Of a stretch of DNA of 37,152 nucleotides, positions 1 to 37,152 are shown one piece after another. The DNA comes from Candidatus Woesearchaeota archaeon (GTDB lineage Archaea > Nanobdellota > Nanobdellia > SCGC-AAA011-G17 > JAFCDX01). The translations under genes were made by a program, and so were the position numbers. Under the pieces are notes generated by a model. It searched no databases. It had not been told where the DNA came from and saw nothing but the letters and a program-made list of their open reading frames with translations. The stretch lies in contig JAGVZV010000009.1 of the NCBI GenBank assembly GCA_018302265.1, forward strand, positions 1-37,152. Reading direction: 5' to 3'. Positions within the stretch are counted from its first letter, which is position 1; every line of letters starts with the position of its first letter.

Positions 1-136
1 ACTAATGGAAGGCTCAGAACTCCATATCAGGCTTTTATTGAAAAAATGAGGAAAAGTTTATGAACAAGAGCACTAACTTAAATCAGCAAGAGGACATTAT
101 TTCTGGATAAGACAATTGATTTAAAAAACCGAATGA

Positions 137-144
137 TTTATATA
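137..144 (+). promoter_or_regulatory. TATA-box-like element upstream of the Sm/L37e operon
   Basis: TTTATATA at 137-144, about 29 nt upstream of the ATG at 173. This spacing fits a leaderless or short-leader archaeal transcript. Confidence 0.4.
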
Positions 145-172
145 TCGCTAAAATCCAGAATTATCGATAAAA

Positions 173-397
173 ATGGAAGCAGAAAGGCCATTGGACGCGC
201 TAAACAATGCAAGGAACAAGAAGGTAATTTTAGAGCTAAAAAATGGGAAGCAACTAATTGGAACCTTGAAGGCATTTGATATTCACATTAATACTGTCCT
301 GGATGGCACAGAAGAAAGAGAAAACGGAGAGGTTAAGAGAAAACTAGGAACTGCTTTTGTGCGCGGTGATACTATAGTAATGATTTCTGTGGCTTAA
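173..397 (+). CDS. Sm-like (LSm) archaeal RNA-binding protein
   Basis: 74 aa. Sm1/Sm2-like segments (VILELKNGKQLIGTLKAFDIHINTVL ... FVRGDTIVMIS). Sits directly upstream of an L37e gene, which is the conserved archaeal arrangement. Confidence 0.85.
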   Translation: MEAERPLDALNNARNKKVILELKNGKQLIGTLKAFDIHINTVLDGTEERENGEVKRKLGTAFVRGDTIVMISVA

Positions 398-398
398 A

Positions 399-575
399 AT
401 GGCAAAGGGAACTCCTTCTATGGGCATGAAGTCCGGTAAGAAGAATTTTATCAGATGCAGAAGATGCGGCCGAAGAACCTATCATGTTAAAAAGAAAAAG
501 TGCTCCTCTTGCGGCTTTGGCAAGACAACCAAGATGAGAAATTACAACTGGCGCAACCAGAGAAAGAGAAAGTAA
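399..575 (+). CDS. rpl37e: 50S ribosomal protein eL37 (L37e); not in the supplied ORF track (58 aa)
   Basis: Hand translation gives MAKGTPSMGMKSGKKNFIRCRRCGRRTYHVKKKKCSSCGFGKTTKMRNYNWRNQRKRK. It has a CxxC...CxxC zinc ribbon and a basic tail. The ATG lies 1 nt after the Sm stop codon and the ORF ends in TAA at 573-575. Confidence 0.9.
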   Translation: MAKGTPSMGMKSGKKNFIRCRRCGRRTYHVKKKKCSSCGFGKTTKMRNYNWRNQRKRK

Positions 576-582
576 TTTAAAT
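575..582 (+). promoter_or_regulatory. TATA-like element upstream of tRNA-Leu
   Basis: ATTTAAAT lies 23-30 nt upstream of the tRNA 5' end at 605. Confidence 0.3.
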
Positions 583-604
583 CAGGATTTCTGGAATTTT
601 ATAT

Positions 605-701
605 GCGGAGATGCCGGAGCGGTCAAACGGGATAATAATCATCCTAGGGTTTAGGCCCTATTGGCTTAGTGCCTGCGCAGGTTCGAATCCTGTTCTCCGC
701 A
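605..701 (+). tRNA. tRNA-Leu(UAG), class II, with a 13-nt non-canonical intron at 635-647 (between positions 29 and 30)
   Basis: 7-bp acceptor stem GCGGAGA/TCTCCGC. D-arm GCCGGAGCGGTCAAACGG. T-arm GCAGG-TTCGAAT-CCTGT. Long variable arm (GGC-TTAGT-GCC). Removing 635-647 gives a perfect anticodon stem ATAGG/CCTAT with loop TTTAGGC. The helix-bulge fold around the splice sites was done by hand. Confidence 0.75.
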
Positions 702-708
702 GATTTTA

Positions 709-1269
709 TTAATAAAGAATTCTCCTTATCTCAAACTTATCTGTAATTTTCTTAATGGATTCTATAAATACATTTTCATGTTCGGGGTATATTTCTATTA
801 ATCCTGGCTTGAGCAAGTTACCACCATATTTTTTAATCAACCCGTAATTTCCTTTTTTTCCATTTAGCATATAATTAAATCTTATTTTATCCTTCTTTTT
901 TAGATTAATTAAAGAATAGTATACTTGTATTTTTGAATTAAGACCAAATTTTTTTGAAAAGTAATCTCCGGAAATTATGCTTTTCCCATAGAATAGAATA
1001 TTTTCCTTTGCAAAATTTGATTCATCAAAAAAAGAATATAAATCATAAGATTTTACATGAATTGGGATATCTGAAAATTTTTGTAATTGATTTTTTATTG
1101 ATTGAGACTGCTCTAATTGTTCTTTTAAAGGTATTTTATTAAAAATTACAGTTATATCTATATCACTGGGATTAGAATTTTCCATTACAGATGAACCGAA
1201 TTGTACTATATCAAAAACATCCGAACTATAATTCAATTTTGGTTTTTTTTGCCATAAATAGTGCATCAT
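709..1269 (-). CDS. minimal nucleotidyltransferase (MNT, Pol-beta superfamily) domain protein
   Basis: GS...DxD signature in VQFGSSVMENSNPSDIDITVIF. Overlaps the upstream HEPN gene by 44 nt. Confidence 0.7.
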   Translation of the reverse strand: MMHYLWQKKPKLNYSSDVFDIVQFGSSVMENSNPSDIDITVIFNKIPLKEQLEQSQSIKNQLQKFSDIPIHVKSYDLYSFFDESNFAKENILFYGKSIISGDYFSKKFGLNSKIQVYYSLINLKKKDKIRFNYMLNGKKGNYGLIKKYGGNLLKPGLIEIYPEHENVFIESIKKITDKFEIRRILY

Positions 1270-1567
1270 TTTTAATAACCTCTGCTAATTCTTTTGTCAT
1301 CATTTGGATATAACTATCTTGATAGAAGGGGAAATCTTTGTCTAGAATGTCATAAACATCTGGGAATTTATATTGTACTATTCTGAATCTTTCTGTATGA
1401 GAAGAGGGGGTATCTTTTGTATTTTTAATAATAAACAGATCAATCAAGGCAACAAGAGATTTAAAGTATAAAACAACTGCAGAATTATATCTCTGCTTTT
1501 TTAATTCGTCTTCTGCTGAATTGAAGTATTCTCTTGCAGTTTTTTCTAGTATCTCTTCTTTTTTCAT
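1226..1567 (-). CDS. HEPN domain protein (partner of the MNT)
   Basis: 113-aa helical protein with a HEPN-like N-terminus (AREYFNSAEDELKKQRYNSAVVLYFKSLVALIDL) and an SHTERF segment. Paired with the NTase gene. Confidence 0.55.
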   Translation of the reverse strand: MKKEEILEKTAREYFNSAEDELKKQRYNSAVVLYFKSLVALIDLFIIKNTKDTPSSHTERFRIVQYKFPDVYDILDKDFPFYQDSYIQMMTKELAEVIKNDALFMAKKTKIEL

Positions 1568-1600
1568 ACCAAGTAAGAATATTTGTAAGTATTTAAACCT

Positions 1601-1659
1601 TTTTATTACTAGGTAAGAAATATATTATTATAGCTTGTTATTTTATTACTAGGTAAGAA
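1601..1659. repeat. 19-bp perfect direct repeat TTTTATTACTAGGTAAGAA (1601-1619 and 1641-1659)
   Basis: Read directly from the sequence. The second copy contains the TAG stop of the 242-aa membrane protein gene. Confidence 0.9.
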
Positions 1660-2377
1660 CTTTCTTAGAAAACCATAACTGTGCCAGGCTTATCAATAAT
1701 ATAAAAATTAGCAATAAGATGATAGAAATTAAGAATCTTAATCCATACACCTCCCCCATTATTGAAATTATAACAAGCAACTTGATTATTAAGTATATAA
1801 TAACCAAAAAGAATAGTAATAAGTAAATCAAGATTAACTTCAATTTTAATAGTGAATTAAGAGCCTCTTTTAAAGCTATTTTAATTGGTTTATCCAGTTT
1901 TAAGTAGATTATTAGTAAATAATAGAAGATTATGAAGAATAAGGCTGTAAATATAATTGGATCATAGGACAGAATTGATTTTAGCGCTATTAAAAAAAGC
2001 AAATAAAACGGAAGAGTGACTATGGAAAATCTTATTAAATATTTTTTAATATCCTTTGAGTCAGATAAATAATAAAAAACTAACCCCTGGAATAGAACCC
2101 AAAATATGAATAATAACAGTGGAATCAACAAATATTGGAATAGCATGAATTTGGTTGCTGTTTTTGTCAGTTCGTTTATGGAAGTTTGCAAGTTAGGCAT
2201 ATTTTCTGTCAGGTTATTCTGAATAGCTGTCTGTAATTCCAGAAGTTTTGGTGATGTTTCTTTTAGAAATTGCAGATAATTCATTATCTGTTCTTTTATC
2301 AGTAGAAATAGTATTACTAATGATGCGGAAAACAGTACATTCAGGGAAAATACTTTCAATCTAAGATATTTTAGCAT
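1649..2377 (-). CDS. polytopic membrane protein, unknown function
   Basis: 242 aa with several long hydrophobic segments. No recognisable motif. Confidence 0.55.
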   Translation of the reverse strand: MLKYLRLKVFSLNVLFSASLVILFLLIKEQIMNYLQFLKETSPKLLELQTAIQNNLTENMPNLQTSINELTKTATKFMLFQYLLIPLLLFIFWVLFQGLVFYYLSDSKDIKKYLIRFSIVTLPFYLLFLIALKSILSYDPIIFTALFFIIFYYLLIIYLKLDKPIKIALKEALNSLLKLKLILIYLLLFFLVIIYLIIKLLVIISIMGEVYGLRFLISIILLLIFILLISLAQLWFSKKVLT

Positions 2378-2422
2378 GTATAATAAAAATTATAGAGTTT
2401 ATTAAGATTTTGTTATATTAGA

Positions 2423-2932
2423 CTATTTATATTCTCTGGTATATCCAAATTTTTCATATGCCATTAGGCCATAATTATGCAATTTAGTAAGATTCTTTCT
2501 GGTTAATGATTCTGGAAGAAATGGAGATCTCATCCCATCTGAAATCATAATCAGCTCACAAACTTGATGGTTATGATTCCTAAATCTATCATAACGGATA
2601 TTAATAGAACCTAAAACAGGATCTTCGTATCTTTTTTCTACTGGAAACATCTTTGGATCTGCTGTTAGTTGTATATTTGCATCTGCCATTGGATCGTTAG
2701 TAGACCATTTTTGTGTTTTAGTATCCCAATCGTAACGAAATTTAATCTCAGGGTGTCCAAGATATGCTATTTCCTTAGGTGGGACATGAGCATCACAAGA
2801 TAAGAAAATGGTGTGGTCTATAGTTGCAATATCTTTTATGCTATTTGGAGATTCAATGGGCTTACTTTTACAGGATACTAGGCTAGCCAACGAGATGGTT
2901 GCTATTCCAACCCAATATGCTAATTTTTTCAT
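2423..2932 (-). CDS. putative lipoprotein, unknown function
   Basis: Signal peptide ending in a lipobox-like LVSC (MKKLAYWVGIATISLASLVSCKS). Confidence 0.55.
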   Translation of the reverse strand: MKKLAYWVGIATISLASLVSCKSKPIESPNSIKDIATIDHTIFLSCDAHVPPKEIAYLGHPEIKFRYDWDTKTQKWSTNDPMADANIQLTADPKMFPVEKRYEDPVLGSINIRYDRFRNHNHQVCELIMISDGMRSPFLPESLTRKNLTKLHNYGLMAYEKFGYTREYK

Positions 2933-2971
2933 AATTTTTGTATTATAGAAAAGTATTTTAAATTATCTTTT

Positions 2972-5900
2972 TTAAGTACATACTTCGGATTTTTTATTAG
3001 ATAAAACTTGTTTTATTACTGGTTTTTGTGTAATTAATTGTGTAAACTGAATCTCACTCAATGGAATTATTACACAACTTCCACTCGTTGCTATTCTATT
3101 AGCCTCAAATATATCTTCATTATCTTTATAAGATAAGAAATTTGCTATAAAGTTCTGATCACTAGTTTGGGTGGATGGATAGAAAAGGCTTACTATTCGC
3201 ATGACATTCCAATCAGATGGTACATGAAAATAATAATCTTTTTCCACTTCAGTTGCACCAACACACTTTGCATTAAAAGCAGACCAAGAACATTTGTTAC
3301 ATTGTCCGCACTCAGTGTTATCATAAATACAATTAGATTGGCAGGATAAACATGTATTTTTATATGTTGGAGGGACTATTGCATTAAACCAGCCAAGCCA
3401 ATTTTTTGTTCTAAGATAACAATCTAATTGAGCAGTATCAAACTCGTTACACTTTTGTTCACTTTCACATCCCCCTGAAAGCTGATTACAACCATTACAA
3501 GTCTTTTCGATTTTTCGAAGTGCTACAATATTTAAGGTTACGGTTTTGGTATAATAATTTATATCTAAAACTTTGTAAGTTATACTATATATATCACCAT
3601 AATTTATTGTATTTTCTTCATTAAGTTTATATTCTACTTTAGACAAAAGTTTATGATTATCTGTAAGCTCGATACTATGATCTGCTGTATTAACATTGGT
3701 TAATTCTATTGTTAAGCTAGGATCATCAACTAGGATATAATTTTTTAAGTAAATTTTTTGATTATAATCTAGAGTAACTTTAGCAGATAAACTTTGTGGA
3801 GAAGGACCTATTTTAGAGATACAACCTGAATCAGTCCACATGCAAGTTTCCTGTTCAGTATCACATTCTTCCTTAGTACGAGTTCTACATTCTACTACTA
3901 CTTTTTCTGCACAAATTCCTCCTTCACAATATCCGCTAGCACAATCTCCATTTATGGAACAAATTTCTTCTATTCCCGATTTAATTTTTTCTGCTCCCGC
4001 AGATTGTATGGTCTCTTCTTCTACAGTTTCTGGTTTTGGAATTGTAACTGTTCCAGCAAGTGAAGCATAAATCTCTGCAGTGCTGATCTGCGCAAGTATC
4101 TTATAACTAGGATTCAAAGAATAATCTATAAGCGTTTTATATGTGATGCTATCAACTCCGTTTATGAACAAATTAATCAAATCACTTCCTTTAAGAGATA
4201 TTCTTTTGGCTTCTAACCCTTCATAGTATGCTTTGGCTTTATCCTCGCTGAAGTATTTCTTAAGCTGCTCTTCACTAAGCGTTATTTTTGCATTTAATTC
4301 AGCGCTAGTAGAAATAATTCCCTTTTGTATTTCTTCCATGGTTTCTATATTTTTGACGCTGACACTGCTCATATCAATCCAGCACTTTCCAAGGCTATTG
4401 CCCTGCTTGTCCTGGCCGCATGTTCCTATATCCTGCCAACGATCAGATTCAGATGCTTTTCCCGGATTTAATACAGAACATGTTCTTATAATTCCGGAGC
4501 TTATTAATCCATACTCTTGTGGAAGTATTACTCCTCCAAGAGAAGAGGATGTCCTTGGAACATCAGATACGCACTTATCAGCGCTTGTAATGCTCTTTGT
4601 CAGTGCATCACTCTTGACTATTCTATCGTTCAATGCATTAATCGAGTATGCTGTACTTACCTTTCCAAATCCGCAATCCTCTTTTCCATTGATGTAAACA
4701 CAAATCTTATTCATTCCTCTTGGTCCTAGTTTTTCTACGCTAACATCTCTATGTCCATCATAAGGAACTGTGTCATACAACTGATTAGAATTTCTTACTG
4801 TAACAGGCAAAGTTCTTCCTAAATCATCTCTAAGATAAACTGCATATTTAACTCCCTCTCTTGCATATCCTGTTTTAGCTATGTCGGGGATATTCCCTGC
4901 ATAAATAAAATAATAAACACTGTACATTGACTGCTCGGATGATTGCATTCCGTATTGCGTGCTGTATGTTCTTCCTGCTGTAACAGCCCATGGAGCCTCA
5001 TCAAATGTTGCAGTGAATTGAGGCGGATTTTCTGCCTCTGCCAACTGATCTACAAACTCTCCAACATCCCCGAATTTTCCGTATATTGCTGCCTCACAGA
5101 TTGTTGACCCCATTTCAGCTGTTGATCTCCCCTTAAAAGCTGCAAATGCGCTTGATCCGTATTCTGAAGTAAAATATTTTACTGAGTCTGAAACGGCATT
5201 TATATTCTGGTTGAAATTTAAGTACTCGCCACCGCTTCCCTCTGTTACGCCAAATACTTTTCCAGATATCATAGCAGATAAGCTCCCGCGCAGCTTGAAA
5301 ATATTAATCAATTCCTGCCAGAACAACTTACATACTCCTACAGACCTTATCTTGTCGCAGATTCCTATATTCTCGTGATCAATTTTAGCAGCTGATAGGC
5401 ATTCCTTAAATCCTTCAAGCAGTGATCTGATACTTCTCAAACCAGCCAGTATACCTGGCAGACAAACTGGAACTGGATCATCTGGGAAATTAGGCAATCC
5501 CAAAACAATGGATCCAATTATTCCTGTGTCAACTACTGTTCCTCTCGTCAGTGGATATTTTCCTCCAAGATTAAATCTGGATGGAGGGCACATTACAGGA
5601 TCACATACAGCAAATAAAATCTTGCAATCACTTGGATCCATAACATCCTGGCAGTGGGTTTGCTGTCCTATCTGGGTTATTCTATAAGCAGACTGTGAGC
5701 AGGCAAATTCTGTCTTCCCGATTGTTTTGCTCTGTCCATCCTTGCAAGAACCAACACTTTTTGAAATAGTAGTGCACTTACCGCCTATAGCTGCAGTTAT
5801 TCTGTCCTTTCCAGCTTTTAGCAAATCATCTCCAGAACATGGCTCTCCATCAACTCCAACATTCCAGTATTCACAATCATCCGGGTCTCCAGTTGCATAC

Positions 5901-8900
5901 CAGCTTAGCACTTTTATGAAGTTTCCATTCTCTCCAGTGGGTATACAGTACGGTCTTCCCTCATTATCAAACTGCGCCTTTGCATTTGAAGCATAATTAT
6001 TTCTTTCTCCAACATCTGTCAATTCAATGGTTTCAAGGGCTGCGTAGAATTGGCCTTTACCATCTTTAAATAATCTGTAATTCTGTTCTCCTGCTTCTAA
6101 CACCAAAGGTTCTGTTAATTTATTCAAGTTGCTTACACAATCAGGAGTGCTTTCCAATTTTGTATCAACACAGTTTACTTTATAATCGGCATTTAATGGA
6201 TTGTTGGCATTGTCTCTTTGCGTAGCAGGTAAAAATTCGTACTGTGTTGAAGCCATAAGCTGCCCCTGAGAATCAACAGAGATAAGATTGTATTTATCCC
6301 CCCCAGAAGAATATGCCTCAACTTTTATATTTTCTTTATTCGCAAGAGGAGCCATCTTCATTTCTGCAAGCTTTGTATTTATTTCATTGAAATCATCCTC
6401 AAGTTTTTTAGTGGCATCTTCGCCAGACCCGTAATATGTGGTATGACGCAATGCAGCCTTGTATTTTGAATTATAACTATTAACAAATTTTGCTTTTTCC
6501 TTGTCAGATGAGTCCTTGTTTACGCTAATCTCATTTTTAGTGGCAGTTATTGCTGCGCTCATTGCTTTTTGCTTGGCGGTAATAGATTCTTCAGTTCCTT
6601 TACACTCGTCCTGGAGCGATTTTAATCCATCCCCGCTTAATTTTTTTTCATATAATTTACACTTGTAAAGAGCCAGCCACTCGCTTGATTCAATTTTATC
6701 TGCAGCGCCTAATTCCATCGTGTTTTTATCAAATCCTTGCGGGTAATACGGAGTTAGCTCTTCAACTGAGGAAAAACAGTCTTCTCCCTTTTTATTGCAT
6801 TCTAAAACCTTTTGCTGTTCTTGTTCAAGAACATTCAATTCATCTTCTATCAGTTTAGCATGATTATTCATGCACTTATCAAATGTGTTCTGTCCAAGAG
6901 CAACCTCTTTTTCGCATATTTTATTGTAACGTGGCATAACATCCTTTCTGGCCATATTTCTATCAGCTCCGGCAAGGAATGAATTTTTGATAGTCACCCA
7001 TGCAAACGTTGCAAAGCAGACATACTTCCAGGATTTTATCATGCTGTCTAACTGGCTTATGTATCTGTCAAGAATTTCTATCTGTTTTGTTGTCTCATTG
7101 ATCATCTTGTCTATTTGACCTGGAGTCCATTGAACCAGTCTCTTCTCTATAGGAATGTGTATCATAAAAGAGGATTCAGAATAAGTATCTCCTCCGCCAG
7201 GCATTACAGTAACATAAGCGCTTTTTTTTGAATCAACTTTTTTAAGAGTCAACTGATGTCCATCCACGTCCTTATTTTGCTCATAATCTAAATACAGAGT
7301 TTGACTTCCACTGGTTTTTCCCTGCACATATTTTTGGATAACGACACGTTCTGAATAAATATTAATAACTTTCCAATAAGATATAATTTTTCCATCTTTG
7401 TCTGTTTCTTTAATATTTTCAACAGTATCTCCTTCATAATAAATACCAGAAGCGGAACTAGCTCCAGCCTCTCTATCTTCTATTGTAGCAGAAGTTTTAT
7501 CAGTGACTGGAGGAATAATCACATCAAGCAGTGTAACCCTAACACCCTCATCCTCCAAGTAAACAGGCTCGGATTTTGATTTGCTGAATAATTGATTTTC
7601 TATGGCAGATATTGATTTTTCTACAGATGCAACATTGGAAACTCTTTTCAGGTAATACAATGCCAAAGACCTTGATGTGTCCATGTCCTCATCAGTCAAG
7701 AAATCAGAAAGCGAGAAATAAGCCTCTCCTATTCCCCTGTACACCTGATCCCTTATGTTTACATCTTCAGTCATAGCCTGCTCGTAGTGGGATATTGCTG
7801 TGCAGTATAATTTTCTTGCATTAATCTTTTTTATGTCATCAGTCTCATCTGATTTTATCAAGTCAGATAGTTTATTTTGCAGTTCGGAATCATCTTCATT
7901 GATTAAAGCACTTTCATCACATATATTTTTCTTGTTTTCTTCTAAATTCTCATCTGTCGTCTCCTCCTTGAATGTTGTTCCCTTCTCGCCCTCCTGTTTT
8001 TTTGTTAGCATCAGTGTTCTCTTTTCACCGACGCCATTCCTTAGTATAACACTATACTGTTTTTCTCCTGGATTTTTTGCAGTTTGCTCAAGTATGTTAT
8101 AAACTTTCCAATTAGAACCAGAAGCAATGCTCATATCCTCAACAATAATCTTGTAATCAGTTCCGTCCATTGACTCAACTTTTAATTTAACTTCCTTTTG
8201 TATATCTCCAATCTTATTCAATTTTATTCTTACCTGATCATGGAAAAATGCCGAGGAACCCGGGATTGTTATGGTTTTAATATCTCCTTTGCTCAATAAT
8301 AAAACCCCGCGTTCATTGTATCTCTCTAAGTTCTGATTTTCCTCTTCAGAACTGAACAACAACCCAAGCGGGGATATTGCAGAATCATAAACCTGGATTT
8401 TAGCCACATTATTTTCTATATCCACTAACCTCAGATAGCCCTTTCCGTTCCAGAATGAATTTTTATATGACTGACCTTTCCATTGATCCTCATTTAATTC
8501 TCTCAGAGCGAGGTCTGATGATGAAGCGCCTGCAAATCCACGCATGAGATCAAAATATATCCTTGCGCTCATGTTAAGAGTTATTTCTTCAGGAACTTTT
8601 GTTTCATCTTTTATCTGCCTTAGTGTAACAATTACATAACCCAGATTGTCTATAGTCAGTGATCCCTTATTTGGCTGTTGGTACTTAATTCCTCGGACAT
8701 AGCTGCTGGATGATCCACTAGGAGTTACTACAACCCTATTTATATTTGGATTAGAGATGAATGGTTCTGTTTCTGGAGCATTTTCACCCATAAAACTTCC
8801 AAGGGTGATACCTTTAAGAAAAACATATACTGGAACATCTGTTGCCTCTATTTGTGTGCTTACAAGCGAAGCTGGCTCGTTATTAACAACATTTATGCTG

Positions 8901-8995
8901 ATAACTTCTCCTAAATCTTCTGAAATTGTGCTAGATGATTGGGCATAAACAGACATAGGTGTTACTATCATTAACAGCATCAGTGTTAGTGCCAT
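2972..8995 (-). CDS. giant secreted Cys-rich surface protein, unknown function (about 2007 aa from the ATG at 8995; the ORF is open to 9037)
   Basis: Uninterrupted 6-kb ORF. Sec-type signal MALTLMLLMIVTPMSVYA-QSS. The ATG at 8995 avoids overlap with the upstream stop at 9003. The C-terminal half has dense Cys clusters (for example CSINGDCASGYCEGGICAEK and CNGCNQLSGGCESEQKC). Confidence 0.85.
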   Translation of the reverse strand: MALTLMLLMIVTPMSVYAQSSSTISEDLGEVISINVVNNEPASLVSTQIEATDVPVYVFLKGITLGSFMGENAPETEPFISNPNINRVVVTPSGSSSSYVRGIKYQQPNKGSLTIDNLGYVIVTLRQIKDETKVPEEITLNMSARIYFDLMRGFAGASSSDLALRELNEDQWKGQSYKNSFWNGKGYLRLVDIENNVAKIQVYDSAISPLGLLFSSEEENQNLERYNERGVLLLSKGDIKTITIPGSSAFFHDQVRIKLNKIGDIQKEVKLKVESMDGTDYKIIVEDMSIASGSNWKVYNILEQTAKNPGEKQYSVILRNGVGEKRTLMLTKKQEGEKGTTFKEETTDENLEENKKNICDESALINEDDSELQNKLSDLIKSDETDDIKKINARKLYCTAISHYEQAMTEDVNIRDQVYRGIGEAYFSLSDFLTDEDMDTSRSLALYYLKRVSNVASVEKSISAIENQLFSKSKSEPVYLEDEGVRVTLLDVIIPPVTDKTSATIEDREAGASSASGIYYEGDTVENIKETDKDGKIISYWKVINIYSERVVIQKYVQGKTSGSQTLYLDYEQNKDVDGHQLTLKKVDSKKSAYVTVMPGGGDTYSESSFMIHIPIEKRLVQWTPGQIDKMINETTKQIEILDRYISQLDSMIKSWKYVCFATFAWVTIKNSFLAGADRNMARKDVMPRYNKICEKEVALGQNTFDKCMNNHAKLIEDELNVLEQEQQKVLECNKKGEDCFSSVEELTPYYPQGFDKNTMELGAADKIESSEWLALYKCKLYEKKLSGDGLKSLQDECKGTEESITAKQKAMSAAITATKNEISVNKDSSDKEKAKFVNSYNSKYKAALRHTTYYGSGEDATKKLEDDFNEINTKLAEMKMAPLANKENIKVEAYSSGGDKYNLISVDSQGQLMASTQYEFLPATQRDNANNPLNADYKVNCVDTKLESTPDCVSNLNKLTEPLVLEAGEQNYRLFKDGKGQFYAALETIELTDVGERNNYASNAKAQFDNEGRPYCIPTGENGNFIKVLSWYATGDPDDCEYWNVGVDGEPCSGDDLLKAGKDRITAAIGGKCTTISKSVGSCKDGQSKTIGKTEFACSQSAYRITQIGQQTHCQDVMDPSDCKILFAVCDPVMCPPSRFNLGGKYPLTRGTVVDTGIIGSIVLGLPNFPDDPVPVCLPGILAGLRSIRSLLEGFKECLSAAKIDHENIGICDKIRSVGVCKLFWQELINIFKLRGSLSAMISGKVFGVTEGSGGEYLNFNQNINAVSDSVKYFTSEYGSSAFAAFKGRSTAEMGSTICEAAIYGKFGDVGEFVDQLAEAENPPQFTATFDEAPWAVTAGRTYSTQYGMQSSEQSMYSVYYFIYAGNIPDIAKTGYAREGVKYAVYLRDDLGRTLPVTVRNSNQLYDTVPYDGHRDVSVEKLGPRGMNKICVYINGKEDCGFGKVSTAYSINALNDRIVKSDALTKSITSADKCVSDVPRTSSSLGGVILPQEYGLISSGIIRTCSVLNPGKASESDRWQDIGTCGQDKQGNSLGKCWIDMSSVSVKNIETMEEIQKGIISTSAELNAKITLSEEQLKKYFSEDKAKAYYEGLEAKRISLKGSDLINLFINGVDSITYKTLIDYSLNPSYKILAQISTAEIYASLAGTVTIPKPETVEEETIQSAGAEKIKSGIEEICSINGDCASGYCEGGICAEKVVVECRTRTKEECDTEQETCMWTDSGCISKIGPSPQSLSAKVTLDYNQKIYLKNYILVDDPSLTIELTNVNTADHSIELTDNHKLLSKVEYKLNEENTINYGDIYSITYKVLDINYYTKTVTLNIVALRKIEKTCNGCNQLSGGCESEQKCNEFDTAQLDCYLRTKNWLGWFNAIVPPTYKNTCLSCQSNCIYDNTECGQCNKCSWSAFNAKCVGATEVEKDYYFHVPSDWNVMRIVSLFYPSTQTSDQNFIANFLSYKDNEDIFEANRIATSGSCVIIPLSEIQFTQLITQKPVIKQVLSNKKSEVCT

Positions 8996-9002
8996 TAATT
9001 TT

Positions 9003-10835
9003 TTACTCGGGTTCTTTAAAGTATTTGGATCCTGCATTTTTTGATATTGAAGAGTATAATAGATTAAGAGACTCGTATGTTCCTGGGATGTGGTCTGCCA
9101 TTGTATAGAATGTAATTGAATCCTTCTGGTATAAACCCTCTCTTGTCAGATCCCATGTGAAATCAGCTCCGCCCTTCAGCACTTCATTAACAACAATATC
9201 ATCTATTTTTGTTGTTATACACTGCCTGTCTTTTAGCAATCCTCCCCAGATTGTATTTTTTGGAGTTTCAACACACTTTTCTATTTTTTGTCCGCGTATT
9301 GTTATTGGCCATGTGCTGTTCCCGATGATGAAAGATTTAACATCATAAGTTCCAGGAATTAAATCTATTTCAGTATTTCCCGGATAGACAAAGGACGTTG
9401 AAAAATCATTATCCTGATTCTTCAATTCAAATATGATGGTTTCTGAATCATAAGGGTCCCTTATTGTCCCATCGTCTTTTTCAATTAATTTAACGCTTAT
9501 TTTTTTAGTTTTATAAGGCTCAAGTATTAAAGAGACAACCTGCGGCTCATTTGTCGAAGCAAATTGCTGCGCATCATAATACCCTGCCTTTTCCCCCATT
9601 ACTAAACCATTAAGACACTGTGGGAACAATGCTGTAAGTGATCCTTCTTCACTTTCTCCGGTAATTCCAATCTCGCATTTGGTGGTAATGCACTTGTATC
9701 TAATGTCCACTCCTGATAATGGAACAAGCAATCCATTTTCATTTGCTGCAAATGTGTAAACACTGACATTTGTCAGAGGATATTTGCATATTGGAAACTT
9801 AAAGTCCGGCTGGTCATATGTCCCAAATACATTTTTCTTTGGCTGGTTATTATCAATGATTATCAGATTAGCAAACTGGAATGAAAATCCCTGGCCATCC
9901 AATGCGCTGGGATCAATTAAACTCATGAGAACAGGGAATTTTACATCGTAAACAAAGTGCCAGTTATTAATGCATAAAACAGAGCTTAAAATTCCAGAGA
10001 CTTGGTCTGAGAATTTTTGCGTCAATTGATCGCTCTTCATGATATTGCCTTCAGAAGGAAAAACATCAACGACCATTGGCCATCTAGAAGAATATAAGAA
10101 CGAGGATTGTAAATTTGCCACACTCATTCCTGGATCGATATCAAAATACTCATTGTCAGGATTTGGGTCTTCGTATGCTCCCTTCAAGCGTACAGCATTT
10201 ATGTTACTTGAAATAATACTTTTCATGCTCCTTATTACATCCTGTTTTTTCCAGACGCTTTTTGTACAGCTAAATTCTGTGCCAGAAACAGGAATCTCAG
10301 GGAAGGCAACCATTGCATCAAATGCTTTTTCTTCAAAGAAGTTTGTCTTATCCTCTTCTGCCTGGACATTCTTTGCTATTTTGTACATTCTTCCAAATGG
10401 AACTTCCAGATTGGATATGATTGGATAATCATCCAGATTAAAAGTCAAGCCCTTTGTGGTTATTTTAATTGGATCCAGATTAAAAGTCAAGCCCTTTGTG
10501 GTTATTTTAATTGGAAGCGTTACTTTGGAAATAACATTCTCGTCCTGTATTAAAACATCTGATTTAATATTGTAATTAACATCAAACTCGTATCCCTGCT
10601 CAGCAAAATCACTAAGGATTTCAGTACAAGATTTAATATTCAAGATCAAATAATTCTCAAGCTGTTTTCTTATTTCTTCCAGCGCAGGCACTTGTCTTGT
10701 CTGGATTCCATTGGCTGTTTCATAAAACCAGTACGGAACTTCTATTCCAGGAGAGAGTTCAAGCGTGCTGGAAAAAGGCCTTTCTGGATTTAGCCAGCCA
10801 GTGTCACTGCTTCTGCTGTTAAAAGTTTTAAGCAT
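9003..10835 (-). CDS. large hypothetical protein without its own signal peptide; possibly the body of a frameshifted pilin-like adhesin
   Basis: 610-aa ORF with an extracellular-looking composition and scattered Cys. Its N-terminus, MLKTFNSRSSDTGW, is not hydrophobic. The 5' end overlaps the 77-aa prepilin-like ORF by 46 nt. Confidence 0.7.
   Translation of the reverse strand: MLKTFNSRSSDTGWLNPERPFSSTLELSPGIEVPYWFYETANGIQTRQVPALEEIRKQLENYLILNIKSCTEILSDFAEQGYEFDVNYNIKSDVLIQDENVISKVTLPIKITTKGLTFNLDPIKITTKGLTFNLDDYPIISNLEVPFGRMYKIAKNVQAEEDKTNFFEEKAFDAMVAFPEIPVSGTEFSCTKSVWKKQDVIRSMKSIISSNINAVRLKGAYEDPNPDNEYFDIDPGMSVANLQSSFLYSSRWPMVVDVFPSEGNIMKSDQLTQKFSDQVSGILSSVLCINNWHFVYDVKFPVLMSLIDPSALDGQGFSFQFANLIIIDNNQPKKNVFGTYDQPDFKFPICKYPLTNVSVYTFAANENGLLVPLSGVDIRYKCITTKCEIGITGESEEGSLTALFPQCLNGLVMGEKAGYYDAQQFASTNEPQVVSLILEPYKTKKISVKLIEKDDGTIRDPYDSETIIFELKNQDNDFSTSFVYPGNTEIDLIPGTYDVKSFIIGNSTWPITIRGQKIEKCVETPKNTIWGGLLKDRQCITTKIDDIVVNEVLKGGADFTWDLTREGLYQKDSITFYTMADHIPGTYESLNLLYSSISKNAGSKYFKEPE
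10431..10514. repeat. perfect 42-bp tandem duplication (10431-10472 and 10473-10514)
   Basis: ATCCAGATTAAAAGTCAAGCCCTTTGTGGTTATTTTAATTGG occurs twice back to back. It is in frame and produces PIKITTKGLTFNLD twice in the 610-aa protein. Confidence 0.97.
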
Positions 10836-11023
10836 GAATCAAAGTGCTCTTTTACTGATTTTATCTGCTCCGGCACTTGAGCTGCTCTTTCAGCCTCTCT
10901 TTCCAAAGCAGTTTTTAGTATATACTGATTAACAACAAAAACACTGCCTATTACAAGAAGTATTATCAAACCCGCTATCATAAAAGTAGTTACCTGCCCT
11001 CTTTTTTCCATGTTTATACTCAA
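10790..11023 (-). CDS. prepilin-like N-terminal fragment or small pilin (class III signal peptide)
   Basis: MEKRGQ followed by VTTFMIAGLIILLVIGSVFVV. This is the archaeal prepilin pattern of [KR]-G followed by a hydrophobic helix. Confidence 0.55.
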   Translation of the reverse strand: MSINMEKRGQVTTFMIAGLIILLVIGSVFVVNQYILKTALEREAERAAQVPEQIKSVKEHFDSCLKLLTAEAVTLAG

Positions 11024-11063
11024 TAAAACAAGGTATATAAAGTTTTTGAATAGTTATTTAAAG

Positions 11064-12257
11064 ATGTTAAAAAAGCCTGAATTGCTAAGCCCTGTATCTG
11101 ACTTTACCAGTCTTGTTTCTGCTATAAATGCAGGAGCTGATTCTGTATATTTTGGATTAAAAGAACTGAACATGAGGATAAATGCAAAAAATTTTAGCCT
11201 GAGTGAGATAAAAAAAGTTGTCAAGATTTGTCATAGGCACAAAATAAAGGCGTACCTAGCATTAAACACAATTATTTATGATTCTGAGATTAAAAAAGTA
11301 ATTAAAATACTAAAAAAGGCAAAAGAATTAAGGATTGATGCAGTAATTTGCTGGGATAATGCGGTTATTTTAGAAGCAAAAAAATTAAAGATTCCAGTTC
11401 ACATTAGCACACAGGCATCTGTTTCAAATTCTGAATCAGCTAAATTTTATAGATTTCTTGGAGCAAAGAGAATTGTTTTAGCAAGAGAATTAAGTCTGGA
11501 ACAGATTAAAAAGATAAAGAAGGATGCTGATATTGAGATTGAGTGTTTTATTCATGGAGCAATGTGTGTTTCAATATCCGGAAGATGCTTCATGAGCCAG
11601 TTTGTTTTTGGAAAATCAGCCAATAGGGGAGATTGTATACAGCCCTGCAGAAGAAGATACTTGTTAAAGGACATTGAAGAGGGTTATGAACTGGAACTTG
11701 GAAATAATCATGTTCTCAGTCCAAAGGATTTATGCACACTACCATTTATTGAAAAACTGATAGAATCAAATATAGATGCATTCAAGATAGAGGGGCGTTC
11801 AAGAAGCCCTGAATATGTCAAGGTTGTTACTGAATGCTACAGGAAGGCGATAGATGCCTATTTTGAAAATAAGTTAACAAAGGAATTAAAAAATAGACTG
11901 ATGCAAGAACTGAAAAAAGTCTACAATCGAGGTTTCAGTTCTGGATTTTATTTAGGGAAGCCAATAAATGAGTTTATAGAATCTGACAACCAGTCAAAAA
12001 CAAAGAAGGTTTTCATAGGGATTATAAACAATTATTACAAAAGGAATGGAGTTGCTGAATTCAAACTGTTTACAGGGAAACTGAAAGTTGGTGATACAAT
12101 AATGATACAAGGACCAACAACAGGGGTCATAGAACAAAAAGTAAGATCAATAGAAATAGAACATAAAAATATCAGTTCGGTAAAAAAGGGAAATAGCTTT
12201 GGAATAAAAATAGATAAAAACGTAAGAAAAAACGACAAGGTTTTCTTGATGAAATAA
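11064..12257 (+). CDS. peptidase U32 family protein
   Basis: Typical U32 N-terminus (KKPELLSPVSDFTSLVSAINAGADSVYFG) and the FIHGAMCVSISGRCFMSQ segment. The ATG at 11064 is preferred over 11010, which would overlap the divergent gene. Confidence 0.8.
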   Translation: MLKKPELLSPVSDFTSLVSAINAGADSVYFGLKELNMRINAKNFSLSEIKKVVKICHRHKIKAYLALNTIIYDSEIKKVIKILKKAKELRIDAVICWDNAVILEAKKLKIPVHISTQASVSNSESAKFYRFLGAKRIVLARELSLEQIKKIKKDADIEIECFIHGAMCVSISGRCFMSQFVFGKSANRGDCIQPCRRRYLLKDIEEGYELELGNNHVLSPKDLCTLPFIEKLIESNIDAFKIEGRSRSPEYVKVVTECYRKAIDAYFENKLTKELKNRLMQELKKVYNRGFSSGFYLGKPINEFIESDNQSKTKKVFIGIINNYYKRNGVAEFKLFTGKLKVGDTIMIQGPTTGVIEQKVRSIEIEHKNISSVKKGNSFGIKIDKNVRKNDKVFLMK

Positions 12258-12258
12258 A

Positions 12259-12356
12259 TGGGCCCGAGGAGATTCGAACTCCTGATCTTCGCTACGTCCT
12301 CGCCTGAATTTGTTTGCATCCAAAAAGCGACGTCTTAGCCACTGGACTACGAGCCC
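12259..12356 (-). tRNA. tRNA with anticodon UUG (Gln by anticodon; G1-C72 and A73), canonical 25-nt intron at 12295-12319
   Basis: Reverse complement reads GGGCTCG-TA-GTCC...TCGCT-TTTTGG[intron]T-AGCGA-AGATC-AGGAG-TTCGAAT-CTCCT-CGGGCCC-A. A bulge-helix-bulge can be drawn with bulges GGA and CGT around a 4-bp helix UUUU/AGGA. Confidence 0.75.
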
Positions 12357-12378
12357 TTGATTAAAATAAAAATTAAGA

Positions 12379-12388
12379 ATTTATAAAA
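12379..12388 (-). promoter_or_regulatory. TATA-like element for the tRNA at 12259-12356
   Basis: TTTTATAAAT on the minus strand, 23-32 nt upstream of the tRNA 5' end. Confidence 0.35.
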
Positions 12389-12391
12389 GTA

Positions 12392-12476
12392 AGCCTCTAG
12401 GGGGATTTGAACCCCCAACCTACTGCTTACAAGGCAACTAAGCTTTTCATTTGCTCTGCCATTGAGCTATAGAGGC
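12392..12476 (-). tRNA. tRNA-Thr(UGU) with a 13-nt non-canonical intron at 12438-12450 (between positions 27 and 28)
   Basis: Acceptor stem GCCTCTA/TAGAGGC with discriminator U. T-arm GGGGG-TTCAAAT-CCCCC. After removing ATGAAAAGCTTAG the anticodon stem is ATTGC/GCAGT with loop CTTGTAA. The hand-drawn fold has outer helix GGCA/TGCC, central helix GAGC/GCTT and bulges AAA and AGT. Confidence 0.7.
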
Positions 12477-12499
12477 ATAATAAAACTCAAGAAAAACAG

Positions 12500-12509
12500 T
12501 TTAAATAAA
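12500..12509 (-). promoter_or_regulatory. TATA-like element for tRNA-Thr
   Basis: TTTATTTAAA on the minus strand, 24-33 nt upstream of the tRNA 5' end at 12476. Confidence 0.35.
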
Positions 12510-12512
12510 TTT

Positions 12513-13082
12513 CTATTTCACTCTTTTTATAGTCTTTACAAGAACATAAGAAAGAGGATAAATCAGCTTTAATTCCTTGTGCATATTCTTCTGGAATTCA
12601 AGGCTAACTACCATATTCATCAACTCATTATAATTATTATTCTGGACATGGGTTATTAAAAACTCCTTCATTTTAGCTCTTACAGCAGTCATAACAGAAT
12701 TCTTCGTATCAAACTTTGTTAGCGCCAGTGCCTTGATTATTATATCTACACCATCTTTTGTCTTTAACTGAAGAGACTGCTCTATCCTTACTTTAGTCAT
12801 TCTGTTCAACCTCTTTAAGTATGATGGAACCAGACTATAACCAAACATCTCAGTAATTGCCTTATTTTCTCTTATTGAAGTAACCTTAAGAACAACATTC
12901 ATATTTTGCTTTTTTGGATCATCAGTTATAATAGACAGAGTCATGGTTATTAATTTATTTAGAACTTGTTCGGGTAAGTACACATTAGTCTCTCCAACTT
13001 CCCTAGATCTAAACATTTCTGGGGCGACTATTGAAACCCATATCTTCTTTGCCTTTTTCTTTAGTGCTTCTGATATTGCCAT
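12513..13082 (-). CDS. rps3ae: 30S ribosomal protein eS1 (S3Ae)
   Basis: N-terminus KKKAKKIWVSIVAPEMF and an overall S3Ae-like sequence of 189 aa. Confidence 0.85.
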   Translation of the reverse strand: MAISEALKKKAKKIWVSIVAPEMFRSREVGETNVYLPEQVLNKLITMTLSIITDDPKKQNMNVVLKVTSIRENKAITEMFGYSLVPSYLKRLNRMTKVRIEQSLQLKTKDGVDIIIKALALTKFDTKNSVMTAVRAKMKEFLITHVQNNNYNELMNMVVSLEFQKNMHKELKLIYPLSYVLVKTIKRVK

Positions 13083-13116
13083 ATTTTTTTCCTAAAAATA
13101 AGATTAATAAAGCTTT

Positions 13117-14520
13117 CTATTCAATTCCTGACAGAACCTCTTTTATAGCTTTTATAAATTCCTGCTCCTTATCCATAGTCAATAAACACCCGGCAGCGCT
13201 AGTATGGCCGCCAGATTGGATATCCACTTTTTCATGTATTTTATCCAATAATTTCTTCATGTCTATAGTGGAATTTACTCCCCTCACAGACACCTTTATC
13301 TCATCATCAGATGTATAAGCCATTGCTATGATGAGTGTTCCATCGGGGTACAGATTAGATTTAGATATTATGCTGGTTAAAACCCCCACAAGAGTATCAC
13401 GAATATTATGCTCTGTGTTAAACAAAACGAAATTCTTCTCTTCCAGGACAAGGCCTTCTTTTCTTTTTGCATAGAACCAATTTAACGCGTTTATTATTTC
13501 ACGCTTGTAATCCATCAACAGACTGAATGCCTTTGTTTTTGAGTTTTTATCATCCAAGCAGACTCCAATCCCCAGGCTTGGCTTTCCCAGTTTACCACAT
13601 GCATTTAACAGTGTAGCAAACTCTCTTGCATTTCTTGTTGGAGATTGTTCATCTTCATTAACGAAGGTATAAATTTCACCAAGAACATCTTCTGGATTTT
13701 CCTCGCTGCCCATCCTTCTTAACACAATTCCTGTAACCAAATTTTTAAATTCACTCTGGTTTAAGTCGCATAATCTTCTCCATTTATTATCGGCGGTTTT
13801 AACAGGGATGTTTAATTCATTAAGCAACTGTATTGCTCCCTCTTCAGAACCAGTAACTCCTGGGATAAATGGATCTGTGCTATATTCCAATAATTTATGA
13901 ACAGGTCGTGTTTGCGCACCAAACATCCTTAATCCAATCTCTATTTTTAATTTTCCTGATATTTCTGCATCTTTAATGATCTCTTGATTAATTCCGCTAA
14001 ATTTTTTTGTATCATTAATATAATCCTCTTGTATGTCTCCTATGGCCCCCACAAGAGCCAAGTGAGCCATGTCCTTGTTTATATCATTCAGGAATTTAGA
14101 GAACAAATAAACAACACCCGAACCGGCTATTTCCTTTGTCCCATCAATGCCAAAAGCATGCGGATTTACCAGATTTAAATCTGTAGTCAGCTTTTCAGGG
14201 ATATGGTGGTCCAATATAAATACCTGCCTGTTAACCAGCGCCTTTTCTATCTCGCTGATTGAGCCAGAACCCAAATCTGTGAAAAAATAGATTTTATAAT
14301 TTTCATTTGAGAATTCATTCATCCTTTGCTTGGAAATCTGTTTTATTATTGACAAAGAAAATTTTATATTTTCTCTCATGAAAGCCTTGGCAAGTATAGA
14401 AGCTGCTGCTATGCCATCTGCATCAAGATGGGAAATAATCCTGACTGGAGTTTTTTCCAGAGATTTAAATTTCTCAACAATGTTGTTGATATGATGATAA
14501 AATTCGTTATACTTATCCAT
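13117..14520 (-). CDS. DHH-family phosphoesterase, archaeal RecJ/GAN (Cdc45-like) nuclease
   Basis: Motifs SHLDADGIAA, FILDHH (DHH) and GGHTSAAG (DHHA1). Located between the S15 and S3Ae genes. Confidence 0.8.
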   Translation of the reverse strand: MDKYNEFYHHINNIVEKFKSLEKTPVRIISHLDADGIAAASILAKAFMRENIKFSLSIIKQISKQRMNEFSNENYKIYFFTDLGSGSISEIEKALVNRQVFILDHHIPEKLTTDLNLVNPHAFGIDGTKEIAGSGVVYLFSKFLNDINKDMAHLALVGAIGDIQEDYINDTKKFSGINQEIIKDAEISGKLKIEIGLRMFGAQTRPVHKLLEYSTDPFIPGVTGSEEGAIQLLNELNIPVKTADNKWRRLCDLNQSEFKNLVTGIVLRRMGSEENPEDVLGEIYTFVNEDEQSPTRNAREFATLLNACGKLGKPSLGIGVCLDDKNSKTKAFSLLMDYKREIINALNWFYAKRKEGLVLEEKNFVLFNTEHNIRDTLVGVLTSIISKSNLYPDGTLIIAMAYTSDDEIKVSVRGVNSTIDMKKLLDKIHEKVDIQSGGHTSAAGCLLTMDKEQEFIKAIKEVLSGIE

Positions 14521-14525
14521 TATAA

Positions 14526-14987
14526 TCAGCCTAAACCGATAAGCAATTTGGCCTTGGATCTGTCATATTTCCAGTCTTTGGGTATTCTGCCCGATTTTTT
14601 GTAATATTTTGATAATCTGTGAATTTTGGACTCGGTCAATTCTAATCCGCGTTTAGCAGGAATATCTTTTTTATTATTTTCCAGGTGCTTTGAAATTGTG
14701 ATTTCTTTTTTTATCAGCGCTACAAGATCTTCCGGAATATTTCCAAGAACCTTGTTTTCTTTTAGTATTTGGGATATCTTTTTGTTGAGTATGACTTGGA
14801 CATCGGGGATGCCATAACTATCTCTCAGAATAACCCCTATCTGGCTTGTGGTTTTTTCTTCCTTGACTAATTTAAGTATAATCTGCTCTATTTCCTTTTC
14901 CTTGTATCTTATCCAAGTAGGCTTTACTTGTTTGGATGGTTTCTTTGAACCAGATTTTCCTTTTTTCCTGCTGTGCATTCTTGCCAT
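14526..14987 (-). CDS. rps15: 30S ribosomal protein uS15 (S15P/S13e)
   Basis: MARMHSRKKGKSGSKKP N-terminus and LELTESKIHRLSKYYKKSGRIPKDWKY C-terminal region. Confidence 0.88.
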   Translation of the reverse strand: MARMHSRKKGKSGSKKPSKQVKPTWIRYKEKEIEQIILKLVKEEKTTSQIGVILRDSYGIPDVQVILNKKISQILKENKVLGNIPEDLVALIKKEITISKHLENNKKDIPAKRGLELTESKIHRLSKYYKKSGRIPKDWKYDRSKAKLLIGLG

Positions 14988-15171
14988 TTTAATATGAAAC
15001 CGAGAACATGCTTATTGGTATAAACAAGCCTTAACCGGTTTATCCTACTTTTTCTTATAGAAAGTATTTATAAAACTATCTTTTTAGAATAAGATTAACA
15101 ATTATCTTCTCTTTTTAATCTTCGGTTGGATCCATATTTATTCTTAGTTTTTAGAATATATAAAGATTTTG

Positions 15172-15261
15172 ATAGCCCTAGGAGGATTCGAACCTCCGTC
15201 ACAGGCTGACCTTGTTTAATACTCCAAAGGCCCGTATCCTTGGCCACTAGACTATAGGGCT
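15172..15261 (-). tRNA. tRNA-Gln(UUG) with a canonical 16-nt intron at 15208-15223
   Basis: Reverse complement reads AGCCCTA...CGGGC-CTTTGG[AGTATTAAACAAGGTC]A-GCCTG...GGAGG-TTCGAAT-CCTCC-TAGGGCT-A. It has the A1-U72 pair typical of archaeal tRNA-Gln. Clean hBHBh' fold: central helix CUUU/AAGG, bulges GGA and UCA, inner pairs G-C and U-A. Confidence 0.85.
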
Positions 15262-15281
15262 ATTATTGAATAGATTGAAAT

Positions 15282-15293
15282 TATACTTTTAAA
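15282..15293 (-). promoter_or_regulatory. TATA-like element for tRNA-Gln
   Basis: TTTAAAAGTATA on the minus strand, 21-32 nt upstream of 15261. Confidence 0.3.
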
Positions 15294-15352
15294 TCTTTGT
15301 ATAAATTTCGAACGGTAGTAATACTTATATATTAAATAAACTTAGATTATAT

Positions 15353-16216
15353 ATGAAAGAATTAGATAATTTATCAAAAAAAGAACTTCTACAGTTATTA
15401 TCGATAATTGTTTTAAGTGATGGAACTATAGCCAAAAAGAAACAATATTTGGGTCCAATTAAATTAGAAACTGTATATTATAATAAATGTCAACACAGTA
15501 TGTTTAAACAGATATGTAAAAAATTATTCAATAAAGAATTACATGAATATATTTACTTATGTAATAATAAAAAAATAATAAGTTCTAGATTATATGGAAA
15601 AAAATATGTAAAAGAATTATTGAGATTATCTCCTTCTTACCAAACTTCTCCAGGACCTATTTTATCCAAAAAAGAGTTTTTAGATTCTGCACAACCTTCT
15701 ATAAAACATATTTTAGAAAATAAAAATATTAAATTAAAACGATTAGCATTAAGAACGTATTTTGATTTTGATGGTAGTATAGTTCCATCATTTTATATGA
15801 AATATAAAAAAGATAAAAAGAATGGAAAAATATATTCTTATTATCAGATACAATTTGAATGCCCTGTTTATATATCAGAAACTAATCCTTATTTAATTAA
15901 AGAATTAGTAGTTCTTTGTAAAAATTTAGGATTAAATGCGGTAATTAAAAAGGATAAGAGAAATTGGAGTGGAATAGAAGGGTTAAGAATTTCTGAATTA
16001 AAAAGTATTAAAAAATTTATAAGTTGGGGTGGTCCAATCAGCGGAGTTAAAATATCATTAAAAAGTCATAGATTTTTTGGGAAAACTAAAAAATTAATTT
16101 GTAATAGAATAAATTATATCTTAAATAAAGGGATACCCCTATCTTATTATTTTAAAGATGAGAAGGGAGCTTTAGAAAAGAAAAAAGAATTAGATAAATT
16201 ACTCTTTTTGAAATAA
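15353..16216 (+). CDS. free-standing LAGLIDADG-like homing endonuclease family protein
   Basis: Two LAGLIDADG-like motifs (LLSIIVLSDGTIAKK and LRTYFDFDGSIVPS). Very Lys/Asn/Ile-rich ORF in a patch visibly more AT-rich than its flanks. Confidence 0.5.
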   Translation: MKELDNLSKKELLQLLSIIVLSDGTIAKKKQYLGPIKLETVYYNKCQHSMFKQICKKLFNKELHEYIYLCNNKKIISSRLYGKKYVKELLRLSPSYQTSPGPILSKKEFLDSAQPSIKHILENKNIKLKRLALRTYFDFDGSIVPSFYMKYKKDKKNGKIYSYYQIQFECPVYISETNPYLIKELVVLCKNLGLNAVIKKDKRNWSGIEGLRISELKSIKKFISWGGPISGVKISLKSHRFFGKTKKLICNRINYILNKGIPLSYYFKDEKGALEKKKELDKLLFLK

Positions 16217-16218
16217 GT

Positions 16219-16674
16219 TTATAAAACCATTTTAAGAAGATAAAACACATCAAATCCGCTTAATAATAAAAATAATATAATCTCCAAAAATGTTCCTGTC
16301 TTAATAAAACCAGACACTCTAAAAGTCGTGAATGGATGCAAGAAATTAATTCCTTCTGGTGTAAATGCATCTATTAAAATATGAGATGAATAACCAACAA
16401 GTGCTGCAATTCCAAGCAGATTATAGCTCAAATAATTAAATAATAAGAATAATCCTATTGGAGGAAATATAGTATGTAAAATTCCTCTATGATCAAATAT
16501 TTTTGAAATAAATTTTACGTGCTTTCCTATTTTTGAATCCCTATTGTCTATATCGGGGACTAAAGAAACAAAACAAGCAACAAAAATAAACAACACAAGA
16601 CTTGATGGATGCAAGTATTTAGCAGATACCAAAGATGCCATCAAGGCAAATGCGACATGAGTGTAAAACATCAT
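16219..16674 (-). CDS. membrane-bound metal-dependent hydrolase (YdjM/DUF457-like)
   Basis: 151 aa with 4-5 TM segments, His/Asp-rich loops (LVPDIDNRDSKIGKH, GILHT, SHILIDAFTPEG). ATGA start/stop overlap with the upstream RPA gene (16671-16674). Confidence 0.6.
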   Translation of the reverse strand: MMFYTHVAFALMASLVSAKYLHPSSLVLFIFVACFVSLVPDIDNRDSKIGKHVKFISKIFDHRGILHTIFPPIGLFLLFNYLSYNLLGIAALVGYSSHILIDAFTPEGINFLHPFTTFRVSGFIKTGTFLEIILFLLLSGFDVFYLLKMVL

Positions 16675-17651
16675 TTTATTACTGACTGTGCTATTTCAAC
16701 TGGATCTGCCTCTTCTATTCTATTGGCTACGAACTCCAGCCTGTTAAACATCTCGTTTCTAGTAACACGACCCTTGATTATTAATTGTTTTCCAAGAATC
16801 TCCAATTTTAATTTATCAAATTTTTCGGGTGAAGTTTTTATTTCTTGTATTTCATCCATTGTTTTCTCCAGCAAGTATTCTGCCTGTTCTCTGAATGCCA
16901 CTATACGAATATTAGCTGTGGAATCATCAAAGAAGAAATTTACAAGCGGAACTTGCTTTGGGCTTATTACCCCGTGTTCAGCGCAATTAAAATTTCCCTC
17001 ATTACTTTTTACTCTTTTTCCGCAAGTAGGGCAGACTTCATAAGATCGTGGCTCAAATAATTGCACTACTGTCCCGATAATTTCCACATGGTCATCTGGG
17101 TTTAATTCAGATATATTCTTTCTTAGTAATTGCTGTCTTACTAAAACATTGTCTATGGTTTCTCCTTCTGGATTTATTATTAATTGAGCATTATTCCCAA
17201 AATGTAATTCTTTAAAGCCATTGTTTTCCTTACAGTAAGCTCCCTTGATTTTTACTATATCTCCCTCTTTTAATGATTTTAAGGCATCAATTGCAGTTTC
17301 ATCCCATAAGACTAATCTGGTTGTTCCAGTTTCATCACCTATAAGGATAGAAGCGACCCTTGATTTTTTTCCGTTTCTTATAAATTCACGGGTTTCATAA
17401 ATGCTCATAACCTTAGCTGTTATCCCGACTAGTTTCATTCCTGGAAGAACATCTTTTATCTTCAGAAATTGGGGTATTGTTATTAATTTCACCCCTAATT
17501 CATTTGCAACTATATGCGCTGCTCCTTCCTTGCTTATCAGATCAGAAAGGTCTTTTAATTTTATCTTTATCTTCTGGTCTAACTCTTCTTTAGAAATATT
17601 AGTCTTTTCTAGAATTACACTAATTATCTGTTCGTATGTTAAATTAAACAA
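16671..17651 (-). CDS. replication protein A (RPA, OB-fold ssDNA-binding protein with a zinc ribbon)
   Basis: RPA-like N-terminus (LTYEQIISVILEKTNISKEELDQKIKIKLKDLSDLISKEGAAHIVANELGV), OB-fold segments and CPTCGKRVKSNEGNFNCAEHG. The ORF is open to 17723, but the TTG at 17651 avoids a 58-nt overlap with the upstream gene. Confidence 0.8.
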   Translation of the reverse strand: MFNLTYEQIISVILEKTNISKEELDQKIKIKLKDLSDLISKEGAAHIVANELGVKLITIPQFLKIKDVLPGMKLVGITAKVMSIYETREFIRNGKKSRVASILIGDETGTTRLVLWDETAIDALKSLKEGDIVKIKGAYCKENNGFKELHFGNNAQLIINPEGETIDNVLVRQQLLRKNISELNPDDHVEIIGTVVQLFEPRSYEVCPTCGKRVKSNEGNFNCAEHGVISPKQVPLVNFFFDDSTANIRIVAFREQAEYLLEKTMDEIQEIKTSPEKFDKLKLEILGKQLIIKGRVTRNEMFNRLEFVANRIEEADPVEIAQSVIK

Positions 17652-17665
17652 TTTTATGACCCCTT

Positions 17666-18394
17666 TTAACTCAATCCTACAGATTCCAAAACAAATTTTA
17701 TTTCCATTTGCCGTAATGTGCACGGATTTTTTATTGATGATACATCAAACTTTATTAAGTTATCGCTTTTAGAACCTAATAATTTTGTTTCAACATTGCA
17801 AGCATCCACTGTCTTGCCATTGTTTATGCAAGTCAGATATTTTTTTGCCAGTATTACTGTATCAGTGTAATCTTTTATGTTTGACGCTATTTTTTTGTTT
17901 AAATCAACTTTAAAATCATATTTTACACTGATTATTGATTTATCATCTATAGTTTCAATCAAAATCGGGTCTGAAACAAGGAAAAATCCATCATCTGACA
18001 ACTTGAAGGTGTACTTAAGGTTCTTCAATCTTGTATTGTAACTTATATACCTTCTAAAATTTTCATCAAAATACTTGTTAAATGAATTTACCATATTGTT
18101 GTCTGGATTGCAATTATCCGGATTAAAACTCCAAAGGGGATAATTTCCCTTTAAACAGCCAACTCCTTTATTAGAAAGATCTTCCATGGAATCGCAAAAT
18201 GCCAGTCTTGCAGAATCCTCTACAAAGAAATAATCCTTTTCATTTTCAATCAGAGTATTTATTATAAATCCTGCTCTTTCTCCTACCAATTCATCTCTCT
18301 CCTTTATTTTATTCTTATAAAATGTATATCCTAATATGCCCACTATTAAAATTGTGAAAATTGCTATCATTGGCAAAAATTGTCCTTTTTTCAT
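17666..18394 (-). CDS. pilin-like protein (class III signal peptide)
   Basis: MKKGQ-FLPMIAIFTILIVGILGY from the ATG at 18394, which lies 1 nt after the upstream stop codon. Confidence 0.65.
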   Translation of the reverse strand: MKKGQFLPMIAIFTILIVGILGYTFYKNKIKERDELVGERAGFIINTLIENEKDYFFVEDSARLAFCDSMEDLSNKGVGCLKGNYPLWSFNPDNCNPDNNMVNSFNKYFDENFRRYISYNTRLKNLKYTFKLSDDGFFLVSDPILIETIDDKSIISVKYDFKVDLNKKIASNIKDYTDTVILAKKYLTCINNGKTVDACNVETKLLGSKSDNLIKFDVSSIKNPCTLRQMEIKFVLESVGLS

Positions 18395-18395
18395 T

Positions 18396-18944
18396 TTATC
18401 CTGCAACAGTATATTCTGTAGTATACGACTTATCTTGCTCTCCTGTTTCCAAAGAGACCGATATTGTAGCTCCTTCCTGGAACGGAATAAATTGTTTTGC
18501 GCTTAGCGAGGGTTCATCAAACTGCCCTTTTTCTGCTAACAGAGTATCTCCTATTTTTAATTTGTAATTATAACTTTTAAAAACCGCATCCATAATTTTT
18601 TTTGTTTCTTCTTTCATTGGAGTTTCATACTTAAGCTTGTTTATACTGTACAATCTTGCTAAATCAGAAATAGTAATGTATGTATTTTCTACAACAATTG
18701 GAGTTCTCAAATAGTTCAGCAATATAAGATCTAAATCAAGTCTGTCCTGCGCAGTAATACTCTGTTGTATTGGACCATAGGAGGGTAATTTTGATTTAAC
18801 TGCAAGGGGGGTTACAAAAAAAAACCAGTAAAACAATAATGTTAGTATAATTAGCAAAAATGCTACCATACCAAAGATTGCCAGTTCCTGACCCTTTTTA
18901 TTTAGTACGATCTTCTGCACCCCCACCACCCATGCTTCCACCAC
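18396..18944 (-). CDS. pilin-like protein (class III signal peptide); start uncertain
   Basis: LNKKGQ-ELAIFGMVAFLLIILTLLFYWFF. Possible GTG start at 18920. The track start at 18944 overlaps the upstream gene by 47 nt. Confidence 0.6.
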   Translation of the reverse strand: MVEAWVVGVQKIVLNKKGQELAIFGMVAFLLIILTLLFYWFFFVTPLAVKSKLPSYGPIQQSITAQDRLDLDLILLNYLRTPIVVENTYITISDLARLYSINKLKYETPMKEETKKIMDAVFKSYNYKLKIGDTLLAEKGQFDEPSLSAKQFIPFQEGATISVSLETGEQDKSYTTEYTVAG

Positions 18945-19422
18945 TTAATGTTGGAAGTATTACTGTTTGCTCTTGATTTATTATTGAATACTCAAATATG
19001 ACAGGTTTATCAATTAGCAGCAAATAATCTGAAGAAGAATAACAACTTAATTTTTCATTTTGTATTTTTGCACTGCACAATGGAAAATCTGAAATAAATT
19101 TATCTTTATTTATATATTTATCATTGAGTGCCTTTCCATTTAGATCTCTAAGAGTGACATTTATTTCAAGATTTCCAAAATCAAAACAATTTTCCAGCTT
19201 ATCCAGTTCAGATGTGTCTATAATTCCAAAGTGATCATTATAAGCAAGACAATTATATATATTATACATGATTAGTTGAGATTCGAATTTCTTTACATCT
19301 ATTTTTCTTGATAATACCATAGAAATACCGCCAACAATAACTAAGAGAATTATTATTAGAATACCTATTCTTAAGAACCACAAAGGCATATCCATTGCAA
19401 TATTAAATTGTCCCTTTTTCAT
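18898..19422 (-). CDS. pilin-like protein (class III signal peptide)
   Basis: MKKGQ-FNIAMDMPLWFLRIGILIIILLVIVGG. Confidence 0.6.
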   Translation of the reverse strand: MKKGQFNIAMDMPLWFLRIGILIIILLVIVGGISMVLSRKIDVKKFESQLIMYNIYNCLAYNDHFGIIDTSELDKLENCFDFGNLEINVTLRDLNGKALNDKYINKDKFISDFPLCSAKIQNEKLSCYSSSDYLLLIDKPVIFEYSIINQEQTVILPTLSGGSMGGGGAEDRTK

Positions 19423-19816
19423 TGGATATTTTTATAATATTCCCCTCCTTTTTGAAATTTATAAATAAACTTTTTATATCGTTGTTTTTAAAATCTAAAT
19501 CGCTAAAACAATACAATGAATAAGGATTTAATTTTTCATCCTGTTCATTTGCACTGATAATACATGGTTTATTATTAAATGATATTGAATAACCCTCTTT
19601 TGCAAATGATGTTTTTACATTCAAATCAATTGGAGATGCAGATATAGAATCTATTAGAAAGGCAGAATCTATTGCAAGCCTTTGCATTTCGTATCTAGCA
19701 TCTTCTCTTACTTGGACAATGAAGCTAATTACTATTGCTCCTACTACAGCAGCGAGTACTATATAGAATAAGAACAGATACTCTTTTTCCTGGCCCCTTT
19801 TATCCATACTAATCAA
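19403..19816 (-). CDS. pilin-like protein (class III signal peptide)
   Basis: MDKRGQ-EKEYLFLFYIVLAAVVGAIVISFIV. Confidence 0.6.
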   Translation of the reverse strand: MISMDKRGQEKEYLFLFYIVLAAVVGAIVISFIVQVREDARYEMQRLAIDSAFLIDSISASPIDLNVKTSFAKEGYSISFNNKPCIISANEQDEKLNPYSLYCFSDLDFKNNDIKSLFINFKKEGNIIKISNEKGTI

Positions 19817-19844
19817 AAATTAATTGAATTTATATTAGTTTTGA

Positions 19845-20945
19845 TTATGCAATTAATGTGCAATCATATCCATATTTATACATGTCCCCACAACCACCAA
19901 TTGTCGCAACAACCGTTGGATGAATTGGAAGGTCAATCTTAGCCCAATCAAAATTTGGAGATGGATCCCATTTTCCTATATCTGTAATTTGGTAATGTCC
20001 TTTGATATGCTCATCATCTAACTTTAGATTAGGATATCTTGGTACTATCTCTTGGATTAATTGTCTGATAGCATCATATTGTGCAGACGTATAAAGATCA
20101 TTTGCATTACCTGTATTTACTATTTCAATACCAATAGATCTAGTATTATAATTTTTGGCGTGCCAGGCTATTTTATTTTCGGGGGTTAGATAATAAATTG
20201 TTCCATCCTTATCTACAATATAATGTACAGAAAGTCCTCTCTGAATAAATGTATCATAAGCGCCTTTGAATGTAGATGACCCAGTATGATGTAACACTAT
20301 CAAATCAATTTGATCTCTCCCCCTGCAACCACCTGTTTTTAATGTGTCATAATAATTTAAATTTAAATTTATTGCTCTTTGCTCGAGTTGGAAACAGTCG
20401 AATGATTGTTTATCAATTACATCGGCTTCATTTGTATCAAATAACTGTCCAAGTGGAGTTTTTGATATAGTTAATTTATTTTTTTCTTTTTCATAATAGA
20501 TTATAAAAAAATCTTCTTCTGATTCCACATACTTTTTATCAAAACCTATTAAAGAGATTGAAGTAAAACTTAATTCTTTGCAATAATAGTTCTTTGTGCA
20601 GCTATTTTTTGCCTCGTCATACTCGCAGATGCATAACTCATTTTTATTAATCATATCTGATAATGGAGGGGCTATCCCAGGGAGATTATTTGCATTTTTA
20701 TCAAGTATAGCAAAAATGCAATTTCCCTTTCCAAACTTAATTGGAGTCTCAGATTGGACATTATCACCCAACACATTCAGTTCACTTACCATAATATCAA
20801 TAGAACTCTTGGATGCATCATCAATACATGCGGCACTTTTACCAAAGAACAAACTTGCAATTGCTTTTAATGGGAATAATAAAACCACTAAAAAAACTAG
20901 TCCGATCATAAGACCTATTAAAAAATTTTTAGTTCCCTCTTCCAT
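19845..20945 (-). CDS. membrane-anchored N-acetylmuramoyl-L-alanine amidase (Amidase_2 / AmpD-PGRP-T7 lysozyme fold) domain protein
   Basis: N-terminal TM segment FLIGLMIGLVFLVVLLF. C-terminal domain motifs are IDLIVLHHTG, SVHYIVDKDGTIY, AWHAKNYNTRSIGIEIVN and IKGHYQITDIGKWDPSPNFDW. The His317 to Asp327 spacing of 10 residues matches the AmpD zinc ligands as I recall them. Confidence 0.75.
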   Translation of the reverse strand: MEEGTKNFLIGLMIGLVFLVVLLFPLKAIASLFFGKSAACIDDASKSSIDIMVSELNVLGDNVQSETPIKFGKGNCIFAILDKNANNLPGIAPPLSDMINKNELCICEYDEAKNSCTKNYYCKELSFTSISLIGFDKKYVESEEDFFIIYYEKEKNKLTISKTPLGQLFDTNEADVIDKQSFDCFQLEQRAINLNLNYYDTLKTGGCRGRDQIDLIVLHHTGSSTFKGAYDTFIQRGLSVHYIVDKDGTIYYLTPENKIAWHAKNYNTRSIGIEIVNTGNANDLYTSAQYDAIRQLIQEIVPRYPNLKLDDEHIKGHYQITDIGKWDPSPNFDWAKIDLPIHPTVVATIGGCGDMYKYGYDCTLIA

Positions 20946-20946
20946 T

Positions 20947-21099
20947 TTATCCTGTCAAAGATTTGATAATGCTATCAAACTTACCAGCTATTGTGCTTGC
21001 GCCGCCAGTGAATATTAATACTAAGATAACAAGAACAATTATTGCTATTATAGTTAGTATAATTGTATTTAAAGCAAGCTCAGAACCTTTTCTATTCAT
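20947..21099 (-). CDS. minimal pilin-like protein (50 aa)
   Basis: MNRKGS-ELALNTIILTIIAIIVLVILVLIFTGG. Paralogous to the N-terminus of the upstream 120-aa pilin. ATGA overlap at 21096-21099. The longer track start (21144) is rejected. Confidence 0.6.
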   Translation of the reverse strand: MNRKGSELALNTIILTIIAIIVLVILVLIFTGGASTIAGKFDSIIKSLTG

Positions 21100-21458
21100 T
21101 TTGAACACTGGATTACACTGCACTCTATACCTATACTGCTGCAAGTCAGTCCTTTTTCGTTTTCATCATATATACCATTAGCATTTATATCAGCTTGGAA
21201 TTCAGAAAAGCAGAAATTCTGCATAAACTGATCCCTTAGTAAGGCACTATTTGATGTCTGGTAACTAGTACAGAAGGAATTACATCTAGCATTTGCTTCT
21301 TGGAGATCTGTTAATTGAGCGCCAAAAAAGGATTGGATTTTATTGGTAAGTGAAGCCATTCCACCTGTGAAAAATAAAGCAATGATAACCAAGACAATAA
21401 CAACAAGGATTGTAATAACTATTGTGTTCATAGAAAGTGATTGTCCTCTTTTATTCAT
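21096..21458 (-). CDS. pilin-like protein (class III signal peptide), Cys-rich C-terminus
   Basis: MNKRGQ-SLSMNTIVITILVVIVLVIIALFFTGG. Confidence 0.65.
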   Translation of the reverse strand: MNKRGQSLSMNTIVITILVVIVLVIIALFFTGGMASLTNKIQSFFGAQLTDLQEANARCNSFCTSYQTSNSALLRDQFMQNFCFSEFQADINANGIYDENEKGLTCSSIGIECSVIQCSK

Positions 21459-21486
21459 TTTAACACCTTGTTAATTATTTACTAAA

Positions 21487-22191
21487 TTAACTATTTAAAG
21501 GTTTTGGTGAACATTTGTTTAGAGAGTTTATAAAAGCCTTTCCCTCTTCTGATAGTTCATCCTTAAGTATGAAACAAATATTGTTACCCTTCTTGTAAAC
21601 CATTTTATTTCGGTCTAAAAAATCTAGGCTTACTCTTTCTGGTACAGGCTCTATTATATTTGAGATGCCCGAACCAACTTTAACTTCAGTAGCTCCAGTC
21701 TCATAAGAGAGTTTTATCGGGGATTCTGATAGAATTATATCTATTCCTTGTTTATTTGGACCGGTTATAATCTGATCTAATCCAGTTGTATAAATATTAC
21801 CGCTATCGTAAGTTACATAACAAAATATATTTTTCCCAGTCAAAGATTCTCTATTTTTGGGTATATTTGTTTCTTCTTTGGATATTACCATAGTATTCGG
21901 AGTTATAAAAGAGAGTACATACCCTGGAGAAAATGTCAGAATTTGTAGACTGCATATACACCCATCGTCATTGGAATCAAAACAATCTTTATACTGAGAA
22001 ATAATATCTTGAAATTCTCCTGAGATGTCTTTTACACTGTCTGTAGTTTGTCCTCCAAAGATACCATCTATGATATTATCTATATATTTTTGTACTCCTT
22101 CTGAAACATATCCTGCCTTCATTAAAAAAAGTACTAAAACTATTGCAACTATGACGATAATAATAATTTCTGGAACCTTTGATGTTGTCAT
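21487..22191 (-). CDS. pilin-like or N-terminally anchored secreted protein
   Basis: MTTSKVPE-IIIIVIVAIVLVLFLMKAG followed by a soluble Cys-containing domain. Confidence 0.5.
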   Translation of the reverse strand: MTTSKVPEIIIIVIVAIVLVLFLMKAGYVSEGVQKYIDNIIDGIFGGQTTDSVKDISGEFQDIISQYKDCFDSNDDGCICSLQILTFSPGYVLSFITPNTMVISKEETNIPKNRESLTGKNIFCYVTYDSGNIYTTGLDQIITGPNKQGIDIILSESPIKLSYETGATEVKVGSGISNIIEPVPERVSLDFLDRNKMVYKKGNNICFILKDELSEEGKAFINSLNKCSPKPLNS

Positions 22192-22198
22192 TTAATTT

Positions 22199-22354
22199 TT
22201 ACCCTCCGAATCTTAATAAACTAGCAAATTTTTCTAATATAGACATAATCTTTTCTTTTGCAAAATAAATTATTGTTAAAATAAATACTAAAACAAGCAA
22301 GGCTATGAACAGCTTCATTAGTGTTTCCCATGCAAAATCCCCTTTTTTGTTCAT
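22199..22354 (-). CDS. small pilin-like protein (51 aa); not in the supplied ORF track
   Basis: Hand translation gives MNKKGDFAWETLMKLFIALLVLVFILTIIYFAKEKIMSILEKFASLLRFGG. ATGA overlap with the stop of the upstream 280-aa gene (22351-22354). Ends in TAA at 22199-22201. Confidence 0.55.
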   Translation of the reverse strand: MNKKGDFAWETLMKLFIALLVLVFILTIIYFAKEKIMSILEKFASLLRFGG

Positions 22355-23193
22355 TTTGATTGACACCTTTTGATTATTCCATCTGAATTAGTAACTAATA
22401 ATTGTGCAGTAAAGTCTGTAGATGGATTGTATGCTGCTTCTCCTATTAAAAGAAATCCAGCTCCTGCTGCGCCAACCTTACAAAAAAGAGGGGCGAATGG
22501 AGCAGTTATTCCTCCCATCAAGGCTAATCCTCCAGAAACAATGCACCCAGCTAAAGGCGCGCCAATTGCTATTCCTACTTCTTGGAGTTTAGTAGATCCT
22601 AAAAAATCAAATCTACTCCCGCGATTTATTAAATATACTACATAAATGGGGTTGCTTAGATCAAGTTTATTATATTCATTCAGATTAGTTTTATCGAACG
22701 TTTTTGGGTATAAAAATTCAGCATAAGTCATCCCAGAACCAAGGGGTTTTTCTTTTAACAAATAGTCTCCTAATCCAGTTATTTCCATATCTTTTAGCGA
22801 GGGATCTGTTCCAATAATCTTGCTACATAAAAAGCAATAAGTTTCTCCAGAGAAATCCCTATGAAATAAAAAATCTATTTCTCCCTTTCCAAATTGGTCC
22901 CAACAATCATACATATCATTAGCTATTAATTTTTTTACATTTTCCAAATCCTTTTTACTTTTTATAAATTTATAATCAGTGCTACATCTCAAAGGAATAT
23001 CAACAAACTCTGTTTCAGGGGTTATACTCAATTTAGTAGTCGCTTTTAATTGAACACTCTGCTTACAAACTTCTTTACTTGTAACATCTTTGGTTATATC
23101 TGACCAGGTTTTAAGGCCGTACATCATTACAATTAATCCTGCAAGTGTAACAATCAATACAACCAGTACAGCTGTTGTCATTGCCTTTTTCAT
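22351..23193 (-). CDS. N-terminally anchored protein with a Gly/Ala-rich hydrophobic C-terminus, unknown function
   Basis: MKKA-MTTAVLVVLIVTLAGLIVMMYGL, a Cys-containing middle part, and a C-terminal GIAIGAPLAGCIVSGGLALMGGITAPFAPLFCKVGAAGAGFLLIGEAA. Confidence 0.55.
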   Translation of the reverse strand: MKKAMTTAVLVVLIVTLAGLIVMMYGLKTWSDITKDVTSKEVCKQSVQLKATTKLSITPETEFVDIPLRCSTDYKFIKSKKDLENVKKLIANDMYDCWDQFGKGEIDFLFHRDFSGETYCFLCSKIIGTDPSLKDMEITGLGDYLLKEKPLGSGMTYAEFLYPKTFDKTNLNEYNKLDLSNPIYVVYLINRGSRFDFLGSTKLQEVGIAIGAPLAGCIVSGGLALMGGITAPFAPLFCKVGAAGAGFLLIGEAAYNPSTDFTAQLLVTNSDGIIKRCQSK

Positions 23194-23306
23194 TATAAAT
23201 CACCCACTATCAAATAAACAAGTCCAATGACTATTGCAGTCAACACACCTGCAAGTATCAAGAATAAGATTAATTTATTCAAGTTATTTGGTATCATCTC
23301 TTCCAT
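23193..23306 (-). CDS. possible 37-aa single-TM micro-protein; not in the supplied ORF track
   Basis: Hand translation gives MEEMIPNNLNKLILFLILAGVLTAIVIGLVYLIVGDL. Its TAA stop shares one base with the downstream ATG (TAATG at 23193). Confidence 0.35.
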   Translation of the reverse strand: MEEMIPNNLNKLILFLILAGVLTAIVIGLVYLIVGDL

Positions 23307-23340
23307 GGTACATGACTCTGTTTATTATATATAAAACTTA

Positions 23341-25242
23341 TTATAGTGTTGCGGGTATTGATTTTAAAACAGTCGAGGCTAGCAAGCTGAACAATATTAT
23401 AACAATGAATGAAACCAAGGTGTATAGTATGGCTCCACGAATCATATTCTTACCAAGCAAGTAATCCTGATTCAACCTGTCAGAACCGTTCTCTATTCCA
23501 TTTGCTAGTATTGTAAGTATGAATATAATTTCTATAACATATATTCCTACAACCAACTGAAAATAATACGGGGAAATGATCTCGCTGACATTGAATATCT
23601 GAACAAACTGCTGCACATTGTTAAATCCGGTTGCATCATTGGTTGCATTTGCTCCATAATTAGAAAAAATATCTCCCATATTTACAATAACTCCAACTAT
23701 CATTGAACCAATACCAACAACAATTCCTGCAATAACAGGAGCCATGAAGGATATCTGGGATTTCATTGAAGAAACTATTTCTGATAGCAGGTCTTTTAGT
23801 CTTTCATTAACCCTGTGTATCTCAGAAACATAAGTAGAAATGCTAATCATGGCTTGAGCAGCTATTTTTGATCCCTTTTGCACACTTTCTATCAAGACCT
23901 CCATGGAGGATTGTATGAGCGAGGAAGGATAAGACAAAATTGCTCCGGTTTTTTGATTAAATATTGCTTCCTTGATTCCCATTCCAAGATTTCTTATATT
24001 AACAGACACTATTCTAAAAAAATTTCCTGTTGGTGTTCCAGACATATTTTCTGCTACAGTTCCAAATGCTATTTCAGCAGGAACTCCGTCAGATAATCGG
24101 TTTCCTAATTGGAATAAGGAAGAGGCAAATTCATTCTCTAATTTTTTTGTTTCTTCCCTTACCTTGATCAGACCCTTACTCATCTTTCTGTAATAAATAC
24201 CAATGCCAAGCGCGATTCCAAGCGGGACTAGGAGACTTATTACAAGAGACCCAAGACCAAAAGGACCGCACTCACCCCCGCATTTATAATCCAAAAAATT
24301 ACCAAACAACCCCCCAAAGGGCATATCAAAGTTAGGATTTATGACATGCAATATAATCGGAGACAATCCTACAAATACAAACAAGAGTATAATAAAGAAT
24401 GGAAATGTAAGTGATGCATGCTCTTTCAGCAATTGTTTTTGTATATCTGTTTCTCCGTATCCTGTCGGTCTCTTGCTTAAAATTTCATAACCATATGTAA
24501 AAACAACAATGGGCAGGATGATATCATACAAGAACGCAAGATGATACCATTTTATCAGCTTTCCCATGAACGAGGCAATCAATGGAAAAATAACTAACCC
24601 CAGTATTGGAAGTATAACCCCCAGCATGTGCAGCATTGTGATTGGATTCTTCAGGTCTTGTGCATAGTGCAGCATTTTTTCATAAGTTCCCTCCAGTATC
24701 ACTTCCAGCGCTTTGTCAAGTAATTGCAATCTTCTGGCTTCTGATGCCTCAAATAAAGAAGATCCAACCAGATGAAAAGAATTAACAAATTCCAGATTAT
24801 AATCTCTCCATGTTTCTAAATAAGCATCAAGTGCGTCCTTAATGTTTGAATATCTTCCGGATTCAATATCCCAGAATATCTTTCTCAGGTCAAGTGATAA
24901 TGGGGAGCCAATATGCAGTGCAGAAAATTTTATTGCGTGCTCTAAATTCGATGTGTGCCTCATGTACATGACTATATACAGCATGCACAAGACCATCTGG
25001 TTGCTTGCCCTTAATCTCCATAAATTAGACAGATATATTGGCAAATTTGATAATGGTTTTAATATAACTGCTGCAAGTATTACAAGTATTAATGGAAAGA
25101 AAACAGACACTTCAGAGAATATGTAAGTTACTGCTAGAATAACAAGCGCCGATAATATAACAAACACAGATGCAAGCGTTGCAAGACTTGTTGCTCCTGT
25201 TGGAGTCATTTGCAAATGCGCTGTCTCTATTGCCTTCTGCAA
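23341..25242 (-). CDS. type IV pilus/archaellum platform protein (GspF/PilC/TadC/FlaJ-like, two T2SSF-like repeats); true start unclear
   Basis: Polytopic protein with two helical cytoplasmic repeats, each followed by TM segments. Sits immediately downstream of the ATPase. The frame stays open for 75 further codons, up to the ATPase stop codon. Confidence 0.75.
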   Translation of the reverse strand: MQKAIETAHLQMTPTGATSLATLASVFVILSALVILAVTYIFSEVSVFFPLILVILAAVILKPLSNLPIYLSNLWRLRASNQMVLCMLYIVMYMRHTSNLEHAIKFSALHIGSPLSLDLRKIFWDIESGRYSNIKDALDAYLETWRDYNLEFVNSFHLVGSSLFEASEARRLQLLDKALEVILEGTYEKMLHYAQDLKNPITMLHMLGVILPILGLVIFPLIASFMGKLIKWYHLAFLYDIILPIVVFTYGYEILSKRPTGYGETDIQKQLLKEHASLTFPFFIILLFVFVGLSPIILHVINPNFDMPFGGLFGNFLDYKCGGECGPFGLGSLVISLLVPLGIALGIGIYYRKMSKGLIKVREETKKLENEFASSLFQLGNRLSDGVPAEIAFGTVAENMSGTPTGNFFRIVSVNIRNLGMGIKEAIFNQKTGAILSYPSSLIQSSMEVLIESVQKGSKIAAQAMISISTYVSEIHRVNERLKDLLSEIVSSMKSQISFMAPVIAGIVVGIGSMIVGVIVNMGDIFSNYGANATNDATGFNNVQQFVQIFNVSEIISPYYFQLVVGIYVIEIIFILTILANGIENGSDRLNQDYLLGKNMIRGAILYTLVSFIVIILFSLLASTVLKSIPATL

Positions 25243-25467
25243 TTTTTGTGCTTGATCTGGGTTCGGGCGTATAGCAATAACTGATTCTGCTCTCTCACAT
25301 AATTTTTCATAAAGCGTGTTTGCAGTTGGTATGGCCTCTTTCCTGAAAGTTGTATATTCACGGGAGAATTCAGTATCACTCGGGATTTCTTCTTCTAGCT
25401 TAAACTCCTTCTTGAATTTATTCTCGTACTTTTTCAGTATTTCTTCTGTCTCTTTTGAAATAGTAAT

Positions 25468-28400
25468 CTAACTCACCTCTTTACCGAATGTTCTTCTCTT
25501 GACCTCTTTTTTTAGTTCTTCTTCCCAGCCAAAAAATATTTTTTTACTGTCTAAAAATCCGTATTTTTGAAGAATCTCATCAGATATTTTGTGGAATAGA
25601 TCATTGAAGTAGATAACATTTACTGCTTCTAACAGATCAGGCATATCTAATTTTTTTGCATAATCAACTATTGTTTCTTTAATCTTTGCCCTTAGCAAAA
25701 TATTCTCCCAGACCGCGCCCCAATTACCAGCCCATTCTTTTATATTGGATGCTATTGATTTTACTATTTCTGATTCTCCGTTAATCAAAGCGTCTGTTGG
25801 CTGCAATGAATCAGTTTTTGCATCATATTTCATCAGATCAACAAATCCGTTTTCTGCCAGCGGATCATTCTCCCAGTTTTTCCTTACTTCAGTTATCTGC
25901 GTAACTCTTCTCCATCTGTGCAATCCATCAGGAGATTTTATTGGATTTGCAATTACAATAATATCAACTGCCTTGAAGCTTGTTCTTGGAACTTTTAAAT
26001 CATTAACAATTCTATCAAAAACACCATAAGGGCTATCGCCATGAATTGTTCCAGCAACAACATTTGCAAGAGCACCAACGCGCATTGCCTCGAATAATGC
26101 CAAGGCTTCTAAACTTCTAATTTCTCCAACAATCAGGGAGGAATCTCCTAATCTCAAGCTTGTTCTTATGCCCTCATCAGCAGCAAGTTCAGCACCAGCT
26201 CCTGCCAGAGCAGCACGAACCTTAAGTGGCTGTATATTATACCCCATTTCTCTTAATTTTTCTGTGCTTAATTCCATAGTATTATGCGCTATTATATTTC
26301 CTGTTAAGAAACTCTCACATTCTGGAACTGAAATGTCATAAACATAATCATTAAAATTTTCTATCTTTTCAATATCTCTTACTTCGTCCCAGAATATGTC
26401 TGAATTAGCGAGTATCTTAAGATTTTCAAGCAGGGGGTGTTCTATACAATTTTGTTGCAACATTTTGGAAAATTTAGATCTTCCAATATTACAATTACCA
26501 TGGATATAACTTCTATAATTAAAATCCTTAATCATTTTTTTCATATCTTTTCTATTTTCTAAACTTAAGGGGATTATATCTGTAGAATCATGGGTAGATG
26601 TCTTATTTGCCAGGTTATCTAAACTTTTGTTTTTATAACCTTGCAAGAATCCTATTTCTTTGAATAATTTAATAAATTTGTTAGAACTGATTGAAGAATT
26701 ATGGGTTTTATCCTTTCTAAAGTGAGTTATTCTGCTAATTATTCCGAATCTTAATAATAGTGTTTGAACGTCTTTTAGCATATTTAAAGAAGACAGTGCC
26801 AGCATTATTTCGGATTTTGATACGTGGCCATCTCCACTAAATAAACCCTTTAAAATATATTTTATTTGATCATTAGTTAAAGAAAAAACCCAGTTAGGAA
26901 TTCTTTTTGTATAAGCATCCCCTTTTAATTCTAAAACTTCTCTTAAGACATGTTTAAAGGTAACAGAATTTATCATTAAAGAAAATTTATCTGAATGCAT
27001 TTTAACTGGAAAATCTATATGATTTGCCAAGTTATAAATAATTTTTCTTTCTTCTTCAGTCACGGAAGAGAATATTATAGATTTTGAATCGTAACAACCA
27101 TCTGCTAACCACAACCCTATAAGGGTAAGCAAATCTTCAGTTATATCCATTTTTATAGGAATGCCCCTGGAATTACCCCTTATTTTTATGTATGCATCAG
27201 TTATTCCATTAATATTATACCCTAATGCTTTAAGGTCTTTTAATATTTTTATTGGAATAATTCCCTTTCTAAACCATCTAGATATTAAAGAGCGGTTATG
27301 TTTGTACTCTTTCCCTAGTTGTTTAATTTCATGATGGTAATTTTTTATAATTTCTTTAATATTTCCTCCATATACATAAGCTATTTCAAATTTATCTAGA
27401 TAATTTAATAAATTTATTTCTTTTAATTCCTTCCCTATAATGGGCAAAGATCTGGGTGTTGCTATAAAAGTACCTTTTTTAATTTCATTCACTTTAATTT
27501 CTGAAATTTTTGCTTCTGGGTTCAATCCAAGCAAAGAATGGTCCCCTGTTACTTTTATTTCCCTTCCAGTTCTTGTAATTATTTTATAGACTGGTTTGTT
27601 GACTTTGTGCCTGATAAATTTAGATATTTTCGCCGGCATTATTTTTCCTTCTTTGTTCATGGATAAAATTGCTATATCATTTTCATTACCCAAAATTTCG
27701 TGTCCGCTAAGATTGTACCAACAACCATTTTTTTCAATCAGAGAATCTATTAAATTTCCTATTGTATCTCTTTCCCATAAATTATTTTTTTTGACTATAA
27801 CTTCTGAATCTCCAGTAACACTATCTTCAACAGTAATTACCCTATACTTTCTCATTATTTCAAGCAGGCACGAATCAAGCAGCGACGTCTTTCCAGACCC
27901 ACGAGTTCCAGCTATCAGTAACGTCCTTGCACCATCTATTATGAAACTGAGCAATCCTGCACCAAGTGGAGATATCATTTTATTGTCCATAAACAATGGA
28001 AGTGTCCATGGCTTATCACGATGTCTTCTTAAAGCAAATCCCAATCCATACGGATTTAATGGCTTGGAAATAATTGCAATTCTTGCCCTTGAATTTGGAA
28101 GGATTAATTCTGTATCCAGAACAGGATTTGCCTCATCCAGGGGTCTTCCACTCAATAATCTAAATTTGGTTGCCCAGGATTCTCCATCATCAACGCTCGG
28201 GAAAATGTTAGTAACACACTCCTCGTAATCAGAATGCACCAAGAATATTGGATTCTGTCCTATGGGTCCGTTTATTGAAATATCCTGCACTTTAGGGTCA
28301 TTTAATAACGTTTCAATCAAACCAAAACCAACAGTGTAACGCACCAGAATTTCTGCTAACTCCTCAATCTCTTTGTAGGATATTTCTATATTCTGATGCG

Positions 28401-29316
28401 AGGCTAATTCAGTGATTAAATCACGACCTATGTTAAAAAATGTTTTCCTCATTCTTTCCGGGTCAACAAATTCCTCTGCTTTTGGCTTGTGCTCTGATAA
28501 CACATTTCTAGCAAGATTCAGCAGCATGTATTTATCCTCAGAAATCTTAAACTCAGGAGGATTCAGATGATACAAATATTTTATATCCTTTGGAACCCTG
28601 AATATTGTAACATCTGTTCTTTTATCAATAGAATAAGCATCAATCTCTTCTCCATGCATTGGAGGCTCGGCCATTAATCTGGTGTACATAAAATCAGGGG
28701 TTATTATTGGTCTTAACACTTGTCTGTAAATGGACCTATCACCAAGAGTATAACCTGCTGTATGTGGCATTGCAAGAGCCATTAATTTTGTCTGGTCTAG
28801 ATATACAAGAACTGTCCTTAATAAGTTGATATAATAATCCCTGCATCTTAAACATAATGGAGTTGTTGTCTTCCTTGTAAGAATTGTTTCTTCTCTGACT
28901 AATCTTTTCAATTCGACATAAGCACCAACCGGATCTGTCCTCAACAAATTCAAGATTATATGCTGAATCTGCGCTAATCTCCCCGGAAGACAAACCTGGC
29001 ACTCAAGAGTTGGAGCCATTGCCCCAAGTGTCAGAATCTTTTTTTGCTTTATGAAATGATTGTATATGTTTGCTATTTCTACAAGAACAGATGTCTGGGT
29101 AAAATCATACTCATAATTTTTTCCCATCTGTGAAAAAACAATCCTGGAAACTCCGGAACTCTGGGCTAAGAAATCAATGGTCTTAGACATGCACATGCTG
29201 CTATCTTCTATAGAGGGAGAATAGGGATAATTATTATAATTAACCCACATCACCTCTTCATTACCCTGCTTAACTATTTCATAGTCTCCGGGTTTTGTTT
29301 TCTTAGTGAATAGCAT
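25468..29316 (-). CDS. type II/IV secretion-family ATPase (FlaI/PilB/VirB11-KlbA-like), intein-containing precursor
   Basis: Walker A LIAGTRGSGKTS. Asp-box RVITVED|...|TMEL split by the intein. Walker B LRLGDSSLIVGEIRS. His-box VAGTIHG. N-terminal CxxC...CxxC (ECQVCLPG...LCLRCRD). 768 aa once the intein is removed. Confidence 0.88.
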   Translation of the reverse strand: MLFTKKTKPGDYEIVKQGNEEVMWVNYNNYPYSPSIEDSSMCMSKTIDFLAQSSGVSRIVFSQMGKNYEYDFTQTSVLVEIANIYNHFIKQKKILTLGAMAPTLECQVCLPGRLAQIQHIILNLLRTDPVGAYVELKRLVREETILTRKTTTPLCLRCRDYYINLLRTVLVYLDQTKLMALAMPHTAGYTLGDRSIYRQVLRPIITPDFMYTRLMAEPPMHGEEIDAYSIDKRTDVTIFRVPKDIKYLYHLNPPEFKISEDKYMLLNLARNVLSEHKPKAEEFVDPERMRKTFFNIGRDLITELASHQNIEISYKEIEELAEILVRYTVGFGLIETLLNDPKVQDISINGPIGQNPIFLVHSDYEECVTNIFPSVDDGESWATKFRLLSGRPLDEANPVLDTELILPNSRARIAIISKPLNPYGLGFALRRHRDKPWTLPLFMDNKMISPLGAGLLSFIIDGARTLLIAGTRGSGKTSLLDSCLLEIMRKYRVITVEDSVTGDSEVIVKKNNLWERDTIGNLIDSLIEKNGCWYNLSGHEILGNENDIAILSMNKEGKIMPAKISKFIRHKVNKPVYKIITRTGREIKVTGDHSLLGLNPEAKISEIKVNEIKKGTFIATPRSLPIIGKELKEINLLNYLDKFEIAYVYGGNIKEIIKNYHHEIKQLGKEYKHNRSLISRWFRKGIIPIKILKDLKALGYNINGITDAYIKIRGNSRGIPIKMDITEDLLTLIGLWLADGCYDSKSIIFSSVTEEERKIIYNLANHIDFPVKMHSDKFSLMINSVTFKHVLREVLELKGDAYTKRIPNWVFSLTNDQIKYILKGLFSGDGHVSKSEIMLALSSLNMLKDVQTLLLRFGIISRITHFRKDKTHNSSISSNKFIKLFKEIGFLQGYKNKSLDNLANKTSTHDSTDIIPLSLENRKDMKKMIKDFNYRSYIHGNCNIGRSKFSKMLQQNCIEHPLLENLKILANSDIFWDEVRDIEKIENFNDYVYDISVPECESFLTGNIIAHNTMELSTEKLREMGYNIQPLKVRAALAGAGAELAADEGIRTSLRLGDSSLIVGEIRSLEALALFEAMRVGALANVVAGTIHGDSPYGVFDRIVNDLKVPRTSFKAVDIIVIANPIKSPDGLHRWRRVTQITEVRKNWENDPLAENGFVDLMKYDAKTDSLQPTDALINGESEIVKSIASNIKEWAGNWGAVWENILLRAKIKETIVDYAKKLDMPDLLEAVNVIYFNDLFHKISDEILQKYGFLDSKKIFFGWEEELKKEVKRRTFGKEVS
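26281..27822 (-). mobile_element. 514-aa intein with a LAGLIDADG homing endonuclease domain (ATPase residues 499-1012)
   Basis: N-terminal block SVTGDSEVIV (Ser1). Block B KVTGDHSLL (TxxH). LAGLIDADG motifs LIGLWLADGCYD and ILKGLFSGDGHVS. C-terminal block VYDISVPECESFLTGNIIAHN followed by Thr+1. The exteins rejoin to the conserved VED-TMEL. Confidence 0.88.
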
Positions 29317-29340
29317 AGTCCTCTTTTAAAATACATTAAA

Positions 29341-29348
29341 TTTATATA
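29341..29348. promoter_or_regulatory. shared, near-palindromic TATA element between divergent genes
   Basis: TTTATATA lies 25 nt from the ATPase ATG (29316, minus strand, leaderless spacing) and about 51 nt from the plus-strand ATG at 29399. The latter has a GAGG about 5-8 nt upstream. Confidence 0.4.
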
Positions 29349-29398
29349 CTAATAAGGACTTTTATTAAAAAAGCTTTCGTTTAATCAAAAAGAGGAAA

Positions 29399-29755
29399 AT
29401 GGTACAAGAAGCTGAGACAAGTAATATTCTAGTTGACCTTAACACGCGAATTAGAGTTCTGGAAGAGAAGAACAGCCAGTTAAGGGAAAATTTACTGATT
29501 ATTAATCAAAACATGATTGAGGAATACAAGAGACTGATACAAGAGATAAAAACAATCAATTCTGATCTAAAAGAGACCAGAGAGGATATGCAAAATCTCA
29601 GGGAAATCGCCAAGCATGTAATAAAAGAGAGCGCGGGTTTTGCAAAAAAAGACTCTGTACTGGTTTTAGAAAAGTATATTAATCTCTGGGACCCCATGAA
29701 ATTTACAACAGAAGAGGATGTCCTAAAGATAATGGAACATCAAAAAAGAGCGTGA
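29399..29755 (+). CDS. coiled-coil protein, unknown function (FlaC-like?)
   Basis: 118 aa with heptad-rich sequence (RIRVLEEKNSQLRENLLIINQNMIEEYKRLIQEIK). Ends in LEKYINLWDPMKF. Confidence 0.6.
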   Translation: MVQEAETSNILVDLNTRIRVLEEKNSQLRENLLIINQNMIEEYKRLIQEIKTINSDLKETREDMQNLREIAKHVIKESAGFAKKDSVLVLEKYINLWDPMKFTTEEDVLKIMEHQKRA

Positions 29756-29760
29756 GATAA

Positions 29761-30297
29761 ATGGCTGAAGAAGAGTATAATGAAATAAAAGAGCAAGTTG
29801 GAGAGGAAGTAGAAGCTCCGGCACCAACACAGAATATACCAAGCGGGATGAGGCCATCTCTTATTTCTAAAAGAGCGCAAGCTGCTCCGATTGCTGAGGC
29901 TGGTTTTGAGGCTCCTCAGTTTGAAATGCCCCAGCCAATCACGCCAACGCCAGCAATATCAGGAAGGGCTGATATGGAAACAATAGAGCAGATAGCTGAA
30001 TCAATTGTCAATGAGAAGTGGGAAGACTTAATGTCAAGCGTAGGCAATATTGCCATATGGAAGGAAAAGGTACAGACTGATATTCGCGCAATAAAACAGG
30101 AAATTATGAGGATGGAAGAGAGATTTGAAAATCTGCAAAAAGCTATTCTTGGAAGAGTTGAGGAATATAATAAAACAATATCAACAGTCGGAAGCGAAAT
30201 GAAGGCCCTTGAGAGTGTTTTAGAAAGGATACTGCATCCGCTTGCAACAAATATCAAAGAATTATCAAGAATAACTGAGGATTTAAAGAAAAGATAA
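29761..30297 (+). CDS. coiled-coil protein with an acidic/Pro-rich N-terminus, unknown function
   Basis: 178 aa. C-terminal heptad region AIKQEIMRMEERFENLQKAILGRVEEYNKTISTVGSEMKALESVLERIL. Confidence 0.6.
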   Translation: MAEEEYNEIKEQVGEEVEAPAPTQNIPSGMRPSLISKRAQAAPIAEAGFEAPQFEMPQPITPTPAISGRADMETIEQIAESIVNEKWEDLMSSVGNIAIWKEKVQTDIRAIKQEIMRMEERFENLQKAILGRVEEYNKTISTVGSEMKALESVLERILHPLATNIKELSRITEDLKKR

Positions 30298-30816
30298 TTA
30301 TTTCTCCATTCTTGGAGCAATGAATCTTACTGAGAGTGAAGCTATTATAAGAATAAATATGGCTCCGAGAACTCTTGGGTGGAATAATGTTCTTAGTGTT
30401 TCACTTCCAATTGTTTTTGTTACATTAGATCCTGCGTAAGGAGTGAATATCTCCCCATAAACCTGTGTTATTCCTATAATCAATAATAAAAATGCAATAA
30501 CCATGACTGTCCATATGCTAAGATTGTTCCAGACAACTTGCTTTTCTATCCCCAAAAAAGTCAGCCCCATAAATAGTAATATTAAGAATACAAAAATAAA
30601 AACAAACCATGGAACGATGTAATTAATCAGGTCCACTACTCCTCCGGCAAATAAAGATACCAGTGCAATGGATAGTGCCACAATAAATTTTAATGTTTTG
30701 TTAGTACCCATCCAATCAGTATTATCCAGAATTATATATACCAAAGAAAAAATAAATAAGAATGTAACGAGTGGTAAAAAATGATACAATAATCCGGTAT
30801 CTAATAGTGTTGCCAT
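30298..30816 (-). CDS. polytopic membrane protein, paralog 3 of a tandem triplet
   Basis: 172 aa. The ATG lies immediately after the upstream stop with no gap. Topology matches the two upstream genes. Confidence 0.6.
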   Translation of the reverse strand: MATLLDTGLLYHFLPLVTFLFIFSLVYIILDNTDWMGTNKTLKFIVALSIALVSLFAGGVVDLINYIVPWFVFIFVFLILLFMGLTFLGIEKQVVWNNLSIWTVMVIAFLLLIIGITQVYGEIFTPYAGSNVTKTIGSETLRTLFHPRVLGAIFILIIASLSVRFIAPRMEK

Positions 30817-31362
30817 TTATTGACCAAATAATCTTGTGTACATATCCCTCGGTGTTTGTTGTTGTCCACTACCACCAATATATGCAACTACTACAACAAC
30901 TGTTGCAATAAGTATAATCCACGCCCTATCTCTTGAATCAGGCCTTAACCAGTAAGGAAGATTTAAACTAGTACCGCCAGATAAAGCCCATATAATAGCT
31001 ATTATACATATCACAAGTGCAATTGGTAAAGCCATTCCCTTCCATCCTTCTGTCTTAGCTCCAAACATTCCAGCAATAACTAAAAACATTAAAGACACTA
31101 GAATAAACAAAGAAACCTTTGGTAGGAATGAATTTATTATATAAGTTATCTCGGGCTGTGATACAACTAACAATCCCAATATTAAAGAAATAACTAAATT
31201 AATATTTGTTTTTGGCTTCTCTGTTCCGTGTTCTTTTCCAAATATCATTAATTTTTCAAGTATTGCAAATATTATTGTGAATATCAGCAAGAAGGGAAGA
31301 AGATAATCATAAACTCCCATTGCCTGTAATTCAGCCATTAATGAATAAAAATCTGTTGCCAT
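30817..31362 (-). CDS. polytopic membrane protein, paralog 2
   Basis: Shares YLLPFLLIFTIIFAILEKLMIFGKE...EKPKTNIN with paralog 1. Confidence 0.65.
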   Translation of the reverse strand: MATDFYSLMAELQAMGVYDYLLPFLLIFTIIFAILEKLMIFGKEHGTEKPKTNINLVISLILGLLVVSQPEITYIINSFLPKVSLFILVSLMFLVIAGMFGAKTEGWKGMALPIALVICIIAIIWALSGGTSLNLPYWLRPDSRDRAWIILIATVVVVVAYIGGSGQQQTPRDMYTRLFGQ

Positions 31363-31923
31363 TTACTTATCACCATCCCCTTTCTTATTCCAGGTTATAA
31401 AAAAGATTGCACCAATAATAACTGCCAGCAATATCACACTGGAAACAATAGAACCGCCCCAACTATCCATCACATATTCATAAGCATATTCCAACCATGA
31501 TTGTCCAGAATCTAGTTTTATTGCATACAAGAAGATTATGATAACACCAATTAACAAGAATGCAACAAATGCAGCATAATATCCCGGATGTCCTTCCTTG
31601 AAATTAAACTCTTTTGTTGTTGCAAATGTTCCAATCACCATCAAGAAACTTATACTGATAACTATCAATAAAACAATATTTGGAAGTGCCACCTGAAGCG
31701 CTGTAACAATCTTATTGCTTGCTACAACAAGAAGAGCAATAACAAATGACACCATCGAATTAAGATTTCTTTTTGGTTTTTCTCCTTCCTTCCCAAGTAT
31801 CATTGTCTTTTCTAGAATAGCAAAGACCATTGTGAATACCAGCAGGAATGGAAGCACTACATCAAACAAGCCAAATTTTTGAAAGAACTGTATTGCGTTT
31901 GCTAATGGACTTGGTTCTACCAT
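31363..31923 (-). CDS. polytopic membrane protein, paralog 1
   Basis: VVLPFLLVFTMVFAILEKTMILGKEGEKPKRNLN, 186 aa. Confidence 0.65.
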   Translation of the reverse strand: MVEPSPLANAIQFFQKFGLFDVVLPFLLVFTMVFAILEKTMILGKEGEKPKRNLNSMVSFVIALLVVASNKIVTALQVALPNIVLLIVISISFLMVIGTFATTKEFNFKEGHPGYYAAFVAFLLIGVIIIFLYAIKLDSGQSWLEYAYEYVMDSWGGSIVSSVILLAVIIGAIFFITWNKKGDGDK

Positions 31924-31999
31924 ATTAAAGTATAGAAATCATTAATATATAAAAGTTATGCTTTGACTTTTGGGTGCAATAATATAAAAATAAGGAAAT

Positions 32000-32287
32000 T
32001 TATTCCTCTACTGTCGCTTGTGCTCCCTCTTCCTCTTCAATGGTCGGGATTGCATTCCTTGATATGATCATTATGTTATCAATGGATTTAACCAATTGAT
32101 GCGGGACTATAACTCCCTTAGCTCCCCCAAGCATCTTGTTTAAAACAGAGCCTTTTGTTGATTTTATTTTCCAGCCTGATATTTTGTTGTCCACGAGCAC
32201 ACTTTCTTCTACTATGCCAAAGAAAGAACCCTCATCAGTGTAAACACTCATATCATAAACTTCACTTACATTTTTAGTCTTTAACAT
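32000..32287 (-). CDS. PRC-barrel domain protein
   Basis: 95 aa with a PRC-barrel-like pattern (VYDMSVYTDEGSFFGIVEESVLVDNKISGWKI ... VIVPHQLVKSIDNIMII). Confidence 0.6.
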   Translation of the reverse strand: MLKTKNVSEVYDMSVYTDEGSFFGIVEESVLVDNKISGWKIKSTKGSVLNKMLGGAKGVIVPHQLVKSIDNIMIISRNAIPTIEEEEGAQATVEE

Positions 32288-32352
32288 GTTAGCCCTCCTT
32301 TAATGGCTGTTCTAGCAAAACTATTTAAGTTTATATAATTTTCTCTTTTTGA

Positions 32353-33039
32353 ATGATATCTTACAAGAATATAACAATTCTGGGGACATCCCATATCTCA
32401 ATAGAAAGCGTAAATGAGGTGGAATCAGCTATCAGGAGCATTAACCCGGATGTGGTTGCTCTTGAGCTGGACAGGAAGAGGTTTAATGCCTTATTTTCAA
32501 ATAAAAGAAGGATTTCTGTGTGGGATATCAGGACAATAGGCATCAAGGGTTTCTTATTCAATCTCATAGGATCTTTTGTTGAAAAAAAACTCGGAAAAAT
32601 GGTAGGAGTATCTCCTGGAAGCGAGATGAAAAAGGCAACTTTGGTTGCAAAGGAACTAAAATGCAATATTGCACTTATTGATCAGGATATCAGCATCACT
32701 CTTAATAACATATCGAAGAGATTAACATTCAAGGAAAAGATGAATTTCTTTTTTGACTTGTTAAAGGGAGTGTTCAAGAGAGAAAAAATTAAGTTTGATC
32801 TCCATAAGGTTCCCAGCAGGGAGATAATAAAAAAATTAACCAATAAAGTCAGGAAAAGATACCCAAATGTCTATTCTGTCCTGGTTGATGACAGAAATAA
32901 GTATATGGCAAAGAATTTATATAAGTTAATGCTATCATATAATAAAATAATTGCGATAGTTGGCGCAGGTCATGAGGAAGACCTGGTAAAAGAGATAAAA
33001 ATATGGGAATCTTCAATGAAAAAGAGGGCAAGTACATAG
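32353..33039 (+). CDS. TraB/PrgY family protein
   Basis: ITILGTSHISIESVNEV, DVVALELDRKRF, GSEMKKA and IIAIVGAGHEEDL are typical TraB motifs. Confidence 0.75.
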   Translation: MISYKNITILGTSHISIESVNEVESAIRSINPDVVALELDRKRFNALFSNKRRISVWDIRTIGIKGFLFNLIGSFVEKKLGKMVGVSPGSEMKKATLVAKELKCNIALIDQDISITLNNISKRLTFKEKMNFFFDLLKGVFKREKIKFDLHKVPSREIIKKLTNKVRKRYPNVYSVLVDDRNKYMAKNLYKLMLSYNKIIAIVGAGHEEDLVKEIKIWESSMKKRAST

Positions 33040-33755
33040 CGCTGACAATCTTTATTCTAACCATAGTATTCGGGTTTAATGACGGAACAGAGACATTTGA
33101 ATTATCACACTGGATAAATAATTTATTTTTGGTGCTGATTGTTGTGGCCATATCATTCTTGCTGGCGCACATAATGCATAGGCTGGTTGCAAAAAAGTTC
33201 TTTGCTAAATCAACATACGATCTCTGGATTGTTAAGAGATTTGGATTTTCTCCACATATGAAAGCGAGGTTAATGAAAAAGGAGCTTGCTGTTCCTGCAG
33301 GAATACTTTTTCCGGTCCTGTTTGCGATAATGTCAAATGGATTGTGGTACCTTCCACTGGTTGGAACTTACAATCTCATAGAGGAAAAGGCAAAAAGAGC
33401 AGGAAAGATATTCATCAAGATTAGCGGATATGAGAGAGCAATTACTTACCTTGCTGCTCCGTTCACAAATCTGGTATTATTTTTTATATTTTTGTTCATG
33501 GGGAAAACACTTGGGATGGATTTTGGTTTATTTACAAAGGTTAACATGTGGATGGCTTTGGCTGGTCTAGTTCCAATTCCGGGATTGATTGGAGCAGAAA
33601 TTTTATTTGGCTCGTTATCATTTTACATCTTTGCTGTCTTGTTCTTTGTAATATCAATAATACTTGCTCCCATCAATATAATCTTGGCTATCTTACTTGG
33701 TGTTATACTCGCAATTACAGTTGTCCTTACTTATTTTGTGGGAGTCTCGAAATGA
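33003..33755 (+). CDS. polytopic membrane protein, possibly a degenerate site-2-protease (M50)-like protein
   Basis: LLAHIMHRLVAKKF sits where M50 proteins carry HExxH, and GLVPIPGLIGAEILFGS resembles the NxxPxxPLDGG motif but lacks the Asp. Confidence 0.4.
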   Translation: MGIFNEKEGKYIALTIFILTIVFGFNDGTETFELSHWINNLFLVLIVVAISFLLAHIMHRLVAKKFFAKSTYDLWIVKRFGFSPHMKARLMKKELAVPAGILFPVLFAIMSNGLWYLPLVGTYNLIEEKAKRAGKIFIKISGYERAITYLAAPFTNLVLFFIFLFMGKTLGMDFGLFTKVNMWMALAGLVPIPGLIGAEILFGSLSFYIFAVLFFVISIILAPINIILAILLGVILAITVVLTYFVGVSK

Positions 33756-34048
33756 ATGGAACCTCGGGAGGATTAGTGGAGAAAACCCAACCAAGAATAG
33801 ATCAGGACTTTTGCGGGAGATTGTGCACTCTGTATTTAAGTGCAAAACCAGAGGCGAGTTTTGAAGATTGGTTGAGAGACTATAGGATGATAGAAGATAT
33901 TTTATTGGAGAAGCTTGCTACAGTTCCATCATGGAAATTTGGTTTATTTCAATTAACAGAGGAATATTTTTCTGGAGCAATCAGAAATGGCGGACCAGAT
34001 GCTAAAGGATTACAGGAATATCTTCAAACAAAATCAAATCCATGGTAA
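33752..34048 (+). CDS. small hypothetical protein (98 aa)
   Basis: ATGA overlap with the upstream stop (33752-33755). The longer track ORF from 33548 lies inside the upstream gene and is rejected. Confidence 0.45.
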   Translation: MNGTSGGLVEKTQPRIDQDFCGRLCTLYLSAKPEASFEDWLRDYRMIEDILLEKLATVPSWKFGLFQLTEEYFSGAIRNGGPDAKGLQEYLQTKSNPW

Positions 34049-34084
34049 CAATAATTATTTAAATGCGTGTTCGTATAATTGAGG

Positions 34085-34912
34085 ATGGATAAAAAAGAGG
34101 TTCTTGATAAAATAAACACAGAATTGCAGATTCAGGGAAAAAGCAAGCAGACGCAGAAGGCTTATTGTTATTTCAATGAAAAATTTTTGGATTTTATAAA
34201 TAAAACCCCAGAAAAGATAGAAGAAGGCGATGTCAAAAAATTCCTGGCTAATCTGCTTTCCAATAAAAAATATGATCCTGCATCTGTCGGGCTTGCAAGA
34301 AGTGCATTAAAATTCTTCTATGATAATATACTTAAAACAAAGATAATGGCAGATATAAAAACTCCAAAGAAGCAGAGGAAACTGCCTGATGTTTTGACAA
34401 GGGATGAAGTAAAAAAATTAATTGAAGAGGCAGGTTCTTTGAGGAATAAATTGCTTATAGAATTGATGTATTCTTCCGGATTAAGAGTCAGCGAGTGCGC
34501 ATCCCTGAAAATAAATGATTTGAACCTTAGTGATAAAACAGGGCTGTTAAAGCTAGGAAAGGGAGGAAAGGACAGATTTTTTGTTTTATCATCTAAGATG
34601 ATAGATGATCTAAAAGAGCACATAAAAGACAAGAAGGATTCGGATTATATTTTTTCAGGCGTCAATGGTTCTCTTGGCGTTCGTGCAGTGCAAAGAGTTA
34701 TTTCAAGGATTGCTGTAAGGGCAGGGATCAAGAAAAGAGTTTACTGCCATTTACTGAGGCATGCATTTGCAACGCATTTATTGGAGGGTGGAACTGATAT
34801 CAGATTGATACAGGAATTGATGGGGCATAGCTCGCTTACAACAACGCAGTTCTATACCAAGGTTTCTAAAGAACAATTAAAGACCGTTAAAAATCCTCTG
34901 GATAGCTTATGA
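34085..34912 (+). CDS. xerA: tyrosine recombinase, XerA/XerCD-like
   Basis: Catalytic region SGLRVSECASL ... HLLRHAFATHLLEGGTDIRLIQELMGHSSLTTTQFYTKV (R...HxxR...H...Y). ATG at 34085; the track start at 34079 is a TTG. Confidence 0.85.
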   Translation: MDKKEVLDKINTELQIQGKSKQTQKAYCYFNEKFLDFINKTPEKIEEGDVKKFLANLLSNKKYDPASVGLARSALKFFYDNILKTKIMADIKTPKKQRKLPDVLTRDEVKKLIEEAGSLRNKLLIELMYSSGLRVSECASLKINDLNLSDKTGLLKLGKGGKDRFFVLSSKMIDDLKEHIKDKKDSDYIFSGVNGSLGVRAVQRVISRIAVRAGIKKRVYCHLLRHAFATHLLEGGTDIRLIQELMGHSSLTTTQFYTKVSKEQLKTVKNPLDSL

Positions 34913-35254
34913 TTATTCAATTGGGTTGAAAGTGTCATCTTCAATGATACTGTCAAGATGTTCTTTTTGAAATTGCAAATCTCCTCTTAAACCAGAGCCA
35001 AATTTTTGGATGTTGTTAAGACGCATAAATCTTTGAGATATAACCCCTGCAAGATTTTCAGATGCTGATTGTTCTGTCTCTCCTCTTGCAGTAAAAGTTA
35101 CTTCTCTTCCTTCTGGTAGGGGGATGGTATAAGTTGCAGTATATCCTGCAGAATCTTCAGACAACATTATTTTTAATGAAGTTTTTAGTGGATATAAGGG
35201 TATATTTGTAATTTCTGCTGCCCTTGCATTCAGGTATTTCTGATTTGCTTCCAT
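34913..35254 (-). CDS. hypothetical protein
   Basis: 113-aa ORF, convergent with and abutting the xerA stop codon. No motif recognised. Confidence 0.4.
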   Translation of the reverse strand: MEANQKYLNARAAEITNIPLYPLKTSLKIMLSEDSAGYTATYTIPLPEGREVTFTARGETEQSASENLAGVISQRFMRLNNIQKFGSGLRGDLQFQKEHLDSIIEDDTFNPIE

Positions 35255-35396
35255 TTTAAGTACCTAGAATTAATCTGAGGTTTTCACCTCTCTTACTATC
35301 GTACGGATAGGATTTATAATGGTTTCTATGGGTATTTTATAAAGGTTGTTTTATAGTCAATAAATATTTAAATAGACAATATTAATCTTAATTAAG

Positions 35397-35618
35397 ATGG
35401 AACACGGAGAAGGAGATTATGGCAGACCAGAAGAACATTATGGTTTACCAGAGGATTTATCCTATATGGGATCTGTCCCAAGACATCCAAATATATGTGG
35501 TCCTAGCTGCTCTTTGTATACTGCCCAAACAGAGAGGGGTGGTTTGTGCCAAGGAAAAGGGGTTGTAAAAAAGGGAGACCTATGCGGGCTAGAAAAGGCT
35601 GTCTTGAGAGGCAATTAA
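35397..35618 (+). CDS. hypothetical Gly/Pro/Cys-rich small protein
   Basis: 73-aa ORF. The TATA-like AATATTTAAATA is centred about 29 nt upstream of the ATG, which is leaderless spacing. Confidence 0.35.
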   Translation: MEHGEGDYGRPEEHYGLPEDLSYMGSVPRHPNICGPSCSLYTAQTERGGLCQGKGVVKKGDLCGLEKAVLRGN

Positions 35619-35646
35619 TTCTTTTTAATGAAGTTTAAACAAGGAT

Positions 35647-36060
35647 TTAAAATAAATTTTTAAACCAGTTTATTATTTTAGCAAAGAATCCTTCCTGTGG
35701 TTCTACTGTATTAGTTTCTGAATTAGCTTCTGTTACAATAACATTCCCAGTAACCAATATATTTCCTATATCTGATGGAACTTTTTGACTTCCAGTAACG
35801 CACTTACCATTTTCACACATTTCTCCCGATTTACAGGATTTTATTATTTTATCATATTTTACACAAACATCATTTTGATATCTTTGGTATACTGCATTAT
35901 AATCATACTTGCAGAATGGTTCTCCTACAAACATTGGTTCGCAACTTGCCTTTATATTAACAGGAACTGCCTTTGGTATCCCTGAAATGTCTGCTGCGTA
36001 TATACTGAATGATAAAAGTATTAAAATTACGAATAACCCAAATATTAATCTGGTTTTCAT
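35647..36060 (-). CDS. small secreted Cys-rich protein
   Basis: Signal peptide MKTRLIFGLFVILILLSFSIYA-AD, followed by 8 Cys in the mature part. Confidence 0.55.
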   Translation of the reverse strand: MKTRLIFGLFVILILLSFSIYAADISGIPKAVPVNIKASCEPMFVGEPFCKYDYNAVYQRYQNDVCVKYDKIIKSCKSGEMCENGKCVTGSQKVPSDIGNILVTGNVIVTEANSETNTVEPQEGFFAKIINWFKNLF

Positions 36061-36119
36061 CGTTTAACTAAGCGTTTATTCTTTATAAAGATTTCATACA
36101 CATTTATACATACAATGTT

Positions 36120-36152
36120 AGGTGACTACAAATAACCCAAATGTAGTCACCT
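36120..36152. repeat. perfect 11-bp inverted repeat (AGGTGACTACA / TGTAGTCACCT) with an 11-nt loop
   Basis: Read directly from the sequence. Lies in the intergenic region between the Fic gene stop and the start of the secreted protein gene. Confidence 0.9.
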
Positions 36153-36237
36153 GTCACAAAAATAGATCTTACCTCTATATTTTATTTTTTATTTGTAAAG
36201 GGGTAAACGCTTAATAAGAATATGTATGTCTACATTT

Positions 36238-37140
36238 TTAAATTGAAGTTTCTTCTGTAGACATGAGAGAAATAATAAGATTGATCATCTTTTTCAGATT
36301 TCCGTTCCTTCCGGTTTCCAAGGCATCATAATATTCCAATCTTCTTTTTACAGGAATATTTATCATAGGAAAATCATTTTTATGGAGCATAAAGTCTATT
36401 AACAATCTTCCAGTTCTCCCATTACCATCAACAAAAGGGTGTATTGACTCAAATGCACAATGAAAATATGCAGCAATAATAACTGGATGTAACCTTTTTT
36501 TATTTTTATCGTACCATCTTATTAGAGCAGCCATTTCTTTTTTTACTTCCTCTGGTTTTGGCGGTGTAAAAGACGCTCCCCTTATATACACCTGTAATGG
36601 CCTGTAGATTCCTGTGAAAGATTCTAATTCTTTTTTTAGTGTATTTGTAACAATAATATTTTGTATTTGACAGATAAACTCTTTGTTTATATCTTCGTCA
36701 TAATTTATCAAAAAATCAAATGCTTTTTTATGATTTATAGCTTCATTAATCTCTCTTGGAGATTTTCCTGCAGGGGTTATATTATCAAATAAAATTGCAG
36801 CAGTTTCCTTTAATGTTAAAGTAGATCCTTCTATAGCATTAGAATCATAAGTAAATCTGGATATAAATGCCTCATATTTTATATCAAAATTACTTTTACA
36901 TGACTGTTTGTGATTTTTTTTAATGGTTTCTAGCGAGTCAATCTCTTTTTTAGACAATACTTTTTGCAGAGGTTTACCAAGCCCGATATCCATTTCTTCT
37001 TCTAATCTTTTTAATTCTTCATTGGTTAAATTTTTACCAAGATATCTTCTGATCTTACTTATTTTATTTCCCTCTCTTTTGGATAAGGATCTGTAATAAT
37101 ACTTGCTCTTTCCGCGCTCTTGTATCTCTGTGTAAGACAT
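36238..37140 (-). CDS. Fic/DOC family protein (AMPylase-type)
   Basis: Canonical Fic motif HPFVDGNGRTGRLL. Confidence 0.85.
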   Translation of the reverse strand: MSYTEIQERGKSKYYYRSLSKREGNKISKIRRYLGKNLTNEELKRLEEEMDIGLGKPLQKVLSKKEIDSLETIKKNHKQSCKSNFDIKYEAFISRFTYDSNAIEGSTLTLKETAAILFDNITPAGKSPREINEAINHKKAFDFLINYDEDINKEFICQIQNIIVTNTLKKELESFTGIYRPLQVYIRGASFTPPKPEEVKKEMAALIRWYDKNKKRLHPVIIAAYFHCAFESIHPFVDGNGRTGRLLIDFMLHKNDFPMINIPVKRRLEYYDALETGRNGNLKKMINLIISLMSTEETSI

Positions 37141-37152
37141 AGTATTTGTATG

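What the first reader, a model, noticed from the sequence alone, without database searches (positions are those of the whole stretch)
1649..11023. Operon headed by a prepilin-like leader and dominated by a 2021-aa Cys-rich secreted giant with no recognisable domains
There are five co-directional genes: a 77-aa prepilin-like ORF, a 610-aa ORF, a 2021-aa ORF, a 169-aa lipoprotein and a 242-aa polytopic membrane protein. Spacers are short or the genes overlap.

The giant has a Sec signal. Its N-terminal half is Ser/Glu/Lys-rich, it contains an internal hydrophobic stretch (YVCFATFAWVTI), and its C-terminal half is packed with Cys clusters, for example CKDGQSKTIGKTEFACSQSAYRITQIGQQTHCQDVMDPSDCKILFAVCDPVMCPP, CSINGDCASGYCEGGICAEK and CNGCNQLSGGCESEQKC.

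I recognise no catalytic motif.

Giant disulfide-rich surface proteins in small-genome archaea are candidates for host attachment or cell-cell bridging. The pilin-type leader at the head of the operon ties this block functionally to the pilus locus 7 kb away.
Basis: partly seen in the sequence, partly recalled or inferred. Interest (0 to 1): 0.65.

Follow-up and report, generated by a model that had tools for sequence, protein, structure and literature searches.

The report
Conserved giant surface-protein cassette of Nanoarchaeia
The 2021-residue protein belongs to a large uncharacterised family of secreted giants found in Woesearchaeota-type archaea, always encoded just after a pilin-like stalk protein, and it most likely forms a cell-surface complex for contacting other cells.

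Summary
The ORFs exist as described, with one correction. The "77-aa prepilin ORF" and the 610-aa ORF are two halves of one gene, here called f669. This window splits it with a 43-nt deletion. A 99.6-99.97% identical contig encodes it intact as a 669-aa protein.

f669 begins M-E-K-R-G-Q plus a hydrophobic helix. Five small pilin-like proteins in the nearby pilus locus carry the same class III (prepilin-type) motif. Its model (pLDDT 85.8) shows an N-terminal helix, an alpha/beta region and a beta-sandwich stalk.

The giant belongs to a family of 1132 clusters, found in at least 589 genome stretches, all Nanoarchaeota/Woesearchaeota. The architecture is fixed: signal peptide, N module, mid module, 630-aa Cys-rich core, and two variable slots. 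About 39% of members carry peptidoglycan hydrolases in those slots; this member carries none.

The f669 gene abuts the giant in essentially every locus examined. A homologue of the 242-aa membrane protein follows in 47 of 80 loci. The 169-aa lipoprotein is strain-specific.

SLT-bearing members were already noted in the literature as large extracellular transglycosylases. The core fold and the function remain unknown.

Best reading, at confidence about 0.5: a pilin-anchored surface complex for contact with a host or prey cell.

The parts
9003..11011 (-). f669 gene: a pilin-like (class III signal) stalk protein. Its intact form is 669 aa. In this window it is split into a 73-aa ATG-start (77-aa TTG-start) N-terminal ORF and a 610-aa ORF.
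   Evidence: The intact 669-aa P0027 lies on near-identical contig L004. Homologous single ORFs occur in L001 and in 76 database proteins. The N-terminal consensus is M-x-K-[RK]-G-Q-V-T-x-[FY]-I-I-L-G. The AF2 model has pLDDT 85.8, with helix 4-32, an alpha/beta region and a beta-sandwich array at 410-640.
10791..10792 (-). Junction of the 43-nt deletion relative to L004 (L004 10221-10263). It causes the frameshift that creates the '77-aa ORF'.
   Evidence: blastn and direct comparison of the window with L004.
10431..10515 (-). Perfect 42-nt tandem duplication, in frame. It duplicates PIKITTKGLTFNLD. It is absent from L004 and from homologues.
   Evidence: Tandem Repeats Finder: period 42, 2.0 copies, 100% match. 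Comparison with P0027 and P0026.
11034..11041 (-). TTTATATA, a TATA-box-like element centred about 27 nt upstream of the f669 ATG at 11011. It may drive a leaderless or short-leader transcript.
   Evidence: Read directly from the sequence. Not tested statistically.
2972..9037 (-). Giant secreted protein of 2021 aa.
   Evidence: ORF. 22 giant homologues at E<=1e-48. 1132 representative clusters match the core profile.
8168..8905 (-). Conserved N module of the giant (about residues 45-290), which follows the signal peptide (residues 1-32).
   Evidence: Collinear BLASTP segments in all homologues. phmmer hits in 72 of 80 loci.
6788..7315 (-). Conserved mid module (about residues 575-750). It includes the hydrophobic stretch YVCFATFAWVTI (residues 672-683) with invariant C674 and K684.
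   Evidence: The Kyte-Doolittle score is 1.26, below a transmembrane threshold.
4103..5995 (-). Conserved core (residues 1015-1645). It has 15 invariant Cys and a Gly-rich hydrophobic hairpin at residues 1163-1207.
   Evidence: Alignment A2. Exhaustive profile search. The AF2 model is poor (pLDDT 49.6); only a beta-sandwich at core residues 325-445 is confident.
2975..3940 (-). Variable Cys-rich C-terminal region (residues 1700-2021). In relatives this slot holds SLT, M23, amidase, lysozyme and other modules.
   Evidence: Shared with only one of 80 loci, L013. Domain positions in relatives.
2423..2932 (-). 169-aa lipobox protein. It is a strain-specific insert between the giant and the membrane-protein gene.
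   Evidence: No homologue in 80 related loci. Present in L004. No family or PDB match.
1649..2377 (-). m242: a polytopic membrane protein with about 6 hydrophobic spans. It is the third conserved component.
   Evidence: Hydrophobicity analysis. A homologous ORF lies downstream on the same strand in 47 of 80 loci, 30 of them directly adjacent. No Pfam family.

Best explanation
The block is this organism's copy of a vertically inherited three-gene envelope cassette of class Nanoarchaeia (the Woesearchaeota/Pacearchaeota-type DPANN archaea).

Components:
1. f669 is a roughly 670-aa protein with a class III (prepilin-type) signal.
2. The giant is a Sec-exported modular protein with no membrane anchor of its own.
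3. m242 is a small polytopic membrane protein.

Proposed mechanism (inferred, not shown):
- The prepilin peptidase cleaves f669 after K-R-G.
- The hydrophobic N-terminal helix of f669 then holds it in the membrane, or at the tip or base of a type-IV-pilus-like fibre built by the nearby locus.
- The beta-sandwich stalk of f669 projects outward.
- The giant is translated from the overlapping downstream gene in fixed proportion and is exported.
- The conserved N, mid and core modules of the giant dock on f669 and/or m242.
- The two variable slots of the giant are displayed towards a neighbouring cell.

In relatives those slots carry peptidoglycan hydrolases, a pretoxin-HINT domain, or ankyrin or LRR repeats. 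That points to contact with, and local breaching of, a bacterial envelope. In this member the C-terminal slot is a Cys-rich, probably disulfide-bonded module with no enzyme, so it would act mainly as an adhesin or bridge.

In this window f669 is frameshifted. This is either an assembly error or a knocked-out variant.
For: Shown directly:
- 77 aa + 610 aa are one gene.
- The K-[RK]-G-Q-hydrophobic N-terminus is conserved in 72 homologues. Five small pilin-like proteins in the window's pilus locus share it.
- There is a weak TadE/G-like Pfam hit, E=0.004.
- The f669 model has a long N-terminal helix plus beta-sandwich arrays. These resemble the stalks of Gram-positive pilins and adhesins, and SlaB.
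- The giant family has a signal-peptide-like N-terminus in 135 of 137 members and a C-terminal TM segment in only 1 of 137.
- f669 abuts or overlaps the giant in every locus with upstream room.
- m242 lies downstream in 47 of 80 loci.
- Variable slots hold SLT (54-55 of 177), Amidase_3, M23, Phage_lysozyme2, Glucosaminidase, PT-HINT, Ank and LRR.
- Export is supported independently. N-X-S/T sequons are depleted in the giant (2 observed against 18 expected, P=2.6e-6). The same holds across both families (ratio about 0.33) and in the window's other exported proteins (2 against 14.3). It does not hold for cytoplasmic proteins (25 against 28.9).
- The window also encodes a secreted Amidase_2 within the pilin cluster. 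An M23 peptidase occupies the same position in L001.

From the literature:
- Large extracellular SLT-domain proteins specific to Woese- and Pacearchaeota have been proposed to bind bacterial walls (PMC8204110, PMC9723730).
- Type IVb minor pilins that hold a secreted partner (CofB-CofJ, TcpB-TcpF) give a worked precedent (PMC6048534, PMC9565799).
Against: - No physical interaction between the three proteins has been shown.
- The core fold is unknown. The AF2 model has pLDDT 49.6 and Foldseek found nothing significant.
- This member and about 61% of the family carry no recognisable enzyme.
- No prepilin peptidase gene lies in the window.
- The cassette is not inside the pilus operon. Pilus genes are absent near it in distant relatives.
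- The conserved position among ribosomal and other housekeeping genes, seen at one locus in each assembly examined (copy number per genome was not counted), would also fit a basic envelope structure.
- No host is known for these archaea.
Confidence: 0.5

Rival explanations
1. Two-component cell-envelope lattice (S-layer-like). The giant would be the outer canopy and f669 the membrane-anchored stalk, as with SlaA/SlaB of Sulfolobales. Hydrolase modules would be optional decorations.
For: - The pair occurs at one locus per assembly examined across the class, in a conserved housekeeping neighbourhood near S3Ae, TFIIB, LSm and S8e.
- It combines a large unanchored exported protein with a smaller anchored protein that has a beta-sandwich stalk.
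- SlaB (8qox_B) is among the Foldseek hits at E=6.7e-5.
- No S-layer protein is known for this lineage (bioRxiv 10.1101/2023.10.27.564410).
Against: - The core is 30-40% identical across the class, with dozens of invariant residues. S-layer proteins usually diverge beyond recognition above genus level (stated in 10.1101/2023.10.27.564410).
- The giant is strongly depleted in N-glycosylation sequons, whereas archaeal S-layer proteins are sequon-rich. All exported proteins here are depleted, though, so this is weak.
- The SlaB match is a generic beta-sandwich hit (TM 0.12-0.17), no better than matches to Gram-positive pilins.
- A class III signal is not a known feature of S-layer anchors.
- Insertion of PT-HINT, ankyrin and hydrolase modules is unusual for lattice proteins.
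Confidence: 0.2
2. Surface-tethered or released scavenging scaffold. The giant would be an extracellular enzyme carrier that degrades peptidoglycan and other debris for nutrient uptake, without any specific host contact.
For: - About 39% of members carry muralytic domains, and some carry several: SLT + Amidase_3 + deacetylase in P0016.
- The window has an additional secreted Amidase_2.
- Nanoarchaeota are reported as rich in peptidoglycan hydrolases (PMC12352652).
- Woesearchaeota are proposed to recycle cell-wall material (PMC9723730).
Against: - Most members, including this one, have no enzyme module.
- About 1600 residues of conserved non-enzymatic scaffold, plus an obligatory pilin-like partner, are hard to explain for simple exoenzymes.
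- Ankyrin, LRR and PT-HINT modules point to protein or cell targets.
Confidence: 0.15
3. Polymorphic-toxin-like delivery protein. A conserved N-terminal delivery region would carry a variable C-terminal effector, and the downstream 169-aa lipoprotein would be the cognate immunity protein.
For: - The family has a conserved N-terminal 1650 residues with a variable tail of 38-1856 aa.
- One relative has a PT-HINT pretoxin domain.
- The 169-aa gene sits directly after the variable tail and is strain-specific.
Against: - No toxin or pretoxin domain was found in this member.
- L013 shares the same C-terminal region but has no 169-aa homologue. Ribosomal genes follow its giant directly.
- The conserved, vertically inherited location of the giant is unlike typical mobile polymorphic toxin loci.
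- A second variable slot lies internally, not at the C-terminus.
Confidence: 0.08

Closest known systems
[quoted passage not shown] 2021, PMC8204110; 'large lytic murein transglycosylase' of Vigneron et al. 2022, PMC9723730)
   Same: Same lineage, same size range (up to about 3000 aa) and extracellular. 54-55 of 177 members of the family defined here carry an SLT/GH23 domain, so this is very probably the same family.
   Different: This member has no SLT or any other enzyme domain. The papers describe the family only through its SLT domain. They do not describe the conserved N/mid/core architecture, the two variable slots, or the obligatory pilin-like and membrane-protein neighbours. Identity with fam00969 could not be checked by accession.
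Type IVb pilus minor pilin plus secreted partner (CofB-CofJ of ETEC CFA/III; TcpB-TcpF of Vibrio cholerae TCP)
   Same: A large pilin-like protein with a prepilin-type N-terminus and a beta-rich C-terminal part is encoded next to a Sec-exported protein with no anchor of its own. In the known systems the minor pilin holds or exports the partner at the pilus tip (PMC6048534, PMC9565799).
   Different: There is no sequence or specific fold similarity. The partner here is 2000-3800 aa, not about 35 kDa. The pair is not inside the pilus operon. The system is archaeal, and no interaction has been shown.
SlaA/SlaB two-component S-layer of Sulfolobales
   Same: A large unanchored exported protein is paired with a smaller membrane-anchored beta-sandwich stalk protein from an adjacent gene. 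SlaB appears among the Foldseek hits for f669.
   Different: The anchor is N-terminal and pilin-like, not a C-terminal TM. The gene order is reversed. The giant is sequon-poor and well conserved across a class. Modular enzyme and toxin inserts are present.
SPEARE proteins of Ca. Nanohaloarchaeum antarcticus and giant surface proteins of CPR predators such as Vampirococcus lugosii (SPEARE from my own knowledge; Vampirococcus giant proteins only from search listings, PMC8080830, not read)
   Same: These are giant modular surface proteins of ultrasmall episymbionts that carry degradative modules and are proposed to mediate host attachment or invasion.
   Different: No homology. The domain content differs (protease, adhesin and nuclease against muralytic, Cys-rich core). 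No pilin-like partner is described for them.

Membership tests
Nanoarchaeia giant surface-protein family (defined here by core profile A2; probably fam00969 of PMC8204110) | Conserved ~630-aa Cys-rich core with invariant motifs (C-x-D-x-M ... C-D-P-V-x-C-P-x-S-R ... G-I-C-D) | tested here: met
   Homologues at E=0 to 1e-48. Invariant columns. 1132 representatives match the profile.
Nanoarchaeia giant surface-protein family (defined here by core profile A2; probably fam00969 of PMC8204110) | Collinear N module and mid module ahead of the core, with the core starting near residue 1100 | tested here: met
   BLASTP segments. Family median core start is 1097; the query core starts near 1015-1125.
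Nanoarchaeia giant surface-protein family (defined here by core profile A2; probably fam00969 of PMC8204110) | N-terminal signal peptide and no C-terminal membrane anchor | tested here: met
   Hydrophobicity analysis of the query. Family figures are 135/137 and 1/137. No dedicated signal-peptide predictor was available.
Nanoarchaeia giant surface-protein family (defined here by core profile A2; probably fam00969 of PMC8204110) | f669-family gene immediately upstream on the same strand | tested here: met
   Window and L004. All loci with upstream room among 80 GTDB loci and 6 metagenome loci.
Nanoarchaeia giant surface-protein family (defined here by core profile A2; probably fam00969 of PMC8204110) | SLT/GH23 lytic transglycosylase domain (the feature by which the literature named the family) | tested here: not met
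   No Pfam hit at E<=0.1. Not recovered by a family-specific jackhmmer that finds SLT in 55 of 177 members. The 'transglycosylase' label therefore does not apply to this member.
Nanoarchaeia giant surface-protein family (defined here by core profile A2; probably fam00969 of PMC8204110) | Same cluster as fam00969, checked by accession | not testable with these tools
   The term 'fam00969' is not found in the held supplementary files.
Archaeal type IV pilin-like proteins (class III signal peptide) | Short charged n-region, [KR]-[GA] cleavage motif, then about 20 hydrophobic residues (FlaFind-type pattern, recalled from memory) | tested here: met
   M-E-K-R-G-Q-V-T-T-F-M-I-A-G-L-I-I-L-L-V-I-G in the window and P0027. 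K3 is kept in 64/72, [RK]4 in 66/72, G/A5 in 68/72 and Q6 in 69/72. Five small pilin-like ORFs have the same K-[KR]-G-Q.
Archaeal type IV pilin-like proteins (class III signal peptide) | Extended N-terminal alpha-helix | tested here: met
   AF2 helix at residues 4-32.
Archaeal type IV pilin-like proteins (class III signal peptide) | Match to a curated pilin or pseudopilin family | tested here: inconclusive
   PF13400 TadE/G-like at E=0.0044 and 17.8 bits, below the 22.3-bit cut-off. Nothing in NCBIfam.
Archaeal type IV pilin-like proteins (class III signal peptide) | Cleavage by a prepilin peptidase and incorporation into a filament | not testable with these tools
   No peptidase A24 gene in the window. 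The rest of the genome was not available.
Archaeal S-layer (SlaA/SlaB-type) | Sequence or specific structural similarity to known S-layer proteins | tested here: inconclusive
   f669 against SlaB 8qox_B gives E=6.7e-5 but TM 0.12/0.17. This is the same level as generic beta-sandwich arrays. The giant has no hits.
Archaeal S-layer (SlaA/SlaB-type) | Many N-glycosylation sequons | tested here: not met
   2 sequons against 18.1 expected in the giant; family ratio 0.33.
Archaeal S-layer (SlaA/SlaB-type) | Very high expression and a regular lattice | not testable with these tools
   No expression or imaging data were available.
Polymorphic toxin systems | Conserved N-terminal region with a variable C-terminal domain | tested here: met
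Polymorphic toxin systems | Recognisable pretoxin or toxin domain in this protein | tested here: not met
   No Pfam hit. PT-HINT occurs in only one relative, P0017.
Polymorphic toxin systems | Immunity gene downstream that co-varies with the C-terminal domain | tested here: not met
   L013 shares the C-terminal region (E=1e-37) but lacks any 169-aa homologue.

The most novel reading that the evidence does not exclude
The f669-giant-m242 cassette may be the conserved core of an undescribed archaeal cell-contact and penetration apparatus. A pilin-anchored giant would use its Cys-rich core, with its Gly-rich hydrophobic hairpin, to engage or insert into a partner cell's envelope. Its swappable slots would carry wall-cutting enzymes or binding modules matched to the host. 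If so, it would be the long-sought host-interaction machine of Woese- and Pacearchaeota, and would indicate bacterial hosts or prey for many of them.
Probability: 0.25. Interest if true: 0.8.

Novelty: new member of a known kind. Interest (0 to 1): 0.5.

Why it matters
Woesearchaeota and Pacearchaeota are among the most widespread uncultivated archaea. How they live, and on whom, is unknown.

This analysis turns an "ORFan giant" into a defined target with three features:
- a three-gene cassette found in at least 589 genome stretches (all 80 loci retrieved come from Nanoarchaeota/Woesearchaeota assemblies);
- a fixed scaffold architecture;
- two slots that, in about 39% of lineages, hold enzymes that cut bacterial cell walls.

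That supports cross-domain (archaeon-bacterium) contact as a common lifestyle. It also gives concrete reagents for testing it, namely the f669 stalk, the giant's N module and the SLT/M23 modules.

For the window itself the result is more modest. This is an ordinary, enzyme-less member of that family, and its partner gene is broken in this assembly.

Tried and rejected
- Pfam, NCBIfam and PHROGs on all four proteins gave no family. The only hint was a sub-threshold TadE/G-like hit on the leader.
- PDB sequence searches gave nothing meaningful. They covered the giant, the core profile, the f669 profile and the 169-aa protein.
- AF2 of the 631-aa core with an 18-sequence alignment gave pLDDT 49.6. 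Foldseek against PDB returned only weak ApaG-like beta-sandwich matches to one subdomain, E>=0.004. The core fold therefore stays unknown.
- Foldseek of the good f669 model against PDB and BFVD returned only generic beta-sandwich arrays, with no specific family.
- A third homologous-protein search with the core profile saturated its candidate list and added only 6 fragments.
- fam00969 was not found in the held supplements of PMC8204110. Makarova et al. 2019 on archaeal polymorphic toxins is not held.
- A cryptic SLT domain in the query was rejected by family-specific jackhmmer and motif search.
- The toxin/immunity reading of the 169-aa gene was rejected, because L013 has the same C-terminal region without that gene.
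- Conserved linkage to pilus genes was not seen within the retrieved flanks of 80 loci, nor in L005-L007. The 80-locus flanks reach only about 4.7 kb upstream of f669, so that test is weak.
- The high GC of the giant gene (0.37-0.42 against about 0.30 in the flanks) probably reflects Gly/Cys/Pro/Ala-rich composition rather than transfer. This was not tested, but synteny is vertical.

Full report
**Observation**

The window is archaeal and AT-rich, with GC 0.25-0.42. It encodes ribosomal proteins S3Ae and S15/S13, a GAN/Cdc45-like DHH protein, RPA and LSm.

The quoted peptide strings are all present. Of the giant's 54 Cys, 51 lie after residue 700. Its N-terminus has a hydrophobic h-region at residues 13-33, followed by VYA|Q.

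The 169-aa ORF has a lipobox-like LVSC. The 242-aa ORF has about six hydrophobic spans. Pfam, NCBIfam, PHROGs and PDB sequence searches found nothing in the giant, the 610-aa, the 169-aa or the 242-aa proteins.

**Correction: four genes, not five**

The 77-aa "prepilin ORF" and the 610-aa ORF are one gene, here called f669.
- In L001 the corresponding ORF is continuous (674 aa) and starts MEKRGQVTIYIILGF.
- Contig L004 matches the window at 99.6-99.97% identity. It encodes an intact 669-aa protein, P0027.
- The window lacks 43 nt of L004, with the junction at window 10791/10792. This shifts the frame.
- The window also carries a perfect 42-nt in-frame tandem duplication at 10431-10515.
- Homologues contain neither change.
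- The differences between the two assemblies cluster in patches. The window is therefore a strain variant or a local misassembly. Two of about 70 other loci also show f669 split in two.

**f669**

Seventy-six database homologues of 630-740 aa were found. All those that carry names are from Nanoarchaeota or Woesearchaeota.

The N-terminus is conserved as M-x-K-[RK]-G-Q-V-T-x-[FY]-I-I-L-G, followed by about 20 hydrophobic residues. This fits the archaeal class III (prepilin-type) signal pattern, which I recall from memory.

Five small proteins in the window's pilus locus have the same K-[KR]-G-Q motif: the four ORFs between 17666 and 19816, and the ORF at 21096-21458. That locus also holds:
- a T2SSE-family ATPase interrupted by an intein;
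- a 633-aa polytopic protein;
- a secreted Amidase_2.

The leader alone gives a weak TadE/G-like Pfam hit at E=0.004.

An AF2 model built from 72 sequences is good, with pLDDT 85.8. It shows a helix at residues 4-32, an alpha/beta region up to about residue 400, and a beta-sandwich array at 410-640. Foldseek finds only generic matches, at low TM-scores: stalk arrays of Gram-positive pilins and adhesins (SdrD, SpaA, PitA, SpaC), SlaB, and phage fibre and baseplate proteins.

**The giant family**

The first search returned 22 giants of 1285-2970 aa. BLASTP shows a collinear architecture (alignments):
- an N module, query residues about 45-290;
- a core, about 1015-1645, with 15 invariant Cys.

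An exhaustive profile search with the core found 1132 representative clusters at 50% identity. Of these, 967 score below 1e-30. Among 137 full-length representatives:
- the median length is 2206 aa;
- the core starts near residue 1100;
- 135 have a signal-peptide-like N-terminus;
- only 1 has a C-terminal TM-like segment;
- the tail after the core ranges from 38 to 1856 aa.

A scan of GTDB species genomes found at least 589 matching stretches. The 80 loci retrieved are all titled Nanoarchaeota, Woesearchaeota, Nanoarchaeia or "archaeon".

**Variable slots**

Pfam scans of 41 members and of selected relatives place accessory domains in two slots. One lies after the N module. The other lies after the core. 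The domains found are SLT, Amidase_3, M23, Phage_lysozyme2, Glucosaminidase, Polysacc_deac_2, DUF1615, PT-HINT, ankyrin and LRR.

Family-specific jackhmmer finds SLT in 54-55 of 177 members. Some muralytic-type domain occurs in 54 of 137 full-length members, or 39%.

The window's protein has none. Its C-terminal 320 residues are Cys-rich and are shared with only one other locus, L013.

**Synteny**

In six metagenome loci and 80 GTDB loci, an f669-family ORF lies immediately upstream of the giant on the same strand, abutting or overlapping its start. This holds wherever upstream sequence exists.

A homologue of the 242-aa membrane protein (m242) lies downstream on the same strand in 47 of 80 loci. 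Thirty of those are directly adjacent.

The 169-aa gene has no homologue in any locus. L013 has the same C-terminal region as the query but no such gene, which argues against a toxin/immunity pair.

The neighbourhood (S3Ae, TFIIB, LSm, S8e, L37e) recurs in distant relatives. This indicates vertical inheritance.

The pilin cluster lies near the cassette only in this clade, and housekeeping genes separate the two.

**Independent support for export**

N-X-S/T sequons are strongly depleted.

| Protein set | Observed | Expected |
|---|---|---|
| The giant | 2 | 18.1 (P=2.6e-6) |
| 137 full-length giants | 940 | 2680 |
| 74 f669 proteins | 145 | 440 |
| The window's other predicted exported proteins | 2 | 14.3 (P=7e-5) |
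| 15 cytoplasmic proteins | 25 | 28.9 |

Cys content is 2.4-2.7% in exported proteins and 0.96% in cytoplasmic ones. Being Cys-rich is therefore a property of this organism's secretome as a whole, not something particular to the giant.

**What stays unknown**

The core did not fold with confidence. With an 18-sequence alignment the model reached pLDDT 49.6. Only one beta-sandwich subdomain is reliable, and Foldseek found nothing significant.

The sub-threshold hydrophobic hairpin at residues 1163-1207, with its conserved Gly, Pro and Cys, could be a buried helical pair or a membrane-active element. No tool available here can tell which.

**Literature**

Castelle et al. 2021 describe a Woese-/Pacearchaeota-specific family, fam00969. 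[quoted passage not shown] The authors propose that it binds bacterial walls (PMC8204110).

Vigneron et al. 2022 report "large lytic murein transglycosylase" in Woesearchaeota (PMC9723730).

The family defined here very probably includes those proteins, but I could not confirm this by accession. I found no description of the scaffold architecture, the pilin-like partner or the membrane partner.

Two further papers bear on the interpretation:
- Type IVb minor pilins that hold a secreted partner (CofB-CofJ, TcpB-TcpF) are the nearest mechanistic precedent (PMC6048534, PMC9565799).
- For cultivated Nanobdella, S-layer candidates are described as Ig-rich and sequon-rich, and S-layer proteins as poorly conserved above genus level (bioRxiv 10.1101/2023.10.27.564410). 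The giant differs on both counts.

**Verdict**

The block is an enzyme-less member of a widespread, lineage-specific, functionally uncharacterised cassette.

The best-supported reading, at confidence about 0.5, is a surface complex. The pilin-like f669, perhaps with m242, would hold the exported giant and present its variable modules to another cell.

The rival readings are:
- an S-layer-like lattice (0.2);
- a scavenging enzyme scaffold (0.15);
- a polymorphic-toxin-like system (0.08).

Novelty: a new member of a kind already glimpsed in the literature. Interest is moderate, at 0.5. It would rise if the cassette proves to be the host-contact machine of these archaea.

Noticed in passing
Whole window: exported proteins at 2423-2932, 2972-9037, 9003-10835 and 17666-23193. 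Also 137 giant and 74 f669 homologues.: N-X-S/T glycosylation sequons are about 3-fold depleted, and Cys is about 2.5-fold enriched, in predicted exported proteins of this lineage but not in cytoplasmic ones. The reason sequons are avoided is unexplained. No AglB/STT3 gene lies in the window.
   Followed up: partly
window 10791/10792, 10431-10515, and SNP patches at 9062-9112, 4445-4496 and 1907-1987: Relative to the near-identical contig L004, the window has a 43-nt deletion, a 42-nt tandem duplication and three tight clusters of substitutions. The other 10 kb of overlap has only 3 differences. This suggests strain recombination patches or local misassembly.
   Followed up: partly
window 25468-29316 (-): The T2SSE-family pilus/archaellum-type ATPase (1282 aa) is interrupted by an intein that contains a LAGLIDADG endonuclease domain.
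   Followed up: no
window 19845-20945 (-); L001 1-184: A signal-anchored Amidase_2 (N-acetylmuramoyl-L-alanine amidase) sits inside the pilin-like gene cluster of an archaeon. At the same position in the related genome L001 the gene encodes an M23 peptidase. The pilus locus therefore also carries a swappable peptidoglycan hydrolase.
   Followed up: partly
window 17666-25242 and 25468-29316: A type-IV-pilus-like locus is present, with at least 5 class III signal proteins, a 633-aa polytopic protein and the ATPase. One groundwater preprint (10.1101/2020.05.14.094862) states that type IV pili systems are missing from DPANN genomes.
   Followed up: no
L005 5984-6103, L006 5977-6174, L007 6006-6143; also L029, L031, L032 and L034: In more distant relatives a conserved 39-65-aa ORF (MKKYLLLIEDE.LW.KFK...) lies directly upstream of f669 and overlaps it. 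It may be a small ribbon-helix-helix-type regulator. It is absent from the window.
   Followed up: partly
window 15171-15262 and 15353-16216: The tRNA-Lys(CTT) call is 92 nt long, so it probably contains an intron. It lies next to a free-standing LAGLIDADG-like ORF of 287 aa. LAGLIDADG ORFs also recur near the cassette in L005 and L007.
   Followed up: no
window 709-1567, 34079-34912 and 36238-37140: A nucleotidyltransferase (Pol-beta/MNT-like) ORF overlaps a 113-aa ORF with no family hit; they may form a toxin-antitoxin pair. A tyrosine integrase and a Fic-domain protein lie at the other end of the window.
   Followed up: no

What the first reader, a model, noticed from the sequence alone, without database searches (positions are those of the whole stretch)
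17666..29316. 13-gene co-directional type IV pilus-like locus with an unusually large pilin-like repertoire and no prepilin peptidase in view
Reading downstream on the minus strand: an intein-bearing secretion ATPase, a GspF/FlaJ-like platform protein, then 11 ORFs.

Seven of the ORFs begin with a short basic segment ending in [KR]-G-[QSD] followed by about 20 hydrophobic residues: MKKGQ twice, LNKKGQ, MDKRGQ, MNKRGQ, MNRKGS and MNKKGD. That is the archaeal class III signal pattern. Four others have plain N-terminal anchors.

Gene junctions are very tight, with ATGA overlaps at 21096-21099 and 22351-22354, a TAATG overlap at 23193 and 1-nt gaps. This suggests a single translationally coupled operon.

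Two members are only about 50 aa, so essentially just the pilin helix. One member is an amidase.

This is far more pilin-like genes than a simple adhesive pilus needs. It suggests a heteropolymeric or tip-decorated fibre.
Basis: partly seen in the sequence, partly recalled or inferred. Interest (0 to 1): 0.62.

Follow-up and report, generated by a model that had tools for sequence, protein, structure and literature searches.

The report
Woesearchaeal pilus operon with wall-cutting subunit
This is a pilus-building gene cluster that almost every archaeon of this tiny-celled group (Nanoarchaeia) carries, and one of its 11 pilin-like subunits is fused to an enzyme that cuts bacterial cell walls, which makes it a concrete candidate for how these archaea contact or attack bacteria.

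Summary
Window 17666-29316 (minus strand) encodes an intein-bearing secretion ATPase, a very divergent GspF/FlaJ-type platform protein and 11 small membrane-anchored proteins with tight or overlapping junctions.

Orthologues of two of the other three (g03, g09) carry it too.

The genome is a 589-kb Woesearchaeota/Nanoarchaeia (DPANN) MAG from groundwater. Its prepilin peptidase lies on another contig (C11).

The locus is not peculiar to this genome:
- The platform family is in 398 of 401 sampled Nanoarchaeia genomes.
- The 11-gene pilin-like block keeps its order between the platform gene and an RPA gene in 24 related loci.

The ATPase is nearer to CpaF and Archaeoglobus GspE than to FlaI, so this is not an archaellum.

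The "amidase" is the seventh subunit: a conserved Cys-rich N-terminal module of about 165 aa with an intact Amidase_2 domain grafted on. Relatives graft M23, SLT, glucosaminidase or amidase domains onto the same module, and sometimes onto the last subunit. The genome has no Mur ligase, so the target is foreign murein.

Best reading: a class-wide type IV filament system that presents exchangeable murein hydrolases. I found no paper that describes this. No filament, signal cleavage or transcription was shown here.

The parts
25468..29316 (-). g01: secretion ATPase of the PilB/GspE/CpaF/FlaI superfamily, 1282 aa. The extein is 768 aa. A 514-aa LAGLIDADG intein (residues 499-1012) sits in the Asp box (VITVED|TMEL).
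   Evidence: Pfam T2SSE, Intein_splicing and LAGLIDADG_3. Extein T2SSE 54.8 bits. Best PDB matches are CpaF at 97 bits, A. fulgidus GspE at 95 bits and FlaI at 62 bits. Walker A (GTRGSGKTS), Walker B (LIVGEIR) and His box (GTIHGD) are readable in the extein.
23341..25467 (-). g02: platform protein, 708 aa if read from the ATT directly after the ATPase TAG stop. The first canonical start is the TTG at 25242 (633 aa). It is a very divergent GspF/PilC/FlaJ-type polytopic membrane protein.
   Evidence: More than 4000 homologues, all named hypothetical and without Pfam domains. The N-terminal extension aligns with full-length homologues. T2SSF is only faint (E 0.09 at 23776-24111; 1 of 12 members at E 0.056). 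AF2 model pLDDT 77.5. The only Foldseek PDB hits with probability 0.97-0.99 (TM 0.68-0.75) are EpsF/OutF cytoplasmic domains. Present in 398/401 sampled genomes of the class.
23193..23306 (-). g03 (position 1): 37-aa single-helix protein with no [KR][GA] site in this genome.
   Evidence: ORF. An ORF of 33-46 aa stands at this position in related loci, with a class III-type motif in 6 of 8 standard-order loci.
22351..23193 (-). g04 (position 2): 280-aa protein starting MKKA|MTTAVLVV. It has a Cys-containing ectodomain and a Gly-rich hydrophobic C-terminal segment.
   Evidence: It is the downstream gene with the most direct tblastn hits in related loci (35 of 80). Orthologues carry [KR][GA] in 8 of 8 standard-order loci. 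No Pfam or NCBIfam match.
22199..22354 (-). g05 (position 3): 51-aa helix-only pilin-like protein starting MNKKG|DFAWE.
   Evidence: Orthologues are 50-55 aa with the motif in 8 of 8 loci. Among the best conserved subunits (median 40% identity). Weak DUF7554 match (E 0.005).
21487..22191 (-). g06 (position 4): 234-aa protein with a plain N-terminal anchor (MTTSKVPEIIIIVIV).
   Evidence: Orthologues (184-504 aa) mostly lack the motif (2 of 8). No family match.
21096..21458 (-). g07 (position 5): 120-aa pilin-like protein starting MNKRG|QSLSMNTIVITILVV...FFTGG, with a six-Cys C-terminal cap. It is a candidate major or core subunit.
   Evidence: In the family alignment of 26 sequences, K3, G5, F30, G32, G33 and six Cys are invariant or nearly invariant. 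The profile gives a marginal hit, in register at the KG site, to filament subunit 8fk7 (E 0.045). A GGTG Shine-Dalgarno-like motif lies 7-10 nt upstream of the start.
20947..21099 (-). g08 (position 6): 50-aa helix-only pilin-like protein starting MNRKG|SELALNTIIL...FTGG. It is a paralogue of the g07 N-terminus.
   Evidence: Orthologues are 54-67 aa. Median identity 41%.
19845..20945 (-). g09 (position 7): 366-aa modular subunit. It has an N-terminal anchor (MEEG|TKNFLIG), a conserved Cys-rich module of about 165 aa, and an Amidase_2 domain (residues 211-330).
   Evidence: Amidase_2 110.7 bits. The Zn ligands and catalytic Glu/Lys align with AmpD and AmpDh2. The N-module carries M23, SLT, glucosaminidase or Amidase_2 domains in homologues. 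AF2 models the N-module as helix, helix, then a beta region with pLDDT 62-89.
19403..19807 (-). g10 (position 8): 134-aa pilin-like protein starting MDKRG|QEKEYLFLFYIVLAAVV.
   Evidence: The motif is in 7 of 8 standard-order orthologues.
18898..19422 (-). g11 (position 9): 174-aa pilin-like protein starting MKKG|QFNIAMDMPLWFLRIGILIIILL. The spacer before the hydrophobic stretch is longer than in the others.
   Evidence: Its start overlaps g10 by 20 nt. Orthologues are 152-175 aa.
18396..18920 (-). g12 (position 10): 174-aa pilin-like protein with a GTG start, MQKIVLNKKG|QELAIFGMVAFLL. Alternative GTG starts lie upstream, up to 18944.
   Evidence: The motif is in 8 of 8 orthologues.
17666..18394 (-). 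g13 (position 11): 242-aa pilin-like protein starting MKKG|QFLPMIAIFTILIVG.
   Evidence: The motif is in 8 of 8 orthologues. In L026 and L044 members of this family carry Amidase_2 or SLT domains.
16219..17651 (-). Downstream co-directional genes kept in synteny: an RPA-like ssDNA-binding protein (16671-17651, TTG start 14 nt after the g13 stop) and a YdjM-family membrane protein (16219-16674, ATGA overlap). They are probably neighbours rather than parts of the machine.
   Evidence: Pfam OB-fold and Rep_fac-A_C; YdjM. RPA lies downstream on the same strand in 24 related loci. It is the only RPA homologue found in the genome.

Best explanation
The locus is the core type IV filament (T4F) system of Nanoarchaeia (Woesearchaeota-type DPANN archaea).

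Proposed mechanism, step by step:
1. The ATPase becomes active once its intein has spliced out. It sits on a single large GspF-like platform protein. (Identity shown; activity inferred.)
2. A prepilin peptidase encoded elsewhere (C11) cuts the short [KR][GA] leaders of the pilin-like proteins. (Inferred.)
3. The machine polymerises the subunits through their N-terminal helices into a surface filament or short pseudopilus. (Inferred.)
4. The small, best conserved subunits are the likely shaft: the 50-aa helix-only g05 and g08 and the Cys-capped 120-aa g07. The larger, faster-evolving subunits are likely minor, priming or tip subunits. (Inferred.)
5. The seventh subunit is a modular scaffold. 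In this genome it carries an intact zinc MurNAc-L-Ala amidase. In relatives it carries M23, SLT, glucosaminidase or combinations. (Shown.)
6. The organism makes no murein, so the enzyme must act on bacterial cell wall outside the cell, either held on the filament or tethered at the membrane. (First half shown by absence of Mur ligase; location inferred.)

Purpose: to hold on to, open, or feed on bacterial partners or prey.
For: Core machine:
- T2SSE ATPase with complete motifs after intein removal.
- The ATPase is closest to CpaF and A. fulgidus GspE, not FlaI.
- The platform has GspF-type cytoplasmic domains by structure and a faint T2SSF match.
- An A24 prepilin peptidase with DxxxxE and GGGD motifs lies on C11.

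Subunits:
- 8 of 11 carry a [KR][GA] site directly before the hydrophobic helix.
- The block of about 11 genes is present in 24 related loci (mostly in the same order) with a median of 8 motif-bearing genes. Positions 2, 3, 5, 7, 10 and 11 carry the motif in 8 of 8 standard-order loci.
- The g07 family aligns with a solved filament subunit in register at the KG site (E 0.045).

Conservation: the platform is in 398/401 sampled genomes and 279/281 genera.

Enzyme subunit:
- Amidase_2 at 110.7 bits, with the catalytic set conserved.
- The same Cys-rich N-module (46% identical in P0122) is fused to M23, SLT, Glucosaminidase+M23, Amidase_2 or SLT+Amidase_2 in other genomes.
- The module occurs alone, at about 160-200 aa, at the same position in 12 loci.
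- PG hydrolase domains are also grafted onto the last-position family in L026 and L044.

Target: no Mur ligase in the genome.

Literature: Woesearchaeota murein hydrolases have been read as tools against bacteria, without any link to pili (PMC8204110, PMC9723730, PMC12352652).
Against: - No filament, cleavage or transcript was observed. No usable RNA runs exist.
- None of the 11 proteins matches a curated pilin family in Pfam or NCBIfam.
- The [KR][GA]-before-helix motif is also common in ordinary signal anchors, so enrichment by motif alone is weak (p=0.04).
- The g09 N-module model found no pilin fold in the PDB.
- In this genome g09 starts MEEG, where every homologue has a basic leader (mostly MKKG). 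It may therefore not be processed, and may be a membrane-tethered enzyme rather than a filament subunit.
- Only about a sixth of related loci carry a recognisable hydrolase in the block, so wall cutting is an add-on, not the core function of the machine.
- The genome is 82% complete, so the absence of Mur genes is not absolute.
Confidence: 0.7

Rival explanations
1. The same machine makes no long pilus. It works like the Sulfolobus bindosome or a type II secretion pseudopilus. A short membrane-proximal assembly of class III-signal proteins displays or releases enzymes and binding proteins, here the amidase, at the cell surface.
For: - Many different subunits, with no clearly dominant major pilin.
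- Enzyme-bearing subunits are present.
- The 2026 T4F census proposes 'functionalised' T4F machines that carry class III-signal binding proteins (PMC13705601).
- The g09 leader in this genome is atypical.
Against: - Two very small helix-only subunits (g05, g08) and a small Cys-capped subunit (g07) are the best conserved subunits.
- These resemble Flp/EpdE-type shaft subunits. That resemblance rests on my own knowledge and on PMC13705601 section 11.
- Nothing in the sequence separates a short assembly from a long one.
Confidence: 0.2
2. The 11 proteins are not pilins. They are ordinary bitopic membrane proteins (uncleaved signal anchors) that form an envelope complex. The [KR]G motif merely reflects the positive-inside rule, and the ATPase-platform pair serves something else.
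For: - No curated pilin family matches.
- The motif is frequent in the genome background (36/121).
- g03, g06 and g09 lack it here.
- g04 has a second hydrophobic region.
- Foldseek found no pilin fold for g09.
Against: - The motif is kept at the same distance from the helix, position by position, across loci whose subunits are only about 12-41% identical to the window's (median per position).
- The block is fixed next to a T4F ATPase and platform in 24 loci.
- The genome keeps an A24 peptidase, and three relatives have it within about 10 kb of the platform gene.
- The g07 family aligns with a solved filament subunit in register.
Confidence: 0.08
3. The filament is mainly a DNA- or nucleotide-scavenging (competence-like) pilus. 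The murein hydrolase opens bacterial walls or debris, and the adjacent, syntenic RPA gene binds incoming single-stranded DNA.
For: - RPA follows the last pilin-like gene on the same strand in 24 loci, here after a 14-nt gap.
- DPANN genomes are thought to depend on scavenged nucleotides (PMC8204110 abstract).
- Pili and competence genes are discussed together for groundwater ultra-small cells (PMC9938205).
Against: - This RPA is the only RPA homologue in the genome, so it is most simply the housekeeping replication protein.
- No DNA-binding pilin was identified in the locus (no match); no search for a membrane DNA channel was made.
- Synteny over about 22 genes around the locus, including unrelated genes, points to generally conserved gene order.
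Confidence: 0.07
4. The amidase remodels the organism's own wall so that the machine can pass through it, like the dedicated lytic enzymes of bacterial secretion systems and flagella.
For: Bacterial trans-envelope machines often encode their own SLT or amidase enzymes. This rests on my own knowledge of VirB1 and FlgJ.
Against: - No Mur ligase was found in the genome, while the control search finds it in 13 of 14 reference genomes.
- Archaeal PG hydrolases are rarely found in pseudomurein producers (PMC12352652).
- Most related loci have no hydrolase in the block.
Confidence: 0.03
5. The locus is an archaellum (motility) operon.
For: The NCBIfam FlaI model gives a partial hit (111 bits).
Against: - That hit is far below the 550-bit cut-off.
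- FlaI scores lower than CpaF and GspE.
- No archaellin, FlaF, FlaG, FlaH or FlaCDE family was found among the 13 proteins or their neighbours.
Confidence: 0.01

Closest known systems
Epd pilus of Methanococcus maripaludis (archaeal T4F 'system 1'; PMC13705601, PMC3875500)
   Same: - An archaeal T4F system encoded by an operon of about 11 genes with many pilin-like proteins.
- Leaders end in KG followed by Gln.
- The main pilin has no globular domain (compare g05 and g08).
- The role is adhesive.
   Different: - One fused 708-aa platform here, instead of two TadC-like genes.
- No dedicated peptidase in the operon.
- No match to any curated pilin family.
- The ATPase has an N-terminal region of about 300 aa outside the part that matches known ATPases, and an intein.
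- Subunits carry murein hydrolases.
- The genome's C1 and C2 loci, with two T2SSF genes each, look more like system 1 than this locus does.
Bacterial Tad/Flp pilus (CpaF ATPase, Flp pilin, TadE/F/G pseudopilins)
   Same: - CpaF is the best solved-structure match of the ATPase (97 bits).
- Helix-only subunits of about 50 aa.
- Several minor pilin-like proteins.
   Different: - No outer-membrane secretin or the other Tad accessory proteins.
- An archaeal-type leader and peptidase.
- A single large platform protein.
- Enzyme-bearing subunits.
Modular type IV pilins of bacteria, such as Streptococcus sanguinis PilB (vWA module) and PilC (lectin module) (PMC8179133)
   Same: A functional domain is grafted by a linker onto a small N-terminal pilin module, presumably for display at the filament tip. 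The same scaffold carries different modules in different genomes.
   Different: - The host here is an archaeon.
- The grafted modules are catalytic murein hydrolases rather than adhesion domains.
- A pilin fold for the scaffold module was not confirmed.
Sulfolobus bindosome and 'functionalised T4F' with class III-signal substrate-binding proteins (PMC13705601)
   Same: Non-pilin functional proteins carry class III signal peptides and depend on a T4F ATPase-platform pair for surface assembly.
   Different: The cargo is a set of wall-degrading enzymes, not solute-binding proteins. The census paper contains none of the words peptidoglycan, murein, lysozyme, hydrolase, M23 or transglycosylase.
Extracellular murein hydrolases of Woesearchaeota/Pacearchaeota and other archaea (PMC8204110, PMC9723730, PMC12352652)
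   Same: Bacterial-type PG hydrolase domains occur in wall-less DPANN archaea and are read as tools for contact with or attack on bacteria.
   Different: - Those reports concern large (up to 3000 aa) SLT proteins or free modular hydrolases.
- They mention no pilin leader and no pilus operon (0 occurrences of pili or pilin).
- Here the enzyme sits on a conserved subunit scaffold inside the T4F operon.

Membership tests
Type IV filament (T4F/TFF) superfamily system | Hexameric secretion ATPase of the PilB/GspE/FlaI/CpaF family, with Walker A, Asp box, Walker B and His box | tested here: met
   PF00437 at 54.8 bits on the extein. CpaF 97 bits and GspE 95 bits. All motifs are readable after intein removal.
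Type IV filament (T4F/TFF) superfamily system | Polytopic platform protein of the GspF/PilC/TadC/FlaJ family | tested here: met
   Sequence evidence is only faint (T2SSF E 0.09; E 0.056 in 1 of 12 homologues). In the AF2 model (pLDDT 77.5), the only Foldseek PDB hits with probability 0.97-0.99 are EpsF/OutF cytoplasmic domains (TM 0.68-0.75, rmsd about 3 A).
Type IV filament (T4F/TFF) superfamily system | Subunits with a class III signal peptide: a short basic leader ending in Gly/Ala, directly followed by about 20 hydrophobic residues | tested here: met
   8 of 11 fit by motif. The motif is conserved by position in orthologues. The test is by sequence pattern only. My FlaFind-like rule is home-made. 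The strict published FlaFind pattern, as I recall it, would pass only g07.
Type IV filament (T4F/TFF) superfamily system | Leader actually removed by an A24 prepilin peptidase | not testable with these tools
   The peptidase gene is present on C11:11896-12756 (PF01478 at 55.5 bits by genome scan, 51.9 bits on the protein; weak Arc_PepC_II). Cleavage needs biochemistry or N-terminal proteomics.
Type IV filament (T4F/TFF) superfamily system | Subunits belong to a recognised pilin family or show a pilin fold | tested here: inconclusive
   No Pfam or NCBIfam pilin family matches. The g07 family gives a marginal hit, in register, to filament subunit 8fk7 (E 0.045). The g09 model found no pilin in the PDB.
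Archaellum | FlaI-clade ATPase together with FlaH, FlaF/FlaG, archaellins and FlaCDE or FlaX | tested here: not met
   The FlaI equivalog scores 111 bits against a 550-bit cut-off. FlaI ranks below CpaF and GspE. No archaellum family was found among the locus proteins or neighbours. I did not search the whole genome for FlaH.
Epd-type pilus (archaeal T4F system 1) | Two platform genes, a dedicated EppA-type peptidase in or near the operon, and pilins of the DUF361/Class_IIIsignal type | tested here: not met
   The locus has a single 708-aa platform gene and no peptidase in the window. No such Pfam family matched at E<=0.01. Only the KG|Q leader and the helix-only subunits resemble Epd.
Amidase_2 (PF01510) zinc N-acetylmuramoyl-L-alanine amidases (AmpD, T7 lysozyme, PGRP) | The domain scores above the curated cut-off, with His-His-Asp/Cys zinc ligands and catalytic Glu and Lys | tested here: met
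   110.7 bits against a cut-off of 26. LHHTG, GIE and GH...KWDP align with the equivalent residues of AmpD and AmpDh2. Assigning these residues as ligands rests on my own knowledge of AmpD. Activity was not assayed.
Modular type IV pilin (pilin module plus grafted functional module) | Class III leader, a pilin module and an unrelated functional domain on one chain | tested here: inconclusive
   - The grafted domains are shown.
- The conserved 165-aa scaffold with six invariant Cys is shown.
- All aligned homologues have a basic class III-type leader (MKKG, MKKA, MKAA, MSKG, MVKG or MKGD), but this genome's copy starts MEEG.
- A pilin fold for the scaffold was not confirmed.

The most novel reading that the evidence does not exclude
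Nanoarchaeia (Woesearchaeota and their relatives) as a class build a dedicated type IV filament whose minor or tip subunits are interchangeable murein-hydrolase heads: amidase, M23, SLT or glucosaminidase. They use it to grip and locally open the cell wall of bacteria. If so, many of these archaea are episymbionts or predators of bacteria rather than of other archaea, and this operon is their contact apparatus.
Probability: 0.35. Interest if true: 0.85.

Novelty: new variant of a known kind. Interest (0 to 1): 0.68.

Why it matters
How DPANN archaea of the Woesearchaeota type contact other cells, and whether their partners are bacteria or archaea, is unresolved. I know of no cultured representative to test it on (own knowledge, not checked here).

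The latest census of archaeal type IV filament systems (PLoS Genet 2026, PMC13705601) states that DPANN genomes rarely show an ordered T4F locus, and calls this puzzling. This locus contradicts that picture:
- It is an ordered operon of 13 genes.
- Its platform protein is found in nearly every genome of the class.
- It most likely escapes profile-based detection because the platform and all subunits are too divergent for current profiles.

The operon also ties the murein hydrolases already noted in these archaea to a specific machine. That gives testable predictions:
- cleavage of the leaders by the single A24 peptidase;
- murein hydrolysis by the grafted domains;
- filaments visible on cells by cryo-ET.

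Finally, it extends the idea of modular pilins from bacterial adhesion modules to catalytic modules in archaea.

Tried and rejected
1. Pfam and NCBIfam scans of all 13 proteins for pilin or platform families. Only the ATPase, intein and amidase were recognised. A member-wise Pfam scan of 26 g07 homologues gave only spurious transmembrane-type hits.

2. A profile of the platform family against PDB sequences found nothing. Whole-chain Foldseek E-values were also poor. Only the per-domain probabilities and target TM-scores pointed to GspF domains.

3. AF2 of the amidase subunit from a 14-sequence alignment. Only the N-module folded with confidence, because the C-terminal domains in the alignment differ. 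Foldseek found no pilin fold. The pilin fold of the scaffold therefore stays open.

4. Metatranscriptome evidence for operon structure. Only tiny SOLiD runs from a related study exist, and they hold none of the sequence.

5. Motif enrichment as stand-alone proof. It is weak (p=0.04), because basic-Gly N-termini are common and the background includes other pilin clusters.

6. RPA as a functional part of the system. Rejected as the default reading, because it is the genome's only RPA.

7. Own-wall remodelling. Rejected, because there is no Mur ligase.

8. Archaellum. Rejected.

9. Iterative HMM searches with each subunit merged the families through their shared N-terminal helix. I therefore assigned orthology by position between the platform and RPA genes.

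Full report
WHAT IS THERE

The window is contig C22 of a 589-kb, 44-contig, 82%-complete genome of about 33% G+C. Homologues of its genes come from "Candidatus Woesearchaeota" and "Nanoarchaeia" MAGs. The DNA is found in groundwater metagenomes.

On the minus strand, 17666-29316 holds 13 co-directional ORFs. I call them g01 (ATPase), g02 (platform) and g03-g13 (the 11 downstream genes, positions 1-11).

- ATGA overlaps at 21096-21099 and 22351-22354.
- A TAATG overlap at 23193.
- 1-nt gaps at g08/g09 and g12/g13.

The other junctions are overlaps of about 20 nt (g10/g11, g11/g12) or gaps of 7-37 nt.

Shine-Dalgarno-like GGTG or AGGA motifs precede several internal starts. A TATA-like TTTTATATATAA lies about 24 nt upstream of the g03 start. 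Both are read directly, and both are weak evidence in DNA this AT-rich.

The tight co-directional run continues into an RPA gene (14-nt gap) and a YdjM-family gene (ATGA overlap).

THE CORE MACHINE

ATPase. g01 is a T2SSE-family ATPase interrupted by a 514-aa LAGLIDADG intein.
- The intein runs from Ser499 to Asn1012 and is followed by Thr.
- Its removal rejoins VITVED|TMEL, which restores the Asp box.
- Walker A, Walker B and the His box are all present in the 768-aa extein.
- The extein's best solved relatives are CpaF (97 bits), Archaeoglobus GspE (95 bits) and then FlaI (62 bits).
- The FlaI equivalog model scores 111 bits against a 550-bit cut-off.
- So this is not an archaellum motor.

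Platform. g02 has no Pfam or NCBIfam match. It belongs to a family of more than 4000 proteins, all named hypothetical.
- T2SSF is only faintly visible (E 0.09 at 23776-24111; one of 12 homologues at E 0.056).
- An AF2 model built from 38 homologues has pLDDT 77.5 and pTM 0.71. It is all-helical, with long membrane helices and two helical bundles.
- Against the PDB, the only hits with probability 0.97-0.99 and target TM 0.68-0.75 are the cytoplasmic domains of the GspF-family proteins EpsF and OutF.
- I take the platform identity as supported at the fold level.

Prepilin peptidase. One is on contig C11: 287 aa, Peptidase_A24 at 55.5 bits by genome scan (51.9 bits on the protein), with DVKTREVP and GGGDAKLL motifs. 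In three relatives its homologue lies about 9-10 kb downstream of the platform gene.

THE 11 SUBUNITS

Two corrections apply:
- g12 cannot start at "L" because the codon is CTA. The nearest start is the GTG at 18920.
- g04 starts MKKA|MTTAVLVV, which also fits a [KR][GA] site. So 8 of 11 fit.

By my FlaFind-like rule the motif alone is not decisive. It occurs in 7/11 locus ORFs against 36/121 other ORFs with N-terminal hydrophobic segments (p=0.04). Many of those 36 sit in the genome's other pilin clusters on C1, C2 and C24.

The stronger evidence is comparative. I fetched 80 related loci.
- In 24 of them the block between the platform gene and the RPA gene is complete.
- It holds a median of 12 ORFs, of which a median of 8 carry the motif.
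- The length pattern repeats: about 40, 270-400, 50, 200-500, 120-140, 57, 160-680, 130, 160, 165 and 250 aa.
- In eight standard-order loci, positions 2, 3, 5, 7, 10 and 11 carry the motif in all eight. Positions 1, 6 and 8 carry it in most. Positions 4 and 9 carry it rarely by my rule; position 9 has a longer spacer before the helix.

So two of the three genes that look "plain" here (g03, g09) belong to families that normally carry the leader.

The best conserved subunits are the two 50-aa helix-only proteins and the 120-aa g07 (median identities 40%, 41% and 34%). Position 7 is the most variable.

In the g07 family (26 sequences) K3, G5, F30, G32, G33 and six Cys are invariant or nearly invariant. 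Its profile gives a marginal hit to a solved filament subunit deposited as 'Flagellin'. The alignment is in register: KG|Q with KG|L, and FFTGG with WFSGY (8fk7, E 0.045).

HOW WIDESPREAD

A profile of the platform finds one copy in 398 of 401 genomes sampled from the phylum. All of them fall in the same class, and the hits cover 279 of 281 genera. The ATPase is adjacent in 75 of the 80 fetched loci.

The upstream neighbours are also conserved in 42-58 of the loci:
- a 95-aa protein;
- three paralogous membrane proteins;
- two divergently transcribed coiled-coil proteins.

The system is therefore a core feature of Nanoarchaeia, not an oddity of this genome. Most relatives' ATPases span about 745-760 aa, so the intein is sporadic.

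THE AMIDASE SUBUNIT

g09 (position 7) has an N-terminal anchor, a module of about 165 aa, and an Amidase_2 domain (110.7 bits). Its LHHTG, GIE and GH...KWDP residues align with the zinc ligands and catalytic residues of AmpD and AmpDh2.

A word-indexed search with residues 1-205 found a relative that is 46% identical in this module but carries Peptidase_M23 instead (P0122). A full HMMER scan of 1.84 billion representatives found 12 clusters.

Aligned, they share the leader, the helix and six invariant Cys (C40, C76, C105, C107, C116, C122). After that they diverge completely. Their C-terminal domains are:
- M23 (P0122, P0128, L017);
- Glucosaminidase + M23 (P0125);
- SLT (P0127, P0130, L048);
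- Amidase_2 (P0129);
- SLT + Amidase_2 (L016);
- SLT + M23 (L038);
- a weak M15 match (L026);
- a dockerin plus an unrecognised domain (P0132).

An HMM of the module hits the position-7 ORF in 19 of 44 loci. In 12 of these it is a stand-alone protein of about 160-200 aa. The base state is therefore a small Cys-rich subunit, and the hydrolase is a graft.

In L026 an Amidase_2 domain, and in L044 an SLT domain, are grafted onto class III-type proteins at or near the end of the block; the L026 N-terminus closely resembles the g13 family, while the L044 assignment is a looser visual impression. So grafting has happened on at least two scaffolds of the same operon.

The genome has no Mur ligase, although the control search finds it in 13 of 14 reference genomes. 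The substrate must therefore be foreign murein.

CAVEATS

- This genome's g09 starts MEEG, where every aligned homologue has a basic leader such as MKKG, MKKA, MKAA, MSKG or MVKG. No alternative start lies upstream. It may not be cleaved, and may act as a membrane-tethered enzyme.
- The AF2 model of g09 is confident only for the N-module (helix 2-33, helix 43-58, then eight strands; pLDDT 62-89). Foldseek found no pilin match.
- No RNA data could be used.
- Recognisable hydrolases occur in only about a sixth of the related loci.

LITERATURE

- Murein hydrolases of Woesearchaeota and Pacearchaeota have been reported and read as tools against bacteria (PMC8204110, PMC9723730, PMC12352652). Those papers do not mention pili or pilins.
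[quoted passage not shown] The 2026 census (PMC13705601) states that DPANN rarely show an ordered T4F locus and never mentions peptidoglycan.
- Modular pilins are established in bacteria (PMC8179133).
- I found no paper that describes this operon or pilin-grafted murein hydrolases in archaea. The library is incomplete.

Earlier AI notes of this scan report the same theme in other genomes. I reached it independently through the calls above. Those notes are not independent evidence.

VERDICT

The locus is a class-wide, highly divergent type IV filament operon with 11 pilin-like subunits. In this genome one subunit carries an intact murein amidase. It is a new variant of a known kind of system.

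The most likely use is contact with, and local digestion of, bacterial cell walls. That function, and the existence of a filament, are inferred and not shown.

Noticed in passing
window 25243-25470: The platform's conserved N-terminal 75 codons have no ATG, GTG or TTG. The frame opens directly after the ATPase TAG stop, in the same frame as the ATPase, and the first codon is ATT. Full-length homologues start with Met at exactly this point. Contigs from two DNA runs show the same letters. Relative L016 likewise has 49 codons without a canonical start after a TAG. The options are ATT/ATA initiation, reinitiation or TAG read-through; none was resolved.
   Followed up: partly
genome contigs C1:19059-22079 and C2:5704-8649; window 26281-27822: All three T4F ATPase paralogues of this small genome carry inteins. 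The C1 copy has one at the same Asp-box site as the window's (VSIED|SVTGDS...IIVHN|TREL). The C2 copy has one at a different site near the His box (...LLHN|SGHPSLGTMHAN). Most relatives' orthologous ATPases span about 745-760 aa and have no intein.
   Followed up: partly
window 29399-32287: The upstream neighbourhood is conserved in 42-58 of the 80 related loci. It comprises two divergently transcribed coiled-coil proteins (118 and 178 aa), three tandem paralogous membrane proteins (172, 181 and 186 aa), and a 95-aa protein. None has a significant family match. They may be accessory parts of the same system.
   Followed up: partly
genome contigs C1:15989-19043, C2:2391-5687 and 10517-11736, C24:4484-6379, C11:9646-10737, C6:1246-2022, C38:1-393: About 36 further ORFs have class III-type N-termini. 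That is roughly 4% of all ORFs in a 589-kb genome. They include two clusters of KG|ISPLIATVL-type pilins next to ATPase and T2SSF genes (C1, C2), and one 363-aa MKNKRGQ protein about 1.2 kb from the prepilin peptidase gene, with one gene in between.
   Followed up: partly
window 10790-11011: A 73-aa MEKRG|QVTTFMIAGLIILLV protein has a weak TadE/G-like (PF13400) match at E 0.004. It could be a further substrate of the same machine.
   Followed up: no
L026:20229-21785 and L044:20434-21918: In these relatives a class III-type protein at or near the end of the block carries an Amidase_2 (L026; N-terminus clearly like the g13 family) or SLT (L044; family assignment only by eye) domain. Murein hydrolases have therefore been grafted onto at least two different subunit scaffolds of the operon.
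   Followed up: partly
genome contig C29:5712-6128: The genome encodes an SLT (lytic transglycosylase) domain elsewhere. It is 33% identical to the SLT domain of the L016 pilin-like protein. I did not examine its context.
   Followed up: no
window 16671-17651: An RPA-like ssDNA-binding protein follows the last pilin-like gene on the same strand in 24 related loci. It is the only RPA homologue in this genome, so the link is probably conserved gene order rather than shared function.
   Followed up: partly
window 15353-16216: A free-standing 287-aa ORF has a LAGLIDADG_3 domain (E 1e-6). It lies outside any host gene, near the intein-bearing ATPase locus.
   Followed up: no

What the first reader, a model, noticed from the sequence alone, without database searches (positions are those of the whole stretch)
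19845..20945. Murein amidase domain encoded in the middle of an archaeal pilin gene cluster
The 366-aa product has an N-terminal membrane anchor like its pilin-like neighbours. Its C-terminal domain (about nt 19938-20324) carries LIVLHHTG, AWHAKNYNTRSIGIEIVN and GHYQITDIGKWDPSPNFDW.

These match the Zn-amidase signature of the AmpD / T7-lysozyme / PGRP (Amidase_2) family: a first His, a Glu, then His-x9-Asp with a Lys two residues before the Asp.

The rest of the window is clearly archaeal, and archaea do not build murein, so the substrate must be foreign. The gene starts 1 nt after the stop of a 50-aa minimal pilin and is co-directional with the ATPase, platform and pilin genes.

Working hypothesis: a pilus-associated or surface-anchored enzyme used to breach, anchor to or scavenge bacterial cell wall. 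That would imply an archaeon-bacterium contact system rather than the usual archaeon-archaeon DPANN association.
Basis: partly seen in the sequence, partly recalled or inferred. Interest (0 to 1): 0.82.

Follow-up and report, generated by a model that had tools for sequence, protein, structure and literature searches.

The report
Pilin-borne murein amidase in DPANN archaeon
A tiny wall-less archaeon (Woesearchaeota-type DPANN) encodes a working-type bacterial-cell-wall amidase fused to a pilin-like subunit inside a conserved pilus operon. Relatives swap in other wall-cutting enzymes at the same spot, which points to a surface apparatus aimed at bacteria.

Summary
ORF 19845-20945 (-) encodes a 366-aa protein whose C-terminal domain is a bona fide Amidase_2 (Pfam E = 8e-32, AmpD-like predicted fold). 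The full catalytic set is present: H219, Y242, E274, H317, K325 and D327.

The window is archaeal (Woesearchaeota/Nanoarchaeia-type DPANN). There is no composition break, and the gene order recurs in at least seven independent assemblies.

New here:
- The N-terminal 175 aa form a Cys-rich, pilin-like "carrier" module with 187 database clusters. 131 of 152 examined members have a class III signal motif.
- Almost all recognisable C-terminal cargo on this module is a murein hydrolase: SLT, M23, Amidase_2, M15 or GH73.
- Close relatives carry different cargo at the identical operon position.
- A second pilin-like gene of the same operon carries the amidase in other lineages. Giant surface proteins carry it in yet others.

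Best reading: a modular minor pilin, or a bindosome-like subunit, that displays murein hydrolases against bacterial walls.

Not shown: pilin fold (no PDB match for the N-module), signal-peptide cleavage, filament incorporation, enzyme activity, or the biological role.

PG hydrolases in Woesearchaeota are already published. The pilus-borne, cargo-swapping form was not found in the literature searched.

The parts
19845..20945 (-). Gene for the 366-aa pilin-like murein amidase (stop codon at 19845-19847)
   Evidence: ORF. Pfam Amidase_2. AF2 model with mean pLDDT 88.
20847..20945 (-). aa 1-33: class III-like signal (M-E-E-G|T-K) followed by the hydrophobic H-domain, predicted as one long helix
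   Evidence: KD 3.17. Helix 2-33 in the model. Aligns with MKKG... of P0039 and P0002. Fits the published criteria of G/A/S at -1 and a charged residue at -2 (PMC4371748).
20466..20828 (-). aa 40-160: Cys-rich beta domain of the carrier (N-) module. C40, C76, C105, C107 and C116 are invariant in the 8-sequence alignment A2; C122 is conserved only among the closest relatives and shifted in the others
   Evidence: Alignment A2. hhalign against the distant modules gives 97.7 %. 187 database clusters. No PDB structural match.
20316..20465 (-). aa 161-210: linker (a helix, then a low-confidence stretch). This is the breakpoint where cargo differs between relatives
   Evidence: pLDDT below 50 at aa 170-180. 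Identity to L004 and L090 orthologues ends at about aa 175.
19956..20315 (-). aa 211-330: Amidase_2 catalytic domain with H219, Y242, E274, H317, K325 and D327
20947..21099 (-). 50-aa mini-pilin (MNRKGSELAL...), translationally coupled to the amidase gene
   Evidence: Orthologues in L001, L003, L004 and L090.
21096..21458 (-). 120-aa class III signal protein (MNKRGQSLSM...)
21487..22191 (-). 234-aa N-terminally anchored protein, conserved in the locus
22199..22354 (-). 51-aa mini-pilin (MNKKGDFAWE...)
22351..23193 (-). 280-aa N-terminally anchored protein, conserved in the locus
23341..25242 (-). 633-aa polytopic (about 9 TM) membrane protein directly after the ATPase; candidate platform protein
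   Evidence: Conserved at 42-85 % identity. TM count. No T2SSF, Pfam or PDB homology, so the role is inferred from position only.
25468..29316 (-). Secretion/pilus-assembly ATPase of the archaeal GspE/FlaI/CpaF type, interrupted by an intein with LAGLIDADG (about 26281-27819)
   Evidence: Orthologues without the intein.
19403..19807 (-). Class III signal protein (MDKRGQ...), 134 aa
18898..19422 (-). Class III signal protein (MKKGQ...), 174 aa
18396..18944 (-). Class III signal protein (..LNKKGQ...). The ORF as listed; the true start is probably internal
17666..18394 (-). 242-aa class III signal protein (MKKGQF...). This is the second carrier type: its homologues carry Amidase_2 (or M23) in other lineages
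   Evidence: blastp. hhalign A4 vs A5 gives 99 %, E = 4.6e-18. L008 M23 protein.
29399..30297 (+). Two divergently transcribed cytoplasmic proteins (118 and 178 aa), conserved next to the ATPase in all related loci
30298..31923 (-). Three paralogous membrane proteins of about 180 aa, conserved upstream of the locus

Best explanation
The gene encodes a modular, pilin-like surface subunit of a conserved Woesearchaeal type IV pilus-like (Tad/Epd/bindosome-related) machine.

Its parts are:
- An N-terminal class III-type signal and hydrophobic helix, which target it to the membrane and to the assembly machinery.
- A Cys-rich beta domain that acts as a carrier.
- A flexible linker.
- A zinc N-acetylmuramoyl-L-alanine amidase that is presented outside the cell.

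The archaeon makes no murein, so the enzyme must act on bacterial peptidoglycan. Either it sits at the tip or base of a filament, or it belongs to a short membrane-anchored assembly. Its role would be to open the wall of a bacterial partner or prey at the contact site, or to strip peptides from murein for scavenging.

Shown: domain identity, intact catalytic residues, archaeal origin, operon membership, conservation, and cargo exchange.

Inferred: processing by a prepilin peptidase, incorporation into a filament, the substrate, and the biological role.
For: 1. Amidase_2 identity with complete catalytic residues.
2. Same operon position in 7 independent assemblies (L001/L002, L003, L004, L089, L090 and the window), with 1:1 orthologues of all neighbouring genes.
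3. Cargo swap between close relatives at a common breakpoint near aa 175. L001 (Amidase_2) and L090 (SLT) have neighbours 67-93 % identical and N-modules 71 % identical. The window (Amidase_2) pairs with L004 (M23). L003 and L089 carry SLT+Amidase_2..
4. The N-module family has 187 clusters. 131 of 152 members have K/R-K/R-G/A within the first 14 residues, and 60 are the module alone. Recognisable fused domains are almost only murein hydrolases: SLT 25, M23 8, Amidase_2 4 (+6 in the seed), M15/VanY about 5, glucosaminidase 1..
5. A second pilin-like gene of the operon (17666-18394) is homologous to the N-module of another class of amidase fusions (hhalign 99 %).
6. Arrays of at least 4 class III ORFs flank the amidase in 8 of 20 archaeal loci, against 0-2 in 60 bacterial loci.
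7. The ATPase is of the archaeal GspE/FlaI/CpaF type. A Peptidase_A24 prepilin peptidase lies 9 kb away in L006 and L007.
8. Precedents exist: bacterial modular pilins (PMC8179133) and the Sulfolobus bindosome (PMC3387779, PMC4371748).
Against: - The query has E-E-G rather than K/R-K/R-G before the H-domain. Cleavage is therefore uncertain, although Asp at -2 is used by H. volcanii PilA1-3.
- The N-module model has only moderate confidence when predicted alone (pLDDT 72.6). It has no significant structural match to any solved pilin or to any other PDB entry (best E = 0.048).
- The putative platform protein shows no T2SSF homology.
- No prepilin peptidase lies in the window.
- The same amidase clade also occurs on giant non-pilin surface proteins, so pilus display is not obligatory.
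- There is no experimental or co-occurrence evidence for a bacterial partner.
Confidence: 0.58

Rival explanations
1. The protein is simply a membrane-anchored or secreted murein hydrolase that uses an ordinary signal-anchor. It is encoded in the pilus operon only for co-regulation, or by historical accident. It is not a subunit or a client of the pilus machinery.
For: The query lacks the canonical basic residues before Gly4. There is no pilin-like structural match. The same amidase clade works on giant Sec-type surface proteins outside pilus loci.
Against: 131 of 152 family members have the class III motif ahead of the H-domain. The carrier module also exists without cargo, as a conserved operon member. 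Cargo is exchanged while the position and the carrier stay fixed. A second pilin-like paralogue of the same operon is used as a carrier elsewhere. Translational coupling to a mini-pilin is conserved.
Confidence: 0.22
2. The hydrolase remodels the archaeon's own envelope so that the pilus machine can be inserted or the cell can divide. This would be analogous to the dedicated lytic transglycosylases/amidases of bacterial T4SS, flagella and T4P.
For: Bacterial trans-envelope machines often encode their own PG hydrolase (established knowledge). The gene sits in the middle of the machine operon.
Against: No archaeon is known to make murein. Pseudomurein has different bonds (beta-1,3 N-acetyltalosaminuronic acid, L-amino acids only) that SLT, Amidase_2 and the D-Ala-specific M15/VanY enzymes are not known to cut (established knowledge). 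Five different murein-specific families alternate as cargo. The enzyme is tethered to an exported pilin-like carrier rather than being periplasmic.
Confidence: 0.05
3. The domain acts as a non-catalytic peptidoglycan-recognition (PGRP-like) adhesin that only binds bacterial walls.
For: The Amidase_2 fold is shared with non-catalytic PGRPs. Pilus tip modules are typically adhesins (PMC8179133).
Against: All Zn ligands and the catalytic residues (H219, E274, H317, K325, D327) are nearly invariant across 56 family members, whereas non-catalytic PGRPs lose a ligand. The alternative cargos (SLT, M23, M15) are enzymes too.
Confidence: 0.1
4. The gene is an assembly artefact, a bacterial or phage contaminant, or a very recent foreign insertion in the contig.
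For: The domain family is overwhelmingly bacterial or phage. An integrase gene lies 13 kb away.
Against: GC and GC3 are indistinguishable from the neighbours. The same arrangement occurs in independent ENA, JGI and NCBI assemblies. The N-terminal half of the same ORF is a DPANN-specific module.
Confidence: 0.01

Closest known systems
AmpD / AmiD / T7 lysozyme / PGRP zinc amidases (Pfam Amidase_2, PF01510)
   Same: Significant HMM hit, AmpD-like predicted fold, and conserved His/His/Asp zinc ligands with the Glu, Lys and Tyr residues.
   Different: The host is an archaeon without murein. The domain is C-terminal to a pilin-like carrier and is encoded inside a pilus operon. There is no PG_binding_1 domain, unlike the nearest bacterial (myxobacterial) relatives.
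Modular type IV pilins of bacteria (e.g. Streptococcus sanguinis PilB/PilC; Raynaud et al. 2021, PMC8179133)
   Same: The architecture is class III signal, then pilin/carrier module, then linker, then a grafted functional module. The gene is encoded among minor pilins. Cargo diversity on a constant carrier follows the same evolutionary logic.
   Different: The setting is archaeal, so the bacterial IPR012902 N-methylation motif is absent. The cargo is a murein hydrolase. No SLT, lysozyme-like or Amidase_2 architecture appears in that paper's catalogue as held here. A pilin fold for the carrier is not demonstrated.
Sulfolobus bindosome (class III signal sugar-binding proteins assembled by the Bas ATPase/membrane protein and small pilin-like proteins)
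   Same: Large functional proteins carry prepilin-type signals and are encoded or assembled with a T4P-like ATPase, a membrane protein and small pilin-like proteins (PMC3387779, PMC4371748).
   Different: The cargo is a hydrolase directed at a foreign cell wall, not a solute-binding protein. The lineage is different (DPANN). No homology to the Bas proteins was tested.
Large lytic murein transglycosylases / PG hydrolases of Woesearchaeota and other archaea (Castelle 2015 as cited in Vigneron 2022, PMC9723730; Strock et al. 2025, PMC12352652)
   Same: Same phylum and same enzyme families. The same amidase clade sits on giant SLT/M23/Amidase_2 proteins in L014-L016. The published inference is also the same: attack on bacterial murein.
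   Different: Those reports describe free or giant secreted enzymes and do not mention pili or pilins. Here the enzyme is fused to a pilin-like carrier in a conserved pilus operon, with interchangeable cargo.
Machine-associated PG hydrolases of bacterial secretion/pilus systems (VirB1, FlgJ and the like)
   Same: A murein hydrolase is encoded within the operon of a trans-envelope filament machine.
   Different: Those enzymes cut the producer's own wall, and here the producer has none. They are also not pilin fusions.

Membership tests
Amidase_2 (PF01510) N-acetylmuramoyl-L-alanine amidases | Profile HMM match above the curated threshold | tested here: met
   110.7 bits against a cut-off of 26, E = 8.1e-32, aa 211-330, covering 129 of 131 model positions.
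Amidase_2 (PF01510) N-acetylmuramoyl-L-alanine amidases | Zinc ligands His / His / Asp (or Cys), corresponding to AmpD H34, H154 and D164 | tested here: met
   H219 lies in LHHT and aligns with the LHY-T His of AmpDh2. H317 aligns with AmpD H154 and D327 with AmpD D164. All three are at least 90 % conserved in 56 homologues (that alignment's numbering is offset by -1).
Amidase_2 (PF01510) N-acetylmuramoyl-L-alanine amidases | Catalytic Glu (AmpD E116), Lys (AmpD K162 / T7 K128) and Tyr (T7 Y46) | tested here: met
   E274 aligns with E116 and K325 with K162. Y242 is nearly invariant. The assignment of roles rests on literature knowledge of AmpD and T7 lysozyme.
Amidase_2 (PF01510) N-acetylmuramoyl-L-alanine amidases | Alpha/beta T7-lysozyme/PGRP fold | tested here: met
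   AF2 pLDDT is 93-98 over most of the domain. Foldseek finds AmpD 2y2b (E = 6e-10, TMt 0.60), LysCS (TMt 0.72) and T7 lysozyme (rmsd 2.1 Å).
Amidase_2 (PF01510) N-acetylmuramoyl-L-alanine amidases | Hydrolysis of the MurNAc-L-Ala amide bond | not testable with these tools
   Needs a biochemical assay.
Archaeal type IV pilin-like proteins (class III signal peptide substrates) | Processing site ahead of the H-domain, with G/A/S at -1 and a charged residue at -2 (PMC4371748) | tested here: met
   The query reads M-E-E-G|T-K-N-F, so G is at -1 and E (charged but acidic, hence atypical) is at -2. Orthologues have KKG. 131 of 152 family members have K/R-K/R-G/A.
Archaeal type IV pilin-like proteins (class III signal peptide substrates) | A single hydrophobic H-domain of about 20 aa immediately after the site, forming the N-terminal helix | tested here: met
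   KD 3.17 at aa 8-24. The model has a helix at aa 2-33.
Archaeal type IV pilin-like proteins (class III signal peptide substrates) | Encoded with a PilB/FlaI-type ATPase and a PilC/TadC/FlaJ-type membrane protein | tested here: inconclusive
   The ATPase criterion is met. The adjacent 9-TM protein is conserved but shows no detectable T2SSF homology.
Archaeal type IV pilin-like proteins (class III signal peptide substrates) | Prepilin peptidase (Peptidase_A24) present and able to cleave the precursor | tested here: inconclusive
   None lies in the 37-kb window. A Peptidase_A24 gene lies 9 kb from the locus in L006 and L007. Cleavage itself is not testable here.
Archaeal type IV pilin-like proteins (class III signal peptide substrates) | Globular domain with a pilin-like fold, and incorporation into a filament | tested here: inconclusive
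   The model shows a helix plus an 8-stranded beta domain, but Foldseek finds no significant PDB match (best E = 0.048). Incorporation is not testable here.
Modular type IV pilins (sensu Raynaud et al. 2021) | N-terminal pilin module, a short linker, and a functional module unrelated to T4P biology | tested here: met
   The domain layout comes from the model and the alignments. There is a common breakpoint near aa 175 with interchangeable cargo.
Modular type IV pilins (sensu Raynaud et al. 2021) | IPR012902 bacterial prepilin N-methylation motif | tested here: not met
   The Pfam and NCBIfam scans give no pilin or N-methylation hit. This is expected for archaea, so this protein is an analogue or an archaeal counterpart, not a member of the bacterial set.
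Autolysins / machine-insertion PG hydrolases acting on the producer's own wall | The producer synthesises murein | not tested
General knowledge says archaea lack murein. The window carries only archaeal markers.

The most novel reading that the evidence does not exclude
Woesearchaeales possess a dedicated type IV pilus whose minor, probably tip-located, pilins carry interchangeable murein-degrading enzymes: amidase, lytic transglycosylase, and M23/M15 endopeptidases. This 'enzymatic pilus' would be used to dock onto bacterial cells and drill through their walls. It would be the first defined molecular apparatus for archaeon-on-bacterium parasitism or predation, and the first pilus known to deliver cell-wall hydrolases to another organism.
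Probability: 0.35. Interest if true: 0.88.

Novelty: new variant of a known kind. Interest (0 to 1): 0.68.

Why it matters
All cultivated DPANN archaea live on other archaea. Whether the huge, uncultured Woesearchaeota radiation instead exploits bacteria is an open question, argued so far only from scattered 'murein hydrolase' annotations.

This locus turns that idea into a concrete, conserved and testable machine: a pilus-type operon with a carrier subunit family whose cargo is almost exclusively murein hydrolases. It supplies:
- proteins to express and assay;
- antigens for localisation in enrichments;
- a genomic marker for predicting which DPANN lineages target bacteria.

It also extends the 'modular pilin' principle to archaea and to enzymatic, wall-cutting cargo. 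The enzymes themselves are candidate antibacterial lysins from an unexplored source.

Tried and rejected
- The word-indexed homology search with the N-module alone found only the query's own cluster. With the type-b module alignment it found only 4 proteins. Neither was informative. The exhaustive HMMER search was needed instead.
- Foldseek of the N-module against the PDB gave no significant match, so no claim of a pilin fold is made.
- A profile of the 633-aa membrane protein against the PDB, and scans of it against Pfam, found nothing. 'Platform' therefore remains positional inference.
- NJ phylogeny of the amidase domain: a strict archaea|bacteria split was found in 0 of 50 bootstraps, and the core archaeal clade (17 loci plus the query) in only 33 of 100. 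A single acquisition, or a specific bacterial donor (Myxococcota, Sericytochromatia and Acidobacteriota are nearest), is therefore not claimed.
- Contamination or chimera was rejected on composition and synteny.
- An own-wall autolysin role was rejected on general grounds, but the genomes were not checked.
- Szabó et al. 2007 (the FlaFind rules) could not be read. The criteria were taken from the review PMC4371748 instead.
- My first family alignment (A1) accidentally dropped Met1, so its printed residue numbers are offset by -1. This was corrected.
Full report
**Observation.** The ORF at 19845-20945 on the minus strand exists and encodes 366 aa. Pfam Amidase_2 matches aa 211-330 at E = 8.1e-32, scoring 110.7 bits against a cut-off of 26. 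A sequence search of the PDB returns AmpD, AmpDh2/3, AmiD, clostridial endolysins and T7 lysozyme. In those alignments E274, H317, K325 and D327 fall on AmpD E116, H154, K162 and D164. H219 falls on the His of the LH(Y/H)T motif. A family alignment of 56 homologues shows these residues and Y242 to be at least 90 % conserved (numbering there is offset by -1 because I dropped Met1, corrected). An AlphaFold2 model built on that alignment has mean pLDDT 88, and 93-98 over most of the catalytic domain. Its best PDB neighbours are AmpD (E = 6e-10), AmpDh2, AmiD, phage amidase endolysins, T7 lysozyme and PGRPs. So the domain assignment and the active-site prediction are confirmed.

**Is the contig archaeal and intact?** The window encodes ribosomal proteins S3Ae and S13/S15 with the eukaryote/archaeon-type N-domain, an RPA-type SSB, a GAN/Cdc45-like DHH-CID protein, an intein-interrupted secretion ATPase, and four tRNAs, two of which are long enough to carry introns. 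GC is 0.30-0.35 across the locus. The amidase-coding part has GC 0.345 and GC3 0.21, like its neighbours. The same gene order is found on independent ENA, JGI and NCBI contigs. Contamination or a chimera is therefore excluded for practical purposes. The closest named genomes are Candidatus Nanoarchaeia / Woesearchaeota MAGs.

**The surroundings.** In transcription order on the minus strand the locus reads as follows:
- an ATPase of the archaeal GspE/FlaI/CpaF group;
- a conserved 9-TM membrane protein with no detectable T2SSF homology;
- ten small or medium proteins with an N-terminal hydrophobic helix.

Seven of those ten begin M-x(0-3)-[KR][KR]-G-[QSD]. That is the archaeal class III (prepilin) signal as defined in the literature: G/A/S at -1, a charged residue at -2, and the processing site ahead of the H-domain (PMC4371748). 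Two of them are 50-51-aa 'mini-pilins'. The amidase gene starts one base after the stop of one of these, and the same spacing is seen in L003 and L004. A blastp map shows 1:1 orthologues of every gene of this block in L001, L003 and L004, and partial conservation in L006 and L007. The block includes three upstream ~180-aa membrane proteins, two divergent cytoplasmic proteins and the downstream RPA-YdjM pair. A Peptidase_A24 prepilin peptidase lies about 9 kb away in L006 and L007. None is in this window.

**The N-terminal half is a carrier module.** Residues 1-175 of the amidase protein are homologous to the N-termini of P0039, P0002, P0003 and others. C40, C76, C105, C107 and C116 are invariant in the 8-sequence alignment A2; C122 is conserved only among the closest relatives and shifted in the others. 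A more distant 'CxCICx' group is homologous by profile-profile comparison (97.7 %, E = 2e-12). An exhaustive HMMER search of 1.84 billion representative proteins with this module alone found 187 clusters at E <= 1e-3, of which 91 are at <= 1e-10. Of the 152 members examined:
- 131 have K/R-K/R-G/A within the first 14 residues;
- 60 are 215 aa or shorter, that is, the module alone;
- 87 are 300 aa or longer.

Pfam annotation of 144 members gives SLT 25, Peptidase_M23 8, Amidase_2 4 (plus six in the seed), M15/VanY-type peptidases about 5, glucosaminidase 1 and DUF2272 1. Otherwise there are only a few beta-propeller repeats. Local HMM labelling gave SLT 20, Amidase_2 9, M23 7, SLT+Amidase_2 2 and SLT+M23 2. 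About 40 further members carry an unannotated ~170-aa middle domain, which also sits between the carrier and the amidase in P0040, P0060 and P0062. So the recognisable cargo of this carrier is almost exclusively murein hydrolases from five unrelated families.

**Cargo swapping at a fixed operon position.** L001 and L090 are close relatives: their neighbouring proteins are 67-93 % identical and RPA is 82 % identical. Their hydrolases are 71 % identical over aa 1-175 and then unrelated, Amidase_2 in L001 and SLT in L090. The window and L004 (platform 85 %, RPA 82 % identical) share the carrier at 46 % identity over aa 1-177. After that they carry Amidase_2 and M23 respectively. L003 and L089 carry SLT+Amidase_2 at the same position. 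The breakpoint coincides with the low-confidence linker of the model, aa 164-205.

**A second carrier and a third display mode.** The last pilin-like gene of the window (17666-18394) is homologous to the N-terminal module of another large class of ~340-380-aa amidase fusions (blastp 1e-9 to 1e-6; hhalign 99 %, E = 4.6e-18). It is weakly similar (E = 2e-4) to the N-terminus of a 1257-aa M23 protein at the end of the pilin array in L008. In a scan of one genome per GTDB species, the 20 best loci are all DPANN MAGs. Eight of them have arrays of 4-12 class III ORFs on the amidase strand, whereas all 60 bacterial loci have 0-2. Five other DPANN loci carry the same kind of amidase domain at the C-terminus of giant (861-2059 aa) signal-peptide proteins, together with SLT and/or M23. 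These are evidently the 'large lytic murein transglycosylases' already reported for Woesearchaeota (PMC9723730). In an NJ tree the pilin-fused and giant versions are intermixed within one archaeal clade. Support for that clade is weak (33 of 100), and three archaeal sequences fall outside it. I therefore do not claim a single acquisition or a particular donor.

**Mechanism proposed.**
- Shown: an intact-looking zinc murein amidase is the C-terminal cargo of a conserved, exported, pilin-like subunit of a Woesearchaeal T4P-type operon.
- Inferred, step 1: the precursor is inserted by its H-domain and, in most family members, cleaved by an A24 prepilin peptidase.
- Inferred, step 2: like bacterial modular minor pilins (PMC8179133) or Sulfolobus bindosome subunits (PMC3387779, PMC4371748), it is assembled by the ATPase/membrane-protein pair into a filament or a short surface assembly, with the enzyme facing outward.
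- Inferred, step 3: the enzyme cuts stem peptides from the glycan strands of bacterial peptidoglycan at the point of contact. It would act alongside the glycosidase and endopeptidase cargo of paralogous or giant proteins.

Five murein-specific enzyme families alternate on the carrier, including D-Ala-specific M15/VanY peptidases and GH23 transglycosylases. That makes bacterial murein, rather than any archaeal polymer, the likely substrate. Whether the purpose is attachment and penetration of a host or prey, killing of competitors, or scavenging cannot be decided from sequence.

**Weak points.**
- The query itself has E-E-G, not K-K-G, before the H-domain. It satisfies the letter of the published rule (a charged residue at -2; Haloferax PilA1-3 use Asp), but it is atypical within its own family.
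- The carrier's beta domain has no significant structural neighbour in the PDB.
- The 'platform' is identified only by position and topology.
- No peptidase gene lies in the window.
- Pilus display is not the only way these archaea deploy the domain.

**Comparison with what is known.** Archaeal PG hydrolases, their prominence in Nanoarchaeota, and the predatory or 'vampiristic' reading for Woesearchaeota are published (PMC12352652, PMC9723730). Neither paper mentions pili or pilins. The archaeal T4P census of Makarova et al. 2016 mentions neither DPANN/Woesearchaeota nor hydrolase-carrying pilins. The bacterial modular-pilin catalogue lists no SLT, lysozyme-like or Amidase_2 module. Full-text searches combining Woesearchaeota or DPANN with pili or pilin and peptidoglycan, amidase or murein found nothing relevant. 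I therefore rate this as a new variant of known kinds (a modular pilin or bindosome-type subunit, and a DPANN PG hydrolase), not as categorically new.

**Verdict.** The biological role remains inferred. Interest is 0.68.

Noticed in passing
window 25468-29316 (-), intein at about 26281-27819: The pilus ATPase gene is interrupted, right after the Walker A region, by an intein carrying a LAGLIDADG homing endonuclease. Orthologues in L001, L003, L006 and L007 (762-768 aa) lack it, while the closest relative L004 has it.
   Followed up: partly
window 15353-16216 (+): A free-standing 287-aa LAGLIDADG-domain ORF lies between a tRNA-Lys gene and the YdjM gene.
   Followed up: no
window 605-701 (+) and 12259-12356 (-): Two tRNA genes were detected by Rfam but missed by ARAGORN. 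At 97-98 nt they probably carry archaeal introns.
   Followed up: no
window 2972-9037 (-) and 9003-10835 (-): Two very large ORFs (2021 aa and 610 aa) have no Pfam or NCBIfam hit. They may be surface proteins of the kind that carry hydrolase domains in other Woesearchaeota.
   Followed up: partly
window 16671-17723 (-), and L001, L003-L008, L090: The pilus-like locus is always immediately followed by the RPA gene, and usually by YdjM, across all lineages sampled. The listed RPA ORF overlaps the last pilin gene by 58 nt. Its true start is probably residue 25, because orthologues align from there.
   Followed up: partly
L008 20641-20834 (runs off the locus end): A 702-aa gene with Sigma70 regions 1.2-4 lies on a contig of a Woesearchaeota MAG (GCA_019322375.1). 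That is unexpected for an archaeon and could be a binning chimera or a horizontal transfer.
   Followed up: no
L010, L011, L013, L020, L028: These GTDB-representative records are titled 'uncultured Methanosarcinales archaeon' (binchicken MAGs), but they carry the Woesearchaeal amidase. L010, L013 and L020 have class III ORF arrays, and L010 and L020 also have a Woesearchaeal-type RPA. The labels are probably wrong.
   Followed up: partly
window 34079-34912 (+), 36238-37140 (-), 32353-33039 (+): A tyrosine recombinase (Phage_integrase), a Fic-domain protein and a TraB/PrgY/GumN-family protein lie upstream of the locus. L090 also has an integrase, downstream of YdjM.
   Followed up: no
window 17666-22366 (class III signal genes): Five of the seven neighbouring class III signal proteins have Gln at +1 (KGQ/RGQ), like the EppA-specific substrates of Methanococcus. 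The amidase has EEG|T. This hints at two classes of signal, or two peptidases.
   Followed up: no
P0123, P0130, P0133; middle of P0040, P0060 and P0062: An unannotated ~170-aa domain follows the carrier module in about 40 family members, and sits between the carrier and Amidase_2 in the ~550-aa members. It has motifs such as FFD..L and YYKK...W. Its function is unknown.
   Followed up: partly
L015 6827-10471; L014 6731-10468: Single giant Woesearchaeal proteins combine SLT+M23+Amidase_2 (1214 aa) or SLT+Amidase_2 (1245 aa). That is a complete murein-dismantling kit on one polypeptide.
   Followed up: partly
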